Assembly: GCA_025350565.1 (NCBI GenBank)
Contig: JANXXO010000034.1
Coordinates: 30,577-94,576 of the forward strand
Source: Acidimicrobiaceae bacterium
Lineage (GTDB): Bacteria; Actinomycetota; Acidimicrobiia; Acidimicrobiales; RAAP-2
Direction: 5' to 3'
DNA length: 64,000 nt
Position 1 is the stretch's first letter, and each line of letters opens with the position of its first letter. Positions 1 through 64,000 of this stretch are shown here, piece by piece. The notes below the pieces were generated by a model. It saw nothing but the letters and a program-made list of their open reading frames with translations. It was not told the DNA's origin and ran no database searches. The position numbers and the translations under genes were made by a program.

Positions 1-1077
1 TGGAAGTTGTCGAAGTTTGACAGCCTTGGCAACGTAACGTTGTCCCCGAACACCAAGTACAGCGGTCCTCAGCACGCCATGGTGGCCACGGTGAAGGAAG
101 TTGCCTTCACCTCCGCCCAGGCCGAAGAGAACGCGCTGCAGGCCGGCACAATTGACCTCGGCTTCGTGGACCCCTCCATTTTGACCTCGCCAGCTCCCAA
201 GCCGGGCGTTCCTGGTCCGAACTGGGGCCAGTTGTCAAGTCGGTACAACATTGTTTCGGGATCGGCGTGGAACTTTAACTACGCCCCGTTCAACTTCAGT
301 GCCGCCGACCCGAAGTCAGCCGCTATCTCGCAGCTGTACATTCGTCAAGCGCTCCAGGAGTCTGTCGACCAATCGGGCATCATCACCAACGTCGACAAAG
401 GTTACGGCTTCCCGATCTACAGCCCGCTGCCTCCGAACACGCCGGCAGCCGTCAGTGGCAACGTGGCCAACCCCTACCCCTTCAACTTGACCGCTGCCAA
501 GGCGCTGCTTACCTCGCACGGTTGGACTGAAACGGGTGGTGTGATGACCTGCACCGCGCCAGGAACCGGTACCAACCAGTGTGGCGCTGGCATCACGGCG
601 GGCTACACCCTCAACTTCAAGATCATCTGGGCGAGCGGATCACCGTCGCTCGACCAGACCTTCAACGCTGAGATCGCCGACTGGGCTTCGATTGGCATTG
701 TCTTCGCTCACTCCACGGACACGTTCAACAACGTGATCAGTGACTGCAGTGGTGGCGCTGGCTACGAGATCTGCTCATGGGGCGCTGGCTGGACGTACGC
801 GCCTGACTACTACCCTTCAGGCGAGACGCTGTTCACCCCTAAGGGTGGCTTCAACGTCGGATCGTACAGCGACACCCAGATGACGTCGCTGATCAATGCG
901 ACCACCTACGGCACCGCGAAGTTGACCCAGTTCGCTTCCTACGCCGCGGCGCAGTTGCCCGTGTTGTACCAGCCACAACAGGCCGGTGCGGGCGAAATCG
1001 TCAAGACGTTGAAGAGCAAGATTGGCTTTACGCCGAACCCGCTCGCCAACTTCATGCCGGAGTACCTGCACTACTAG
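1..1077 (+). CDS. Peptide/oligopeptide ABC transporter substrate-binding protein, 5' end outside window
   Basis: Frame is open from base 1. SBP family 5-like C-terminal half (IRQALQESVDQ, WGAGWTYAPDYYP) precedes two permease genes. Confidence 0.85.
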   Translation, partial: WKLSKFDSLGNVTLSPNTKYSGPQHAMVATVKEVAFTSAQAEENALQAGTIDLGFVDPSILTSPAPKPGVPGPNWGQLSSRYNIVSGSAWNFNYAPFNFSAADPKSAAISQLYIRQALQESVDQSGIITNVDKGYGFPIYSPLPPNTPAAVSGNVANPYPFNLTAAKALLTSHGWTETGGVMTCTAPGTGTNQCGAGITAGYTLNFKIIWASGSPSLDQTFNAEIADWASIGIVFAHSTDTFNNVISDCSGGAGYEICSWGAGWTYAPDYYPSGETLFTPKGGFNVGSYSDTQMTSLINATTYGTAKLTQFASYAAAQLPVLYQPQQAGAGEIVKTLKSKIGFTPNPLANFMPEYLHY

Positions 1078-1110
1078 AAACACCAGCATTCACCGCGATT
1101 CTTGGATCGC

Positions 1111-1144
1111 ACCACAAGACCCCCCGTTCGGGGGGTCTTGTGGT
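1111..1144 (+). terminator. Strong stem-loop after the SBP gene (terminator/attenuator or mRNA stabiliser)
   Basis: Perfect 15-bp stem ACCACAAGACCCCCC / GGGGGGTCTTGTGGT with GTTC loop, followed by TTT. Confidence 0.75.
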
Positions 1145-1207
1145 TTTGGTGCGCTAACGTGCGTGGGCGAATGAAGAAATCTCTGGGGCGGCGCTAGACT
1201 TCTCGCA

Positions 1208-2179
1208 ATGTTTACTTACATCATCCGACGACTGGGCCAGGCACTGCTCGTCCTGGTGATCGTGATGTTCGTGACCTTCTCGTTGCCGTATTTTCAAAAT
1301 CACGGTATCTACGGACCGGCCTTCGCCATTTTGGGCACCCACGCCAACCCCACCAACGTGGCCCACTTCGGGGCGCAGTACGGCTTCAACCACCCGTTCT
1401 TCGTACGCTTCTGGAACTACCTAGTTCAAGTCTTCTTCCACTTCAATCTGGGCCACTCGTACAAGCAAAACAACTCGGTGTGGGGAATCATCGCCCTCTA
1501 CGTGCCGCGCACCATCTGGCTCGCCCTCACGTCCCTCGTGCTCACCATCATCATCGCCATCCCCCTCGGGATGGTCCAAGCGACGAGGCGCAATACCGTC
1601 TTCGACTACGCGGCGACCGGCACCGCCTTCGTGCTCTACGCCGTGCCGACCTTTCTGCTGTGCCTGCTGGCCCTCGAGGCCTTTAGCTTCCGGTGGCCGC
1701 ACCTTCCCGCTTCACCCCCGGGAGGCGTCGCACCGTGGGCGATCTTCACCGACCCCTTGGGCTTCCTCTTACCGGTCGCCTGCTTGACCTTGGCCACCAT
1801 TGCCGGCCTGAGCCGATTCATGCGCGGCACGGTGCTCGAAGTGATGGTGCAGGACTACATCCGCTCGGCCAGGGCCAAGGGTTGCTCCAGTCGGCGCACG
1901 CTCTTTCGTCACGCCTTTCGCAACGCCCTCGGCCCGATCATCACCATTCTCGGCCTCTCCATACCGGCGCTGCTTGGTGGTGCCTTGATTGTCGAATCCG
2001 TCTTCAACTACGGCGGACTCGGCGTACAGACGGTCGCCGCGGCGAGCAGCCTCGACATCCCCATCATTCTCGGCATTACGCTTTTAGTGTCAATTCTCAC
2101 GTTGCTGGGTAACCTCATGGCCGACATCGCGCTCGGCCTCGTGAATCCCCGTATCCGTATTGAAGGAGCGTCGCGATGA
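1208..2179 (+). CDS. oppB: Peptide ABC transporter permease (OppB/DppB family)
   Basis: MFTYIIRRL start, multiple TM segments, EAA-loop motif DYIRSARAKG, NPRIR end. Confidence 0.9.
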   Translation: MFTYIIRRLGQALLVLVIVMFVTFSLPYFQNHGIYGPAFAILGTHANPTNVAHFGAQYGFNHPFFVRFWNYLVQVFFHFNLGHSYKQNNSVWGIIALYVPRTIWLALTSLVLTIIIAIPLGMVQATRRNTVFDYAATGTAFVLYAVPTFLLCLLALEAFSFRWPHLPASPPGGVAPWAIFTDPLGFLLPVACLTLATIAGLSRFMRGTVLEVMVQDYIRSARAKGCSSRRTLFRHAFRNALGPIITILGLSIPALLGGALIVESVFNYGGLGVQTVAAASSLDIPIILGITLLVSILTLLGNLMADIALGLVNPRIRIEGASR

Positions 2180-3120
2180 CCACATTCAAAGTTGGTGCGC
2201 CTGACACCATGGTTGACGTGCCATTTGATCCAGCCATGAGCTCGAAAGACGGACACGACGTCATCGTGCCGATGTGGAAGCAACGACTGAAGATATTTGC
2301 GCACAACAAACTGGCCGTCGCCTCGGTCATCTATCTCGTACTGATCACCGGAGCGTCGTTCCTCGTACCGTGGCTGCATCCGACCAACCAGACCAACCAA
2401 GCGTTGACCTTCGGTTCGGCGTGGAACGCTCCGCCCTCACTCACCCACCCCCTCGGTACCGACAGCTCGGGCTTCGACGAACTGGGTCGCATCTTTTACG
2501 GGGGCGAGTACTCGCTGACCCTCGGCTTCCTCGCCGGCTTCATCACCATCGTCATCGGTACTTTGTACGGCATGATTGCCGGTTTCGTCGGGGGCTTCAC
2601 CGACACGGTGATGATGCGTACCCTGGACGCCTTCCTTTCGATTCCCTACCTGTTCTTGCTCATCAGTCTCATCACGGTCTTCGGGCGCACGACGCTCTTT
2701 CTCATTCTCGTCATTGGCTTCACGCTCTGGTGGGGCAACGCGCGCATCATTCGAGGCGACGCGCTCCTCATCCGCAATTTGGAATACGCGCAAGCAGCTA
2801 CGTCGATGGGCGCCAGCAAGTGGCACATTATCCGTCGCCACGTCTTTCCCAACTCGATCAGCAACATCGTGACAGTGGCCACGTTCTCGGTGGCGGACGC
2901 CATCCTCTTCCTGTCGGCCCTGGGCTTCCTGGGTCTGGGCATTCAGGCACCGCAGACCGACTGGGGCACCATGCTCCAGGCGGGCGCCGGACAGTTGGCG
3001 AACGGCTTCTGGTGGGAGGTCTACCCACTGGCCATCGTCTTCATCCTGGTGGTCGTCTCGATCAACTACATTGGCGACGCCCTTCGCGACGCCTTTGAAG
3101 TCCGCCTCCTCGAGCGCTAA
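2176..3120 (+). CDS. oppC: Peptide ABC transporter permease (OppC/DppC family)
   Basis: HPLGTD, EYAQAATSMGAS..IIRRHVFPN and INYIGDALRDAF motifs; ATGA overlap with oppB. Confidence 0.9.
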   Translation: MTTFKVGAPDTMVDVPFDPAMSSKDGHDVIVPMWKQRLKIFAHNKLAVASVIYLVLITGASFLVPWLHPTNQTNQALTFGSAWNAPPSLTHPLGTDSSGFDELGRIFYGGEYSLTLGFLAGFITIVIGTLYGMIAGFVGGFTDTVMMRTLDAFLSIPYLFLLISLITVFGRTTLFLILVIGFTLWWGNARIIRGDALLIRNLEYAQAATSMGASKWHIIRRHVFPNSISNIVTVATFSVADAILFLSALGFLGLGIQAPQTDWGTMLQAGAGQLANGFWWEVYPLAIVFILVVVSINYIGDALRDAFEVRLLER

Positions 3121-3271
3121 AACAACCCGCCCGGCGTCATTGATGCCGTTACCTGGCGTCCACGAATGTCTTTACGTGCGACTGGCGAATGAGACGCGCA
3201 CATCATCGAAACCCCTCGACCCGCGAGTGTGGATACCACCTTTGACGCCGAGTGAGCGCCGAAGAAAAACG

Positions 3272-5302
3272 TCAGGAGTGCGAGGCGCGCGCACCAATCG
3301 AGACGGGAGCGATGAGCGGAAAGTGACAGGCGGCTTGGTGCGTGCCACCGAAGTTCTCGAACGGCGGCTCGACGTTGGCGCAGATGTCCTGCGCCTTCGG
3401 ACAACGAGTTCGAAACCGGCAGCCGGACGGTGGGTTAACGGCCGAGGGTAGTTCGCCGGTTACTTGGCGGCCACGTCGACTGCGCGCTTCGGCGGGGTTC
3501 GGTACGGGCACGGCGTCCAAGAGGCCCTGGGTATAGGGGTGCGCCGGCGAACGAAAGACCGATTCGGCGTCGCCGATCTCCACGATCTTGCCGAGGTACA
3601 TCACGGCGATGGTGTCGGCCATGTAATAAACGACGGCGAGGTCGTGACTGACAAAGATGTAGGAGAGATTGTGTTCGCGCTGCAGATCCTTCATCAAATT
3701 CAATATTTGGGCCTGAATCGAGACGTCCAGGGCCGAGACCGGTTCGTCCGCGACGATCAATCGCGGATTGAGCGCGAGCGCTCTGGCGAAACCAATGCGC
3801 TGTCGCTGGCCACCGGAGAACTCGTGCGGGTAACGGTCGGCCGCTGACGGCTCGAGGCCCACGGAGAGCAGTAAGGCACTCACCCGCTCGACCTGCTCGG
3901 ACTTCGAGCCCTCGCGCTGGACGAGGAGGGGTTCACCGAGAATCTGGGAGACCTTCATGCGCGGGTTGAGCGAGGAATAGGGGTCCTGGAACATCATCTG
4001 GCGCTGGCGGCGATCTTCACGCGACGGCTTGTGGTTCTTCGCCGAGACGACGTTGCCATCGAACGAGATGGTGCCCGCCGTGGGAAGCTCCAGGCCGACG
4101 ACCATTCGCCCGATCGTGGTTTTGCCGCAGCCCGACTCGCCCACGAGACCAAAAGTCTCGCCTTCGTTGATCGAGAATGAGACGTTGGACACCGCACTGA
4201 TGGCGCCCACCTTGTGGCGAACGAGCCCCGCTTTGATGGCGAACTCCTTCACGAGTCCCTCGACCTTCAAGATCTCCTTCGCCGGCGCCGTGGCGACGCG
4301 CGCGACGAAGTCGGGGCGAATGACGACCGGACGTGGACCATCCACCGGGTGGTAGCAGGCGTAGGCGCGGTCGCCCACGAAGGTGAGTGGCGGCTCCTGG
4401 GCGCGACACTGATCGGTCGCGAAGGCGCAGCGAGGCGCGAAACGGCACCCCACGATCTCTTTGGTGAGGTCGGGCGGCAGCCCGGCAATGGACGCCAGTT
4501 CGTGCTTGGTCGCGTTCTCGAGGTTGGGCATGGAGGCGAGCAGCGCCTGAGCGTAGGGGTGGTGCATGGAAGTGAACAGCTCGTCGGTGCTGGCCTCTTC
4601 GGCTTTCACGCCGCCGTACATCACGACGACGCGGTCACTGCGCCCGGCGATGACGCCCATGTCGTGAGTAATGAGGAGCACGCCCATGTTGAGTTCCGTG
4701 CGCAGATTGTCGATGATGTCGAGGATCTGCGCTTGAATCGTGACGTCGAGCGCCGTGGTCGGTTCGTCAGCGATGAGCAATTTGGGACGACAGACGAGAC
4801 CCATCGCGATGATGACGCGTTGGCGAAGACCGCCCGAGAGTTCGAAGGGATACTGATCTAGGCGTTCCGCCGGTCGCGGCATCTCCACCATCTCGAGGAC
4901 CTCGAGCGCCCGTTTGCGCGCTTCCTCTTCGGAGGCGCCTTCGTGAATGCGAACGCCTTCGCCAATCTGATTACCAATCTTCATGGTGGGATTGAGCGAG
5001 CTCATCGGGTCTTGAGGAATGAGGGCCACGGTGCGCCCGCGCTGCGACTGCATCTCCTTCTCGCTCAGGGTCGCGAGATCGACACCGTCCAAAACGATAT
5101 TTCCTGACGCGATGTGGCCATTGCCCGGCAGTAACCGCATAATCGCTAGACCGGTCGTGGTTTTCCCACATCCCGACTCACCAACCAGACCCACGCACTC
5201 CCCGGGGTTGATGCTTAACGAAAAGTCATCGACGGCGGTGGCAAAAGTCTTTCGAGTAGCGAACTGAACCTTCAGATTATTAACGGAGAGCAGCGAAGAC
5301 AT
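3272..5302 (-). CDS. Fused OppD-OppF dipeptide/oligopeptide ABC ATPase (two NBDs)
   Basis: Two Walker A motifs GESGCGKT, two LSGG/FSGG signatures, two C-terminal GCRF..RC..A Cys clusters. Confidence 0.92.
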
Positions 5303-5368
5303 AGTTGCTCCATCCTACTCCCACGCACCCAATTCACTTGGGCGCGGTCCCGCGGGGATCGCCTTCGA

Positions 5369-6052
5369 TCAGGCGATTTCTTGCGGGTCGAGGTCCGGCA
5401 ATTTCCAACTTTGACGGTGGTGCGAATTCGGACCTAAACGGCGCAAGGCCGCCATGTGGGATTTGGAGCCGTATCCCTTGTTGCTGGCCCAATCGAACGC
5501 TTCGAAGCCCCGATGGAGGTCGACCATATGACGATCGCGGTCGACCTTGGCGAGGACTGACGCGGCGGCGATGGAAGCGCACTTGCTATCGCCTTTGACA
5601 ATGGTCGTGACCGGAAGGAACTGGTAGCGAAGCTCGGGTGGCTGAGGCGAACCCAGGGCCACTTGCAGCGGGGCGCGTAACACGTTGAACGATCCGTCAA
5701 CGAGGGCGTACGAAGGGCGAAGGGTGAGACCGTCGAGCGCGCGCGTCGCCGCAACGGCCAGGGCGAGACGAAGTCCCCACCAGTCGATCTCTTGGGCGCT
5801 CACCGAGCCGAGCGACCAGTCGGCTGCCCACTGCTGGAGGGGTTGCTCCAGAGCTTCTCGTCGAGCGCGGCTGAGGAGTTTCGAGTCGGTCAACAGTGCC
5901 GGTGCGGGCGCGTCGCACGTCAGTACGACGGCGCCAACGGTCATTGGCCCAGCGACGGCTCCGCGACCAACCTCGTCAATGCCGACTACGACGTCGCCGC
6001 GCGCGAGCAACGGTCCTTCGACGTGGAAGAGATCGACGGCGTCACGAGTCAC
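5369..6052 (-). CDS. rnhB: Ribonuclease HII
   Basis: GIDEVGRGAVAGP, DSKLL, KGDSKCASIAAASVLAK and NKGYG motifs. Start placed at GTG 6052; the longer ORF is an antisense extension over cofC. Confidence 0.92.
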   Translation of the reverse strand: MTRDAVDLFHVEGPLLARGDVVVGIDEVGRGAVAGPMTVGAVVLTCDAPAPALLTDSKLLSRARREALEQPLQQWAADWSLGSVSAQEIDWWGLRLALAVAATRALDGLTLRPSYALVDGSFNVLRAPLQVALGSPQPPELRYQFLPVTTIVKGDSKCASIAAASVLAKVDRDRHMVDLHRGFEAFDWASNKGYGSKSHMAALRRLGPNSHHRQSWKLPDLDPQEIA

Positions 6053-6082
6053 GCCCCAAGGGTAGTGACGTACTCGCGCAGT

Positions 6083-6637
6083 ATGTTGACACGGGTGATC
6101 AACGATGCCTTCGTGGTACCGCTCAAGGCCTTCGAAGTCGCCAAGGGCCGACTTCGAGTCGCGGGCGATGACGACGTGACGAATCTCGCGCGCTCCCTGG
6201 CCCTCGCGGTGCTGCGGAGTTGCGCGCCGCGTCAGGTGATCGTGGTGAGTGAAAGCGACGTGATCACCAAGTTCGCCAAGGAGCAAGGCGCCCAAGTGTA
6301 CGAATCGGCCGCCACCTCGCTCAACGAAGCTGTGCAGGGCGCGTACGACGCACTCGCGCAATCCTACGAGCGCTTGATCATTGTCCACGGCGACTTGCGC
6401 AGTCCGGACGGCTTGGCGCTCTACGACCCACCACCGGGGGTCACCATCGTCGCCGATCACCACGGCAGCGGCACGAACGTCCTGGCCCTGCCGAGCGGTT
6501 TGGACTTCCACTTCGCCTACGGCGCGAACTCGGCGTTCCTGCACGGGGCCGAAGCCCGCCGGCTCGGACTCGACGTGCACGTGGTCACCGACAGTCCCTG
6601 GCGATTTGACGTCGACGAGCCGTCGGACCTTTTCTAG
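6083..6637 (+). CDS. cofC: 2-phospho-L-lactate/PEP guanylyltransferase (F420 biosynthesis)
   Basis: VVPLKAFEVAKGRL, VHGDL, D.HGSGTN and FDVDEPSDL motifs. Confidence 0.85.
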   Translation: MLTRVINDAFVVPLKAFEVAKGRLRVAGDDDVTNLARSLALAVLRSCAPRQVIVVSESDVITKFAKEQGAQVYESAATSLNEAVQGAYDALAQSYERLIIVHGDLRSPDGLALYDPPPGVTIVADHHGSGTNVLALPSGLDFHFAYGANSAFLHGAEARRLGLDVHVVTDSPWRFDVDEPSDLF

Positions 6638-6647
6638 TCGGAAAGCA

Positions 6648-6675
6648 TTCGAGGGGGGCCGTAGCCCCCCTCGAA
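6648..6675. terminator. Probable bidirectional terminator between convergent cofC and histone-like gene
   Basis: Perfect 12-bp stem TTCGAGGGGGGC / GCCCCCCTCGAA with CGTA loop. Confidence 0.7.
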
Positions 6676-6697
6676 CCAAAATCCCTGATGGGACTTA

Positions 6698-6976
6698 CTA
6701 CTTCTTAGCAGCAGCCTTCTTCGCAGGGCGCTTTGCCGCCTTCTTCGCAGCAGGACGCTTGGCGGCCTTCTTGGCTGCGGGACGCTTCTTAGCGGCGGCC
6801 TTCTTTGCGGGGGCCTTCTTCTTTGCAGCAGGACGCTTGGCGGCCTTCTTCGCTGCGGGACGCTTCTTAGCAGCAGCCTTCTTGGCTGGCGCCTTCTTCT
6901 TTGCTGCAGGACGCTTAGCGGCCTTCTTCGCTGGAGCCTTTTTCGCTACAGCCTTCTTCTTCGCGGCTGGTGCCAC
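6698..6976 (-). CDS. Histone H1-like Lys/Ala/Pro-rich basic protein (PAKK repeats)
   Basis: 92 aa, 35 Lys, no acidic residues. AGAGGG RBS before GTG. The 26-aa tandem repeat differs at synonymous positions in the DNA. Confidence 0.8.
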   Translation of the reverse strand: MAPAAKKKAVAKKAPAKKAAKRPAAKKKAPAKKAAAKKRPAAKKAAKRPAAKKKAPAKKAAAKKRPAAKKAAKRPAAKKAAKRPAKKAAAKK

Positions 6977-7147
6977 TTTCCCTCCTTGGGACTCAACGTT
7001 GAATCAATTTGGGACCTCAAGCACACCACCGTGGTGTTCTCGAAATCGGTACCGCATTGATAGACGTGTACTCGCTCATGTGTCATCCAACCTCACGGCT
7101 GTACGACGACTGATCGCAGTGCACGGTCCTACGCGGAAGAGCGCTTC

Positions 7148-7174
7148 GTGAAAACGTTGCAGGCAACGTTTCAC
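7148..7174. promoter_or_regulatory. Inverted repeat upstream of the VirD4-like gene (operator or oriT candidate)
   Basis: GTGAAAACGTTGC-AG-GCAACGTTTCAC, with perfect core AAACGTTGC/GCAACGTTT, in an AT-richer intergenic stretch. Confidence 0.4.
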
Positions 7175-7280
7175 TCATCATTCACCTCCTCCGCAGAAGG
7201 ACATCCAAAAGTTCACTCGTTTTGCACACCAATGTCAAGCATTTCGAGATTTTTCTGTTAGGAAAGTTTTGCGACGACCG

Positions 7281-8588
7281 ATGTTTGTCGTGCGCACCGA
7301 CGACGGAATTTATTTAGGACGCGGCGTGCACGGTGACGCGACGAGTGGTCGAGAGCGTTCGACACTCGTGTTGGGTCCGAGTCGCAGTGGAAAAACTTCG
7401 TCGATTATCATTCCGAATCTCCTGATGACAACGCGTTCTTGCGTCGTGACGTCGACGAAGAATGATGTCGTCGAAATGATGTCGCGCACGCGACGCGAAG
7501 GTGCAACATTGCTCTTTGATCCATCGGGGACTGTTGTGACTCCGACCGGAGTGCACCGAATTGGTTACTCACCAATTCGACAATCACTGTCCTGGGATGG
7601 CGCGGTGTTGGCGTCGCGAAGCCTCATCGACATCGCGCGACGTGGTCGCGGCGATCGCGGCGACGATCACTGGACGGAACGCGCGGGCGCGCTGGTCGCT
7701 CCGCTACTGCACGCGACGGCACTTCGGAACGAATCACTGGGCCAGTTGGCGTCACGCGTCGACGAACGACGCTGCGACGACATCGTACACGAATTGACCG
7801 AACGACACGGTGAACATCATCCGTCGGTCTCGCTCCTGCGCGGCGTCCTCGCCACCGACGATCGTGAACGCTCCTCCATATGGTCAACGACGTCGGGACT
7901 GTTCGCCGGGGTGCGCACCGAGGCCGCCCGAGCCTCCTCGCGCGAAGCGCCGCTCGACGTCGACGCCTTTTTGAGTGGCCCGCACCAGTTACACATTGTG
8001 GCGCCGAGCCGTCACCAAGCCGTCTCGATTCCACTCGTGGTGGGGCTGATCGAAGAGCTCGTCCACGCCACGTACGACCGGCACGAGCAGGGATCCCGTC
8101 TCCTCTTGGCGCTGGACGAACTGGCCAATGTGGCGCCCCTTCCACGTCTGGCCAGCATTATCTCCGAAGGCGGAGGTCAAGGGGTGCTCACCCTCGCCTG
8201 CCTGCAAGACCTCAGCCAGGCCCGAAGTCGCTGGGGGACGTCGGCCGATGGCTTCCTCTCCCTTTTCCCGACCACCGTCGTATTGCCGGGCATCGCAGAC
8301 CGTCCCACCTTGGAGATGCTGCGCCACCTCGCGGGGCGCACCAACGTGGCGACGCCCACGGTGCAGTTGGGCCGGCGCGGCCGCCAAGTCGGTCGGTCCC
8401 TCAGCTGGGTCGAACGTGACCGCGCCAGCATGAGCGATCTCGCCCAAGGTCGCCCGGGCCACGCCATTGGCCTCGACGCCAGCAAGCACATGAGGTGGCT
8501 CGAGCTGACCCCCGCGCACGCCCATCCAAGGTTCCTTCACTACCTCGACCGTTCGGACCCGTCGCGTGATCGGTCGCGCGAGCGCTGA
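7281..8588 (+). CDS. VirD4/TraD-like type IV coupling-protein ATPase lacking the N-terminal TM anchor
   Basis: Walker A GPSRSGKT, Walker B LLLALDELANV, CLQDLSQARSRWG motif of the TraG/VirD4 C-domain. Confidence 0.82.
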   Translation: MFVVRTDDGIYLGRGVHGDATSGRERSTLVLGPSRSGKTSSIIIPNLLMTTRSCVVTSTKNDVVEMMSRTRREGATLLFDPSGTVVTPTGVHRIGYSPIRQSLSWDGAVLASRSLIDIARRGRGDRGDDHWTERAGALVAPLLHATALRNESLGQLASRVDERRCDDIVHELTERHGEHHPSVSLLRGVLATDDRERSSIWSTTSGLFAGVRTEAARASSREAPLDVDAFLSGPHQLHIVAPSRHQAVSIPLVVGLIEELVHATYDRHEQGSRLLLALDELANVAPLPRLASIISEGGGQGVLTLACLQDLSQARSRWGTSADGFLSLFPTTVVLPGIADRPTLEMLRHLAGRTNVATPTVQLGRRGRQVGRSLSWVERDRASMSDLAQGRPGHAIGLDASKHMRWLELTPAHAHPRFLHYLDRSDPSRDRSRER

Positions 8589-9616
8589 CGCCAGTCGGCT
8601 AGATCACGGTCCGCGAGCGGGCGATCGCCGTGTGCACGAATCAGCGAGGTCATCCTCGCCTCTCGCACACTGATGGTCGGCTCGCGGACCCCGCCTCCGC
8701 CAGCCAACTGAGGGTAGAGCTCGTCGACGGCGCGGGTGAGCGCCTGGTGGGACTGACCGAACCGGGCGGCGTTCGACCACGCTTCGACCACGTGTCGACG
8801 AGCGACGTCGAGTCGACCTTCCAACGCGCCCGCGAAGCCATGTTCGTCCAGGGTGGTGCGGTGACGCGTGGGTGCCTCGAGCACGCCGTGGGCGACGAAG
8901 CGTTGTTGATCGTGACGCCACTGCTCGCGTGCGTCGTGGCGCTGCCAGTGCAACTTGTCGCCTCGTTCGCGGTGGTGTCCGCCCCAGAGCGCACGGTACC
9001 CCTCATCGAGTCCGGCGACGTGTTCAATGCCTTGAAAGGAACGCCACGCCGTCCACGGTGTTCGCTCGGAGAGTTCGTGGCGAAGCGACGCTCGATACAG
9101 GGCGTCCGCCGCGAGCGCGTGGGCAAAGAGACCGCGACTATCGAGCACCGTACGCGCCTGTTCGGGCTGCGCACCGACCAGCACGTGGTCGTGGAGGTGA
9201 GGTTCGCCGTGTCGATTGACGCCGTGCGTGAAGCTGACAATGCTGCGCCACTGACCCTTTTCGTCGCGGTCCTCGCCGTCGCGACGGTCGCGCACCACGA
9301 GGGAATGCTCTTCGAGGTACTCTACGGCCGCGCGCACCGATTCGCGATGCGCCGCCACCACCCCGGCGCCGTGATTCGGGTCGAGGGCGATCAGCACCGA
9401 GATGGGCCGGGGCGCCGCCACGATGATGTCGTAACCCTGGACGCGCGATCGTTCGGTCGTGCCGAGCACGCTGCCCACGTCGCGGGGATCGCTGGTGTCA
9501 CCTCGGCCCCGCAGCCACCATCCGGCGTCACCGTCGCGAAGGCCGTCCAGTTCGAGGGCCTTGTCGTCGGTGAAATACCTGACGTCGTTGGATCGTCGCG
9601 CCACCATTCGAATCAT
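8540..9616 (-). CDS. MOBF/TrwC-family relaxase domain protein without helicase
   Basis: N-terminal Tyr (VRYFTDD), motif II-like YDIIVAAPRPISVL, HUH motif HGVNRHGEPHLHDH. Start placed at ATG 9616 (MIRMV). Confidence 0.85.
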   Translation of the reverse strand: MIRMVARRSNDVRYFTDDKALELDGLRDGDAGWWLRGRGDTSDPRDVGSVLGTTERSRVQGYDIIVAAPRPISVLIALDPNHGAGVVAAHRESVRAAVEYLEEHSLVVRDRRDGEDRDEKGQWRSIVSFTHGVNRHGEPHLHDHVLVGAQPEQARTVLDSRGLFAHALAADALYRASLRHELSERTPWTAWRSFQGIEHVAGLDEGYRALWGGHHRERGDKLHWQRHDAREQWRHDQQRFVAHGVLEAPTRHRTTLDEHGFAGALEGRLDVARRHVVEAWSNAARFGQSHQALTRAVDELYPQLAGGGGVREPTISVREARMTSLIRAHGDRPLADRDLADWRQRSRDRSRDGSERSR

Positions 9617-9643
9617 CGGACCCCGTGAGCCCAATGGTCGCGT

Positions 9644-11599
9644 TTACAGCTGGGCGGTGATTCTCTTGGCCAGTTCGTGGCCGGCCTTGGCGAAGGTCGG
9701 CGTCGCCACCACCGCTCCCGCACCCGCGCGCAGCATCAGCTGATCAAGGAAGTGCTCGTTGCCGACCCGGAACTTGACGGCGTGTCGTCCGTCCTTCAAG
9801 ATCAGCCACTGCGCGTTGGGCAGCGATTCGAAGAGCCAGCGCAGTGGAGCGTCGAGCACGACCACCACTTCATCACCTTCCTCGCCCACTTGGGTGAGCC
9901 AGTTGACCACGAGGTCGCGGGGTCGCTGCTCGGTCACGGGCGAGGTCGCCACGACGGCGTTGATGCGGTCGATACGGAAGGTTCGCCACGAAGTGCGGTT
10001 GAGACAGTAGGCCCGAACGTAGGTGTGGCCATTGAGCACCTTTATCTCGCGCGGCTCAATTGAACGCGTAGACGCGGCCTCCGCGTTCGCCGGCGTGTAG
10101 AGAATCTTGATCTGTTGTTCCTCGGCGACGGCCTCGGAGACCTGGGCGAGCAGTGGTTCGTTGGTCGCCATCTCCACTTGCAGGTACGAACTGGTGGCCG
10201 CTTCGATCTTCTCGATGGCGGAGTGAATGGCCGCGTCGTCGTAGACACGCGACGCCTCTCGGAGGGCAATATTCAGTTCGAAGAGGTCGCGCCACATAAA
10301 TGGCGATGGCTCGTCGGCGCCTTCGGGCAGGTCGCTGAAGTCGGCGCGGTAGGTCGAATCGTCGTGGGACTCGTCGTCCCAGTCGTCGCACTCTTTCAAG
10401 ACGTGCGCGGGGAAGGCGCCGGTGCCGTCCGTGGAGCCGGCCATTGGTTCCAACGAGACCAGACGGTCCATGATGAGTCGCACGTGGCTCGGGTCGAGTC
10501 CAAAACGCATCGCCAGTTCGCTAATCCGCAACCCGTCCTCGGCGACGTACACGGCGTGGAGCAGTTGCAGCGTTTGGCCGAGCACGTCATTGGTCGCCGG
10601 ACCGTCGAATTTCATCGACTCCATGGACGGCGTCTTGCCACGGTTAACGTTCTTTAACCACTCGGCCAATTCGACCTTCAGAGACTTGGGCGATTGCAAT
10701 CGAATTCGGTCGGCCCCTTCGACGACGAAGCGCAGCGCCGTGCGCGGACTGTCGAAACTGAGCCCGACGTCGACCTTGCCGTCTTTCTTACTGGCCGAGA
10801 GTGCGCCGGGGTACTGGCGCACGAGCAGATCGGCGTAGTTCTCGTTGGTCGTCACCACCACGTCCAGGGGATGGGGTGATCGGGCGAACTCCGGTCGCCA
10901 GGCCTTGGCCACGTCGCGCGCGTCGGCGACGTCGTCGAACTGCTCACCCAACACCACCGGCATTGACGTCATGCGGCTGAAGCGGTAGCCCTTTATCTCT
11001 TCGGTACCTCGCACCCGCGCGATCAGATACGAGACGCCGTTGAACACGTCGATCAACAGTGGTTCGACGACGCGCGGCTTGTTGGCGCCCGATTGATAGT
11101 CGAAGGTGATGGCCCGATGGAGATTGAGCGCGCGAATGATCGGCGTGTAGTACATCGAGGATTCAAGGCCCCCGTCGCCCGCCGGCACCTCATTGAAGAC
11201 GCTGAAGGCGCCCGACGCGCCGAAACCGCAGAAACGCAGCGCCAAACGAACGACGCGCTCCTCGTCTGGCGTGAAGTTGATCAGCGGCGCGTAGCCGCTG
11301 GATGGATCGATGCGGTAACCGACGCTTCCGTCGTCCTTGACGGCGGTCTCGATTTCAAAACCCAATTCTCGGATGCGCGCCTTGTCGCGCTCGAACTTCT
11401 GGCGAACCGCTCCCTCGTTGCCTTCGTAGGCCGGGATCTTGCGCGGCCCCTTGGCGGCGACCGGAAACTCATCGATCTTGAGCTCGCGCACGATCTCTTC
11501 TTGCGTCAACGCGCCGTACTGCCAGGCACGTTGAAGGAGGAGCACGAGCGCAATAAGTCGCTCCCGGCTCTGTTCAACGCCTCCGCGAATACTGCTCAT
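9644..11599 (-). CDS. pafBC: Fused PafB-PafC-like regulator (HTH-WYL-WCX twice)
   Basis: PafB-like KFERDKARIRELG..GYRI, first WYL YLIAR..YRFSRM, second HTH ISELAMRFG, second WYL YVRAYC..RTFRIDRI. Strong AAGGAG RBS. Confidence 0.8.
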   Translation of the reverse strand: MSSIRGGVEQSRERLIALVLLLQRAWQYGALTQEEIVRELKIDEFPVAAKGPRKIPAYEGNEGAVRQKFERDKARIRELGFEIETAVKDDGSVGYRIDPSSGYAPLINFTPDEERVVRLALRFCGFGASGAFSVFNEVPAGDGGLESSMYYTPIIRALNLHRAITFDYQSGANKPRVVEPLLIDVFNGVSYLIARVRGTEEIKGYRFSRMTSMPVVLGEQFDDVADARDVAKAWRPEFARSPHPLDVVVTTNENYADLLVRQYPGALSASKKDGKVDVGLSFDSPRTALRFVVEGADRIRLQSPKSLKVELAEWLKNVNRGKTPSMESMKFDGPATNDVLGQTLQLLHAVYVAEDGLRISELAMRFGLDPSHVRLIMDRLVSLEPMAGSTDGTGAFPAHVLKECDDWDDESHDDSTYRADFSDLPEGADEPSPFMWRDLFELNIALREASRVYDDAAIHSAIEKIEAATSSYLQVEMATNEPLLAQVSEAVAEEQQIKILYTPANAEAASTRSIEPREIKVLNGHTYVRAYCLNRTSWRTFRIDRINAVVATSPVTEQRPRDLVVNWLTQVGEEGDEVVVVLDAPLRWLFESLPNAQWLILKDGRHAVKFRVGNEHFLDQLMLRAGAGAVVATPTFAKAGHELAKRITAQL

Positions 11600-11824
11600 T
11601 GCTCTCCTTCTCGTGCACTACAGAGGGTACCCGTCGGGGGTGAGGACAATCGCCCACGCGAAGAAGAAGGGTCCCGTACCGTCACGCGCTTGACCCGCGG
11701 CATTGGCACATTCACGCCTGGCCACCCGCAGTTCGTCGCTACCGTGTTGATCACGTCGGGCCCGACGCCAGATAACGTCCACGACGGACTGATCGATCGG
11801 GTTGGGTCCGAGAAGGGGTGAGCA

Positions 11825-12271
11825 ATGACCATTGAAGGTACTTACGAACCGAGTCCAGCGCAATGGGTGCGCACGCAGGTGGCCTCCTACGAAAGTTCAG
11901 GCGGTACCGAAGCCAATACATTGCGTGATACGGGTCTGCCCATCATCATCGTGACCACCCTCGGAAATAAGAGCGGCCACGTCCGAAAGACGCCGCTGAT
12001 GCGCGTCGAGCACGAGGGCCAGTACGCACTCGTGGCCTCCCAAGGCGGGGCACCAACGCACCCCGTGTGGTACTACAACTTGATGGCCGATCCCGGGTCA
12101 GTCGCGATTCAAGACGGCCCCGCCCCATTCCCCGTCACCGTGCACGAGGCGACCGGGGACGAGCGTGCGCTGTGGTGGGAGCGCGCCGTTGCGGCCTTTC
12201 CGCCCTACGCCGAGTATCAGACCAAAACCGAACGAACCATTCCGGTTTTCGTCGCCGCTCGAGTGTCGTAG
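11825..12271 (+). CDS. F420H2-dependent nitroreductase/quinone reductase (Ddn family)
   Basis: TTLGNKSGHVRKTPL, VASQGGAPTHPVWYYNL and RTIPVF motifs. Confidence 0.88.
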   Translation: MTIEGTYEPSPAQWVRTQVASYESSGGTEANTLRDTGLPIIIVTTLGNKSGHVRKTPLMRVEHEGQYALVASQGGAPTHPVWYYNLMADPGSVAIQDGPAPFPVTVHEATGDERALWWERAVAAFPPYAEYQTKTERTIPVFVAARVS

Positions 12272-12282
12272 CGGCAAGACCG

Positions 12283-14688
12283 TTAGGTCGTCGCCTTCAG
12301 CGTGAGGGCTGGGACGGCGGGTTGGAAGGCCGTCTTGTTGGCCGGCATGGGCCGGCTGATGTAGTAACCCTGGGCCCGGTCACAGCCCAGGTCGCTCAAG
12401 AGGTCGAGCGTGTCGACGTCCTCGATCCCCTCGGCCACCACGCGTAGGGCCATGTCGTGGCCGAGCTGGATGGTCGCGCGCACCAGTTCGAGGTCGCGTT
12501 CCTTGCCGTCGGTGCCGAGTCCGGTGATGAAGTTGCGATCGAGTTTGAGTTCACCGACGGCCAGACTGCTCAGGTACGCGAGCGAGGTAAACCCGGCGCC
12601 GAAGTCGTCGATGGAGACCATGATGCCGAGCTCGCGCATTCGCTCGATCACCGTCTTCGAACTGGCGAAATCGTTAATGATGCTCGACTCGGTGATCTCG
12701 ATGATGAGCGAGGTGCCGGGGAGGTCGTACTGGGCGAGGAGTTCCACGATCCTCTCGGTGAAGCCAACCTGCAGAAGATTGGTCGCCGTGATGTTGACCG
12801 AGACCGTCATCATGCGACCGTCCGCGTACCAGCGCGCGCACTGGCCAATGGCCTCACGCAAGACCCAATCGGTCAGTTCCGCCATGAGTCCGGCGTCCTC
12901 GGCGAGCGGGATGAATTTAAGGGGCGGCACGAGCCCGAGTGTCGGATGGGGCCACCGAATGAGTGCTTCCACAGCCAGAATTTCACCCGTTCGCAAGTCC
13001 AACTGGGGTTGGTAGTGGAGCACGAAATTACCCGTCTCCACGGCCGTGCGCAGATCGTCGAGGAGACTCAGTTGGCTCTCTCCCCCGTCGAGTCCCTGGT
13101 CGTAGAAGACGTAAGGGATCTGTCCGAGTTTGGCGCGGTACATGGCGGTGTCGGCGCACCAGGTGAGTCCAATGGCCTCCGAAGCGTCTGACGGCGCCAA
13201 GGCAATGCCGATGCTCGCGCCCACGCTCGCCTTCATCTTTTGCAACATGAACGGCTCGCAAATGGCCGTCAGAATCTTCTCGGCCACAACTTCGGCGTCG
13301 TGACCGTCGGCGCCGATCAATACCACGGCCAGTTCATCGCCGCCCAATCGAAACACCGTCCCCGAGGCCGGCACGGCGGAGGTGAGCCGCGGTCCCAATT
13401 GACGAAGCAGTTCGTCACCGGCCGGGTGGCCGAACGAGTCGTTGATCTCCTTAAAGCGATTGAGATCGATGAAAAGGAAGGCGAGATGGCGCGACACCGT
13501 CCACGGATTGGCGTAATCGGCAAAGAAGGTCTCGAGGACGTGAAAGAGATGGCGACGGTTCCCGAGGCCCGTGAGTTCATCGGTCTGGGCTTGACGATGA
13601 CGTTCCTCGGTCAGAATCCGCAAGGCCCTCGCCGAGAGGGTCAGGCGCAGACCGGCCATGAGCAACGTGGCCGTCGCCAACCACAACGCCACCCACGAGA
13701 CGTGGCGCACGTAACCGACGAGAAGGATGGCCAAACCGCCCACGGCGGCCAAGCTCGGGAAGGTTACGCCGGCCACACGTTGCGCCCTCAATGGGTCGAG
13801 GGTCGATGGCTTGATCCACACCGACATGGCCATCAGCAAGATTGATGCCGGCCAGGCGACGGCGTTGATCTCGGTGCCGAGGCGCGACGCAAAAATCGTG
13901 GAGGACTGGAAGAGATTTGCCGTGTCGCCCATGACGTTGATGGTGATGCCCGACGCGAGCAAGAACCAGGGCATCACCCAACGGCCCGAGAGCATGACAG
14001 TGCCGCCAATGACCAGGGAGAGCAGCAATAGGTCGCCAATGGGATAGGCGAGATTCGTGGCGGCCGCCGCGACACTGCCCCCCGACGCGTGCACGATGTC
14101 GTGAAAGGCGAACGCCGCACAGACCGCCGCGGCCCCGAGCCCCGCCACGACGCCGTCCAGCCAATTCGGACGCGAGAGCCGACCCATGGCGTTGCGAAGA
14201 AGTTGCACGGTCGCCACGTAAGCGAGAGGGTAAAAACCCAGATAGAACACGTCAGCGAGCGAAGGGACCGAGGGCGTCGCGCCGCCCATCGATTCGAACG
14301 TCAAGAAAGCGTCGCCGAGCGACCATGACAAGAGCCCGAGACCCAGCGCGAGGGGCGCCGCGCGACCGGGGTGTCGATCGAGACCTCGAAAGATACAGAG
14401 CGACGACACGAACGCTTCGAAGGTCGCCACTCCCCAACCGTCCAGCCATGTCCAGCTCTGGCCGCGCGTGCGCGCCACGAGAGAAATCAGATAGACGAGG
14501 ACCACCACAGCGAGCAGTGTGAACACAACCCACATGCGAGGCGCCATGTTCTGAATGAGCGAGGAGTGACCCGATGGTTCCTCGCGCGTCGAAGCATCGA
14601 GTCCCGCGGATTCGGCACTTGACGCGACGTCGCGCGAGGTGTGACGAAAGTGACCACTCCGCACCACGTCACCGGTTGAGTGAGTCAT
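12283..14688 (-). CDS. Membrane-bound GGDEF-EAL protein
   Basis: Many N-terminal TM helices, DELTGLGNRR, DLNRFKEIND, GGDEL, EAL and DDFGAGF motifs. Confidence 0.92.
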   Translation of the reverse strand: MTHSTGDVVRSGHFRHTSRDVASSAESAGLDASTREEPSGHSSLIQNMAPRMWVVFTLLAVVVLVYLISLVARTRGQSWTWLDGWGVATFEAFVSSLCIFRGLDRHPGRAAPLALGLGLLSWSLGDAFLTFESMGGATPSVPSLADVFYLGFYPLAYVATVQLLRNAMGRLSRPNWLDGVVAGLGAAAVCAAFAFHDIVHASGGSVAAAATNLAYPIGDLLLLSLVIGGTVMLSGRWVMPWFLLASGITINVMGDTANLFQSSTIFASRLGTEINAVAWPASILLMAMSVWIKPSTLDPLRAQRVAGVTFPSLAAVGGLAILLVGYVRHVSWVALWLATATLLMAGLRLTLSARALRILTEERHRQAQTDELTGLGNRRHLFHVLETFFADYANPWTVSRHLAFLFIDLNRFKEINDSFGHPAGDELLRQLGPRLTSAVPASGTVFRLGGDELAVVLIGADGHDAEVVAEKILTAICEPFMLQKMKASVGASIGIALAPSDASEAIGLTWCADTAMYRAKLGQIPYVFYDQGLDGGESQLSLLDDLRTAVETGNFVLHYQPQLDLRTGEILAVEALIRWPHPTLGLVPPLKFIPLAEDAGLMAELTDWVLREAIGQCARWYADGRMMTVSVNITATNLLQVGFTERIVELLAQYDLPGTSLIIEITESSIINDFASSKTVIERMRELGIMVSIDDFGAGFTSLAYLSSLAVGELKLDRNFITGLGTDGKERDLELVRATIQLGHDMALRVVAEGIEDVDTLDLLSDLGCDRAQGYYISRPMPANKTAFQPAVPALTLKATT

Positions 14689-15291
14689 ACACCGACCTCC
14701 TGGGACTCTCGTTCGGAAGAATCATGACAAGACGACAAACTCGGCCCAGCTCGACTCGGCCAACCCCCACGGTAATTCAGCGCAATTACTCAATCGGTCA
14801 TGGCTACGCCTTATTGGCGACGTCGAATCGGCCCGCGGGACTGTTGTTTGAAAGCAACTCCGTCGGCGGCTGAGTATTTTCTTACGAAAGTTCAGTCATC
14901 TAGAGGACGTCGCGGGCCAGTCAATCTACGAAGCACGAGCGGATCGCAGGACGTCGTCGGCGCGGTTCTCTTTCGAGCGGCGCGCCATGGGCGTGACGTC
15001 ACTTCCGGGCGCGACGTGGAGCGATTCGTCCACGAGGCGCCGCTCCACGTCCGAAGTGAAGCCAATCTTGTCGCGGTCTTGGTTTGGTGACGGGTCGATT
15101 GGTACGTGCAACAGGGACACGGTGGCCAAGGGCGTCGTAGTCTGCCCCCAGAGGTCGGCAACCACAAATCTCACGAACGAACCTTACCTTGGCTCTTCGG
15201 CCAAATTAGTGATGACCGGTGAGAATCGAACGGTCACGCTCGAGGTACCCACCGTGGCCAATTTTGGCGCACGTGGCGCCCATGCTCCGCG

Positions 15292-15684
15292 TCAACTTCC
15301 GTTCGGCTCCCACAGTTCAATGCTCTCGGGGTCGGTCGCCCACGAGAACCGACCATTCTCTTCATCGACAATGGGTTCGGCCTCCACCCCGAGGCCGCGA
15401 AGCCGTTCGACAACACCAGATAGATCGTCAACCCGGAAGTTCACCATCACGGCTTGGCGTTGTGGGTCGCCAATGTAAGGGTCATCTGCACCGAACATCG
15501 CCAAGATCGTCACCGACCCCGGTTCGTCATTGGCGAGCACCGCGAACGGAGCGCCGTCGAGGAACCCAATGCCGAGAGCCGACGAATACCATTCGACGAG
15601 CGCCGACGAGTCCCTGGCGTGAAGGAAGACACCACCGATGCCCGTTGCTTTCGCCAATGGGGGGATTCTACGCAAAGGGACCAT
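15292..15684 (-). CDS. VOC/glyoxalase family protein
   Basis: ATGIGGVF..WY..LG, MVNFRVDDL and IELWEP motifs. Confidence 0.8.
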   Translation of the reverse strand: MVPLRRIPPLAKATGIGGVFLHARDSSALVEWYSSALGIGFLDGAPFAVLANDEPGSVTILAMFGADDPYIGDPQRQAVMVNFRVDDLSGVVERLRGLGVEAEPIVDEENGRFSWATDPESIELWEPNGS

Positions 15685-15753
15685 ACTGAGGTCCCGTACG
15701 ATTGACCCCGTTCTTCCTCGAGACGAACTGCGACAAACCTATAAAGTGCCCAC

Positions 15754-16725
15754 ATGGACTACGTGAACCTCGGCACCACCGGACTCAAAGTCTCACGCAT
15801 ATGCCTCGGCTGCATGAGTTACGGCGAACCCGAGCGCGGGAATCAACCCTGGTCGCTGGGTGCCGAGGCGGCGCAGCCCTTCTTTCGCCAAGCGCTCGAT
15901 GCCGGCATCAACTTCTTCGACACGGCCAATGTCTACTCCGCGGGTTCCAGTGAGGAAATAACCGGAAAAGCGTTGCTCTCCATGGCACCGCGCGAGGAGT
16001 TGGTCATCGCCACCAAAGTGCACGGTCGAATGGGGCCCGGTCCCAACGGCCAGGGACTCTCCCGCAAGGCCATCATGCTCGAAATCGATAACAGTCTTCG
16101 TCGACTCGGTACCGACTACGTCGACTTGTACCAGATCCATCGATGGGATTATCACACCCCCATAGAGGAAACCCTCGAGGCACTACACGACGTGGTGAGA
16201 TCGGGCAAAGCGCGCTATATCGGTGCATCCTCCATGCACGCTTGGCAGTTTGCGCAGGCCCTCTACGTGGCCGACCTGAACGGCTGGACGCGATTCGTGA
16301 GCATGCAGAACTACTACAACTTGGTCTACCGCGAAGAGGAGCGCGAGATGTTACCGCTGTGCGCGGATCAAAGCGTCAGTTCCATTCCCTGGAGTCCACT
16401 GGCGCGAGGACGACTTACGCGCCCGTGGGCCGAGCAGACAGCGCGATCAGAGCGCGACGACTTCGGACGGTCATTGTCGGTGAGCGAGGACGAAGCCACG
16501 GTGGACGTGGTGCTCGCGATGGCCGAACGACGCGGCGTCACTCCTGCGCAGATTGCCCTGGCCTGGCTACTGACCAAGCCCGTCGTCGCCAGCCCCATTG
16601 TGGGTGCCACCCGAGCCCACCACCTGGCCGACGCCGTGGCCGCGCTCGACCTAAAACTTGACGCAGAGGAAGTCGAACAACTGGAGCGGAACTATCGTCC
16701 CCACTCACCCGTCGGGTTCGCCTGA
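15754..16725 (+). CDS. Aldo/keto reductase
   Basis: LGTTGLKVSRICLG, FFDTANVYSAG, SLRRLGTDYVDLYQIH and PWSPLARG motifs. Confidence 0.92.
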   Translation: MDYVNLGTTGLKVSRICLGCMSYGEPERGNQPWSLGAEAAQPFFRQALDAGINFFDTANVYSAGSSEEITGKALLSMAPREELVIATKVHGRMGPGPNGQGLSRKAIMLEIDNSLRRLGTDYVDLYQIHRWDYHTPIEETLEALHDVVRSGKARYIGASSMHAWQFAQALYVADLNGWTRFVSMQNYYNLVYREEEREMLPLCADQSVSSIPWSPLARGRLTRPWAEQTARSERDDFGRSLSVSEDEATVDVVLAMAERRGVTPAQIALAWLLTKPVVASPIVGATRAHHLADAVAALDLKLDAEEVEQLERNYRPHSPVGFA

Positions 16726-16726
16726 A

Positions 16727-17170
16727 ATGGCGATTAACAATGGAGCAGCCGTGCCCGCTGGCAATGATGCGTCCGCCAACATCTCGAAACGAATTAAGGA
16801 GTTAGGGGGATGGCGCGGTGAGACCCTGGAGCGTCTCCGTCGGCTCATTCTCGATGCCGATCCACGGGTGGTCGAGGAATGGAAATGGGTCAAGCCGACC
16901 AGCCCCGGGACACCCGTGTGGTCGCACGACGGGGGCATCTGCACCGGCGAAGCGTATAAGGAAGTCGTGAAGTTGACCTTCTTTCGAGGCGCGGCCGTGC
17001 ACGATCCGAAGAAACTCTTCAATTCGAGCCTCGAAGGAAACGTGCGTCGGGCCATCGATTTTCGCGAAGGAGATTCGCTCAACGAGGCGGCATTCCGGCA
17101 GCTCATCCGTTCGGCGGTGTCCACCAACGCCGCGGTGCTCGCCGAACGGGCCGCCAAGAAAAAGAAGTAG
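16727..17170 (+). CDS. DUF1801/YdhG-like protein
   Basis: WRGETL..LRRLI..EEWKW..PVWS..GGIC..VKLTF pattern. ATG immediately follows the AKR stop. Confidence 0.75.
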   Translation: MAINNGAAVPAGNDASANISKRIKELGGWRGETLERLRRLILDADPRVVEEWKWVKPTSPGTPVWSHDGGICTGEAYKEVVKLTFFRGAAVHDPKKLFNSSLEGNVRRAIDFREGDSLNEAAFRQLIRSAVSTNAAVLAERAAKKKK

Positions 17171-17214
17171 AGCGGCGCCGAAGGATGCTGGCCTCGCGCT
17201 GTACTATTCCAACG

Positions 17215-17721
17215 ATGACGGGCGAACTCGATGACGATAGGGCTGAGCTCCTCGCCTGTCTCCAGTACCAACGCTCAGCCGTCTTGTCCATCGTGCGTGG
17301 ACTGTCCGAGGACGCGTGGCACACCTCCGTGGTTCCGTCAGGCTGGACGCCGGCTGGATTCGTCGAGCACCTCGGCGGGGCGGAGTACTACTGGTTTCAC
17401 AACGTCGTGGCCGGACTACCCGACGCCGAGCCCCCCGAGGGCGAAGAGCCCACGCCGTTCGACCGGTTCGCTCCCTTTACGAGCGACTCCTCGTCCACGG
17501 AGATCGTCGCCTGCTACACCGAGCAGTGCCGTGTTTCGGACGAGATACTGGCCAACGTTGCGATGTCGACACGACCACTGGGACGCCACACTCTCGATGA
17601 GGCGGTACCGAGCGTCCGCTGGGTCGTTTTACACATGATTGAAGAGACCGCCGCCCACTCCGGCCACCTCGAAATAGCTCGAGAGTTGCTCGACGGCGGC
17701 GTCAGGCTCGGTCAACGCTGA
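17215..17721 (+). CDS. DinB/DUF664 family protein
   Basis: SVRWVVLHMIEETAAHSGHLEIARELLDG motif. A TACTAT -10 just upstream suggests a leaderless start. Confidence 0.8.
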   Translation: MTGELDDDRAELLACLQYQRSAVLSIVRGLSEDAWHTSVVPSGWTPAGFVEHLGGAEYYWFHNVVAGLPDAEPPEGEEPTPFDRFAPFTSDSSSTEIVACYTEQCRVSDEILANVAMSTRPLGRHTLDEAVPSVRWVVLHMIEETAAHSGHLEIARELLDGGVRLGQR

Positions 17722-17810
17722 GCTTCGCGGCGTCACGCGAAGGCCCTGACTCAACACCGAAGCGGGTAGCGGCACGTTAGAACGACGCGACTCCGCACCG
17801 ATAATGGGAG

Positions 17811-18302
17811 CTAGTCCGGTGAGGTGTCCTCGCGTCGCCAGGTACCGGAGCGACCACCCGACTTTTCCCAGATCGCCACGTCTTCGATAGTCATCGTTCG
17901 ATCACTGGACTTGCACATGTCGTACACCGTGAGGGCGGCCACGGTGACCGCCATCAGGGCTTCCATTTCCACGCCCGTCCGGTCCACCGTGTCGACGCTG
18001 GCCTCGACGTCGATGTACGTGTCGGCAATCGTGAAGTTCACGTGCACGTTGCCCACGAGAACCGGGTGTGACATTGGCAACATCATCGATGCATGTTTGG
18101 CCGCCTGAATGCCCGCGACGCGAGCGGTGGCCAAGACGTCACCTTTGTTCATCGCGTTGGCGGCAACGCTGGCCGTGGTGGAGGCGTCCATGTTGATGCG
18201 ACACTTGGCGAGCGCGCGACGGGCCGACACTTCGGAGGGACCGATATCTCGTGGGAAGGCTCCTCCACCAGACGGTCGACGTAGTTGGTGGAAGTCGTCC
18301 AC
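17811..18302 (-). CDS. moaC: Cyclic pyranopterin monophosphate synthase MoaC
   Basis: GDVLATARVAGIQAAK, HP, TGVEMEAL, YDMCK and KSGGRSG motifs; N-terminus divergent. Confidence 0.9.
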   Translation of the reverse strand: MDDFHQLRRPSGGGAFPRDIGPSEVSARRALAKCRINMDASTTASVAANAMNKGDVLATARVAGIQAAKHASMMLPMSHPVLVGNVHVNFTIADTYIDVEASVDTVDRTGVEMEALMAVTVAALTVYDMCKSSDRTMTIEDVAIWEKSGGRSGTWRREDTSPD

Positions 18303-18387
18303 CGCGCAATGCTACCGACCCCTTGGATGGCCCCCATGCGGAGGGGATTAAACTCCCTAGGTCCACGGGCACTACGGGAGTAACTCA

Positions 18388-18708
18388 ATGCCGACCTACG
18401 AATATGAATGCCACACTTGCCATCGCCGGGTCGAGGCGGTGCAAAAGTTCACCGATCCTGCGCTCACGGTCTGTGAGCAGTGCGGTGGCGAACTCCGCAA
18501 GGTCTTCTCGGCACCGGGCATTGCCTTTAAGGGAAGCGGTTTTTACAAGAACGACAGCCGGAGTGCGGCAAAATCGACCTCCACCCCCTCGTCACCCTCC
18601 AAGACCGACGCGACCAGCGAGTCCGGTTCCTCGCCTACTCCTTCACCGGCCCCCGCCACGGCTGCGCCCGCGGCCACTCCGGCGCCGGCGGCGAGTGCCT
18701 CGGACTAA
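18388..18708 (+). CDS. FmdB-family zinc-ribbon protein
   Basis: MPTYEYEC..C...C..CGG.LRKVFS..GI.FKGSGFY plus a Pro/Ala/Ser-rich tail. Confidence 0.9.
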   Translation: MPTYEYECHTCHRRVEAVQKFTDPALTVCEQCGGELRKVFSAPGIAFKGSGFYKNDSRSAAKSTSTPSSPSKTDATSESGSSPTPSPAPATAAPAATPAPAASASD

Positions 18709-20060
18709 CTGCCCGAGACGGCGATGTTCGCAATCGCCACCGTTTGTCCCGCCGCGCTGCCGGGAAGCCATTCCACGTCGTTGCCCACGTGGATCACGTC
18801 GAGCAACATCCGCTGCAGGGTCGACGCGACCGTGATCTCGCGAAGTGGTTCAGCCAACTGACCATCACGAATCATGAGACCCGTTACCCCGACCGAGAAA
18901 TCACCCGACACCGAGTTGACACCGGAGTGCACCCCGATCAACGATTCGACGAAAACCCCGTTGCCCACGCGGCGAAAGATCTCTGCCTGATCAATGTCCC
19001 CGGGCGAAAGCTGCAGAGCGCGACATCCCGCCGATGGTGATCCGGCAACGCCGCCGCGCACCGCGCTCCCGGTGGAGACCGTCCCCGCTCGGCGCGCCGA
19101 CACGGTGTCGTACACGAAGCCTCGCAACTCGCCCCGCTCAATCATGACGTTTCGCCGACAGGCCAAGCCCTCGCCGTCGTAGGGACTCGCCGAGAAATGA
19201 CGAGCGTCGGTGGGGTCGTCCACGAGGGTGAACGACGGCGCCGCCACGACTTCGCCAACTCGATTCGCAAAGAACGAGCGTCCGCGCACCACGGCTTCAC
19301 CACTGAGGGCGCCCCCGATAATGGCGAACAGCGTCGCGGCCGTGCGGGGATCAAAGACGGCCGAGCACTTGAACGAGGCGGGCTTCACGGCACCGAGCAT
19401 CCGAGTCGAACGGCGAATCGCGTCCGCCGCTGCCTGGGCGAGGTCGAGGTCGCGTGGGGCGCGCCCCGCGGACAATCCCCAGCCCGTCTGGTCGTCGCTG
19501 CCGTCGGTGGCGATCGCTTCGACCGACACGTACGCGCCAGTACGCGCGTAGGCGGCGCGAATGCCCATCGTCGATACGATGGCCGCTTCGGCAATGTAAT
19601 CCGAGTAGTTCGCAGCATCAACCTGGCGTATGCGCCGATCGCCGGACCGTACCAACCGCTCCAGTTCGATGGCCATCGCTATCTTCTCGTCGAGCGGCGT
19701 GGACGCCACACTTTCGTCGGTCAGGGTGAGCGCGGACGCCGTCACTCCGTCGGGACGCGCGAAGGCAATGAACTCGTCTTGCGTAGCGAAGCGCGCGTTC
19801 TCTCTCGCTTCCTTGATGGCGTTCTCGATGGCCTGATCGTCCAACGAACCGGCCCACGCGGTACCAATCTGTGCGCCGGCCGCGTTGTCGCGAAGGATGC
19901 GCACGCCAATCCCGGACGATGACGCGGTGGTGAGCTCTTCGACCTCGCCCTGATAGGCCTGCACTTCGGTGTCGACGCCCCGGGCGAGGAAGAGCTCTAC
20001 CTCTTCGGAACCTTTGGCCGACTCGAGCAGCCGTTCGGCTTGGGCAATCAACTCGCTCAC
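18705..20060 (-). CDS. pmbA: PmbA/TldE metalloprotease partner
   Basis: GIGVRI, FDPRTAATL, SPYDGEG and GDFSVG motifs; lacks HExxxH; downstream of tldD. Confidence 0.85.
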   Translation of the reverse strand: MSELIAQAERLLESAKGSEEVELFLARGVDTEVQAYQGEVEELTTASSSGIGVRILRDNAAGAQIGTAWAGSLDDQAIENAIKEARENARFATQDEFIAFARPDGVTASALTLTDESVASTPLDEKIAMAIELERLVRSGDRRIRQVDAANYSDYIAEAAIVSTMGIRAAYARTGAYVSVEAIATDGSDDQTGWGLSAGRAPRDLDLAQAAADAIRRSTRMLGAVKPASFKCSAVFDPRTAATLFAIIGGALSGEAVVRGRSFFANRVGEVVAAPSFTLVDDPTDARHFSASPYDGEGLACRRNVMIERGELRGFVYDTVSARRAGTVSTGSAVRGGVAGSPSAGCRALQLSPGDIDQAEIFRRVGNGVFVESLIGVHSGVNSVSGDFSVGVTGLMIRDGQLAEPLREITVASTLQRMLLDVIHVGNDVEWLPGSAAGQTVAIANIAVSGS

Positions 20061-21454
20061 GCTGACGCCCCACCAATGGTGATGCCGGTAAGGCGCATGG
20101 TCGCTTGACCGCATCCCACCGGCACACTCTGTCCGTTCTTGCCGCAGGTGCCCGGCGTCATCGAGAAGTCAGAAGCGATGGCGTCAACGCGCTTGAGGAC
20201 GTCGGGCCCGTTACCAATGAGGTTGCAGTCGCGAAGCGGTGCGGTGATGTGGCCGTCCTCGATCATGAACGCCGCCGTCATCCCAAAGACGAAGTCCCCG
20301 GTCGCGGTGTTGACCTGGCCCCCGCCCAGTTGCGCCACGTAGACGCCGTAAGGCGTCTGGGCAATGATCTCGTCGGCGTCGGACTCGCCCCCCATCAGAT
20401 AGGTGTTGGTCATGCGCACCATCGGCAAATGTTGATAACTCTGTCGACGTCCGTTGCCCGACGAGGCACGCCCTTCCTTTCGAGATCGCAGATAGTCCCA
20501 CATGTAGTCGGTGAGAACACCGTTCTCGATGAGTACGTTGCGCGCGCCGGGACGACCTTCATCATCGACGGCGAGGTAACCCCACTCGCCGTCCACGGTG
20601 CCGTCGTCCACGAGTGTGACCAGTGGACTGGCTACTTGTTCGCCGACTTTCCCCGCGTAGACCGAGGCCTGCTTCAAGATGGCGTCCGCTTCGAGACCAT
20701 GGCCGCACGCCTCGTGGAACAAGATTCCCCCCGAACCTCCGGCGAGCACGACCGGGAGGTCGCCCGACGGCGCTGGTCGGGCGTCGAGCTTGGTGAGGGC
20801 TTGGCGCGCGGCACCGAGCGCGGCCTCACCCACCGCGTCGGGAGTGAGCAGTTCGAATCCCCTCGTACCGGCGATGGGGCGGTATCCCGTCTGCATGCCG
20901 ACGTCACCAGTAGCGATACAAGTGACGTTGAAACGCGTACGGACTTGATGATCCGAGGCGTAGACCCCTTCGGAGTTCGCCACCACGAATCGCCGCGTGG
21001 AATCACCGAGGGCGACCGACACTTGCGTGATCGAGGATCCCTCCGAGCGCGCGACGTCGTCGGCGTGACGCATCAACTCGATCTTGCGCGCCTTGTCGAC
21101 GTCGCCGGGCGCCACAAGGGCGCGCGAAGGATGGGCGGCAATCGCACCGAGTGCGACTTCATGGACACCACCACCACCACCTCGCGCCACCGCTGCCGCG
21201 GCGCGCGCGGCGCCCAGTAGTCCGCTCTCGGAGAGGTCCGCCGTGTGGGCGAATCCGGTGGTGTCGCCCACCACGACGCGAATGCCGGCCCCGCGGTCTC
21301 GTCCCGAACTGAGCTCCTCCACGCGACGTTGGTCGAGCATTGCCGAAGAGGTCGTCCGATCTTCCGCGAAGACCTCGGCGAACTCCCCGCCCCGGGCCAT
21401 TGCTTCGGTCAGCACGCGCTGAAGGACGTCAGGACCAACCAGTTCCGCATTCAT
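20057..21454 (-). CDS. tldD: TldD metalloprotease
   Basis: HEACGHGLEAD, DDEG, RMTNTY and CGKNGQSVPVG motifs. Start placed at ATG 21454. Confidence 0.92.
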   Translation of the reverse strand: MNAELVGPDVLQRVLTEAMARGGEFAEVFAEDRTTSSAMLDQRRVEELSSGRDRGAGIRVVVGDTTGFAHTADLSESGLLGAARAAAAVARGGGGGVHEVALGAIAAHPSRALVAPGDVDKARKIELMRHADDVARSEGSSITQVSVALGDSTRRFVVANSEGVYASDHQVRTRFNVTCIATGDVGMQTGYRPIAGTRGFELLTPDAVGEAALGAARQALTKLDARPAPSGDLPVVLAGGSGGILFHEACGHGLEADAILKQASVYAGKVGEQVASPLVTLVDDGTVDGEWGYLAVDDEGRPGARNVLIENGVLTDYMWDYLRSRKEGRASSGNGRRQSYQHLPMVRMTNTYLMGGESDADEIIAQTPYGVYVAQLGGGQVNTATGDFVFGMTAAFMIEDGHITAPLRDCNLIGNGPDVLKRVDAIASDFSMTPGTCGKNGQSVPVGCGQATMRLTGITIGGASA

Positions 21455-21523
21455 GCTTGTGAGCGTAACCGCCAACCATTGCCCGCCCACCGTGACAAAT
21501 AGGGTCGCCGGTAGGCTGGGTAG

Positions 21524-23449
21524 GTGCTTCTCCCCTCCATTGAAACGCCCCACGATTTGCGCGCACTCTCCTACGAGGAGCTCGACGACTTGAGCGACGA
21601 GATCCGTGAGTTCATCATCGAAACGGTCACCACGACCGGCGGCCACCTCGGTTCGAACCTCGGCGTCGTCGAGTTGACCCTGGCTCTCCACCGGGTCTTC
21701 GACTCGCCCAAGGACATCCTTCTGTGGGATACGGGCCATCAGGCCTACGTCCACAAACTGCTCACCGGGCGCCGCTACGGCTTCAAAAATCTGCGCCAGC
21801 GCGGCGGCCTGTCGGGCTACCCCAACCGTTCCGAGAGCGAGCACGACTGGATTGAGTCGAGTCACGCCTCCACAGCCCTCTCCTACGCGCACGGACTTTC
21901 GGTGGCCCTCGAGCAGCGCCGCGAACTCATTGGTCGCGGCGGGAAGCGACACGTGGTGGCCGTCGTGGGCGACGGTTCGCTGACCGGCGGCATGGCCTAC
22001 GAAGCGCTCAATAACCTCGGTCACGCCAACCAGCGCGTGGTGATCGTCCTCAACGACAACGGACGAAGCTACGCGCCCACCATTTCCAAACTCTCGGAGT
22101 CGCTCACGAACTTGCGACTCAACAAGACCTATCTCAACGTCCGAGGGAAGGTACGAAACGTCGTGCCGAAACTTCCGCGCGTCGGTAAGGCGGCCTACCT
22201 CGGCCTCGATGGCTTCACCTCAGTCGTGCGCGAGATGGTCACGCCCCACACCTTCTTCGAAAACCTCGGCGTTCGCTACGTCGGCCCCATTGACGGCCAC
22301 GACATCGAGGCCCTCGAGGCGGCGCTGAAGAGCGCCGCGCTCTGGGACGGGCCGATTGTCTTGCACGTCCTTACGCAAAAAGGGCGAGGTTACGAGCCGG
22401 CGGTGGACGACGACCTCAAGATGCACGACTTCAAACTGTCCCCGCGACTGCCGGGCGAGGCCGCCGCACCCCAGTCCTTCTCTCAGGCGTTCTCCGACTC
22501 GCTCGTCGCACTCGCGAGCGCCGACGAGCGAGTGGTCGCCATCACCGCCGCCATGGCCGGTCCGACCGGGTTACTGAACTTCGAAGCACAGTTTCCCGAT
22601 CGATTCTTTGACGTGGGCATCGCCGAGCAACACGCCGTCACGGCCGCCGCCGGAATGGCGATGGGCGGACTCAAGCCAGTGGTGGCCATCTATTCAACGT
22701 TCTTCTCGCGGGCCTTCGATCAGGCCCACCTCGACGTGGGTCTCCTCGATCTACCGGTCGTGTTCGTCTTCGATCGCGCCGGCATCACCGGGGACGACGG
22801 TCCGAGCCACCACGGTCTATTGGACATGGCGCTGTGTCTCGCCATCCCCAACATGACCGTTTTCGCGCCCTCGTCGGCGGAAGAGGTGTCGGGGATGCTC
22901 GCCATGGCCCTGTCGATGTCCACGCCCACTGCGCTGCGGTTTCCCAAGACCGTTCCGGCTCCCTTCGACGGCAAGGTCGGTGACGGACTCGAAGCCCGCG
23001 AGGTGGTGCGAGGCGACGGCTCCTTATGCGTGCTCGCGGTCGGCAAAATGGCGCCGGCTGCGTACGAAGCCCTGAGGCTGATGGGTGAGGCGGCCCAGGC
23101 GGTCACCCTTTACGACGTACGCGTCTTGCCGCCCGACGCCCGGATGATCGACGAAGCACTGAACCACGACCGCATTATCACCGTCGAAGACGGCACTCGC
23201 CACGGTGGCGCGGGTACCTTGATGGTGTCGGCGATTCGCAGTCGCGCGCAGGACTTGGCGCGGCCCTTTCCCACGACGAGAATTCTGGGTACGCCCAGGG
23301 CCTACCTTGAACAGCACCGACCAGACCTCTTGTTGGCCGAATTGGGCCTCGACGCGCCCGGACTCGCCGCCGCGTTCACTCGCCTACTCGCCGACCAGCC
23401 CGAATTTGCTCGCGAACTGCCCGAGTCGCCCCGACCTACCTTCCTCTAG
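21524..23449 (+). CDS. dxs: 1-deoxy-D-xylulose-5-phosphate synthase
   Basis: GGHLGSNLGVVELT, WDTGHQAY, GDGSLTGGMAYEALNN and DVGIAEQHAV motifs. Confidence 0.96.
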   Translation: MLLPSIETPHDLRALSYEELDDLSDEIREFIIETVTTTGGHLGSNLGVVELTLALHRVFDSPKDILLWDTGHQAYVHKLLTGRRYGFKNLRQRGGLSGYPNRSESEHDWIESSHASTALSYAHGLSVALEQRRELIGRGGKRHVVAVVGDGSLTGGMAYEALNNLGHANQRVVIVLNDNGRSYAPTISKLSESLTNLRLNKTYLNVRGKVRNVVPKLPRVGKAAYLGLDGFTSVVREMVTPHTFFENLGVRYVGPIDGHDIEALEAALKSAALWDGPIVLHVLTQKGRGYEPAVDDDLKMHDFKLSPRLPGEAAAPQSFSQAFSDSLVALASADERVVAITAAMAGPTGLLNFEAQFPDRFFDVGIAEQHAVTAAAGMAMGGLKPVVAIYSTFFSRAFDQAHLDVGLLDLPVVFVFDRAGITGDDGPSHHGLLDMALCLAIPNMTVFAPSSAEEVSGMLAMALSMSTPTALRFPKTVPAPFDGKVGDGLEAREVVRGDGSLCVLAVGKMAPAAYEALRLMGEAAQAVTLYDVRVLPPDARMIDEALNHDRIITVEDGTRHGGAGTLMVSAIRSRAQDLARPFPTTRILGTPRAYLEQHRPDLLLAELGLDAPGLAAAFTRLLADQPEFARELPESPRPTFL

Positions 23450-23627
23450 GTCGACGAGGCGAATCGATCACGGGTAACCTCATCGCGCTTCACCGACGTT
23501 GTGGGTGAAGGAGACAACGGACGGACGACTCGGTCTTCGTCACCCCGGCACGACCAACAAGTTGGGTGGGGGCCAAGAGTAGCGTTGACAGTCGTGGCCA
23601 CGTCTCTCACGCAGGAGCCAACCCCAG

Positions 23628-23641
23628 CGAACTTTTGTTCG
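23628..23641. promoter_or_regulatory. Candidate LexA SOS box
   Basis: CGAAC-TTTT-GTTCG (extends to GCGAAC/GTTCGC) in the dxs-regulator intergenic region. Confidence 0.4.
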
Positions 23642-23808
23642 CAACTCTTTGGAACGGGACCAATGGCGTCGATGCACCGTCCGAAACGTCGATCGACGTC
23701 GGGCAACGAGCCTCGCACTATGGCGGCGGGTCAATCACCACGTAGCAGTGTTCAGTCACGAGGCGACAATCACACACCGCATACTTTCTGTGAGCTGCAA
23801 TTCGCGAA

Positions 23809-24477
23809 ATGAGAATTCTCGTCGCCGAAGATGACCGAACGCTTCGAGAGGTGCTTCAACGCGGACTCACCGAGGCGGGTTACGTGGTCGATGTGGCGAT
23901 TGACGGCGAGGCGGCGACCACCATGCTCAAAATGAACGAATACGAGGTGGCGATCTTGGACTGGCGGATGCCCAAGCGCAGCGGTATCGAAGCGCTCACC
24001 TTGGTTCGAGCGAGTGACGTCGCCACTCCGATTCTGATCTTGACCGCTCGCGACGCGCCATTGGATCGCGTTGAAGGCCTCAATGCCGGCGCCGACGACT
24101 ACCTCGTGAAACCCTTTGATTTCGACGAACTCGTGGCCCGACTCCAGGCCCTTCAACGACGCCCGGCATTGCGGTTCAACGAGGTGATCCGCTGTGGTGA
24201 CCTCGAATTTGATACATCGACTCGAGCACTTCGTGCGGCCGGCCGCGACGTTGAACTCACCTCGACCGAACGCCTTCTCGTTGAGTTGCTCCTGCGCCGA
24301 AGCCCGACAGCCGTCTCCCGACGAACCATCGCCAATCAAGTATGGAGTGATCAAGCCGATGCCGTCGGATCCAACACGATTGAGGTTCACATCGCCCGAG
24401 TTCGCGCCAAGATTTCGCGTTGCGAGGCACGAATTGAGACCATTCGAGGGTTTGGCTATCGAATGGTGGAGTCGTGA
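23809..24477 (+). CDS. OmpR/PhoB-family response regulator
   Basis: ILVAEDD, LDWRMP, GADDYLVKPF, and winged-helix IEVHIARVRAK..IETIRGFGY. Confidence 0.93.
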   Translation: MRILVAEDDRTLREVLQRGLTEAGYVVDVAIDGEAATTMLKMNEYEVAILDWRMPKRSGIEALTLVRASDVATPILILTARDAPLDRVEGLNAGADDYLVKPFDFDELVARLQALQRRPALRFNEVIRCGDLEFDTSTRALRAAGRDVELTSTERLLVELLLRRSPTAVSRRTIANQVWSDQADAVGSNTIEVHIARVRAKISRCEARIETIRGFGYRMVES

Positions 24478-25745
24478 AAACCGAACGTTCCGATCGGATT
24501 CGCGCGAGCAAAGTCGCGGTCGTTGCCACCGTGATTGGCATGGGCAGTTATGCACTCATCGCCCTCGTCTTCAATTTCTCCTTAATTAATCACCTGACCA
24601 AATTGGTGGACGCGCGGCTTGATCAAAGACTGGTGTTGAGCATCAAAGGCGTAGAACTACATGAGAGTGCGAACCCCAGGAACCCGCTCAAAGATTCAGG
24701 CGAACTGGACCATGATGATGTTCCAATTTTGGTTTGGAAGGTCGCCTCGGACGGTACGATCACAGCCCTCAACGCCGGTGCACCGCGACTCCCGTCGAAG
24801 CAGTGGACGGCGGGCAACGGTTCGCTACGGCTTGGTCACACGGTGTTCGCGGTGCGTGCGGTGAGGTTCGAATCGGGTTGGCTGGTAGCCGGTGAGAGTC
24901 TGGCGGACCTTGACCGAGTCAAAGTTTCGTTGATAAACGCTGAGATGATTTTTGGAACCGTATTGGTTGTTTTAATGTTTGGCGCGTCATTCGTCGTGGG
25001 AATACGCGCCCTATCGCCCATCGCTCGTGCGCAACGCCGCCAGCGTGAGTTCACCGCAGACGCCTCGCACGAATTGAGGACACCGCTCAGCGTGATTGAA
25101 GCTGAGGTGTCGATCGCGCTGAGCCAGGATCGAGACGCACAGTCCTACCGTTCCGCACTCGAACGAATCCGAGGCGAGGGCCGACGTCTCAATCGAATCG
25201 TCGAAGACCTTTTGTGGCTCGCTCGATCCGATGGAGAACTCGAACCGCATTCGGACGAAATCGTCGATCTCGGGAACATTGCATTTGCCTGCTCTGAGCG
25301 ATTTCAAGCGGTTGCGGCGACGACGAGTTTGCGACTCATCTATTTAAAATTGGGCGATGAAGAACCGCTCGTTCGCGCGCCGCGCGATTCCGTCGACCGA
25401 CTTGTCGGAGTCCTCATCGACAACGCGTGCAAATATGCCGGTCCAGGGGGCCAAGTGGAGGTGATCGTTGCCACGAACGGAAATACCGTGACGCTCGAAG
25501 TCGACGATAGCGGTCCAGGCATTGACCCGAACGATCGCGACGTCATCTTTGACCGATTCCATCGCACTTCCACACCGGCTGGCGGCACGGGACTCGGTCT
25601 CGCGATTGCCCATTCGATTATTCGCGCGACGCAAGCACACTGCACCATCGGCACCGCGTCAATCGGCGGCGCGAAATTCGAAATCAGTTGGCGCCTCGTT
25701 GCGCAAAAGTTGCCTCTTCACCCGAGCGAGGACCTGGAAAGTTGA
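24474..25745 (+). CDS. Sensor histidine kinase
   Basis: Two TMs, DASHELRTPL H-box, NACKY, DSGPGI and GTGLGLAI motifs. Confidence 0.93.
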   Translation: MKTERSDRIRASKVAVVATVIGMGSYALIALVFNFSLINHLTKLVDARLDQRLVLSIKGVELHESANPRNPLKDSGELDHDDVPILVWKVASDGTITALNAGAPRLPSKQWTAGNGSLRLGHTVFAVRAVRFESGWLVAGESLADLDRVKVSLINAEMIFGTVLVVLMFGASFVVGIRALSPIARAQRRQREFTADASHELRTPLSVIEAEVSIALSQDRDAQSYRSALERIRGEGRRLNRIVEDLLWLARSDGELEPHSDEIVDLGNIAFACSERFQAVAATTSLRLIYLKLGDEEPLVRAPRDSVDRLVGVLIDNACKYAGPGGQVEVIVATNGNTVTLEVDDSGPGIDPNDRDVIFDRFHRTSTPAGGTGLGLAIAHSIIRATQAHCTIGTASIGGAKFEISWRLVAQKLPLHPSEDLES

Positions 25746-25959
25746 CGCGACTGTGCAACGCTGATGGAAGGCCGCCAAAACCGGTCAAATAAGCGTTTCA
25801 AATGTAAGAATCGTTGAAGAGTCTGTCCACCTTAATGAGGTCGTAAGGTTCTCTCTTTATCCTTTGGTTCATGACGATCGATGACCGGAGCCCCCTGGGG
25901 ATCGAACGCTCTGCCATCGCCTTTCGGGCCACTTTCCGATTGATGGCGACCGGCTGCTC

Positions 25960-26607
25960 ATGACGGTGCACCATCAAGGGGTTTTCGAACGTCGAAGTAG
26001 TCCGTCGCAGGCCCAACGTGAGCAAAGTAAGCGCCACTTCGGCACGGAAGCGAACGCCCGATTGACGAGTTCAACAGCTCTCGTGCTGCTCGTGTTACTG
26101 GCCATCGAAGGCATTACCGTGCTGCGGGTTGGTTCCCTCCTCACCCTCCATGTCTTCATTGGCATGCTGCTCGTGCCACCTGTTCTCGTGAAACTAGCAA
26201 GCACCTTTTGGCGCTTTGCCAAGTACTACGCGCGATCGCCCGCCTACATTGAGAAGGGCCCGCCACGAATGGTGCTGCGACTGCTCGGACCCTTTGTGGC
26301 GATCTTGACCATAATTCTCTTCGCGTCGGGGATACTCCTACTCTTCGTGTCGCACTCTTGGCGCGCCAACCTGCTCGCACTTCACCAGGCAAGTTTCATT
26401 CTGTGGTTTGGTTGTATGACGGTTCACGTGCTCGGACATCTCAAAGAGACGACACAGCTGTCAACGAAGGATTTTGTTCGTCGAACGAGAGTCCAAGTTG
26501 CCGGCTCGCAGTGGCGCCAACTCGCGATAGTTTCGAGTCTCGTAGGCGGTGTGGTGCTGGCCTTCGTGACGTTGCCCGCCGTGGGTACCTGGCTGAGTGC
26601 GCGCTAG
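25960..26607 (+). CDS. Hypothetical integral membrane protein with His-bearing helices
   Basis: About 5 hydrophobic segments (LTLHVFIG, LALHQAS, TVHVLGH); abuts the next gene. Confidence 0.6.
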   Translation: MTVHHQGVFERRSSPSQAQREQSKRHFGTEANARLTSSTALVLLVLLAIEGITVLRVGSLLTLHVFIGMLLVPPVLVKLASTFWRFAKYYARSPAYIEKGPPRMVLRLLGPFVAILTIILFASGILLLFVSHSWRANLLALHQASFILWFGCMTVHVLGHLKETTQLSTKDFVRRTRVQVAGSQWRQLAIVSSLVGGVVLAFVTLPAVGTWLSAR

Positions 26608-27858
26608 ATGCCCGTTGAACAGTCAACTGTCAACCGTTATAAGCCGCCCCGCCAAGGGCTGCACGGCACTCGTCACATCTTTTCTGCCAAGACGAGGCGG
26701 AAACGAGCCCGCAGACGTGTTGCGGCGACGGTCCTACTCATGGTGATGGCGTTCTTGATTTGGCTGACGTTCTCGCTCGGGAGTGCCTTGATGAATCCAG
26801 CGTTGGGTGCGTCCTTGGGCTCACGTTTTGCCGAGTGGGCTCGGGGCCACGGCGCTTCGAGCCTCGTCAACTGGGCGGAAAATCAATGGTACAAGCAACA
26901 TCCGCCGCCCGTAGGGGGGACGCCTCCCCCGGGGTCGATCCGTATTCCCACGTCCTCCCACCAAAGGACCGTGAGCTCAAGTTCCTATCTTCCAGTGCCG
27001 ATGGCCATCGTCCCCTTCACGTCACCGGCTCTCCCCGGCGAGGGCGCTTGGTCACCGGTCGGCCGCCTTGTTCACGGAGTCCCCGCAATCTACGAAGCCA
27101 CGCTTCGACCCGATGCCGTGCATACCAGTTACGTAGCAGGGGTCGTATGGATGGATACCAAATTGTTGCACGCGTCGCTCTATTCAGGTAGTTCGATCCC
27201 TGGCGGCGGTCCCTTTCCCTTGACTGCCCCGATCAAGTCGCCCGCGGCGCGCACGCTCGTCGCCGCCTTTAACGCTGGGTTCCTCATGGCGAATGCCGAG
27301 GGCGGTTATTTCACGGCCGGCAAAGTCGAGATCCCGCTGCGAAATGGCGCGGCGTCCTTCGTGGTGTACCGCAATGGTTCGAGCAACTTGGTGGCGTGGA
27401 ATAAGGGCATGACGTTAAACCACTCCATCGTGGCCGTTCGTCAGAACCTCGACCTCTTGGTGAATCAGGGTCATCCTGTGGCGGGCCTCCAGGCGAATGA
27501 CACGAGAAAATGGGGACTCACCTTAGGCAACGCGGTCTATGTCTGGCGATCAGGATTGGGCATCACTGCCAATGGCGCACTCGTCTACGTCGGTGGCCCA
27601 GGGCTCAACATCACCGACCTGGCAAATCTTCTTGCGCGCGCAGGTGCCGTTCGCGCAATGGAACTCGATATCAACACGGACTGGGTCAACTTTTCGAGTT
27701 ACAAACCTTCGGTCAGCAATGGACTGGCATCGGCACCCAACGGCTCAGAATTACTGCCGTCGATGACGGGAACACCCGCTCGATACTTCGAATCTTGGTG
27801 GACTCGCGACTTCATCACGATGTCCGCCGCCGCCAATCTCGCGCGAGCCAAGAGTTGA
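26608..27858 (+). CDS. Membrane-anchored phosphodiester glycosidase (NAGPA/DUF2233-like) protein
   Basis: Basic N-terminus plus TM, AAFNAGF, RSGLGITANGALVYV and AMELDIN motifs. Confidence 0.65.
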   Translation: MPVEQSTVNRYKPPRQGLHGTRHIFSAKTRRKRARRRVAATVLLMVMAFLIWLTFSLGSALMNPALGASLGSRFAEWARGHGASSLVNWAENQWYKQHPPPVGGTPPPGSIRIPTSSHQRTVSSSSYLPVPMAIVPFTSPALPGEGAWSPVGRLVHGVPAIYEATLRPDAVHTSYVAGVVWMDTKLLHASLYSGSSIPGGGPFPLTAPIKSPAARTLVAAFNAGFLMANAEGGYFTAGKVEIPLRNGAASFVVYRNGSSNLVAWNKGMTLNHSIVAVRQNLDLLVNQGHPVAGLQANDTRKWGLTLGNAVYVWRSGLGITANGALVYVGGPGLNITDLANLLARAGAVRAMELDINTDWVNFSSYKPSVSNGLASAPNGSELLPSMTGTPARYFESWWTRDFITMSAAANLARAKS

Positions 27859-27917
27859 ACCGTGATACGTTTCATCACTTTTACGAGGCATAGGGAGCAA
27901 TGACAAAATCTCATCAA

Positions 27918-27937
27918 ACTCATAGGCGACTCATAGG
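27918..27937 (+). promoter_or_regulatory. Tandem direct repeat, OmpR/PhoB-type binding site candidate
   Basis: ACTCATAGG twice at 11-bp periodicity, upstream of the ferric reductase-like gene. Confidence 0.5.
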
Positions 27938-27970
27938 TTGGCGCTTGTGGTAGCGCCGTATCGTCCCACC

Positions 27971-29377
27971 ATGACCAACGGAACGGGGCGACAAAACCCC
28001 GAGAGCATGACGTTCGAAACGAAGCCTCGACCATCGCGTGCTCCACGCCGGGTCGCGCGCCCTCCCCAACGACGCACTGCGAACAATCTCGCCCTCCTGG
28101 CCGGGATAGGGCTGCTTATTTCTGTCGGTCTCGCTTTCATCGGCGAGTCGCTCGGATCATTCAAGTCGGCCGGCGGTTGGTTCACTTTTGCGGGACGAGT
28201 AACCGGACTAAGTGGGACGTACTTACTAATCATCATGGTTTTGCTGGTGACGCGACTCCCGTGGCTCGAACAAACCGTAGGCCAAGTCCGACTCGTTCAC
28301 TGGCACCGAACCGTCGGGGGATGGCCCATCGCCATCATTGCCCTACACGTAATCTTGATCACCATTGGCTACGCTCAGGCTTCGCACGTTGGTCTTTTGA
28401 GCGAGTTCTGGGCGTTTATTTACCACTACCCCGACATGCTTTCGGCAACCGTCGCGTTCGCGCTTTTAGTGTTGGCCGGCGTGACGTCGATACCCGCGAT
28501 ACGTCTTCAACTGAAGTACCAGACGTGGTGGGTCGTCCATCTCTATCTCTACCTCGCGGTCGTCTTGGCATTCGCCCATGAGATAAAGGCAGGCGTGATG
28601 TTTATTGGTCACCCCTTGTCGCTGGATTTCTGGATTGCCCTTTCGGTGGTGGCGCTCGGCGCGGTACTCGCCGTCCGCGGCGTGCGACCCCTGGCGCGGA
28701 ACTTGCGCCATCAATTACGCGTGGCGGACGTGCGTGAAGAAGCTCCTGGCGTGTATTCAGTCATCATCAAAGGTCGCAACATGAACCAATTTGAGGTCGC
28801 CGGCGGGCAATTTTTCCAGTGGCGCTTCATGGCCCGAGGTCTCTGGTGGCACTCGCATCCGTACTCTCTGTCGGCCCTGCCCCGCCCACCTTTTATTCGA
28901 ATGACGGTGAAACGTCTCGGTCTACAGAGTCTGGCGACGACGCGACTGAAGCCGGGTACCCGCGTCATCGTCGAGGGGCCCTATGGCGTGTTCACCCGTC
29001 ACGCCCGTCAAGGTGACGGGCGCGTGGTACTTATCGGTGCGGGCGTGGGAATCTCTCCGATTCGAGCATTGCTCGAAGATCTCCCCCCGGGTACCAATGT
29101 GACCGTACTCTTACGGGCCTCGAAGGCCGAAGACCTCGTGCATCGTAAAGAGATAGCGCAGCTCGTAATTGAGCGCGACGGACAACTCCACGAGATTGTC
29201 GGGTCGCGAAAGAAAGTACACCTGGACGGGAAAGCACTTCGACAGCTTCTGGGGAACTTGAGTACTTCTGACATCTACGTGTGCGGACCTCCCGGTTTCA
29301 GCGAGTCCATGGCCAAGGCACTGGTGCGCCTGGGAGCCGGGCACGACCGAATTCATCAAGAAGCGTTCGCATTTTAG
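27971..29377 (+). CDS. Ferric reductase-like membrane protein with FAD/NAD(P)H-binding domains
   Basis: TM helices with His (HWHR, HLYL, AHE), HPYSLS, GPYG, GAGVGISP and YVCGP motifs. Exact start uncertain. Confidence 0.88.
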   Translation: MTNGTGRQNPESMTFETKPRPSRAPRRVARPPQRRTANNLALLAGIGLLISVGLAFIGESLGSFKSAGGWFTFAGRVTGLSGTYLLIIMVLLVTRLPWLEQTVGQVRLVHWHRTVGGWPIAIIALHVILITIGYAQASHVGLLSEFWAFIYHYPDMLSATVAFALLVLAGVTSIPAIRLQLKYQTWWVVHLYLYLAVVLAFAHEIKAGVMFIGHPLSLDFWIALSVVALGAVLAVRGVRPLARNLRHQLRVADVREEAPGVYSVIIKGRNMNQFEVAGGQFFQWRFMARGLWWHSHPYSLSALPRPPFIRMTVKRLGLQSLATTRLKPGTRVIVEGPYGVFTRHARQGDGRVVLIGAGVGISPIRALLEDLPPGTNVTVLLRASKAEDLVHRKEIAQLVIERDGQLHEIVGSRKKVHLDGKALRQLLGNLSTSDIYVCGPPGFSESMAKALVRLGAGHDRIHQEAFAF

Positions 29378-29420
29378 GACATGGAGAAATCAACATGACG
29401 ATTCAGTTAGGGCGATCCCA

Positions 29421-29927
29421 ATGAGGCGTGCACCCATCGTGATTGCCAGTACCGTCGTAGGCATTGTCGGACTCATAAGCTTCAATTCGACGGCCGTCAC
29501 TCTTTCTCCCAATTCCCTGTCGGCTGCGACGGTGCCAACCCGGTCGACCACGCCCACGACGACGATCGCTCCGCGTTCGAGCGGCTCTACGCCACCGCCG
29601 ACGAGCCCCACGGTGGGCCCCCCGACCACCACGGCAGCACCGGCAACCTCGCGCAGCGCGATAGGTGCGTCCACCAATTACAGCTTCGGAGTTCTGTCGG
29701 TGAAGGTATCTGTGTCGGGAACCACGATCACGAACGTCTCTATTGCGTCAATTGACGACGGGGGAAATCCAAACTCCCAGTACATTGACCAGCAGTCAAT
29801 CCCGATGCTCGAACAGCAGGCGCTGAGGGCTCAGAGCGCGAACATCCAGGGCGTCTCTGGAGCCAGTTATACGACCGCCGGTTTCCAGCAGTCGCTCCAG
29901 TCCGCCCTCTCGAAGTTGGGCCTTTGA
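29421..29927 (+). CDS. Exported FMN-binding (flavinylated) protein
   Basis: N-terminal signal/TM, Thr/Pro linker, VSGASYT matching the [S/T]GA[S/T] flavinylation motif. Confidence 0.88.
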   Translation: MRRAPIVIASTVVGIVGLISFNSTAVTLSPNSLSAATVPTRSTTPTTTIAPRSSGSTPPPTSPTVGPPTTTAAPATSRSAIGASTNYSFGVLSVKVSVSGTTITNVSIASIDDGGNPNSQYIDQQSIPMLEQQALRAQSANIQGVSGASYTTAGFQQSLQSALSKLGL

Positions 29928-30736
29928 CCGACGAACTCACGCACGTGGAAGGTACGCGGCGCATCGTGCACCACGAAGAAGAAGTCATGGGCACGATAGT
30001 GACCTTCGATCTCTACGACGACACTGAGCCGTCCAATGACGTGTTGTCCCTCGTGCGAGAAGCCGTTGACCTGCTTCATGAAGCCGATGAAGAGTTCAGC
30101 ACCTACAAGATTGACAGTCCCCTTTCTCGCCTTCGTCGGGGCGATGTCAGTCTCGAGCAGTGTTCGCCCGTTATCGCCGAGGTGTTGGCAATGTGCAAAA
30201 TGGCGAGGTCCGTCTCCGAGGGTTGGTTTGATCCGTGGTCACTTCCCGGCGGCCTCGACCCCACGGGCTACGTAAAGGGCTGGGCCGCGCAACGCTCGCT
30301 CGACGTGCTTCGCCGAAGCAATATTCGAGGAGCTCTCGTCAACGCCGCCGGCGATACCGCATGCTTCGGTGGGCCCTATCTCGGTGCACCGTTTCGCATC
30401 GGAATCGTCAATCCCGCGGCAACCCAATACCTCGCGTGCGTCGTGGAAAGCCCGGGCGCGGTGGCCACGTCGGGAACCTACGAGCGCGGTTGCCACCTCT
30501 TTGACCCCCGTACGCAAAGCCACATGTCACGGGCCGCGTCGGCCACGGTGACGGGTACGGATCTCGGCTTAGCCGACGCTCTGGCAACGGCGCTCGCCGT
30601 GGCCGGTTCGCGGGCGCTTGCACTCCTGGAGGGCCTCGCCAACTACGAAGGCCTCGTCATCGAATTCGATGGCACATTCCGTTCGACCTCCGACTTTCCA
30701 ATAGTGGCGACAGATGCGACACGCAAAAACAGGTAG
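29924..30736 (+). CDS. apbE: FAD:protein FMN transferase ApbE
   Basis: MGT, FSTY..DS.LSRL, DPTGYVKGWA, NAAGD, ATSGTYERG.H..DP and ADALATA motifs. Confidence 0.9.
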   Translation: MTDELTHVEGTRRIVHHEEEVMGTIVTFDLYDDTEPSNDVLSLVREAVDLLHEADEEFSTYKIDSPLSRLRRGDVSLEQCSPVIAEVLAMCKMARSVSEGWFDPWSLPGGLDPTGYVKGWAAQRSLDVLRRSNIRGALVNAAGDTACFGGPYLGAPFRIGIVNPAATQYLACVVESPGAVATSGTYERGCHLFDPRTQSHMSRAASATVTGTDLGLADALATALAVAGSRALALLEGLANYEGLVIEFDGTFRSTSDFPIVATDATRKNR

Positions 30737-30796
30737 AACTTCGTCAATGACGACCTACTGTGTCATGTCGCGCGCTCGTGCGGTCGAGACGAAAGC

Positions 30797-31651
30797 CTAA
30801 ACGTCTAGAAACCGACGGACGGCAAAGGCTGATCCAATCGAGCCGACAATGACGCCAACCAGTAGTACGACCCCTTCGGTGTAGAGCATCGCGGTGGTGC
30901 TGAGCGCAAACTCATCGTGTAACGGATACCACGTGTGCAACGCCGTCACCGCGGCGATGGCCACGGCCGATCCCAAGAGACCCTGAATAAAACCTTCGGT
31001 GATGTAAGGAATACGGATGAACCAGTTGGTGGCGCCCACCAACTTCATCACCGACACTTCACGTCGTCGAGCGAAGATGGCCATGCGAATGGTGTTGAGG
31101 ATGAGCACGCCCGCTGACAGCAACAGCACCAGCGCGAGCGCCAAGAACACGATCTGCAAAACGCGAATTACGTGGTTCATTTGCCGGATCTGTTGATTGG
31201 GCGAGGTCACGGCGTAAATGCCGGGCTGATGAGCGAAGGTCGACTCGACGGTGAAGGCGTCGGCGGGAATGGTCGGGACACACACGAACGACGAGGGGAC
31301 ATCCGCAACCTTGAGAACATTAAATTCCGTCGGCTGCAGCAACTTCTTGGCCTGCGAGTAGTCCTGGGCTTGGGTGCGGTAGTTGCAGTTCTTCACGATC
31401 GGCAACGAGGCCAGTTGCGACTGAATATTGGCGATCTCCCCTGACGAAGCGGTGGCCTGCATCCACACCGTGACCCGGGTTCCTTGTTGCCACGTCACCG
31501 ACGCCTGGGCCGCGCTCTGCTTCAATAACAGGGCCGATCCCACCAGCGACAGTGACACGGCGACCGTGAGCACCGCGGCGATGGTCATCATCCGATTGCG
31601 CCAAAGGTTGCTGAAGGTTTCCTTGAAGGCGTAGCGCAGGTACACACTCAT
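30797..31651 (-). CDS. ftsX: Cell division permease FtsX
   Basis: [31 protein letters not shown] motif; downstream of ftsE. Confidence 0.93.
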
Positions 31652-32349
31652 GCGATGGACACTCCTTCATCAATGCCGTAGACGCCTCGAACCTGGTCAC
31701 GAATCATCTCGCCGCGGTCGAGCTCGATGACGCGTCGACGCATTCGGTCCACCAGGGCCTTGTCGTGCGTCGCCATGACGACGGTCGTGCCGGTCCGGTT
31801 GATTCGCTCCAACAGGGCCATGATCGATTCGGAGTTCGCGGGGTCGAGATTACCCGTGGGTTCGTCGGCGAGCAGAATGAGGGGTCGATTGACGAAGGCG
31901 CGCGCGACGGCGACGCGCTGTTGCTCGCCACCGGAGAGTTCGGCCGGCAGGTTTTTGCTCTTGTCGCTCAGTCCCACCAGTTCAAGAATCTGGGGAACTT
32001 GGGACTCAACCGTCGAATGTGGTCGCCCAATGACTTCCAAGGCGAAGGCGACGTTTTCGAAGACCGTCTTATTGGGGAGCAGGCGGAAGTCTTGGAAGAC
32101 GCAACCAATATTGCGCCGGAGGTAGGGGACCCGCCACTTCGGCAGTTCGCCAATATCGCGACCGGCCTCGAGGATGCGGCCCTGGTCGGGTAGCTCCTCG
32201 CGTAGCAGCAGTCGTAAAAAGGTGGTCTTTCCGGAACCGGACGCCCCGACGAGGAAGACGAACTCCCCCTTCTCGATGTCGATCGAGATGTCCTTCAGCG
32301 CCGGCGTCCCGTTTTTGTAAGTCTTGGAGACGTTCTCAAAGCGAATCAC
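31648..32349 (-). CDS. ftsE: Cell division ATP-binding protein FtsE
   Basis: [25 protein letters not shown] and [10 protein letters not shown] motifs. Confidence 0.95.
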
Positions 32350-32472
32350 GCGAACTCCCTTAGAGGTCGTGTAGCGGGGCGTGCAACACCCGGATGTACG
32401 CAGACCATTCTAGTTTGGGGACTTTGACTTTCCGTGCCACCAAAGCCGTGAGTTACAGGGCTCTCAAAATTC

Positions 32473-33618
32473 TTATGATGTAAATCGCTGACGTCGCAGT
32501 TCAGCCTCCATAAAACCATCGAGGTCACCGTCGAGGACGGCCTCGACGTTGCCGGTTTCGAACTCCGTGCGGTGGTCCTTCACGAGTTGATAGGGCGCTT
32601 GCACGTAACTGCGAATCTGTGAGCCCCACGCGTTATCGCCGCGGTCACCACTCAAAGCGTTCATCGCCGCTTGTCGTTCGGCGCGCGCGCGTTCGGCCAA
32701 CTTCGCCTCGAGGATCTGCATCGCTCGGGCTCGATTTTGATGTTGGGACCGTTCGTTCTGACAGCTCACGACAATGTTGGTGGGAAGGTGAGTGATGCGG
32801 ATGGCCGAATCGGTCTTGTTGACGTGTTGGCCACCGGCCCCGGACGATCGATAGGTGTCGATTCGCAATTCTTTTTCGTCAATCTCCACTTCCGCGGAGT
32901 TGTCATCGAGTAGCGGCGTCACGTCAAGACTGGCGAAACTGGTTTGGCGACGGGCCTGCGAATCGAAGGGACTAATTCGCACGAGTCGGTGGACCCCCCG
33001 TTCGGCCGAGAGCCAGCCGTAGGCGAAGCGACCCTTCAAGATGAACGTCGCCGACAAGAGTCCGGCCTCTTGGCCCTCCGTCGCCTCGTCCACTTCGACA
33101 CCGAAGCCACGACGTTCACCCCAGCGCGAGTACATGCGCATCAGCATCTCGGTCCAATCCTGCGCGTCGGTGCCACCTGCGCCCGCGTGCAGTTCCACGA
33201 TGGCGTCGTTGGCGTCGTACGGTCCGCTGAAGAGACTCTGGGTTTCGAGCGCGGCAATCTTCACTCCGCGGGAGGCAACCGTTGATGTCAATTCGTTGAT
33301 CAGCGACCAATCGGCGTCACCGGCCGACAGCGACTCGCGAGAGAACTCGACCAGCACGAGGCTGTCGTCGAGGGCGCCTCGAAGTTCGTCAAACTGGTCC
33401 AGGTCGTTGGTGAGCCGGCCGAGCTCGGTGGTGACGTCACGCGCGCGGTCTTGATCGTCCCACAAATTCGGATCGGCCACGTGTTCGCTCAGTTCCCCGT
33501 GGCGCTCGCGACTGGTGTCGATTTTCAGGTAGTCGCGCGCAGCCGTCCAACGCGCTTCGAGGTCTTCGAGGGTGCCCAGTGCCTCTCGAAGCGCGTTCTC
33601 GGCCTTAGGGTCGGCCAT
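32473..33618 (-). CDS. prfB: Peptide chain release factor 2, no programmed frameshift
   Basis: SPF and GGQ motifs, GSQIRSYV..PY; continuous ORF from ATG 33618. Confidence 0.96.
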   Translation of the reverse strand: MADPKAENALREALGTLEDLEARWTAARDYLKIDTSRERHGELSEHVADPNLWDDQDRARDVTTELGRLTNDLDQFDELRGALDDSLVLVEFSRESLSAGDADWSLINELTSTVASRGVKIAALETQSLFSGPYDANDAIVELHAGAGGTDAQDWTEMLMRMYSRWGERRGFGVEVDEATEGQEAGLLSATFILKGRFAYGWLSAERGVHRLVRISPFDSQARRQTSFASLDVTPLLDDNSAEVEIDEKELRIDTYRSSGAGGQHVNKTDSAIRITHLPTNIVVSCQNERSQHQNRARAMQILEAKLAERARAERQAAMNALSGDRGDNAWGSQIRSYVQAPYQLVKDHRTEFETGNVEAVLDGDLDGFMEAELRRQRFTS

Positions 33619-36277
33619 GGCACTGCTTGTACTTCCGGCCCGAGCCGCACCAACACGGTTCGTTGCGGCCAATCTTGTCGCCCTCTTTGGGCAACGTCGA
33701 CTTGGCCGCGCCGTGCGTGGGCAACTCGGTCGCTCCGGGAGCCACCGCTTCGGCGTTGGTGACGGCATTCTCGAGGCCCTCGTCCGCCGTGGTGGGCTCA
33801 TCGGGCGCGATGGCTTCAACGTGGGTGATGTAGCGCACGAAGTCGGCGTCAACGTTGGCCAGCAGTTTTTCGAAGAGGAGGTAGCCCTCTCGCTGCCACG
33901 CGGTCAAGGGGTCCTGTTGGGCGACTTGACGTAAGTGAATGCCGTCGCGCAAATGGTCCATGTCCGAGAGATGATCGCGCCAACGCTGGTCGAGGATCTG
34001 CAACATCACGTCACGCTCGATCTCCTTCGCCGTGTCCAGTCCCCCGGGAAAATTCTCGCTCTTCTTCTCGTACTGCGTGAGCGCTTCGTCCACGACGAGG
34101 GCGATGATGTCGTCGCGGTCTTCATACTGGACGAGGTCGTCGGCGCTCTGTTTCGTCGGGTAGTACGTCATGAGTTCGGTGCCGAGCGCGGCGAGGTCCC
34201 ACGACTCGGAGAATTCGCCCTCGAGTTGCGTCTCGATGACCTGGGTCAACGTCTCCTCAATCATGGCAAGAGTCGCGTCGTGCATGTCTTCACCGTCGAG
34301 CACTTGTTGGCGTCGCCCGTAGATGACTTTGCGCTGTTCGTTCATGACCTCGTCGTACTTCAACACGTCTTTTCGAATTTCGGCGTTTTTGCCCTCCACC
34401 GTGTTCTGCGCGCGCTCGATGGCCTTGCTGACCATCTTGGCCTCGATGGGCAGATCGTCGGGCATGGTGCGGTCCATGACCCACGACACGGCCCCGGTGG
34501 CGAAAAGTCGAAGTAGTTCGTCTTCCAAGGAAAGGTAAAAACGACTTTCGCCGGGGTCGCCTTGACGGCCGGAGCGGCCGCGCAACTGATTGTCGATGCG
34601 GCGAGAATCGTGGCGTTCGGTACCGAGGACGTAGAGTCCACCGAGCGCTCGGACTTCGTCACCCTCCGCGGTACAGACGGCGCGAAAGTTCGCGAGCGCG
34701 CTCTGGTAGGCGGCGTCGAACTCTTCGCTACCGGACGGGTAGCCCCGACCGAGTGCTTCGCGAGTGGCCAGTCCTTCGAAGTTGCCGCCGAGCACGACGT
34801 CGACACCTCGGCCGGCCATGTTGGTGGCGACGGTGACGGCGTGCTTTCGACCGGCCTGCGCAACGATCTCGGCTTCGCGGAAGTGCTGCTTGGCGTTGAG
34901 CACCTCGTGCGTGATGCCCGCCTTGGACAGTTCGCGCGAGAGTAACTCAGACTTTTCGACCGAGGCCGTCCCGAGCAGGACGGGTTGACCTTGGTCACTT
35001 CGCTCGCGCACGTCGTCGACGATCGCGCGAAACTTGGCCGCTTCGGATTTGAAGATGAGGTCGGCCTGGTCGAGACGAACGAGAGGCTGGTTCGAAGGAA
35101 TGGGCACCACCGACAACTTGTAGGTGTTCCCGAACTCGGCCGCTTCGGTCTCGGCCGTACCGGTCATACCGGCCAACTTGGCGTAGAGGCGGAAGTAGTT
35201 CTGCAAGGTGACAGTCGCCCAGGTGTGGTTCTCCTCTTGGATCCGAACTCGTTCCTTAGCTTCCACGGCCTGGTGTAGTCCGTCGGACCACCGTCGTCCG
35301 TCCAGGGTCCGTCCGGTGAATTCGTCGATGATCTTCACGTCGCCCGCGTCGACGAGGTACTCCTTGTCGCGGTGGTAGAGCTCTTTGGCCTCGAGGGCCT
35401 TACCGAGTTGGTGCACGTAGTTGGTGGCGACCACGTCGTAGAGGTTGGTGACGCCGAGCTGACGCTCCACCTTCTCGATACCCGCTTCGGTCGGCATGAC
35501 GGTGCGCTTCTCCTCATCCACTTCGTAGTCGACGTCGCGGGCCAGAGCCCGTGCGATGGAGGCGAACTGGTAGTAGAGCTTCGTGACGTCCGAGGCCGGA
35601 CCTGAGATGATCAAGGGGGTTCGGGCCTCGTCGATCAGAATGGAGTCGACCTCGTCGACGATGGCGTACTGGTGTCCACGCTGGACCCGGTGCTCGGCTT
35701 GGCGCGCCATGTTGTCGCGCAGGTAGTCGAAACCGAACTCGGTGTTCGTGCCGTAGGTGATGTCGCAGGCGTAGGCCTCGCGTTTCTCCTCGAACTCCGA
35801 GAGGTCCGGTCCCACACGGCCCACGGTGAGACCGAGGAAGCGGTGAAGTTGGCCCATCCAGTTGGCGTCGCGAGTGGCCAAATAGTCGTTCACCGTCACC
35901 ACGTGCACGCCCTGTCCGGCGAGCGCGTTGAGATAGACCGGCAACGTCGAGACGAGGGTCTTGCCTTCACCGGTCTTCATTTCGGCAATCCATCCGAAGT
36001 GCAGCGCCATACCGCCCATGAGCTGGACGTCGTAGTGGCGCTGGCCGAGCACCCGGGTGGCCCCTTCGCGAACGACGGCGAAGGCCTCAATCAGCAGGTC
36101 GTCGAGTTCTTCGCCCTCGGCGAGGCGCGCGCGAAACTCCGAGGTCTTGGCTCGTAATTCCTCGTCGGTCAGGGCCGCCATCTCAACACCCAACTCGTTG
36201 ACGAGCGGCACGAGTTCGGCGAGTTGGCGAACTCGCTTGCCTTCTCCGGCCTTCAGAATCTTGCTAAATACACTCAT
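33605..36277 (-). CDS. secA: Preprotein translocase SecA
   Basis: MKTGEGKT, DEVDSILIDEARTPLIISG and ATNMAGRG motifs; C-terminal CWCGSGRKYKQCHG. Confidence 0.98.
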   Translation of the reverse strand: MSVFSKILKAGEGKRVRQLAELVPLVNELGVEMAALTDEELRAKTSEFRARLAEGEELDDLLIEAFAVVREGATRVLGQRHYDVQLMGGMALHFGWIAEMKTGEGKTLVSTLPVYLNALAGQGVHVVTVNDYLATRDANWMGQLHRFLGLTVGRVGPDLSEFEEKREAYACDITYGTNTEFGFDYLRDNMARQAEHRVQRGHQYAIVDEVDSILIDEARTPLIISGPASDVTKLYYQFASIARALARDVDYEVDEEKRTVMPTEAGIEKVERQLGVTNLYDVVATNYVHQLGKALEAKELYHRDKEYLVDAGDVKIIDEFTGRTLDGRRWSDGLHQAVEAKERVRIQEENHTWATVTLQNYFRLYAKLAGMTGTAETEAAEFGNTYKLSVVPIPSNQPLVRLDQADLIFKSEAAKFRAIVDDVRERSDQGQPVLLGTASVEKSELLSRELSKAGITHEVLNAKQHFREAEIVAQAGRKHAVTVATNMAGRGVDVVLGGNFEGLATREALGRGYPSGSEEFDAAYQSALANFRAVCTAEGDEVRALGGLYVLGTERHDSRRIDNQLRGRSGRQGDPGESRFYLSLEDELLRLFATGAVSWVMDRTMPDDLPIEAKMVSKAIERAQNTVEGKNAEIRKDVLKYDEVMNEQRKVIYGRRQQVLDGEDMHDATLAMIEETLTQVIETQLEGEFSESWDLAALGTELMTYYPTKQSADDLVQYEDRDDIIALVVDEALTQYEKKSENFPGGLDTAKEIERDVMLQILDQRWRDHLSDMDHLRDGIHLRQVAQQDPLTAWQREGYLLFEKLLANVDADFVRYITHVEAIAPDEPTTADEGLENAVTNAEAVAPGATELPTHGAAKSTLPKEGDKIGRNEPCWCGSGRKYKQCHGRP

Positions 36278-36594
36278 GTCCTGTTGTACCCTACCGGTCG
36301 AAGTTCGTACTTCAGTAGGGCTGCGAGTGCTGACCTGGTCTTTGACCCCACACCTGCCTGCAGCGGTGTCCGTGCGTCACGCCGGCAGCACGAGGCTCTC
36401 CGGACATCAATCCGCACACTTCACCGGCTCTCGACGGAGCCAGGTTGGCCACGCCGAGGCAGGACTTACTTCTAAACCGCGCCATGCTCAGCGTCAACAA
36501 GACGCCTTACGTGGGTCGTTTCGCCCGCGACTGGCATCGACTTTCAACCACAGAACCACTCGCAGCCCTCGCAGCATTCTAGGGGAAGGTTCAA

Positions 36595-37434
36595 TCAGCT
36601 CGGAGGTCGGATGAGTAACACGACGCACAGCCGAAGCGCGAGTACCGCCGTGGCCAGGGGCGCCAGGACCCGCCGCCATCCTCGAGCGGTCTGCCACTCG
36701 AATCGCATGGCGCTGCGGTGATGAGCGACGAGCATCGCGCGGCTCGCGCGGGCTCGCGACACCCCCTCTATATGGGTGACGGTCGCCTCGGAAGTGGCCG
36801 CCACGCCGAAACCATGGTCGCGATAGGCCCAACAGAGCGCCATCTCTTCGGCGAACATGAAGTAGCGCTCATCAAAACCACCCACGATCTCGAAGGCGTC
36901 GCGCCGGGTCAGGAAGAACGCTCCCGACACCCAGTCCACCGAACCGTCGGCGCGCGGTGAACGGTAACGCTTGGTCGCGGGGTTCTGTGGCCACACCGGA
37001 GCCACGAGGGCGTGCACCCCAGCGAGCCAGACGTTAGGAAAGAGGCGTTGGGAGGGATAGACCGATCCATCGGGACGAACGATTTGCGGCCCGACCAAGG
37101 CCACCTCGGGATGCTCATCGAGGTAGCGCACGAGCGCGTCGACGCAGCCGGGGTGCACGATGATGTCGGGATTCGACACGAGCAAATACGAGCGCTTGGT
37201 CGCGGCCGCGGCACCCCGATTGACGCCTCCGCCGTAGCCGAGGTTCAACTTCGGCACCACGAGCTGCACGTGTTGACCCGACAGCGCGGGCAGCGTCGAA
37301 CCCTCTTGCCCATTTTCCACCACCACGATGTCCGTGACGCCGTCGGCGTGCAACGAGTTCACGCAGTCGTTGAGCGCCCGGCCAGCGTGGAAGTCAACGA
37401 TGACCGCGGCCACTCGCCGCGCCACGTCGCTCAT
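36595..37434 (-). CDS. GT2 glycosyltransferase (WbbL-like)
   Basis: NLGYGGGVN, NPDI, DWVSGAF and GGFDERYFMFAEE motifs; follows rmlD. Confidence 0.85.
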   Translation of the reverse strand: MSDVARRVAAVIVDFHAGRALNDCVNSLHADGVTDIVVVENGQEGSTLPALSGQHVQLVVPKLNLGYGGGVNRGAAAATKRSYLLVSNPDIIVHPGCVDALVRYLDEHPEVALVGPQIVRPDGSVYPSQRLFPNVWLAGVHALVAPVWPQNPATKRYRSPRADGSVDWVSGAFFLTRRDAFEIVGGFDERYFMFAEEMALCWAYRDHGFGVAATSEATVTHIEGVSRARASRAMLVAHHRSAMRFEWQTARGWRRVLAPLATAVLALRLCVVLLIRPPS

Positions 37435-38363
37435 GAGGCCCCGCCACTCGGACGCAGTGCCCGGTCGTGCACGAGACGAGCGACGCCATCGCGCCACTCG
37501 GGCAACGCCGTCCATTGGTGGGCGAACTTCGCCGTCACCAAGTCGCTGCGGATCGGTCGGGTGGCCAGTGGCGCGGGGTCGAGCTCACTGGTGGCGATTG
37601 CCATCGCAAAATCGTCACCACGGCCGAGCGTCGTTCCCACGAAGTCGGCCACGTCGAACCACGTGGTGATGCCGCTATTGGCCACGTTCCAAAGGCCACC
37701 CGGTCGTTCGCGCACCAAGGTGACCAGCGCGCGAGCCAGATCGGCCGCCACCGTGACGGTACCGGTCTGGTCGTTGACGAACCGCACGCTGGCGCCCGAC
37801 ATCGCCCGATCAGCCACAACATGCACCACGTTTTTCCCTCGCACGCCCATCACCCAGGACGTACGGACAATGGTGTCGCCACTCGAGCACAGGAGTTCAC
37901 CGGCGCGCTTCGAGGCACCGTAGACGTTGAGGGGATTGGTCACGTCGTCTTCTACGTAACCGGCGCCCTTGTTGCCGTCGAAGACGTAGTCGGTGGAGAG
38001 TGCAATGAGGTGCGCGCCGTGGTGATGTGCCGCGAGCGACAGGGACTCCGTGCCCGCACTGTTGACGGCAAAGCAGCGAGCGCTCTCCTCTTCGGCACGG
38101 TCGACCGCGGTGTAGGCGGCCAAGTGGACAATGACGTCGGGCCGAGCGGTCGCTACTGACCGCATCACGGCGTCGCGGTCCGTGATGTCGAGCTCGTGAT
38201 GGGTGAGGCCTAGCACCTCGAACTCGTCGGATGTCACGACCCGACCGTCGGGCTGAAAATTCGTCGCGGCGCCGAGGGGTGTCGCGCCGGCGAGGACGTC
38301 CATCAAGTCCACGCCCACCTGGCCACCGGCGCCCGTCACGAGGACGCGCGTCGCGCGACTCAC
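37431..38363 (-). CDS. rfbD: dTDP-4-dehydrorhamnose reductase
   Basis: GAGGQVG, AAYTAVD.AE, STDYVFDG and YGASK motifs. Confidence 0.93.
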   Translation of the reverse strand: MSRATRVLVTGAGGQVGVDLMDVLAGATPLGAATNFQPDGRVVTSDEFEVLGLTHHELDITDRDAVMRSVATARPDVIVHLAAYTAVDRAEEESARCFAVNSAGTESLSLAAHHHGAHLIALSTDYVFDGNKGAGYVEDDVTNPLNVYGASKRAGELLCSSGDTIVRTSWVMGVRGKNVVHVVADRAMSGASVRFVNDQTGTVTVAADLARALVTLVRERPGGLWNVANSGITTWFDVADFVGTTLGRGDDFAMAIATSELDPAPLATRPIRSDLVTAKFAHQWTALPEWRDGVARLVHDRALRPSGGAS

Positions 38364-39112
38364 CCGTCCTGCCTTGAGGAGGGTCGAACGTGCACCACGT
38401 CGCCCACGGCGAAGGACATTTCCACCCCGTCCACCTCCACCACCAATCGTCCCGTCGCGTCCACTGAGGTCGCGACCCCGGTGACCGCGTCGTCGGGTCG
38501 CTCCACGCGCACGAGTTGGCCAAGGGTGATCAGCGCGCGTTCATACTCGGCGCGAAGTACCTCGCGACCGCGCTCGCTATCGAGTTGTTCACGTCGCGGA
38601 GCCAGTTCGTCGAGAAGAATATCGAGCAGGGCCGGTGCGGCAATGGTCACGCCGGCCAGTTGGCGCACGCTGGCCGACAACGCGCCGCTCGGCCCTTCGT
38701 GCGTGAGATTGACGCCAATGCCCACGACCACCGCGAGTCGTTCGTCCACCGCGACGATCTCGGCGAGGAGACCGGCAATCTTGGCGTTGCCCACTATGAG
38801 GTCGTTAGGCCATTTCAAGTCGGGGCGCACGCCACTCAGGCGGACGAGCGCCGCGCGCGCGGCCAGGGCCACGGCCGCCACGACCAACTGCAGTTGGTCG
38901 ACATCGATATCGGGACGCAGAAGAATTGAACACAGCAGCGACGCGTCGGCCGGTGACTCCCACGTCCGTTCGAGGCGACCGCGACCGTCGGTCTGAAAGT
39001 CGGTCGCGCAGACGAGCCCCTCGGGCGCTCCGTCCAGGGCTTTGCGCGCCAACCAGGTGTTGGTGGAATCGATCTCTTCAAAGTGCTCGGTTCGCCAGAC
39101 GATTGAAGCCAT
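38360..39112 (-). CDS. birA: Biotin-[acetyl-CoA carboxylase] ligase
   Basis: DSTN, QTDGRGRLERTW, KWPNDL and GIGVN motifs. Confidence 0.93.
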   Translation of the reverse strand: MASIVWRTEHFEEIDSTNTWLARKALDGAPEGLVCATDFQTDGRGRLERTWESPADASLLCSILLRPDIDVDQLQLVVAAVALAARAALVRLSGVRPDLKWPNDLIVGNAKIAGLLAEIVAVDERLAVVVGIGVNLTHEGPSGALSASVRQLAGVTIAAPALLDILLDELAPRREQLDSERGREVLRAEYERALITLGQLVRVERPDDAVTGVATSVDATGRLVVEVDGVEMSFAVGDVVHVRPSSRQDG

Positions 39113-39175
39113 ACACAAACATTAGGGTTTCACTGACGAGTGATAGAAAATGACCGTCAGTCAACGGAGGTGGGC

Positions 39176-40930
39176 GTGTTACAAAAGGTCCTGATCGCCA
39201 ATCGGGGCGAGATTGCGGTTCGCATCATGCGGACGTGTCGCGAAATGGGCATCGCCACTGTCGCCGTGTACTCCGAACTCGACCGTAACGCTTTGCACGT
39301 ACGACTCGCCGACGAGGCCTTCGCCCTCGGAGGTCAAACCGCCAGTGAAAGTTATCTCAACACCGAGGCGATTCTCGACGTCATCACCCGAAGCGGGGCC
39401 GACGCGGTGCACCCCGGCTACGGGTTCTTTTCGGAGAATACGGACTTCGCTCGAGCCATCACGCAACGCGGGGTCACCTTCATTGGTCCCCCACCGGAAG
39501 CGATCGAGATTATGGGCGACAAGATCTCGTCGCGACTGGCCGCGGCCAAGGTCGGGGTCGAAGGGGTGCCCGGTCGCAGTGAGACCTTGAAGAACGCGGC
39601 GGAAGTCGTGGCCTTCGGCAACGACGTGGGATGGCCCGTCGCCATCAAAGCCGCCTACGGCGGAGGCGGACGCGGCATGAAAGTCGTTCACTCCCCCGAC
39701 GACGCGCCCGCCGCGCTCGAGAGTGCGCAACGCGAAGCGCAGAGTTATTTTGGACGCGCCGAGTGCTACGTCGAGCGCTACCTCGCCCAGCCGCGACACA
39801 TCGAGATGCAGGTGCTGGCCGACTCGCACGGCTCAGTCCTGTGGCTCGGCGAACGGGACTGCTCCTCCCAACGACGTCACCAGAAACTGATTGAAGAGTC
39901 GCCGGCTCCAAACTTTCCTGACCACATCCGCCGCGCCATGGGTGAGGCGGCGGTCAAGGTCTCACGGGCCTGTGGCTACGTGAACGCCGGCACGGTCGAG
40001 TTCTTATTCCAAGACGGTGAGTTCTTTTTCTTGGAGATGAATACGCGCCTCCAGGTCGAGCACCCGGTCACCGAACTCGTCACCGGACTCGATCTGGTCG
40101 AGTGGCAGCTCCGCATCGCCGCCGGCGAAGCACTCGATTTCACCCAAGACGACATTCGCTCCAACGGCCACGCCATAGAAGTGCGTATCAACGCCGAAGA
40201 CCCGTCGGGCGGCAAGTTCTCCCCTTCGCCGGGCACTTTGACCCGTTTCGACCAACCGTCGGGACCCGGCGTGCGTCTCGACGCTGGCTACGCCGCGGGC
40301 GACACGGTCTCGCAGTACTACGACAACCTCATCGCGAAGTTGGTGGTGTGGGGCGCCGACCGAGAGAAGGCGCGCCGGCGAATGCTGCGAGCGATTGAAG
40401 AGACGGTCATCGAAGGCGTCGCCACCACGCTGGCGGCCGACGTGGTCATACTGTCCGACGAGGCATTCGTGCACAGCACGCACTCGACGAACTGGGTGGA
40501 AGGTGAACTCGATTTCTCGCACTTGCCCTCGCCGGCCGCCCCCGCGGTCGCGGTGGGCGACGGCGTCACTCGAAAAGAAGTCATCGCCGAAGTCAACGGT
40601 CGACGCGTCACGGTCGCGCTGTGGGTGCCCGAGACAAGCGACGAAGGGCCGCCCCGTTCGTTCAGCACGGCCGCGAAGCCGCGTCGTGAGCACCACGCCG
40701 GCGTGGTGGGCAGTGGCTCCGCCAACGTAACCGTCCCTATGCAAGGAACGATCGTGAAGGTCAACGTCGAGGTCGGTCAAACCGTGGAGGCCGGGGACAC
40801 GGTGGTGATCCTCGAAGCGATGAAGATGGAGAACTCGGTCAACGCCGAGAAGTCCGGCGTCGTCATGGCCATTAACGTGGCGGCCGGCGATTCGGTGAGT
40901 GCCGGCGACACCGTCGTGGTGGTCGAATGA
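39176..40930 (+). CDS. Acyl-CoA carboxylase alpha chain (biotin carboxylase plus BCCP)
   Basis: KVLIANRGEIA, GGGGRGM, EMNTRLQVEHP and EAMKM biotin motif. GGAGG RBS before GTG 39176. Confidence 0.95.
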   Translation: MLQKVLIANRGEIAVRIMRTCREMGIATVAVYSELDRNALHVRLADEAFALGGQTASESYLNTEAILDVITRSGADAVHPGYGFFSENTDFARAITQRGVTFIGPPPEAIEIMGDKISSRLAAAKVGVEGVPGRSETLKNAAEVVAFGNDVGWPVAIKAAYGGGGRGMKVVHSPDDAPAALESAQREAQSYFGRAECYVERYLAQPRHIEMQVLADSHGSVLWLGERDCSSQRRHQKLIEESPAPNFPDHIRRAMGEAAVKVSRACGYVNAGTVEFLFQDGEFFFLEMNTRLQVEHPVTELVTGLDLVEWQLRIAAGEALDFTQDDIRSNGHAIEVRINAEDPSGGKFSPSPGTLTRFDQPSGPGVRLDAGYAAGDTVSQYYDNLIAKLVVWGADREKARRRMLRAIEETVIEGVATTLAADVVILSDEAFVHSTHSTNWVEGELDFSHLPSPAAPAVAVGDGVTRKEVIAEVNGRRVTVALWVPETSDEGPPRSFSTAAKPRREHHAGVVGSGSANVTVPMQGTIVKVNVEVGQTVEAGDTVVILEAMKMENSVNAEKSGVVMAINVAAGDSVSAGDTVVVVE

Positions 40931-42084
40931 GAACGACCTTGACGGCCACCGAAGCCATTCGGGCCCGCGGCGATGACCTCGTGGCCCTCAGCCACTTCAT
41001 CCACGCTCACCCCGAACTCGGCTACGAGGAGTACGAGAGTTCGCGCGCCGTGGCCAACCTCGCCGAGAGTGCCGGCTTCGACGTCGAACGCGGCATCGCC
41101 TCGCTCCCCACGGCCTTTCGGGCCACGCAAGGTACGGGTGATCTGCGCGTGGTCTACTGCGCCGAATTCGACGCTCTCCCCGACGTCGGCCACGCCTGCG
41201 GCCACAACATCATCGCCGCCTCCTCCCTGGGAGCGGCGATTGGGCTGGGTGCGGTCGCCGACGAGTTGAACCTCACCGTGATCCTCCTCGGTACACCGTC
41301 GGAAGAGGGAGGCGGCGGAAAAATTGATCTGATCCGCTCCGGTTATTTCGACGGCGTGCACGCCGCCATGATGGTGCACCCCTTTCCGGCCGAGCGACTC
41401 GCCGCCACCTGTCTCGCCGTCGACCACTTCGACGTGACGTTCCGAGGTAAAGAGGCCCACGCCGCGGCCGCGCCGTGGCAAGGAGTCAATGCGCTCGACG
41501 CACTCACCATCGCGCAGGTCGCGATTGGCCTGTTGCGCCAACAACTCCGACCGGGCGACTTCGTGCACGGCTACGTCGTCGAGGGCGGGTCGGCCGCCAA
41601 CATCATTCCGAGCAAGGCGGTCGGACGCTTCATGGCTCGGTCGCTCACCAGCGCGAAGTTGGCCGAGTTGCGTGCGCGGATCGACGCCTGCTTCGAGGCC
41701 GGAGCGCGCGCGACCGGTGCCACACTCTCCATCGCCGAGATCGGCAGCGCCTTTTCGCACATGGAGTCCGATCAGGAGATCCTCGGCCACTACCGTGCGG
41801 CCGCCGAGGGACTAGGTCGTCGATTCACTCTCGACGACGAAGGGGCCGCGAAACCGAATATCTCGACGGACATGGCCAACGTCTCGCTGGTGGTGGCGTC
41901 AATCCACCCCATGATCATGATCCCCACCAACGGTGCGGTCAATCACCAGCCCGAGTTTACCGAGGCCTGCATTACGAAGGACGCCGATCGAGCCGTCATG
42001 GACGGGGCCATGGCGCTCGCGCACACCGCCATCGGAGTCGCCAATGACGAACATCTGCGCGCGCGATTGATGGCGCGCTCGTGA
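40927..42084 (+). CDS. M20 family amidohydrolase/dipeptidase
   Basis: HPELGYEE, EFDALP..GHACGHN, PSEEGGGGK and STDMANVS motifs. Confidence 0.88.
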   Translation: MRTTLTATEAIRARGDDLVALSHFIHAHPELGYEEYESSRAVANLAESAGFDVERGIASLPTAFRATQGTGDLRVVYCAEFDALPDVGHACGHNIIAASSLGAAIGLGAVADELNLTVILLGTPSEEGGGGKIDLIRSGYFDGVHAAMMVHPFPAERLAATCLAVDHFDVTFRGKEAHAAAAPWQGVNALDALTIAQVAIGLLRQQLRPGDFVHGYVVEGGSAANIIPSKAVGRFMARSLTSAKLAELRARIDACFEAGARATGATLSIAEIGSAFSHMESDQEILGHYRAAAEGLGRRFTLDDEGAAKPNISTDMANVSLVVASIHPMIMIPTNGAVNHQPEFTEACITKDADRAVMDGAMALAHTAIGVANDEHLRARLMARS

Positions 42085-42374
42085 TACTCGAACACGCCGT
42101 CCTCCCGGTCACGCCCGGGCGCGAAGAGGAGTTCGAAGTCGCCATGTCGGGCGCCCTTGCAATCATCGAAACCGCGCCCGACTGCTTCGGCGCCGAAGTG
42201 CGTCGCCAGCACGAGAATGGTTCGAACTATCTCCTGCTGATTCGATGGGGCAGCGTTGAGTCCCACATGGCCTTTCGCGCGACCGAGTTATTCCAACGGT
42301 GGCGAACCTTGACGCACCCGTTCTACAGCGACCCACCCACCGTGACGCACTACTACGAACCGCTGCCCCGTTAG
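42081..42374 (+). CDS. Antibiotic biosynthesis monooxygenase (ABM) family protein
   Basis: 97-aa ferredoxin-like pattern ([20 protein letters not shown]). Confidence 0.8.
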
Positions 42375-43951
42375 CTCGGCTGGTAGACCCCAAACTCTTG
42401 ACGCAGGACGTCGGCGACTTCGCCGAGGGTCGCCAGGGCAGCCAAGGCCGACTTCATGGGATAGAGCACGTTGGCACTGCCGCGCGCCGCGATCTCCACG
42501 TCGGACAGCGCCGCTCGAACGGCGTCGTGATTGCGCGTCAGTTTCAATGACGAGACTCGAGCAATTTGGGCTCGCTGTTGTTCTTCGTCAACCGGAAAGA
42601 CGTCGGCCTTCACGGTTTCGTTCTCTGCGAAGCGATTGAGACCGACAACGACCTTGGCGCCACTGTCGACGCTGCGCGCGAACTCGTAGGCCGCCGACTC
42701 GATCTCGTCTTGCATGTAGTGCGACTCAATGGCGGCCACGGCACCACCGCGCTCATCGATCTCGGCAATGTACGCACGGGCTCGCTGTTCGATTTCGTTG
42801 GTGAGGGACTCGACGAAGTAGGAGCCGGCTAATGGATCGACCGTGTCGGCAATGCCCGATTCATAGCCAAGTACCTGTTGGGTGCGCAAGGCCAGCTTGG
42901 CCGCTCGTTCGGTCGGCAGACCCAGCGCCTCATCGAAACCATTGGTGTGCAAACTCTGCGTGCCGCCCAGGGCGGCGGCGAGCGCTTGCACCGTGGTGCG
43001 CACGATATTGTTCTCGGGCTGTTGGGCCGTGAGCGTGGAGCCGCCAGTCTGGGTGTGAAAGCGCAGCATGGTGGACTTGGGATTGCGCGCGCCGAACCGG
43101 TCGCGCATGATTGTGGCCCAGAGCCGACGGGCTGCGCGGTACTTGGCCACCTCTTCGAAGAGGTTGTTGTGCGCGTTGAAAAAGAAACTCAACCGCGGCG
43201 CGAAGTCGTCGAGGAGGAGACCGGCGGCCAAGGCGGCCTCGACGTAGGCAATGCCGTTGGCGAGGGTGAAGGCAATCTCTTGCACCGCTGTTGATCCGGC
43301 TTCGCGAATGTGATAACCCGAGATCGAGATGGTGTTCCAGTTCACCATCTCCTTGGCGCAGTATGCGAACGTGTCGACGACCAGTCGCATGGACTGGCGC
43401 GGTGGATAGATGTAGGTGCCCCGCGCGACGTACTCCTTCAAAATGTCGTTTTGAATGGTGCCGCGGAGTTGCTCACCGCGCACGCCTTGCTCCTCGCCCA
43501 CCAGTTGGTAGAGCAAGAGCAACGTCGAGGCGGTCGAGTTGATCGTCATCGAGGTTGTCACCTCGCCGAGCGGCAGGTCGGCCAAGAGATGGCGCATATC
43601 TTCTAAGGACGAGATCGCGACGCCGACCTTGCCCACCTCGCCTTCGGCCCGCGGGTGATCGGCGTCGTACCCCATTTGGGTGGGGAGGTCAAAGGCACAC
43701 GAAAGGCCCGTTTGGCCCGCGTCGAGCAGGAACTTAAAGCGTTGGTTGGTCGCCTCCGCCGTGCCAAAGCCGGCGTACTGGCGCATGGTCCAGAGACGAC
43801 CCCGATACATCGACGGCTGGACCCCACGGGTGTAGGGAAAGGAACCGGGTTCGCCCAGGTCACTGGCCTCGTCAAAGGGTTCAATGTCGGCGCCGTGGTA
43901 CACGGGCCGCACCGTTATGCCCGAATCGGTACTACGTTCATCTGGCGTCAC
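42371..43951 (-). CDS. Methylmalonyl-CoA mutase, substrate-binding (N-terminal) subunit
   Basis: [33 protein letters not shown] and SGYHIREAG motifs; no B12-binding domain. Confidence 0.92.
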
Positions 43952-44053
43952 GGGCCCACGTTACGCGCTGGCGGGCGTCGCTCTGGAGGCGAAATTCATA
44001 GTCCCGAAACCTGTGGTCGGACGCCGCTGGCGCCAATAGACCAAGATGGTCGG

Positions 44054-44590
44054 ATTCAATGTACGACCTGTGGCGATCAGACCAACGAAACGACCTGCGT
44101 GAGTTGCGGCGCGCCCGTGAAGGTGCTGGGCGTCGTTGATGCAATCACCGGTCTTCGACTGGGTGGGTTCTGGCATCGCGTGGGGGCCACGTTCTCTGAC
44201 AACGTCATCATGTTTTTGCCGACGTATCTCGTCTTCGCAGTCTTCGGCGCCGGACTCGGAGTGTTCTGGGGATTCATCTTCGGCGTGGCCACCCAAGGCA
44301 TCTACCAAGTTCGACTGATCGCTGGACCGCGAGGCCAGACCGTCGGCAACCGGATCGCCCAAACTATGGTGCGCGACCAACGCTCGGGCACGGTCGTCAC
44401 GCGACGTCAGGCGTTGAAGCGTTGGGGCGTGGTCGCCGTCTATACCTCGGTCCCGGTCGTGATCGGCGGCAACCTCGCGCTGTACGTCATCATGGGACTC
44501 TTGGGCATCGACAACCTCTGGTCGCTGTTCGACCCTCGACACCAGACGCTGCACGACCGGTTCGCCGAGACCATCGTGGTGATCGCCTAA
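44054..44590 (+). CDS. RDD family membrane protein with N-terminal zinc ribbon; start codon unresolved
   Basis: CxxC..CxxC, then GFWHRVGA..DN, GQTVG and QTLHDRFAETIV motifs. Confidence 0.7.
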   Translation: MQCTTCGDQTNETTCVSCGAPVKVLGVVDAITGLRLGGFWHRVGATFSDNVIMFLPTYLVFAVFGAGLGVFWGFIFGVATQGIYQVRLIAGPRGQTVGNRIAQTMVRDQRSGTVVTRRQALKRWGVVAVYTSVPVVIGGNLALYVIMGLLGIDNLWSLFDPRHQTLHDRFAETIVVIA

Positions 44591-45750
44591 ACCCCCACAG
44601 GGTGCGGCATACAGAGATCGTCGTATTCGGCGATAACGAGGGGACCGGCCCCATCGCCGCAGGCGGGGCACTCGGGGTCGCGACGAACCTTAAAGGTTCG
44701 AAAGGACTGGTCCATGGCGTCGTACGTGAGCAGGCGACCCACCAGTGGATCGCCAAGTTCGAGCAGCAACTTGATCGCCTCGACGGCTTGGATGGATCCC
44801 ACGATGCCGGGTAGTACGCCCAGGACGCCGGCTTCGGCGCAACTTGGTGCGAGTTCAGCGGGTGGTGGCTCGGGAATCATGCATCGGTAGCACGGTCCCA
44901 CGTAGGGACTGAAGACGGTGATCTGACCTTCGAAACGGAAGATCGACCCGTGGACGACCGGAATGTTCTTGAGAAGCGCCGCGTCGTTCACCAGGTAGCG
45001 CGTCGGGAAGTTGTCGGTGCCGTCGACGATGACGTCGTAGCCATCAATGATGTCGAGAATGTTGTCGGCGCCCAGACGAGTGTCGTAGGTGACGACCTTC
45101 ACGTCGGGGTTCATCGCCGTAAGAGTCAACTTGGCGCTCTCTACCTTGCGCATGCCAATGCGCTCCATATTGTGCAAGATCTGACGTTGGAGATTGGAGG
45201 AGTCGACGACGTCCATGTCAATGATGCCAATCGTGCCCACACCGGCCGCGGCCAGGTACAAAGCGGCCGGCGACCCGAGCCCGCCCGCGCCGAGCAGGAG
45301 GACCTTCGAGTCGAGTAGGCGCATCTGGCCCTTTTCGCCGACTTCGGGAAGCAGGAGGTGTCGCTGATAGCGAATGCGTTGGTCCGGGGTCATCGTTCGT
45401 GGCGTCGACCAGGGAAGTCCGTCGTCTTTCCACTTGTTGAAGCCGCCGATAATCGACACCACGTCGCTGTATCCGAGGTCCTGGAGGGTCTTTGTGGCGA
45501 ACGCCGAACGGACCCCGCCGGCGCAGTACACGGCAATCGGCGCATTCTTGTCGGGCAAACGACCCTCGACGGAAAATTCGAGGTTCCCGCGCGCGACGTG
45601 GACGGCGCCGGGGACGGCGCCCTGTTCGTACTCTTCTGGTTCGCGCACGTCGAGCAAGGTGAAGTGGTCGAGTTGTTCCGCGACGTCGCGCGCGTCAATC
45701 TCTCGTATCTCGGCTTTCGCGGCGTTCAGTAGATCTCGAGGCGTGGACAA
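44587..45750 (-). CDS. moeB: MoeB-type adenylyltransferase with N-terminal rhodanese domain
   Basis: Rhodanese YCAGGVRS, RYQRHLLL, GAGGLGSP, SNLQRQ, and two CxxC motifs. Confidence 0.92.
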   Translation of the reverse strand: MSTPRDLLNAAKAEIREIDARDVAEQLDHFTLLDVREPEEYEQGAVPGAVHVARGNLEFSVEGRLPDKNAPIAVYCAGGVRSAFATKTLQDLGYSDVVSIIGGFNKWKDDGLPWSTPRTMTPDQRIRYQRHLLLPEVGEKGQMRLLDSKVLLLGAGGLGSPAALYLAAAGVGTIGIIDMDVVDSSNLQRQILHNMERIGMRKVESAKLTLTAMNPDVKVVTYDTRLGADNILDIIDGYDVIVDGTDNFPTRYLVNDAALLKNIPVVHGSIFRFEGQITVFSPYVGPCYRCMIPEPPPAELAPSCAEAGVLGVLPGIVGSIQAVEAIKLLLELGDPLVGRLLTYDAMDQSFRTFKVRRDPECPACGDGAGPLVIAEYDDLCMPHPVGV

Positions 45751-45826
45751 CGGTTGCTCCTTCTGTGTCCTTTAAAGGTTACTTGCTTGGTCAACATTCT
45801 CATTCTGCGCCTGCTAGACCGCATGC

Positions 45827-46423
45827 GTGGAACTGCGCGAACTTTTGAGCCGACGTCGAATGGTGCGCTCCTTTGACGCCACGCCGGTGAATCACGAGTG
45901 GCTCGACCAACTCTGCGCCGACGCACTTTGGGCCCCGACGGCCGGTAACGCCGCCGGGGTGCGCATGCACACCGTTGGCGCCGACCTCGTGGATGGGTAC
46001 TTCGAGGTGGCGACGGACGAAGCGTGGAGAACGTCGGCGCGTCGAGCGCCGGGGCTACAACGTTGCGGCGGCATTGTGCTCGTGACGTCGCGTCCGAGCG
46101 CGTACCTCGCGCGTTACGGCGAGACGGATAAGACCACTTCCGGATTGAGCGACGAGTCGGCGTGGCCCGTCCCCTACTGGCACACCGACGCCGCGATGGC
46201 CACCATGGTCCTGTTGCTCCTCATTGAGGAGAGCGGTTGGCAGGCAGCCCTGTGGGGAAACTTTCGTCGCGAAGCCGAAATCATGCGGTGGATGGGCGTG
46301 GTCGACGAACAACTCTTCGCGACGGTGCTGGTCGGAAGGGCCGACGGCAACGACGTTGCTTCGTCGTCCCTGCGACGCGAGGTACCGGCGCGCGACGAAC
46401 GAGTACGGCGCGTCGCGGGTTAG
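45827..46423 (+). CDS. Nitroreductase family protein
   Basis: RRMVRSF and APTAGN motifs. Confidence 0.78.
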   Translation: MELRELLSRRRMVRSFDATPVNHEWLDQLCADALWAPTAGNAAGVRMHTVGADLVDGYFEVATDEAWRTSARRAPGLQRCGGIVLVTSRPSAYLARYGETDKTTSGLSDESAWPVPYWHTDAAMATMVLLLLIEESGWQAALWGNFRREAEIMRWMGVVDEQLFATVLVGRADGNDVASSSLRREVPARDERVRRVAG

Positions 46424-47928
46424 TGCTTCTCGCCCACGTCGGCGACGGCCTCGAGAAATTCGATGATCGTTCGAGCGCCAAAGGCCGTGGCGCCCTTCGT
46501 CGTGTAACCGCGCGGGCTCTCAGTTCGGGCCGGTCCGGCAATGTCGAGATGGGCCCACGGCTGACCGTCGGTGAAACGTTGCAAAATGAGGGCCGCCGCG
46601 ATCATGCCGCCGGACCCGGTGATGCCAATGTTCTTCATGTCAGCGACGTCGGAGTCAACGTGATGCTCGTAGCCAGCGAAAATGGGCATTCGCCAGAACG
46701 GTTCGCCGCTGCGCTGGCTGGCGCCGTCGAAGTAGTACGCCAGTTCGTCGGTGGACGCGAAGATTGCCCCAATGTCGTCACCCAGGGCCACGCGTTGTGC
46801 CCCGGTGAGGGTGGCGATATCGACAATCGCATCGGGGTTGGCCTCGACGGCGAGACAGAGTCCGTCGGCGAGGATCAGGCGGCCCTCCGCGTCGGTGTTG
46901 AGCACCTCGATGGTCATGCCGTTGCGAATGGTCAACACGTCTCCGGGCTTGGTCGCCCGGTCACTGGGCAGATTCTCGGTCATGGGCGCAATAGCAGTCA
47001 CCTTCACCGCCAACTGGAGTCGACTGGCGATGGAGATCGCGGCCATGACGATCGCGGCACCGGTCATGTCGGTCTTCATCGTCATCATCCCGGCGCCGGT
47101 CTTCAGCGAAAGTCCTCCCGAGTCGAACGTCACGCCCTTGCCCACGAGGGCAATGTGGGGCAACGTCTGGTCGGGATGAGGGTCGTAGGTGGCGTAGACG
47201 AGCCGGGTGGGCTGCGCCGAACCTTCGCCGACGCCGAGCAGGCCGCCGAGGCGCTCTTCTCTAATACGTGGCTCGGTCCACACCTCGACCGTGACGTGCG
47301 CGTCCTCTTCCAGTCGTGCCTGAACCTGCTTGGCCAGTTCCTTGGGCGACATGTAACCAGCCGGTGCGTCAACGAGGAACTTGGCCCAGTTAACGCCGCT
47401 GGCCACAAACTCTCCTCGAGCCACGCCTTCGGTGACGTCATCGTGCGTTTCGACCGACGGCAACGGTGATCCGAGCGGCACCACGTCGAAGGTCGTGATG
47501 GCGTCGTTGCCCTTATAGCTATAGGTAACGAGCAGCGCGCCCGTCACGAGCGCCTGCGCGGCGGCGAGTGGGTCGTCGATGCCGTCGGTAGGTAAGAAGA
47601 ACGCCACCGATCCGTCACCGCCGGCGCGCACGGCCGCCGCTCCGGCGAGCCGGTAGGCCTCGAGTGAGTTGTACGTGAAACCGAGACTCACGAACACCAC
47701 GTTCGTGTCCTTGAGCGACCGCAGTACCGCGGCGCTGCCGGCGTCGGGTTTTAGCCCTTGCTTGATGCACCACTCCTTCGAAAGAGTGCGGGGAATGCTT
47801 TGCCCCCCGAGCGTGAGGGGGACCGACTCGGCAATGAACGCCTCGCCATCGTCGAAGGTCACGGGCACGACCACCGTTGGTTGCGCCGCCGCTTCAATGG
47901 ACGTGGCGATGCGAGCAGTACGGGCCAT
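46420..47928 (-). CDS. pepA: Leucyl aminopeptidase (M17)
   Basis: GKGVTFDSGG, MKTDM, NTDAEGRL and HLDIAG motifs. Confidence 0.95.
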   Translation of the reverse strand: MARTARIATSIEAAAQPTVVVPVTFDDGEAFIAESVPLTLGGQSIPRTLSKEWCIKQGLKPDAGSAAVLRSLKDTNVVFVSLGFTYNSLEAYRLAGAAAVRAGGDGSVAFFLPTDGIDDPLAAAQALVTGALLVTYSYKGNDAITTFDVVPLGSPLPSVETHDDVTEGVARGEFVASGVNWAKFLVDAPAGYMSPKELAKQVQARLEEDAHVTVEVWTEPRIREERLGGLLGVGEGSAQPTRLVYATYDPHPDQTLPHIALVGKGVTFDSGGLSLKTGAGMMTMKTDMTGAAIVMAAISIASRLQLAVKVTAIAPMTENLPSDRATKPGDVLTIRNGMTIEVLNTDAEGRLILADGLCLAVEANPDAIVDIATLTGAQRVALGDDIGAIFASTDELAYYFDGASQRSGEPFWRMPIFAGYEHHVDSDVADMKNIGITGSGGMIAAALILQRFTDGQPWAHLDIAGPARTESPRGYTTKGATAFGARTIIEFLEAVADVGEKH

Positions 47929-47939
47929 GCAGTTCCTCT

Positions 47940-48479
47940 CTAACTCTTTTGACGTGCGGTTCGGTGGTGCTCGCCCTCAGCGAAGCGGGCCATGGTCCAC
48001 GCGAGGTCGCTCAACCGATTGAGGTAGCCAACGACGAATGAACCTTCCAGAGGGTAGCCAACGGCAATGCGCTCCGCCCGCCGAATGGTGGTACGCGCCA
48101 CGTCGAGAGCGGCCGAGAGTTGATTCTCACCGGGCACGACGAACTCCTTGGGCATGGCCACGTCATCGGAGAGCGCGTCGATCTCGCGCTCGAGTCGCTC
48201 AATCATTTCACCCGTTACCAGGGACTTCTCCGGCGTCAGTTTGTGCCGGTTGTCGGGCAACGTGGCGACTTCAGCCATTAACACCCAGAGATCGCGCTCG
48301 AGGGTGATGAGCAACTCATTGAGGCGCGCACTCTCGCTGAGGGACCGAGCCCATCCGAGTGCGGCCTGCGCTTCGTCGACGGCGCCGTTCACTTCAATCG
48401 GGTCCGAACTCTTCGCGACACGACCACCGAAGTAGAGACCGGTGGTGCCGTCGTCGCCGTCGCGAGTGTAGATCTTCAC
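47940..48479 (-). CDS. PduO-type corrinoid adenosyltransferase
   Basis: KIYTRDGDDGTT, G.VDE, RRAER and YLNRLSD motifs. Confidence 0.9.
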   Translation of the reverse strand: MKIYTRDGDDGTTGLYFGGRVAKSSDPIEVNGAVDEAQAALGWARSLSESARLNELLITLERDLWVLMAEVATLPDNRHKLTPEKSLVTGEMIERLEREIDALSDDVAMPKEFVVPGENQLSAALDVARTTIRRAERIAVGYPLEGSFVVGYLNRLSDLAWTMARFAEGEHHRTARQKS

Positions 48480-48526
48480 ATTACGAGCGTAGTGATTTAC
48501 GGTCGTACGGGTAGCCTAAACAGTCA

Positions 48527-51500
48527 ATGGAGTCCCTCACTCGACCACCCTTCGCACGCCCGACGAGTACGGACCCGTACCTCAGCGCGCTACGCGACCA
48601 TGTGCTCATCTACGACGGAGCGACCGGCACCAACTTTCAGCTGCAAGACCTTCAGGCCGACGACTTCGGCGGCGCGGCCTTCGAGGGCTGCAACGAGATG
48701 CTCGTCATCACCAAACCCGACGCCGTCGAGAAGCTGCACCGATCGTTCCTCGATTTAGGGGTCGACGTCATCGAGACCAACTCCTTCGGCGCCTTCTCGG
48801 TCGTCCTCAACGAGTACGGCATCGGCGAGCGCGCTCACGAACTGGCCCTCGAGTCGGCGCGAATCGCTCGGCGCGTGGCCGACGAGTACGCCAGTCCTTC
48901 GACCCCGAAATTCGTGGCCGGATCCATTGGTCCCGGCACCAAGTTCCCATCGCTCGGCCAGATTTCCTACGATAATCTCTCGGCCAGCTACGAAGAGATG
49001 GCCTACGGACTGTTAGAAGGTGGCGTCGACCTGCTCATCGTCGAGACAATGTACGACCTGTTGTCGGGAAAGGCCGCCATCGCTGCCTGTCATCGCGCCA
49101 TGGTCCGCCACGGGCGGGTGGTCCCCATCCAGGCCCAAGTCACCATCGAACTCACCGGACGAATGCTGCCCGGCACCGAAATCGGGGCCGCCATCACCGC
49201 GCTCAGCCCGCTGGGCATCGACGTCCTCGGACTCAACTGCGCCACAGGTCCCGTCGAAATGTACGAACCACTCCGTCAACTCTCCGACACGGCACCGATG
49301 CCCCTTTCCTGTCTACCGAACGCTGGGCTGCCGAGCGTCGTCGAGGGCAAGATGCATTACGACCTCACGCCCGATGCCTTGGCCGAACATCTGGCCAAAT
49401 TCGTCACCGAATACGGCGTGCAAGCGGTCGGGGGCTACTGTGGCACGACGCCCGACCACGTGGCGCGCGTCATCGAAACGATCCGTCCGTTGCGAGCCGC
49501 GACGAGGACACCGCTCCTCGAACCGGCCGTGGCGTCGATCTATTCGGCCACCACCTACCAACAGGACCGTTCGGTCCTGTTGGTAGGTGAACGCACGAAC
49601 GCCAACGGCTCGAAGAAGTTCCGCGAAGCCATGCTTGAAGGTGATTGGGACGCCTGCGTGGGGATTGGTCGGGACCAAATCAAAGAAGGCGCCCACATCC
49701 TCGACGTGTGCGTGGACTACACCGGGGCCGACGGCGTGAGCGACATGAACGAGATCATGAGTCGTCTGGCGACGCAGTCGTCGGTACCCATCATGGTCGA
49801 CACGACCGAGACCAAAGTGGCGCGCCAAGCGCTTACCTGGCTCGGCGGCAAAGCGCTGCTCAATTCGGTGAACCTCGAAGAGGGTGACGGACCCGGTACG
49901 CGCCTCGATGGGTTCCTCTCACTCGCGGCGGAGTTCGGCGCGGCGGTGGTCGCTACCTGCATTGACGAAGAGGGGCAAGCCCGAACGGCCGACTGGAAAG
50001 TCCGGGCGGCGCGCGCCATCACCGACCTGGCCGTGCAGCGCTACGGACTCGACCCGCGCGACATCTTCATTGACACCCTGGCCCTCCCCCTCTCCACCGG
50101 GATGGTCGACTCGCGCCGCGACGGCATCGAGACGTTAGAGGCCATTCGACGAGTGAAGATTGAAGTGCCGGGCGTTCGCACCATCCTCGGACTGTCCAAT
50201 ATTTCGTTCGGGCTGAACCCCGCCGCTCGCCAGGTTCTCAACAGCGTCTTTCTCCACGAGGCGGCCGAAGCCGGTCTGGACGCGGCCATCGTGCACGCGT
50301 CCAAGATCTTGCCCCTGCACCGTATCGATGAGGAAGCGCGCCGCGTCTGCCTGGACTTGATCTACGACCGGCGCAACGATGAGTACGACCCCCTCACGGT
50401 GTTGTTGGGTCTCTACGAGGGCGTCTCGGCCTCGAACGCCGCGACCGATTCCCTCGACGACCTCGAACTCAACGACCGGTTACGGCGACGCATTATCGAC
50501 GGTGCGCGCGTAGGACTCGAACTCGACCTCGACGAGGCCATGGCCCTGGGCATGACCGCGCTCGACATCGTCAATACGCTGCTCCTTGACGGCATGCACG
50601 AGGTAGGGGACCTCTTTGCCTCGGGCGACATGCAGTTGCCCTTCGTGCTCCAGAGCGCCGAGACCATGAAGTCGGCCGTGGCCCACCTCGAACCGCACAT
50701 GGAAAAGAGCGACCAAGGCGGGCGCGGACGGGTGGTGCTCGCCACCGTCAAAGGCGACGTGCACGACATTGGCAAGAACCTGGTGGACATCATCCTCACC
50801 AATAACGGGTACGAGGTCTTCAACCTGGGCATCAAGGTCGGCGTGAACGAGATGCTGAGCGCGCTCGAAGAGCATCAGGCCGACGCCCTCGGGATGAGCG
50901 GACTGCTCGTGAAGAGCACGCTCATCATGCGTGAGAACCTGGAACTCATGAACGAACGCGGCATGAGCCACGTCCCGGTGCTCTTGGGTGGCGCCGCGCT
51001 CACGCGAACGTACGTGGAGCGTGATCTGCGCCAGGTCTACTCCGGACGGGTCTTCTACGGAAAGGACGCCTTCGAAGGACTGCGCGTGCTCGATCGACTC
51101 GGCGAGCTGCGTCGAGGTGATGAAGAGGACCCTTCCTTCGGACGCGAGATCTCCGAGAAGAAAGTCTTTCGCCGTCTTCGCGGCGAAGTGCAGGAGGCGC
51201 CCGAGGGCTTACCCGCTCGAAGCCCGGACGTCACCCTGGACAACCCCCTCTTCACGCCACCCTTCCTCGGGAGCCGCGTCGCCAAAGGCATGTCCATCGA
51301 CGCGATCAGTGAGTACCTCAACCTCACGGCCATCTTTCGCAATCAGTGGGGCTTTCGTCCCGAACACGGCGAGGACGACCCCGCCTTCAAAGTACGCGTC
51401 AGTGCGACCCTGCGAGAACAACTCGCCATCGCCAAGGAAGAGAGCCTCTTGGTGCCCCAGGTCGTGTGGGGTCACTACCCCGCCGCGTCCGACGGCAACG

Positions 51501-52033
51501 ACCTCGTCCTGTACGGCGACGACACGAGGGTCTCCGAAGTGGCTCGCTTCACCTTCCCTCGCCAGCACGTCGATCCCTTCCTCTGTATTGCCGACTTCTT
51601 TCGCCCGGTCGACTCAGACGACCTTGACTACGCCAGCTTCATGCTCGTGACCATGGGTTCGCGGGTCTCGCAACGATGTCAGGAACTCTTCGCCGAGAAT
51701 CGCTACACCGACTACCTGTTGCTCCACGGCCTCGGCGTGGAGATGGCCGAGGCTCTCGCCGAAATGTGGCACAAACGCATTCGCGAGGAACTGGGCATCG
51801 TCCAAGAGGACGGTCCTACGTTGACCGGACTCTTCCGTCAGCAGTATCGCGGAGGACGCTACTCGTGGGGCTACCCCGCCTGTCCCGATCTCACCGACAA
51901 CGCCAAGGTCGCCCAGCTGCTTGAGAGCGAACGAATTGGGGTGACCGTCTCGGAAGGCTTTCAACTCAATCCCGAGCAGACGACCGACGCCATCATCTGT
52001 CATCACCCCATGGCCAAATACTTCGTGGCCTAA
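48527..52033 (+). CDS. metH: Cobalamin-dependent methionine synthase
   Basis: DGATGT, GLNC, GERTNANGS, B12 motif DVHDIGKN and RYSWGYPACPDL. The zinc motif reads GGYC (see findings). Confidence 0.95.
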   Translation: MESLTRPPFARPTSTDPYLSALRDHVLIYDGATGTNFQLQDLQADDFGGAAFEGCNEMLVITKPDAVEKLHRSFLDLGVDVIETNSFGAFSVVLNEYGIGERAHELALESARIARRVADEYASPSTPKFVAGSIGPGTKFPSLGQISYDNLSASYEEMAYGLLEGGVDLLIVETMYDLLSGKAAIAACHRAMVRHGRVVPIQAQVTIELTGRMLPGTEIGAAITALSPLGIDVLGLNCATGPVEMYEPLRQLSDTAPMPLSCLPNAGLPSVVEGKMHYDLTPDALAEHLAKFVTEYGVQAVGGYCGTTPDHVARVIETIRPLRAATRTPLLEPAVASIYSATTYQQDRSVLLVGERTNANGSKKFREAMLEGDWDACVGIGRDQIKEGAHILDVCVDYTGADGVSDMNEIMSRLATQSSVPIMVDTTETKVARQALTWLGGKALLNSVNLEEGDGPGTRLDGFLSLAAEFGAAVVATCIDEEGQARTADWKVRAARAITDLAVQRYGLDPRDIFIDTLALPLSTGMVDSRRDGIETLEAIRRVKIEVPGVRTILGLSNISFGLNPAARQVLNSVFLHEAAEAGLDAAIVHASKILPLHRIDEEARRVCLDLIYDRRNDEYDPLTVLLGLYEGVSASNAATDSLDDLELNDRLRRRIIDGARVGLELDLDEAMALGMTALDIVNTLLLDGMHEVGDLFASGDMQLPFVLQSAETMKSAVAHLEPHMEKSDQGGRGRVVLATVKGDVHDIGKNLVDIILTNNGYEVFNLGIKVGVNEMLSALEEHQADALGMSGLLVKSTLIMRENLELMNERGMSHVPVLLGGAALTRTYVERDLRQVYSGRVFYGKDAFEGLRVLDRLGELRRGDEEDPSFGREISEKKVFRRLRGEVQEAPEGLPARSPDVTLDNPLFTPPFLGSRVAKGMSIDAISEYLNLTAIFRNQWGFRPEHGEDDPAFKVRVSATLREQLAIAKEESLLVPQVVWGHYPAASDGNDLVLYGDDTRVSEVARFTFPRQHVDPFLCIADFFRPVDSDDLDYASFMLVTMGSRVSQRCQELFAENRYTDYLLLHGLGVEMAEALAEMWHKRIREELGIVQEDGPTLTGLFRQQYRGGRYSWGYPACPDLTDNAKVAQLLESERIGVTVSEGFQLNPEQTTDAIICHHPMAKYFVA

Positions 52034-52055
52034 CGGCAGTTCTCGTCCCGGTGAC

Positions 52056-52259
52056 CTAGTCCAGGCGATACACCTTGTGCGCATTGCGAAAGAACAAAAG
52101 TTCCTGTTCGTCGCGTGAGAAGTCGGCGATGATCTCGGCGTAGGCGCTCACCACGGGGTCGGAGGCCTGAAAGGGAACCAGTGACGGATGGGCCGAGTGG
52201 TGCGTTCGCACGGGATCGAAGTCGCTGTTGAGCGCCCAGGCGGCGGGATACTTGAGCAT
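52056..52259 (-). pseudogene. Remnant of an amidohydrolase-family gene (C-terminal end, probably internally deleted)
   Basis: AYAEIIADFSRDEQELLFFRNAHKVYRL resembles the C-terminus of amidohydrolase_2 proteins; only 67 codons. Confidence 0.5.
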
Positions 52260-52301
52260 GGACATACGCCAAAGAAGGGTAAAACGACGATCGACATCGA
52301 G
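52259..52301 (+). repeat. 43-bp copy (1 mismatch) of lpdA coding sequence; inverted partner at 57375-57417
   Basis: TGGACATACGCCAAAGAAGGGTAAAACGACGATCGACATCGAG equals the reverse complement of 57375-57417 except at one base. Confidence 0.9.
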
Positions 52302-52356
52302 ATTATGCGTCGTTCGGGAACCGTCCCGACACGCGCTCATTCGCCACGTTCGTTCA

Positions 52357-52782
52357 CTAGAGGAGATTGACGGCCCATTTTGCGCACGCGACGACGGTCA
52401 CGTCGAAAATTTGCCACTGAAGAAGCCACGTCAGCGCCTTCGATTGCACGTAGGCGTCGAGCGTTTTCATGTTGGTCGAACGAGCTTCGTACCTAAGAAT
52501 GGGCACCAGCACGCGAAGGGAGTTTTTGGCCTGCGCCATCGTCGCTTCCTTTTGAAGTTTCTCGAAATACCCAAGGTGCTCCCTCGCCCAACGTCGGTAA
52601 ATGGTCGCAGCGCCACTGGTCGGGGGGGTTGGGTGTGACGCAATCATCGCCTGGCAGTATGGATTGACGCTCACTTCACGCCCCGTCGTCGCCCCCGCTG
52701 ACGGTACGAGCAGCGCACCGAGCGCCAGTGCGACGGCGACCGCACCGGCGAGCGATTTCGAGCGCAGCGAACACCTTGACAT
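52357..52782 (-). CDS. Hypothetical secreted protein
   Basis: Signal-peptide-like start (MSRCSLRSKSLAGAVAVALALGALLVPSAGA); no recognised domain. Confidence 0.55.
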   Translation of the reverse strand: MSRCSLRSKSLAGAVAVALALGALLVPSAGATTGREVSVNPYCQAMIASHPTPPTSGAATIYRRWAREHLGYFEKLQKEATMAQAKNSLRVLVPILRYEARSTNMKTLDAYVQSKALTWLLQWQIFDVTVVACAKWAVNLL

Positions 52783-52921
52783 GGGCAGCCCGCTCCTTCG
52801 CCGAGGTGTCAAGTACCGCGCTGGATCGACACCACGCCTAGGAGCGTAGTACCGGCGTCGTTCAACTTCACTAGCAAGACGTCGAGGGGAACCGTTGGAC
52901 GTGACTAACGAACGACGGCGA

Positions 52922-53689
52922 CTATTCGGAGGGTTGACCCGCTCCCATAATGGTGACCGCACAGTTCATTATTGGCTCAACGAAGACGCAGATGGCGCTG
53001 CCGGGAACCGGCATCTCCTCCACCACGATGGTCGCACCGAGTTCGCGCAACTTCGCTCGGGCGTCTTCGAGTTGGTCGACGATATACAGCGGACTCCATT
53101 GGGCAGTCGGTCGCTCGGGAACCTGGTTCTCGGACACGCTTGCGAACCATTGCTCGCCTTGCGCCAAAATCTTCATGCCGGGCGAAGGCTCGATGACGCT
53201 ATGACCGGTGATGCCTTCGTAGTAGATCGCGGCGCCGTCGGGGTCATTCGACGAGTGGTCCCACCAGCCGGGCGCGCCCGCTTCGTAGTTCACGCCAAAG
53301 CCAGCGAAATCACCGGCTTGCCAGAATCCGTGCACGGCGCCAGTGGGGTCGCTCACCAGAGCCATCGATCCGGCGCCCGGCACCTCCATGGGTCCCATGA
53401 ACACCGTGCCACCAAGCGCCGACGCCTTCGAGGCCGACGCGTCGATGTCGTCGGTGAGAAAGTACGGAATGAGCGAGCCGGACCCGCCAGGACCCTGCCC
53501 GAGACCCATGACCGGTTCGCCGTTAAGGCTGGCGATGGAGTAGTAACCCATCTCCTCACCGCTGACGTCCCAGGTCCAGCCGTAGAGGGAGGTGTAGAAG
53601 TCCATGACACCTTGGCGTTGTTCGGCCGTCTCGACCATGACGTCGTTCCAGACGGGCATTCCATTAACGTGCGTCTCAATTTTTGGCAT
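52922..53689 (-). CDS. Two-domain VOC family protein (Cfp30B/TB27.3-like)
   Basis: G.PVW.D, FYTSLYGW, ASALGGTV.MGPMEVPGAG and DPTGA motifs, with a duplicated domain. Confidence 0.85.
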   Translation of the reverse strand: MPKIETHVNGMPVWNDVMVETAEQRQGVMDFYTSLYGWTWDVSGEEMGYYSIASLNGEPVMGLGQGPGGSGSLIPYFLTDDIDASASKASALGGTVFMGPMEVPGAGSMALVSDPTGAVHGFWQAGDFAGFGVNYEAGAPGWWDHSSNDPDGAAIYYEGITGHSVIEPSPGMKILAQGEQWFASVSENQVPERPTAQWSPLYIVDQLEDARAKLRELGATIVVEEMPVPGSAICVFVEPIMNCAVTIMGAGQPSE

Positions 53690-53780
53690 GACGGCAGTAT
53701 TCCACAAGATCGTGACATTTGCTCCGGAGGCATGCGACCCGTTGGCGGGTAATTTGAGGTGCCAACGCGTCGAGTTCGCT

Positions 53781-55406
53781 CTAGCGCCGACCGGGAGCTG
53801 CGACCGGAGTAGCGGTACTCAACGCTTCGCGCGCGTGGTAACTCGAGCGAGTGAGCGGCGACGACTGCACGTGCAAGAGCCCGAGCCTTTTACCGCGCTC
53901 CGCGAGGTCCGCGAATTCCGAGGGCTCCCACCATCGCGCGACCGGAAGGTGTTGTTCGGTCGGGCGAAGATACTGCCCTATCGTCGCGATCGAGACGCCC
54001 ACCGCGGCCATGTCCGCGAGCACCTCTTCTACTTCGTCAGCCGTTTCACCGAGTCCGACCATCAATCCCGACTTCGCGGTGAGACCGGCGCGAACACTGC
54101 GAGCGAGCACGGTCAGCGACCGCGCGTAACCGGCGCTCGGGCGCACCGCTCGTTGCAATCGCGCGACCGTCTCGACGTTGTGGTTCATGACGTCCGGTCG
54201 CGCATCAATGATCAGTTGCAGCGACGCCGCGTCACCCTTTAAGTCGCTGGTGAGCACTTCCACGTTGGTGTCGGGTGAGCGTTCGCGGATGGCGAGGACG
54301 GTCGCCGCGATGGCGCCCGCTCCCCCGTCGGCCAGATCGTCACGCGCCACACAGGTAATGACAGCGTGCGCCAGTTTCAATCGGACCACGGCCTCGGCCA
54401 CGCGTTCGGGCTCCGTGGGGTCGAGCGCGAAGGGCTTGCGGGTGTCAATGAGGCAGAATCCGCAGGCCCTCGTACAACGCTCCCCGTTGACCATGAAGGT
54501 CGCCGTTCCCGCGGACCAGCATTCAAAAATGTTGGGACAGCCCGCCTCTTCGCACACGGTCACGAGGCGCAGGTCCTCGGTCAGGGTTCGAAGCGATTGA
54601 TACTCGTTACCCATGTGTGCCTCGATACGAAGCCAGTCGGGCTTTCGAGACCGAATCGGGATCCCGGCGTCGGGGTCGACGCCGGCTTTGCGCAGGCGGC
54701 GAAGGAGCGGGCGCTCGTTCGACGTCGTCGCGCGACTGCGATCGACGCGCGCCACGTGGGCCGGTCCCCCGAGCCGCGCTTCCAACTCCACGCCCAACTG
54801 CTCATCAACGTCGAGGGACGTGACGTCGAGGCCCAGCGACGAAAGCGACGCCACGGGCTTGTCGGCAATGCCGCAGGGGACGATGGCGTCAAAGCCCTTC
54901 ATGTCAATGTCCACGTTCAGGGCCACGCCGTGGAGCGTTCTGCGCAGGCCCGCCTGGTTGCGCTCCGTGCGCACTCCCACGGCGGCAATTTTCGAAGGGG
55001 TCCCCTCGACGTCGACCCAGACACCCGGGTAGCCGGCCAGTCGACCGACGACGCCCAAGTGACCCGACGGATCGAAGTGGCGAACCGTAGCGATGACTGC
55101 GTCCTCCAACTTCGTCACGTGGGACTTGCCGGCCGAGGGATCATCGGCCACCGTCACGATCGCCCACGCCACGACTTGTCCCGGTGCGTGGTACGTGACG
55201 TCGCCGCCGCGGTCGGCGTCGATCACTACTGCGTCCAATGAGGAAATCGGGACGAGAAAGTTTTCGTCGCGGGTGCGAATTCCTCTCGTGTACGTGGCGG
55301 GGTGTTCGAACACGAGGACATAGTCGTCGCGCGACTCCATTAGTGCGCGTTGAAAATCGTTCGCCTCGGCGAAGGAGATCCGCCCGAGGTGACGGCGGCG
55401 CAACAT
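53781..55406 (-). CDS. lipB-lipA: Fused octanoyltransferase LipB and lipoyl synthase LipA
   Basis: LipB motifs EHP..YT.G, DRGGDVTYH.PGQ, KIAAVG, HG.ALN, PCG; LipA motifs CEEAGCPNIFEC, CTRACGFC, RSSYHA; one frame. Confidence 0.92.
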   Translation of the reverse strand: MLRRRHLGRISFAEANDFQRALMESRDDYVLVFEHPATYTRGIRTRDENFLVPISSLDAVVIDADRGGDVTYHAPGQVVAWAIVTVADDPSAGKSHVTKLEDAVIATVRHFDPSGHLGVVGRLAGYPGVWVDVEGTPSKIAAVGVRTERNQAGLRRTLHGVALNVDIDMKGFDAIVPCGIADKPVASLSSLGLDVTSLDVDEQLGVELEARLGGPAHVARVDRSRATTSNERPLLRRLRKAGVDPDAGIPIRSRKPDWLRIEAHMGNEYQSLRTLTEDLRLVTVCEEAGCPNIFECWSAGTATFMVNGERCTRACGFCLIDTRKPFALDPTEPERVAEAVVRLKLAHAVITCVARDDLADGGAGAIAATVLAIRERSPDTNVEVLTSDLKGDAASLQLIIDARPDVMNHNVETVARLQRAVRPSAGYARSLTVLARSVRAGLTAKSGLMVGLGETADEVEEVLADMAAVGVSIATIGQYLRPTEQHLPVARWWEPSEFADLAERGKRLGLLHVQSSPLTRSSYHAREALSTATPVAAPGRR

Positions 55407-56597
55407 TTAGCGCTCACCTTCGACGTCGAGGTTGGCCAAGAGTTCCCCGACGCGCTCGAGATAGCTCGCCGCCCCTACTGGTTCGCAGATGCGATGATCG
55501 AATGAAAGGCCGAGCACGACCCGTCGACCGATGTCGAGGGTGCGGGCCTCGCCCGACTGGACGACCACCGGCACTTCTCGAACGGCGCCAATCGAGAGGA
55601 CGGCCACTTGGGGCCGGATGATGATTGGTTGGGTCCACAAGGTGTGCGGGCTCGGAGCGCCGAGAACCGTAAAGGTGCCGCCCATGAGATCGTCCGTGGT
55701 CAGGCGTCGCGACGCGACGCGTTCGTCGAGCTCGCGTACGCGCCGGGCCAACGCACGCAACGTCAGGCCGGCAGCCGCGTGCACGACGGGCACGAGCATG
55801 CCGTCGTCGGCCACCGCGCGAACGAATCCGAGATTTACCGAGCGGTGGACGACCAACTCGTCACCGTTGTGGGTAGCGTTCAGGAACTCGAACTCGCCGA
55901 GCGCGCGCACGGCGGCGATGCTGATCACCATCTCGTCGGAAACCTCGAATCCGTCGCGGGTCATTCGGCCAAGTTCGTCGAGCCTCTGGAAGATCGCGCC
56001 GTCCACCTCAATGGCGACGAATCCGTGAGGTGTCACCTGCGCCGATTCGGTCATGTGTTGACCCATGCGGCGACGTCCGTTAGAGAGCGACACCACCGTC
56101 TCCTGGGTGGGGCCGTCGAGCACGGCCCGCTCGGCGTCGCGACGGGTGATGGCCCCGCCGGGCCCACTTCCGGTGAGAGCGGAGGCTTCCACGCCACCGT
56201 CGGCGAGAATTCGTCGCACGACCGGCGACACGACCACGCCACTCGTCGCGTCGAGATGTGGAGTGGCCTCGGAGGCCGTCACGGCCGCCGCGGGGGTTGG
56301 GGCGTCGTCATGGGCACGGGCTTCGACCCCTGGCGCGTGGGGCGTTAACCGTTCGGCGGCACCGGTGTCGTCAATCACCGCCACGCGGGAACCGGTCTGT
56401 ACTGTGTCACCCTCGTCGGCCAAAATCTCGGTCAAGATACCGGCGGCCGGCGAAGGCATCTCGGAGTCGACCTTGTCCGTCGAGACTTCAAAGAGTGGCT
56501 CATCGCGCGCGACCGAGTCGCCCACCTTTTTGAACCATTGAGTGATGATTCCTTCGGTGACGGACTCGCCGAGCGAGGGGAGGGTGACGTCGGTCAT
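55407..56597 (-). CDS. Dihydrolipoamide acyltransferase E2-like protein (lipoyl, E3-binding, divergent catalytic domain)
   Basis: VSTDKVDSE lipoyl motif, SPVVRRIL..TGSGPGG.ITRRD, FDHRICEP. Confidence 0.85.
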   Translation of the reverse strand: MTDVTLPSLGESVTEGIITQWFKKVGDSVARDEPLFEVSTDKVDSEMPSPAAGILTEILADEGDTVQTGSRVAVIDDTGAAERLTPHAPGVEARAHDDAPTPAAAVTASEATPHLDATSGVVVSPVVRRILADGGVEASALTGSGPGGAITRRDAERAVLDGPTQETVVSLSNGRRRMGQHMTESAQVTPHGFVAIEVDGAIFQRLDELGRMTRDGFEVSDEMVISIAAVRALGEFEFLNATHNGDELVVHRSVNLGFVRAVADDGMLVPVVHAAAGLTLRALARRVRELDERVASRRLTTDDLMGGTFTVLGAPSPHTLWTQPIIIRPQVAVLSIGAVREVPVVVQSGEARTLDIGRRVVLGLSFDHRICEPVGAASYLERVGELLANLDVEGER

Positions 56598-56723
56598 TGT
56601 CATTACTCTACGGGGAACCGCCCCTGCACTTACCCGTCGCCGCGCCGCCGCGTAGACCGAACGAGTACGTCTCGCAGGTCAACCGTTCGAGATTCTCCAG
56701 ATTTGCTTCCCGCGCCTACTGCG

Positions 56724-58139
56724 TTAACTGACGTGGAGTCCGCGTCCAGCGAGCGCCAACAGCGTCTCGCCGAAGGTCTCCGAGAGTGACGGGTGCGGTT
56801 GAATGAGCGCCGCCGCCTCCTCCGCGGTCGCCTCCCAGTTGACGGCGAAGTAGCCCGCACCCAACTGTTCGGTGACCCATGGCCCGGCCATGTGGACACC
56901 CAGGATCTGGCCCGCCGTCCCGTCAGCCCGCTTCTCGGCGATGATCTTGACGACGCCTTCGGTGTCGCCGATGATCTGGGCCCGACTGTTACCACCGAAG
57001 GGATCTTTCTTCACCACGATCTCGTAGCCCTTTTCTTTGGCGCTGGCCTCGGTAAGTCCGCAAAAGGCCACCTCGGGATTCGAGTAAATCGCCCACGGCA
57101 CGCGGTCGTAGTCCACGGGGATCGCCGGCTCACCCAGGATGGTTTTGATGGCGACGATGGCCTCGGCAAAGCCCACGTGCGCGAGTTGGGGCGTGCCGGC
57201 AACCACGTCGCCGACGGCGTAGACGTGGGGATTCGCGGTGCGCATGTTGCCGTCAGCGACCACGAAGCCCCGCTCATTGATTTCGACACCCGTGCCGTCA
57301 CCCAGCAGACCTTCGGTTCGAGGTCGGCGACCAACCGACATGACGATCATGTCGACAGTGACGTCATCGGCGCCCTCGATGGCGATCGTCGTTTTACCCT
57401 TCTTTGGCGTATGTCCAGTGATGCTGACACCGGTCTTGATATCAATGCCACGCTTCTTAAAGGCACGACCGACTACGGTCGCGACTTCCGTGTCGCAACC
57501 GGTGAGAATGGTCGGCAACGCCTCGAGGATGGTGACGGTCGTACCCATGTCAGCGAGCATGGAAGCGAATTCGCAGCCAATCGCCCCACCCCCGATGACG
57601 GCGGCCGTGGCGGGTAGGGCGCCGAGATCTAAGAACTCATCAGAAGTGACCACCACCGTGCCGTCCACGTCGAAACCGGGCAAGGTGCGCGGTACCGAAC
57701 CAGCGGCCAGGATCACGTTCGTGCCTTTGGCGACCACCCCGGCGTCGGCGCCATCGACGACGCTCACCGAACCGTCAGCATCGAGGCGGCCCGTTCCCGC
57801 GAAGGTCGTGATCTTTCGTCCCTTGATGAGTCCGGACAGGCCCTTATAGAGACGTTCGACTATTTCGTTCTTGCGAGCTTGGCTCACTGAAAAGTCGACG
57901 GCCACACCCTTCGTGCTAATGCCGAAAGTGCTGGCGTGCTCGACGGTGCGTCGAACGTGCGCCGTCTCGAGAAACTCCTTGGCGGGCACACAGCCGCGAT
58001 GCAGGCAGGTACCACCCACCTTGTCACGCTCGATAATGGCCACGTTAAGCCCGGCCGACGCGCCGTACAGGGCCGCCGCGTACCCGCCGGGTCCTCCTCC
58101 GATTACGACCACATCGAACTGCTGGACCTCGTTCGTCAC
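56724..58139 (-). CDS. lpdA: Dihydrolipoamide dehydrogenase
   Basis: GGGPGGY, GGTCLHRGCVP, GGGAIGCE and HPSLSE motifs. Confidence 0.95.
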   Translation of the reverse strand: MTNEVQQFDVVVIGGGPGGYAAALYGASAGLNVAIIERDKVGGTCLHRGCVPAKEFLETAHVRRTVEHASTFGISTKGVAVDFSVSQARKNEIVERLYKGLSGLIKGRKITTFAGTGRLDADGSVSVVDGADAGVVAKGTNVILAAGSVPRTLPGFDVDGTVVVTSDEFLDLGALPATAAVIGGGAIGCEFASMLADMGTTVTILEALPTILTGCDTEVATVVGRAFKKRGIDIKTGVSITGHTPKKGKTTIAIEGADDVTVDMIVMSVGRRPRTEGLLGDGTGVEINERGFVVADGNMRTANPHVYAVGDVVAGTPQLAHVGFAEAIVAIKTILGEPAIPVDYDRVPWAIYSNPEVAFCGLTEASAKEKGYEIVVKKDPFGGNSRAQIIGDTEGVVKIIAEKRADGTAGQILGVHMAGPWVTEQLGAGYFAVNWEATAEEAAALIQPHPSLSETFGETLLALAGRGLHVS

Positions 58140-58224
58140 GCTTTATCCTTTACCTTGATAGTGCTCGACCCCCTAGGGAATCCTAATGTTTTCTGCGTGT
58201 TGCGGACGCGAAGGCCAACTCGCT

Positions 58225-58662
58225 CTATGAGTGACGACCACGCTGGCGGTCCGCGGCTTCGGTCGCGAGGACATCGACGAAGTCGTTCATCGTGTCCCCA
58301 GAGTGGCCCTTCACCCACGAGAAGGTCACCTCACGCGGCGTGTTGAGCACGAGAGCGAAAAGCTCCTCCCAGAGGTCGCGATTGGCCACCGGCTTACCCT
58401 GGGAGTTCTTCCAACCTCGTCGCAGCCAGCCCGCGTGCCAGCGCTCGTTGAAGCATTTCACGACGTAGGAGGAATCGCTGACGATCTCGATGGGACTCTC
58501 ATCGTTCTCGCGCAACGCCTCAATGACCGCGAGCACTTCCATGCGCTGGTTGGTCGTGTGGGCCGCGGCGCCGCTCGCGAATTCGTCGCGGCCGCTCGCC
58601 CACGCCCAGCCGCCCGGTCCTGGATTACCGCGGCAGGCGCCGTCGGTATGAATCTGCTTCAT
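58225..58662 (-). CDS. rnhA: Ribonuclease HI
   Basis: TDGACRGNPGPGG, TNQRME, DSSYV and WVKGHSG..N..VD motifs. Confidence 0.95.
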   Translation of the reverse strand: MKQIHTDGACRGNPGPGGWAWASGRDEFASGAAAHTTNQRMEVLAVIEALRENDESPIEIVSDSSYVVKCFNERWHAGWLRRGWKNSQGKPVANRDLWEELFALVLNTPREVTFSWVKGHSGDTMNDFVDVLATEAADRQRGRHS

Positions 58663-59117
58663 GGGGTGCGAGTGACCCAGGAATCTGTCTCGGCGGTGAA
58701 TCTCGTGACGGTGTCGGGCAACTCGCCCCGCAGCACTTGACCGAGGGTGACGTGTTCGAGCACTTCACGAAGCGCGCCGCGAACGGCGATCCATACCTCG
58801 CGAAGGTTTTTTGCGTCGCCCTCGTAAAGCAAGGTCTCGGGTCGCATACCGCGAACGCCGGCCATTGGGCCACTCACCACGCGCAGAATGTCGGCGATCG
58901 AAATCTGATCGGCGTCGCGCGCCAACTTGAAGCCGCCTTCGGGACCGCGCTGGCTCGTGACCAGGCCTCCTCGACGGAGGTCCGAAAGTATGGCCCCCAG
59001 AAACTTCGCGGGCAAGTCCTGTTCGTGCGCCAAATGCTCGGCGCTGACCGAGGCGTCACTGGCGGCCAAACTGAGCAGGGCACGAATTGCGTAATCGGCC
59101 TTGGCGGGAATCTGCAT
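58659..59117 (-). CDS. Rrf2 family transcriptional regulator without Fe-S cysteines
   Basis: KADYAIRAL and GLVTSQRGPEGGFKLAR motifs; no Cys in the protein. Confidence 0.9.
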   Translation of the reverse strand: MQIPAKADYAIRALLSLAASDASVSAEHLAHEQDLPAKFLGAILSDLRRGGLVTSQRGPEGGFKLARDADQISIADILRVVSGPMAGVRGMRPETLLYEGDAKNLREVWIAVRGALREVLEHVTLGQVLRGELPDTVTRFTAETDSWVTRTP

Positions 59118-59182
59118 GCTTCCATTCTGCCCCACCCGCACGTGCGGCGGTGCCGGAGGCGGGGGACTTCTAGGGTGAGTGG

Positions 59183-59830
59183 GTGAACCAACTGAACACT
59201 CGCCACCTCTACCTCTGCGTGCCCGTGCGCGAGGACATTGAATCGTTCCTCGCCGACGTCCTGCGCGGTGGGGTGGACGTCGTGCAACTCCGCGATAAGG
59301 AAGTTGACCTTGCCCGCCAACGCGCCTGCGCCGAACTCATGGCGCCAATCTGTCGGAGTTTTGGCGTACCCTTCATCATCAACGACTCGCCAGAGCTCGC
59401 CCTCGGCGTGGGCGCCGACGGGGTGCACGTGGGCCAAGAGGACGTCACGGTGCAGCACTGTCGTGAACTGCTTGGTCCCGACGCCATCGTGGGACTGTCG
59501 ACGCATTCGCGCGACGAGTTTGACGCGGCCCTTGATCAATCGGCTACCTACTTCAGTGCCGGACCCATCGCCGCGACGCCCACCAAGCCGGGGCGACGCG
59601 GTACGGGTGTCGCCTACGCCGTCCAGAGCCAAGCGCGAAGTGACCGACCGGTCTTCGTGACCGGCGGCGTCAACGCACGCAACGTCGCAAAACTGGTCGA
59701 GGACGGGCTGCGACACTTCGTCGTCGTGCGTGCCCTCACGCAGTCCCCTCGTCCCGAATGGTCGGCGCGCGAACTTCGGCGCGCCCTCGATGAGGCACTC
59801 TCAACGGTGCCGGTCGAGCCAACCCAATAA
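59183..59830 (+). CDS. thiE: Thiamine-phosphate synthase
   Basis: VQLRDK, IIND, ADGVHVGQED, GLSTH and TPTKP motifs. Confidence 0.93.
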   Translation: MNQLNTRHLYLCVPVREDIESFLADVLRGGVDVVQLRDKEVDLARQRACAELMAPICRSFGVPFIINDSPELALGVGADGVHVGQEDVTVQHCRELLGPDAIVGLSTHSRDEFDAALDQSATYFSAGPIAATPTKPGRRGTGVAYAVQSQARSDRPVFVTGGVNARNVAKLVEDGLRHFVVVRALTQSPRPEWSARELRRALDEALSTVPVEPTQ

Positions 59831-60547
59831 CGTCGCCACCATTCGCGGATCGGCGCGGAGTTGGTGTCCGGCTCCTTGAATGAGGCGAAGTTCCGCCCGG
59901 CCATCGGCCGCCGCCACGAGGTCTCTCGCGTCGTGTGGGGGGATCTCAATGTCCTCGGTACCGTGACCCACCATCAGCCGACGCGGAGGGATCTTCGCGA
60001 TCGAGACCAGCGGATCGATGGCGAAGACGTCATCGCGCAACTCTTCGGCCGTCAGCAGTTCACGCTCGTCGCCCACCACGCCGGCGACCTGCACAGCTCG
60101 GCGAAACTCGTCCGCGCTTCCGCACCACGGCTCTAAGTGGGCCGGCGTCGCGAAAGTAGCGACGCCCTTGATTCGTTCGTCGTCGGCCGCCGCCGCGAGC
60201 GCCAACGCACCGCCGAAACCGAAGCCGGCCATAGAGATCTTGCGATCACCCAGTTGCACGCGGCTGAGAATCTGTTGAAGATCCGCTCGCCACTGCGTGG
60301 CAGAGAAGGTTCCGGTGCTGCCGCCCACGCCGGACAGGGTGCCCGTCGCCACCATCCATCCCGATTCGGTCGCGAGGTGTTCCGCCAGCTCCGGCAAGAG
60401 TCCCGCCGCTTGACGTCCCATGCCCATAGCGCGCGGCAGTCCGTGCACGACGACCAGGACGTGACTGGCGACCGGTCGAGCGCTCGACGTGGCAATGCGC
60501 AAGTCGAGCAGTGACGTACCGCTTTCGAGTTGCTCGTGGACGAGCAC
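59801..60547 (-). CDS. Alpha/beta hydrolase-fold protein lacking the nucleophile Ser
   Basis: VVHGLP, GFGFGG elbow, HGTED and GAGH motifs. Confidence 0.7.
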   Translation of the reverse strand: MLVHEQLESGTSLLDLRIATSSARPVASHVLVVVHGLPRAMGMGRQAAGLLPELAEHLATESGWMVATGTLSGVGGSTGTFSATQWRADLQQILSRVQLGDRKISMAGFGFGGALALAAAADDERIKGVATFATPAHLEPWCGSADEFRRAVQVAGVVGDERELLTAEELRDDVFAIDPLVSIAKIPPRRLMVGHGTEDIEIPPHDARDLVAAADGRAELRLIQGAGHQLRADPRMVATLLGWLDRHR

Positions 60548-60553
60548 GCGGCG

Positions 60554-61669
60554 CTAGATGCCCAAGCGCTGCGCCAGCAGTTCGCGGTGGTAGGCCGGAT
60601 CGCCTAAGAACAGTTCCGAACTCTTCGCGCGCTTGAAGTAGAGGTGAGCGTGGTGCTCCCAGGTGAAGCCAATGCCACCGTGAATTTGGATGTTCTCCGC
60701 CGCGCAGTGAAAGTAGGCCTCGGAGCAGAACGACTTCGCGAGCGACGCAGCGATGGCCAGTTCGTCGTTCTGTTCCTGCGCCGCCCAGGCGGCGTAGTAG
60801 GCCGCTGACTTGGCCGACTCGACATCGAGCAGCATGTCGGCGCACTTGTGCTTGATGGCTTGGAACGAACCGATTGGTCGGCCGAACTGCACACGATTCT
60901 TCGCGTACTCGACCGAATTGGTGAGCACGCGCTGCGCCCCACCGACTTGTTCGGCGGCGAGTGCGGCAGCCGCCACCTGCAAGGTGATTTGGAGACCGTC
61001 AAGCGCCCCCCCGTTCGTCCCGACCAGCGTGGCCGGTGCGTTGGTGAAGACCACTCGGCTCTGCTTGCGCGTCTGATCCATCGTCGAGAGCGATTCGCGC
61101 GCCACGCCCGACGCCGTACCTTCCACGGCGAACAGTGAGAGGCCGAGGTCGGTCATGGCGGGCACGAAGATCACGTTGGCGACGTTGCCGTCGGTCACGT
61201 AACTGCGCACGCCGTTGACCACGTAGTGGTCGCCCGAGGCCGTCGCGGTAGTGGACGTAGTGGTGAGATCCCAGAGCCCGTCGTCGTCGGTGAGCGCGAC
61301 CGTCGCAATGGTGGCTCCGGAAGCAATCCCGGGCAAGTACTTGGCCTTATCTTTTTCGTTGCCGACGAAGAGGACGGCGTTAGCCGCCAAGGCGACGGTC
61401 GAAAAGTAGGGCGAACAAAAAAGCGCCGCGCCCATCTCTTCGAAGACCACGTAGAGTTCGACCGGACCAAAGCCTTGGCCCCCAAACTCTTCGGGAATGC
61501 CGAGTCCCTGCAGTGCCAACTCTTTCGCCATCTGCTCCCAAACGGCGGTGTCGTATCCCTCGGGCGTGGCCATGAGTCGCCGGACTTCGGACTCGGGCGA
61601 CTTCTCCTCGAGAAAGCGCTTGACCATCTTGCGGAGTTCCTCTTGTTCGTCGCTGAATCCAAAATTCAT
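60554..61669 (-). CDS. Acyl-CoA dehydrogenase (FadE-like)
   Basis: MNFGFSDEQEEL, R.QFGRPIGSFQAIKHK and QIHGGIGFTWEH motifs. Confidence 0.92.
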   Translation of the reverse strand: MNFGFSDEQEELRKMVKRFLEEKSPESEVRRLMATPEGYDTAVWEQMAKELALQGLGIPEEFGGQGFGPVELYVVFEEMGAALFCSPYFSTVALAANAVLFVGNEKDKAKYLPGIASGATIATVALTDDDGLWDLTTTSTTATASGDHYVVNGVRSYVTDGNVANVIFVPAMTDLGLSLFAVEGTASGVARESLSTMDQTRKQSRVVFTNAPATLVGTNGGALDGLQITLQVAAAALAAEQVGGAQRVLTNSVEYAKNRVQFGRPIGSFQAIKHKCADMLLDVESAKSAAYYAAWAAQEQNDELAIAASLAKSFCSEAYFHCAAENIQIHGGIGFTWEHHAHLYFKRAKSSELFLGDPAYHRELLAQRLGI

Positions 61670-61758
61670 CGTTGTCCCTCTCGCCTGCTGGGCGCTACGC
61701 CCGGTCACTGCGACTTTACTCAACCGTGAACGCACGCGGCCACGTGGCAGTCTGAGGT

Positions 61759-62376
61759 ATGGATAACGTGGAACTGGTCTGGTCGGACGCGCTCGCCGAA
61801 GTGCACCGCTTCGTTGTGGGCCCGGTCGAAAATAACGTCTACGTGGTGCGCTGTCGGCGAACGGGCGAAGCGACCCTGCTCGACGCCGCCAACGAACACG
61901 ACCGACTTCTACGCGTGGCCACCCGTCTTGGCGTCACGTCGGTTCTCGAGACCCACGGTCACTGGGACCACATTGGCGCCGTCGAACAGGTGCGAGAGGC
62001 GGGCATCGACGTCTGGGTGCGTGAAGAGGACTCGGCGATGCTACCCAGTTACGACCATCTCCTCGATGACGACGTGGTGCGTTCGGTCGGCGATCTTCGC
62101 CTTCGCACCGTGCACACTCCCGGACACACCCGCGGCAGTATCTGTTTTGCCCTGGAAGGCACGCCCATGCTCTTCACCGGCGACACGCTCTTTCCCGGTG
62201 GGCCCGGGAACACCACCTTCGAGGGCGGCGACTTCGCCACTATCGTCACCTCTATCGACGAGCGACTGCTTCGCGTCTTTGGCGACGAGACGACGATTTG
62301 GCCGGGCCACGGCCCCGAGTCAACGATCGGCGCGGAACGCCCCCACCTCGACGAATGGGTCGCGCGCGGCTGGTAA
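61759..62376 (+). CDS. MBL-fold metallo-hydrolase (glyoxalase II-like)
   Basis: THGHWDH, HTPGHT, FTGDTLF and WPGHG motifs. Confidence 0.92.
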   Translation: MDNVELVWSDALAEVHRFVVGPVENNVYVVRCRRTGEATLLDAANEHDRLLRVATRLGVTSVLETHGHWDHIGAVEQVREAGIDVWVREEDSAMLPSYDHLLDDDVVRSVGDLRLRTVHTPGHTRGSICFALEGTPMLFTGDTLFPGGPGNTTFEGGDFATIVTSIDERLLRVFGDETTIWPGHGPESTIGAERPHLDEWVARGW

Positions 62377-62411
62377 TTCTGGTCAATGGCCCGTTTTCGA
62401 CCGGTAGGCTC

Positions 62412-63176
62412 GTGGCCGTGTCGACGCCCCTTCTAGAACTTCGGAACCTTCACGCGCAGGCCGACGGCAATTCCATTCTTCGAGGCGTGGACCTCATCGT
62501 GCGCGACGGCGAAGTGCACGCGTTGATGGGTCCCAACGGGGCCGGAAAGTCCACCTTGGCCAACGTCGTCATGGGTCACCCCGGCTACGTCGTTACCGCG
62601 GGCGAGATCCTGCTCAACGGCGAGAACATCGCCGCGTGGACGCCCGACGAGCGCGCGCGCAAAGGCATCTTCCTCGCCTTTCAATATCCCGAGGCCATCG
62701 GCGGGGTCTCCGTGGTCCAGTTCTTGCGCCAAGCCATTGCCGCGCGAAAAGACCTCCAGGAACTGAGCATCCTCGAAGTCCGTCTCGACCTCGCCGAATG
62801 GATGGACCGCCTGGGCATGGACCCAGCCTTCGCCGAGCGTCACCTGAACGATGGCTTTAGTGGTGGCGAACGAAAGCGCAACGAAGTCCTACAAATGGCC
62901 CTCCTCGAGCCGATGATTGCCTTCCTCGACGAGACGGACTCGGGACTCGACATTGACGCTCTGCGCATCGTGGCCAACGGCGTGCGCACGATTCGAAGCG
63001 AGCACCCCGCCATGGGCGTCGTGGTGGTCACCCACTACGTGAAACTGCTCGAAGAGATCGAGCCCGATCACGTGCACATCTTGGTGGACGGACAGATAGT
63101 CCACTCGGCCGGTCCCGAACTGGCCCAATCGATCGAACTCGACGGCTACGACGCGTGGCGTCCGGTCGCGACGTGA
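62412..63176 (+). CDS. sufC: Fe-S cluster assembly ATPase SufC
   Basis: MGPNGAGKST, FLAFQYP, GFSGGERKRNE and LDETDSGLDIDAL motifs. Confidence 0.95.
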   Translation: MAVSTPLLELRNLHAQADGNSILRGVDLIVRDGEVHALMGPNGAGKSTLANVVMGHPGYVVTAGEILLNGENIAAWTPDERARKGIFLAFQYPEAIGGVSVVQFLRQAIAARKDLQELSILEVRLDLAEWMDRLGMDPAFAERHLNDGFSGGERKRNEVLQMALLEPMIAFLDETDSGLDIDALRIVANGVRTIRSEHPAMGVVVVTHYVKLLEEIEPDHVHILVDGQIVHSAGPELAQSIELDGYDAWRPVAT

Positions 63177-64000
63177 CGAGTTTCAGCGCTCGTCGCGTAC
63201 GCGCCGACATCCCACAACTCAACCGCCTCATCTACGACCGCCCGATCACGTACCTCGACTCGGCATCGACCTCCCTGCAGCCCAACGCGGTGATCGACGC
63301 CATGAGTCGCTACTACCAGCTTCGCCACGCCAACGTCCACCGCGCGGTCTACCAAACGGCCAGCGAAGCCACGGCGGCCTACGAAGGGGCTCGCGAATCG
63401 GTGGCGCACTTCATCAATGCGCCGGGCGGCGCGGGCGAGATCGTGTTCACGAAGAACGCCACCGAGTCCTTCAACCTTCTCGCGAAATCGTGGGGCGCCA
63501 AGAACCTGGCCTCGGGTGACGTGGTACTGGTCAGCGAGATGGAGCACCACGCCAATATCGTGCCGTGGTTCCAACTCCGAGAGACAACCGGGATCGAGGT
63601 CCGTTTTATTCCGGTCACCGACGACTATCGGCTCGACCTCTCACGCAGTGAGGAGTTGATGCGGGGCGTCAAACTCCTCTCCGTGGCCGGCATGAGCAAC
63701 GTGCTCGGCACCATCAACCCCATTGGCGAACTGGCCGCGCTGGCCCACCGTCACGGAGCACTCATCGCCGTGGACGGCGCGCAGTCCGTGGCCCACTCGG
63801 CGACCGACGTGGTGGCGCTCGACATTGACTTTCTCATCTTCACGGGTCACAAGATGCTCGGACCGACCGGCATTGGCGTCTTTTGGACGCGCGAGGACAT
63901 CTTGCACACAATGCCGCCCTTCCTCGGCGGTGGCGGCATGATCGCCGACGTGCGCACCGACGGCTACACGCCGGCGAACGGTCCCACCCGTTTCGAAGCG
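63173..64000 (+). CDS. sufS: SufS-type cysteine desulfurase, runs off window end
   Basis: Read manually from GTG 63173: YLDSASTS, ANVHR, FTKNATE, EMEHHANIVPW, DGAQS, GHKMLGPTGIG. Confidence 0.93.
   Translation, partial: MTSFSARRVRADIPQLNRLIYDRPITYLDSASTSLQPNAVIDAMSRYYQLRHANVHRAVYQTASEATAAYEGARESVAHFINAPGGAGEIVFTKNATESFNLLAKSWGAKNLASGDVVLVSEMEHHANIVPWFQLRETTGIEVRFIPVTDDYRLDLSRSEELMRGVKLLSVAGMSNVLGTINPIGELAALAHRHGALIAVDGAQSVAHSATDVVALDIDFLIFTGHKMLGPTGIGVFWTREDILHTMPPFLGGGGMIADVRTDGYTPANGPTRFEA

Follow-up and report, generated by a model that had tools for sequence, protein, structure and literature searches.

A PafBC-type regulator, a MOBF relaxase and a VirD4-like ATPase form an order-wide core-genome cluster in Acidimicrobiales: a tentative link to ssDNA processing

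TrwC and TrwB of R388 are a relaxase and a coupling protein of conjugation, and HerA-NurA is a repair pair consisting of a nuclease and a ring translocase. PafBC of Mycobacterium and Arthrobacter is a WYL activator of a LexA-independent DNA-damage response, itself activated by ssDNA (PMC11804915); its genes are normally tightly associated with pafA and the Pup-proteasome locus (PMC8223512), and the recognition helix of PafB carries two guanine-reading arginines (PMC6789036, PMC8635444). In the whole 64-kb stretch of DNA analysed here, hereafter the window, a PafBC-type regulator stands beside a relaxase and a coupling-protein ATPase. We found no published description of such a cluster in the searchable literature, so that its earlier designation as a candidate undescribed system, made from the sequence only, is not contradicted. 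Conjugative cut-and-pump enzymes beside the gene of a DNA-damage sensor appear as a fixed chromosomal feature across a whole actinobacterial order.

The three genes and their products

The regulator gene, a natural PafB-PafC fusion of 651 aa identified by Pfam and by its PDB match (9644..11599, minus strand), lies upstream of the gene for a MOBF (TrwC-type) HUH relaxase of 358 aa, identified by Pfam TrwC and NCBIfam MobF (8540..9616, minus strand). The gene for the VirD4/TrwB-type coupling-protein ATPase (435 aa, by Pfam; 7281..8588, plus strand, with an alternative TTG start at 7269) is on the opposite strand and converges with that of the relaxase. The sequence-only reading, which described the locus from the minus strand, had given these same positions. 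The spacer it had placed between the pafBC stop and the relaxase start is exactly 27 nt when read from the sequence (9617..9643, minus strand): a probable operon junction, in which no terminator-like site is predicted and whose length stays at 25–34 nt in 75 of 78 tabulated loci. The convergence and overlap of the two other genes also hold: by their coordinates they share 49 bp at their 3' ends (8540..8588, both strands), where the R/S/D-rich tails of both proteins are encoded antisense to each other. This overlap measures 40–73 bp in the clade of the window (mostly 49, 67 or 46), and in more distant lineages the two genes lie tail-to-tail and either overlap or leave a gap of 0–25 bp.

Comparison of the orthologous upstream regions reveals a conserved -10 hexamer, TACCCT in the window (11624..11629, minus strand). 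The form TAC[CT][CG]T, after a conserved CC, is present 20–27 nt before the start codon in 73 of 76 such regions, and in 8 species the element is only 7 nt away from the ATG, which is a leaderless geometry. Very probably pafBC and the relaxase gene are one operon driven from this element. No conserved GTC (-26) element was found upstream of it in the orthologous regions, and the PafBC-type promoter tGTCgg-N10-tAnnnT was found neither before this unit nor before the VirD4-like gene. An invariant GTC-containing block near the latter was considered as a PafBC element and rejected: the TTGACA -35 box of a divergent K/A-rich gene, which is very highly expressed, accounts for it better. Peat metatranscriptome contigs show low-level transcription of the trio, with shallow coverage of pafBC, the relaxase gene and the 3' part of the VirD4-like gene.

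The identification of the regulator as a double-WYL fused PafBC is borne out by its architecture, HTH-WYL-WCX followed by HTH-WYL-WCX (two WYL and two WCX in Pfam; residues 339–381 form the second, MarR-like wHTH), and by its best PDB sequence match, PafBC 6sj9 (E=7e-16 over residues 61–551). Among 76 orthologs 171 of the 651 residues are invariant, and dN/dS is 0.16. In other lineages the regulator is either fused with a Pfam HTH_PafC match or split, pafB and pafC being separate genes in some of the more distant Acidimicrobiales. The FERDK motif of the recognition helix is kept; since, in the alignment with 6sj9, Gln replaces one of the two guanine-reading arginines, the DNA target of the regulator may differ from that of canonical PafBC. 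Neither the window nor the relatives' flanks contain pafA.

The relaxase (Pfam TrwC E=4e-25, NCBIfam MobF E=8e-22; profile match to PDB TrwC 1omh, E=1e-7) consists of the trans-esterase domain only, plus an Arg-rich disordered C-terminal tail whose R-x-R is conserved across the family, even in loci without gene overlap. It had been called minimal, and rightly: its AlphaFold (AF2) model (pLDDT 94.8), matched by Foldseek to TraI_pKM101, TrwC and TraI_F at probability 1.0, spans their complete trans-esterase domains over about 290 aligned columns, and the structure alignment shows no helicase domain. It has one catalytic Tyr and no second one. A first alignment, of 16 orthologs, shows no change at Y14, D63, H131, H142 and H144, nor do 72 diverse sequences at Y14, H131, H140, H142 and H144; D63 and H131/H142/H144 align to D85 and H150/H161/H163 of TrwC. 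The dN/dS of the relaxase is 0.22.

The VirD4-like ATPase (Pfam T4SS-DNA_transf E=4e-22, TraG-D_C E=2e-14, also TrwB_AAD_bind; profile match to PDB TrwB 1e9r, E=2e-6) has invariant Walker A (GPSRSGKT) and Walker B (LDELANV) motifs, 160 invariant residues out of 435 and a dN/dS of 0.13. The catalytic motifs of both enzymes are retained, as had been claimed, and both are predicted to be catalytically competent. The ATPase had also been called soluble, which was taken as a sign of domestication. The description stands, as no TM segment was found in it and its 19-residue Kyte-Doolittle hydropathy peaks at only 1.36; the inference is weakened. The nearest mobile relatives of this ATPase are the T4CPs of small Mycobacterium and Rhodococcus plasmids, and one of them, on the mobilisable plasmid pFLAC0026 of Mycobacterium marseillense (34% identity, about 440 aa), has no TM segments either, so that the loss of the anchor alone does not imply a cytoplasmic role.

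Conservation and chromosomal context

Conservation in relatives had been set beforehand as a test of the trio: all 84 loci have it in one and the same layout; they correspond to 80 GTDB species of Acidimicrobiales, that is, all the related species retrieved. Another 33 metagenome loci carry it at identities of 43–50% (VirD4), 30–40% (relaxase) and 24–31% (PafBC). All named database matches belong to Acidimicrobiales, the carriers being soil and peat actinobacteria of this one order. No relatives of the trio were found in phages and IMG/VR, and those on plasmids reach 36% identity at best: for the relaxase, 16 records that cover no more than 56% of its length and match it at 36% identity or less. 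The three genes are intact, keep their length across about 80 species, are co-inherited and stand under strong purifying selection (dN/dS 0.13–0.22, which is not neutral evolution). Their mean protein distances, 0.21–0.33, are below those of the neighbouring CofC (0.42) and RNase HII (0.36).

The 38 large ORFs across the window show housekeeping Pfam domains only. The neighbours conserved over the order are the K/A-rich gene, CofC, RNase HII and Opp on one side, and MoaC, TldD/PmbA and Dxs on the other; synteny extends to these unrelated housekeeping genes, and the adjacency of pafBC could be no more than that. The GC3 of the trio (0.71–0.80) matches that of the neighbours, and GC is slightly raised over 8–9.5 kb (0.68 against 0.60–0.63 in the flanks). 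The claim that conjugation machinery and mobile-element marks are missing nearby is upheld: the window contains no tRNA, the repeats flanking the trio do not exceed chance level, and neither integrase nor att repeats nor replication genes were found at the trio locus. VirB4, pilin, channel and mating-pair genes are absent from the window and from ±8–10 kb around the trio in the relatives inspected, except in one distant lineage with T2SSE/T2SSF pilus-type genes 2–5 kb away, and no T4SS or ICE encloses the locus over the same range. No candidate was found for a nic site or an oriT-like conserved non-coding element, the conserved intergenic block being an RNA leader. The trio is a core-genome cluster, not a mobile element. 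The domestication of conjugation parts is thus well supported by conservation, selection and the lack of an enclosing T4SS or ICE, which suggests the recruitment of these enzymes for a cellular job.

Possible roles of the relaxase/ATPase pair

Of the functions considered (ssDNA processing linked to DNA damage, export of chromosomal DNA, defence), we infer that the first is the most likely, as processing of chromosomal ssDNA in a LexA-independent DNA-damage response, rather than mobile-element transfer. A relaxase and a coupling protein like those of small actinobacterial mobilisable plasmids were probably fixed in the chromosome beside the clade's PafBC-type ssDNA-sensing regulator and have stayed intact ever since. 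The relaxase would cut a specific ssDNA site by means of Tyr14 and a three-His metal centre, the 5' end staying covalently bound; the soluble VirD4-like ATPase, presumably hexameric, would recognise the relaxase, possibly via its conserved Arg-rich C-terminal tail, and translocate or unwind the attached strand. This activity would be genetically coupled to the PafBC-type protein, a relative of regulators activated by ssDNA, and the pair might act like a nuclease-plus-ring-translocase repair module. Of the damage- or invader-responsive domesticated module that had been proposed, domestication holds; responsiveness to damage finds no support in the promoters, which lack the PafBC-type -26 element, and defence fits a core locus poorly. 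An order-wide, vertically inherited cluster with damage-linked ssDNA processing is a reading that we propose tentatively, with slightly less than even confidence.

Neither enzyme has lost a feature that the conjugative reaction requires, and the pair could still transfer DNA, nicking a chromosomal site and feeding ssDNA to an unlinked channel (T4SS, ESX/type VII or pilus-type). This would lead to DNA release or to chromosomal transfer resembling conjugation, with PafBC as a neighbour or an ssDNA/stress-linked regulator. The T4SS substrates of the Agrobacterium VirB/D4 literature reportedly carry positively charged C-terminal signals, which the R-x-R tail of the relaxase may resemble; the plasmid T4CPs related to the ATPase, one of them without TM, and the T2SSE/T2SSF genes of one lineage point in the same direction. 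However, apart from that lineage no transfer gene accompanies the trio in the window or within ±8–10 kb in the relatives inspected, the ATPase lacks the membrane anchor, the relaxase has neither helicase domain nor second catalytic Tyr, and no conserved oriT-like element was found; transfer is rather unlikely. The other mobile-element reading, a decaying integrative mobilisable element left by an old insertion and drifting neutrally, had been the alternative of the sequence-only reading. A relaxase without VirB4, with or without a T4CP, is indeed classified as "mobilisable" in standard screens (PMC3158045), and the raised GC is in its favour; but intact ORFs in about 80 species, low dN/dS, invariant active sites, a fixed position, native GC3 and the missing integrase, tRNA and att repeats refute it, leaving it a negligible probability.

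A possible but doubtful explanation is that the link with pafBC is synteny only: pafBC would be the DNA-damage regulator of the order, set by chance beside a separate, conserved functional unit that might serve, for instance, to recombine or resolve ssDNA at specific sites. The wider housekeeping block is syntenic as well, some lineages have spacers of 170–1100 nt between pafBC (or pafC) and the relaxase gene, one has an F420H2 quinone reductase gene inserted between pafC and the latter, and neither unit has a PafBC-type promoter element nearby. On the other hand, the short same-strand spacing without terminator recurs in nearly all 80 species, the order pafBC-relaxase-VirD4 survives divergences at which the outer flanks vary, and pairwise distances correlate far better among the three proteins (r = 0.86–0.94) than between PafBC and the flanking CofC and RNase HII (only 0.46–0.56). 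Anti-plasmid or anti-phage defence, with the WYL regulator as the sensor of invading nucleic acid and the pair as the effector that cuts or hijacks incoming DNA, is quite improbable. WYL regulators are frequent beside defence systems (PMC9122601) and the WYL models of PADLOC match the regulator (E about 2e-37); yet beyond this generic match PADLOC gives nothing for the relaxase and an insignificant 14 bits for the ATPase, and neither defence nor mobile genes lie in the flanks. Moreover, defence genes are typically patchy, fast-evolving and island-borne, and the present locus is the opposite: single-copy, syntenic, found in every relative retrieved and slower in its evolution than the adjacent housekeeping genes.

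Comparison with known systems

With TrwC/TrwB of R388, and TraI of pKM101 and F, the pair shares the HUH trans-esterase fold, the three-His metal site, the Asp and the first catalytic Tyr, as well as the type of nucleotide-binding domain with Walker A and B of TrwB. It differs by an identity of only about 18–20% with TrwC/TrwB, by a relaxase without helicase domain or second catalytic Tyr and an ATPase without TM anchor, and by its setting: the core genome of a whole order, with no T4SS, recognisable oriT, plasmid or ICE context. The regulator has the double HTH-WYL-WCX architecture of Mycobacterium and Arthrobacter PafBC, and is naturally fused like that of Arthrobacter aurescens; however, it is only about 25–30% identical to them, has one guanine-reading Arg changed to Gln, is unlinked to the pafA/Pup-proteasome locus within the window and the relatives' flanks, contrary to the usual association (PMC8223512), and stands in an apparent operon with a relaxase.

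Mobilisable elements and plasmids with a relaxase and a T4CP but no VirB4, such as pFLAC0026, have the same gene content. Unlike them, the present locus has no integrase, att sites or replication genes, is inherited vertically at one chromosomal position order-wide under strong purifying selection, and encodes a relaxase with almost no plasmid relatives. Defence islands of the BrxR/CapW type likewise have a WYL regulator beside nucleic-acid-processing enzymes (PMC9122601), but here the regulator is of the double PafBC type and not of the single BrxR type, the enzymes match no defence models, and the locus is core, syntenic and slow. HerA-NurA might be similar in its logic, as a conserved chromosomal pair of a soluble ATPase of the FtsK/HerA/T4CP superfamily and a DNA-cleaving enzyme. 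This likeness would be a functional analogy only, implying no homology: the nuclease here is an HUH relaxase, of the kind that forms a covalent 5'-phosphotyrosine, and not of NurA type.

The three-gene locus and its conservation

The sequence-only reading had described a fused pafBC gene, a MOBF relaxase and a VirD4-like ATPase, and this three-gene description proves correct when read from the minus strand, as judged by ORF listing, translation, Pfam, the intergenic gap and the gene overlap. The PafBC-like regulator (651 aa, window 11599 to 9644, minus strand) carries two Pfam WYL and two WCX domains, with a second winged helix at residues 339–381. Its stop codon lies 27 nt before the start of the relaxase gene (358 aa, 9616 to 8540, minus strand; Pfam TrwC E = 4e-25, NCBIfam MobF E = 8e-22), which converges on the gene of the VirD4-like ATPase (435 aa, 7281 to 8588, plus strand; Pfam T4SS-DNA_transf, TraG-D_C and TrwB_AAD_bind) and overlaps it by 49 bp. 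The parts belong to known families, i.e. the MOBF relaxase domain, the nucleotide-binding domain of type IV coupling proteins (T4CPs) and the PafBC-type double WYL regulators.

The top solved-structure match of the regulator is 6sj9, a natural PafB-PafC fusion from Arthrobacter aurescens (Aau; E = 7e-16, residues 61–551), and the next ones are mycobacterial PafB and PafC. Pfam and the 6sj9 alignment both recover the PafBC trait of two HTH-WYL-WCX modules, found elsewhere as heterodimer or fusion. Of the two HTH-B arginines with which PafBC reads the GTC triplet, Aau R48 is retained in this alignment as R70 and the counterpart of Aau R44 is Gln66; the stretch VRQKFERDK is invariant in the orthologs of the regulator. 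PafBC controls DNA-repair genes and serves as an ssDNA sensor in the actinobacterial DNA-damage response. It becomes active when ssDNA binds to its WYL domains (PMC11804915), and in other actinobacteria its genes are described as closely linked to the Pup-proteasome locus (PMC8223512, PMC5656591); here, the 38 large window ORFs and the flanks of the relatives showed neither pafA nor any Pup-ligase or proteasome domain.

More than 120 database relatives of the relaxase (63–85% identity) occur in Acidimicrobiales MAGs, almost all of them 354–366 aa long, the few shorter ones being probably partial. When one genome of each GTDB species was scanned, 159 species proved to have a relative, and the best 80 of these 159 are almost all labelled Acidimicrobiales or Acidimicrobiaceae and come from peat, bog and soil. 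The trio is present in 84 related loci out of 84, with the same order, orientation and position, at identities to the window of 62–86% for the PafBC-like protein, 59–76% for the relaxase and 68–88% for the VirD4-like protein. The spacer between pafBC and the relaxase measures 25–34 nt in 75 of the 78 tabulated loci, and the 3' overlap 40–73 bp in all tabulated loci but two with a truncated VirD4 gene. Such a shortened VirD4-like ORF was seen in 2 of 80 species (L023:9201-10334, 379 aa, and L026:9526-10311, 277 aa); both are clear of the overlap with the relaxase gene, and may stem from a frameshift or faulty assembly of these MAGs or from a true loss.

The median dN/dS is 0.13 for VirD4, 0.22 for the relaxase and 0.16 for PafBC, with dS near saturation, and the mean p-distances of the trio (0.21–0.33) are lower than those of the adjacent CofC (0.42) and RNase HII (0.36) genes. 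Pairwise distances correlate strongly within the trio (r = 0.86–0.94, versus 0.39–0.56 with the flanking genes) and are therefore consistent with its inheritance as one unit, as far as such comparisons tell. OppDF, CofC and RNase HII, tried as species-tree proxies, were set aside, these proteins being short or saturated, or possibly paralogous (0.39–0.56 against the trio); CofC and RNase HII correlate with each other at 0.73.

The arrangement extends further. An exhaustive search of representatives clustered at 50% identity returned 40 relaxase clusters at E<1e-30, down to 36% identity, mostly full-length (330–405 aa) with some shorter fragments. When metagenome contigs were scanned with the most distant of these relaxases and the neighbours checked, 33 loci displayed a double-WYL gene, then a same-strand relaxase of 390–500 aa, then a convergent VirD4-like gene, at 43–50% (VirD4), 30–40% (relaxase) and 24–31% (regulator) identity to the window. 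A profile of the distant VirD4 proteins matched 4275 proteins at E<=1e-10, and every source that names an organism is Acidimicrobiales. One lineage has separate pafB (359 aa) and pafC (275 aa, Pfam HTH_PafC) genes, with an F420H2-dependent quinone reductase gene between pafC and the relaxase (L167:12877-13293); in two other lineages the fused regulator matches HTH_PafC. The outer neighbours also recur order-wide: on the VirD4 side a Lys/Ala-rich gene divergent from VirD4, CofC, RNase HII and Opp, and on the other side CtaG, MoaC, TldD/PmbA and Dxs. Closed MAG chromosomes with the trio are OY970319.1, OY970351.1, OY969907.1 and OY970152.1. Taken at the level of sequence comparison, these data show that a catalytically intact relaxase and an intact ATPase have been retained, together with a PafBC-type regulator, at a fixed place in the chromosome while the order diverged, and that selection constrains them no less than it does housekeeping genes. 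The three-gene arrangement is real and far from a chance finding.

Catalytic features of the relaxase and the ATPase

MOBF relaxases cleave a specific ssDNA site and remain covalently attached to the 5' end. A profile-against-PDB alignment pairs H131, H142, H144 and D63 of the relaxase with H150, H161, H163 and D85 of TrwC, so that the three-histidine HUH metal site and the activating Asp of MOBF are present; Y14 occupies the position of the N-terminal catalytic tyrosine Y18 of TrwC, and the second tyrosine of TrwC (Y26) has no counterpart. Y14, D63, H131, H140, H142 and H144 were invariant in a first alignment of 16 orthologs; Y14 is conserved in at least 90% and D63 in at least 70% of an 81-ortholog set; and among 72 diverse sequences, down to 28% identity, Y14, H131, H140, H142 and H144 are invariant and D63 is conserved in at least 90%. 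The Pfam TrwC score (89.5 bits) is far above its cut-off of 25, and that of NCBIfam MobF (78 bits) is under the equivalog cut-off of 100.

The AF2 model built from the 72-sequence diverse alignment reaches a pLDDT of 94.8 and a pTM of 0.93; an earlier AlphaFold run with 16 close orthologs (pLDDT 33) was discarded. Searched with Foldseek, the model matches only MOBF trans-esterase domains, those of TraI_pKM101, TrwC, TraI_F and TraI of pCU1 (E = 3e-10 to 1e-7, probability 1.0, about 290 columns, target-normalised TM-score 0.6–0.65). The relaxase as modelled is a complete trans-esterase domain with a tail of about 60 residues, and neither the model nor Foldseek reveals a helicase domain C-terminal to it. 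The final residues are Arg-rich and disordered, and an R-x-R at the C-terminus is conserved family-wide, even where the relaxase and VirD4 genes do not overlap. As substrates of type IV secretion systems (T4SS) carry positively charged recognition signals, this R-x-R is a candidate signal by which the ATPase might recognise the relaxase.

T4CPs belong to the FtsK/HerA superfamily; they form hexamers, hydrolyse ATP in a DNA-dependent manner and recognise relaxases. Their FtsK/HerA-type nucleotide-binding domain is present in the VirD4-like protein, which scores 79 bits with T4SS-DNA_transf (cut-off 20) and 54 bits with TraG-D_C (cut-off 22) and has TrwB as its top PDB relative. Neither Walker A (GPSRSGKT) nor Walker B (LDELANV) varies among 74 orthologs and 16 diverse relatives, and 160 of the 435 residues are invariant in the orthologs. 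The N-terminal transmembrane anchor is absent: over 19 residues the hydropathy peaks at 1.36 in the window protein and at 1.18–1.40 in three distant orthologs, versus 2.62 in the T4CP of the Rhodococcus plasmid pDK5. This feature is not unique to the Acidimicrobiales locus, since a T4CP relative of 440 aa, encoded by the mobilisable plasmid pFLAC0026, is likewise devoid of transmembrane segments, whereas the pDK5 relative has them. This makes small actinobacterial plasmids the likely source of the relaxase/ATPase pair.

Promoters, leader RNA and surroundings

Conservation upstream of pafBC is confined to the hexamer TACCCT with a CC in front of it, which 73 of 76 species share at a distance of 20–27 nt from the start codon. 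Eight species have it 7 nt from the ATG, a leaderless geometry of the kind common in actinobacteria. PafBC-dependent promoters have the form tGTCgg-N10-tAnnnT, with GTC at -26 (PMC8635444), and none was found upstream of pafBC or VirD4; before pafBC the -26 GTC element is absent and the conserved part is the CC-preceded TACCCT -10 only.

The 290-bp intergenic region next to VirD4 shows striking conservation. Its invariant CAATGTCAAGCATTTCG (7230–7246), beside VirD4, could be taken for a PafBC box (TGTCAA-N10-T-rich). We rejected this as the main explanation because the opposite strand reads as a perfect TTGACA -35, N17 and TGRACT, with an A/T-rich tract upstream, driving the divergent Lys/Ala-rich gene, because RNA depth jumps there, and because the putative -10 on the VirD4 side lacks the conserved A. 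In peat metatranscriptome contigs mapped on the bog relative L022 (the organism of the window itself was found in DNA metagenomes only), the depth rises from 2–11 over the trio to 250–2100 just downstream of the promoter of the Lys/Ala-rich gene. RNAalifold predicts 60 pairs in the region, 15 of them with compensatory changes. An oriT reading of the conserved hairpins at 6977–7268 was rejected: many covarying G-U pairs exist only on the sense strand of the Lys/Ala-rich gene, which indicates an RNA leader. Opposite-strand promoter, RNA covariation and rise in depth together make the region the promoter and structured leader, about 230 nt long, of a very highly expressed Lys/Ala-rich gene. The VirD4 start codon lies about 40 nt from the -35 box of that gene, and no promoter of VirD4's own was identified in the conserved intergenic region. 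Low-level contigs from the same metatranscriptomes cover pafBC and the relaxase, and VirD4 over its 3' third; they are unstranded and none spans the pafBC-relaxase junction.

The leader RNA (6977–7268, minus strand, core 7049–7139) partly sequesters the Shine-Dalgarno sequence, and the distance from promoter to start is constant at 264–275 nt in 74 species. Rfam, run on 6600–12300, gave nothing relevant and no match for the leader; a covariance model of its core finds the clade of the window only, plus one weak match (20.6 bits) upstream of VirD4 on one distant contig. The gene itself (6698–6976, minus strand; also L167:9133-9507 and L170:7882-8451 in relatives), divergent from the VirD4-like gene, contains 78-nt tandem repeats and encodes a histone-H1-like small protein of 92–125 aa with PAKKA-type repeats, whose only Pfam match is a faint HC2. 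It was seen in the clade of the window and in two distant Acidimicrobiales lineages, and the conserved block may really comprise four genes, this one included.

Other neighbours deserve mention. F420-related genes recur near the trio: CofC (about 6090–6637, plus strand) is always two genes from VirD4, and an F420H2-dependent quinone reductase (11825–12271, plus strand) is divergent from pafBC. DinB/mycothiol-S-transferase genes lie nearby in the window (17185–17721) and in the related locus L001. The longest RNase HII ORF (5369–6679, minus strand) has 436 aa, with the domain starting at residue 230 and a 5' part overlapping CofC on the other strand; the true gene probably encodes about 225 aa, as called in relatives. 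A 541-aa ORF (53781–55406, minus strand), which combines an LplA-B_cat lipoyl/octanoyl transferase domain with a lipoyl synthase radical-SAM domain and adjoins the E2 and E3 genes of a 2-oxoacid dehydrogenase, appears to be a LipB-LipA fusion. In L170, a locus of one distant lineage, type IV pilus/T2SS-type genes (T2SSF platform, T2SSE ATPase; 16611–19449) are found 2–5 kb beyond the PafBC-type gene; the T2SSE and T2SSF genes were not seen in the other lineages inspected.

Possible roles and comparison with known systems

Several tests bear on mobility. Pfam assigns only housekeeping functions to the 38 large ORFs of the 64-kb window, e.g. an Opp transporter, RNase HII, an F420-dependent reductase, a GGDEF-EAL protein, MoaC, TldD/PmbA, Dxs, FtsEX, SecA, methionine synthase and 2-oxoacid dehydrogenase components, and no integrase or transposase domain among them; the window contains no tRNA, and repeats flanking the trio are at chance level only. 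The GC3 of the trio is native, and no conserved non-coding hairpin-plus-nic element that could serve as a cognate oriT was found near it. Neither VirB4 nor other T4SS components occur in the window or in the annotated flanks of the relatives. Searches of phage genomes and IMG/VR gave no relatives; the plasmid T4CPs nearest to the window ATPase (34–36% identity) are carried by small plasmids of Mycobacterium and Rhodococcus, and the relaxase has just 16 matches among plasmid records, none above 36% identity or covering more than 56% of its length. The trio is not a mobile element. Neutral decay of an old mobilisable element, which the sequence-only reading had kept as its alternative, is excluded by the presence of the trio in 84 loci out of 84, the purifying selection and the lack of integrase, tRNA and att sites; the interpretation that it had favoured is supported in part, namely as to the domestication of conjugation parts.

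A defence module is very improbable: the locus is core, syntenic and slowly evolving, set among conserved housekeeping genes and not island-like variable, and it matches no PADLOC effector model (no match for the relaxase, generic WYL models only for the regulator, and mad8 at E = 0.006, 14 bits, for the ATPase). It is unlikely, though much less so, that the pair still feeds DNA into an envelope channel encoded elsewhere, resulting in chromosomal transfer or DNA release; the intact catalytic sites and the R-x-R would suit such a role, the anchorless ATPase and the T4SS-free flanks less. We find it equally doubtful that the relaxase and ATPase form a unit of their own which has PafBC beside it through synteny alone; the promoter search is compatible with this, and the common inheritance of the three genes points the other way. 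We rather propose that the pair would make or handle relaxase-capped ssDNA inside the cell, that this activity may be linked in function to the ssDNA sensor from the same probable operon, and that its most plausible setting would be the LexA-independent DNA-damage response; we infer this as a real possibility that stays short of probable. More tentative still is the broader proposal of an order-wide exaptation, by which a plasmid-type relaxase and coupling ATPase would have become a core machine for protein-capped ssDNA wired to a PafBC sensor, either as a new branch of the LexA-independent damage response or for a T4SS-independent export of chromosomal ssDNA.

Relaxases and coupling proteins are usually treated as hallmarks of mobile elements; here the pair belongs to the core genome throughout an order and evolves slowly, beside an ssDNA-sensing regulator. 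Full-text searches turned up no paper combining PafBC with relaxases, and for relaxases in Acidimicrobiia a passing mention only. If the link is functional, the trio would provide a clear example of how enzymes that process DNA in conjugation can be domesticated for work within the cell, and PafBC biology would gain a partner outside the Pup-proteasome locus. It would also bear on an old puzzle, as a large survey of integrative conjugative elements reported many relaxases in actinobacteria and few T4SS or T4CPs (PMC3158045). A relaxase without VirB4 would be classed there as "mobilisable" (PMC3158045), and mobile-element counts in Acidimicrobiales metagenomes are inflated by the trio locus.

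Compared with classical MOBF proteins, the relaxase has the fold, the HUH site and the first tyrosine, but neither helicase domain nor oriT. The ATPase shares with classical T4CPs the Walker A/B domain, but has no membrane anchor and no T4SS nearby. The regulator has the double-module architecture of PafBC, but not the linkage to pafA. Unlike integrative conjugative or mobilisable elements, the trio has no integrase or att sites, its GC3 is native and its distribution is not patchy.
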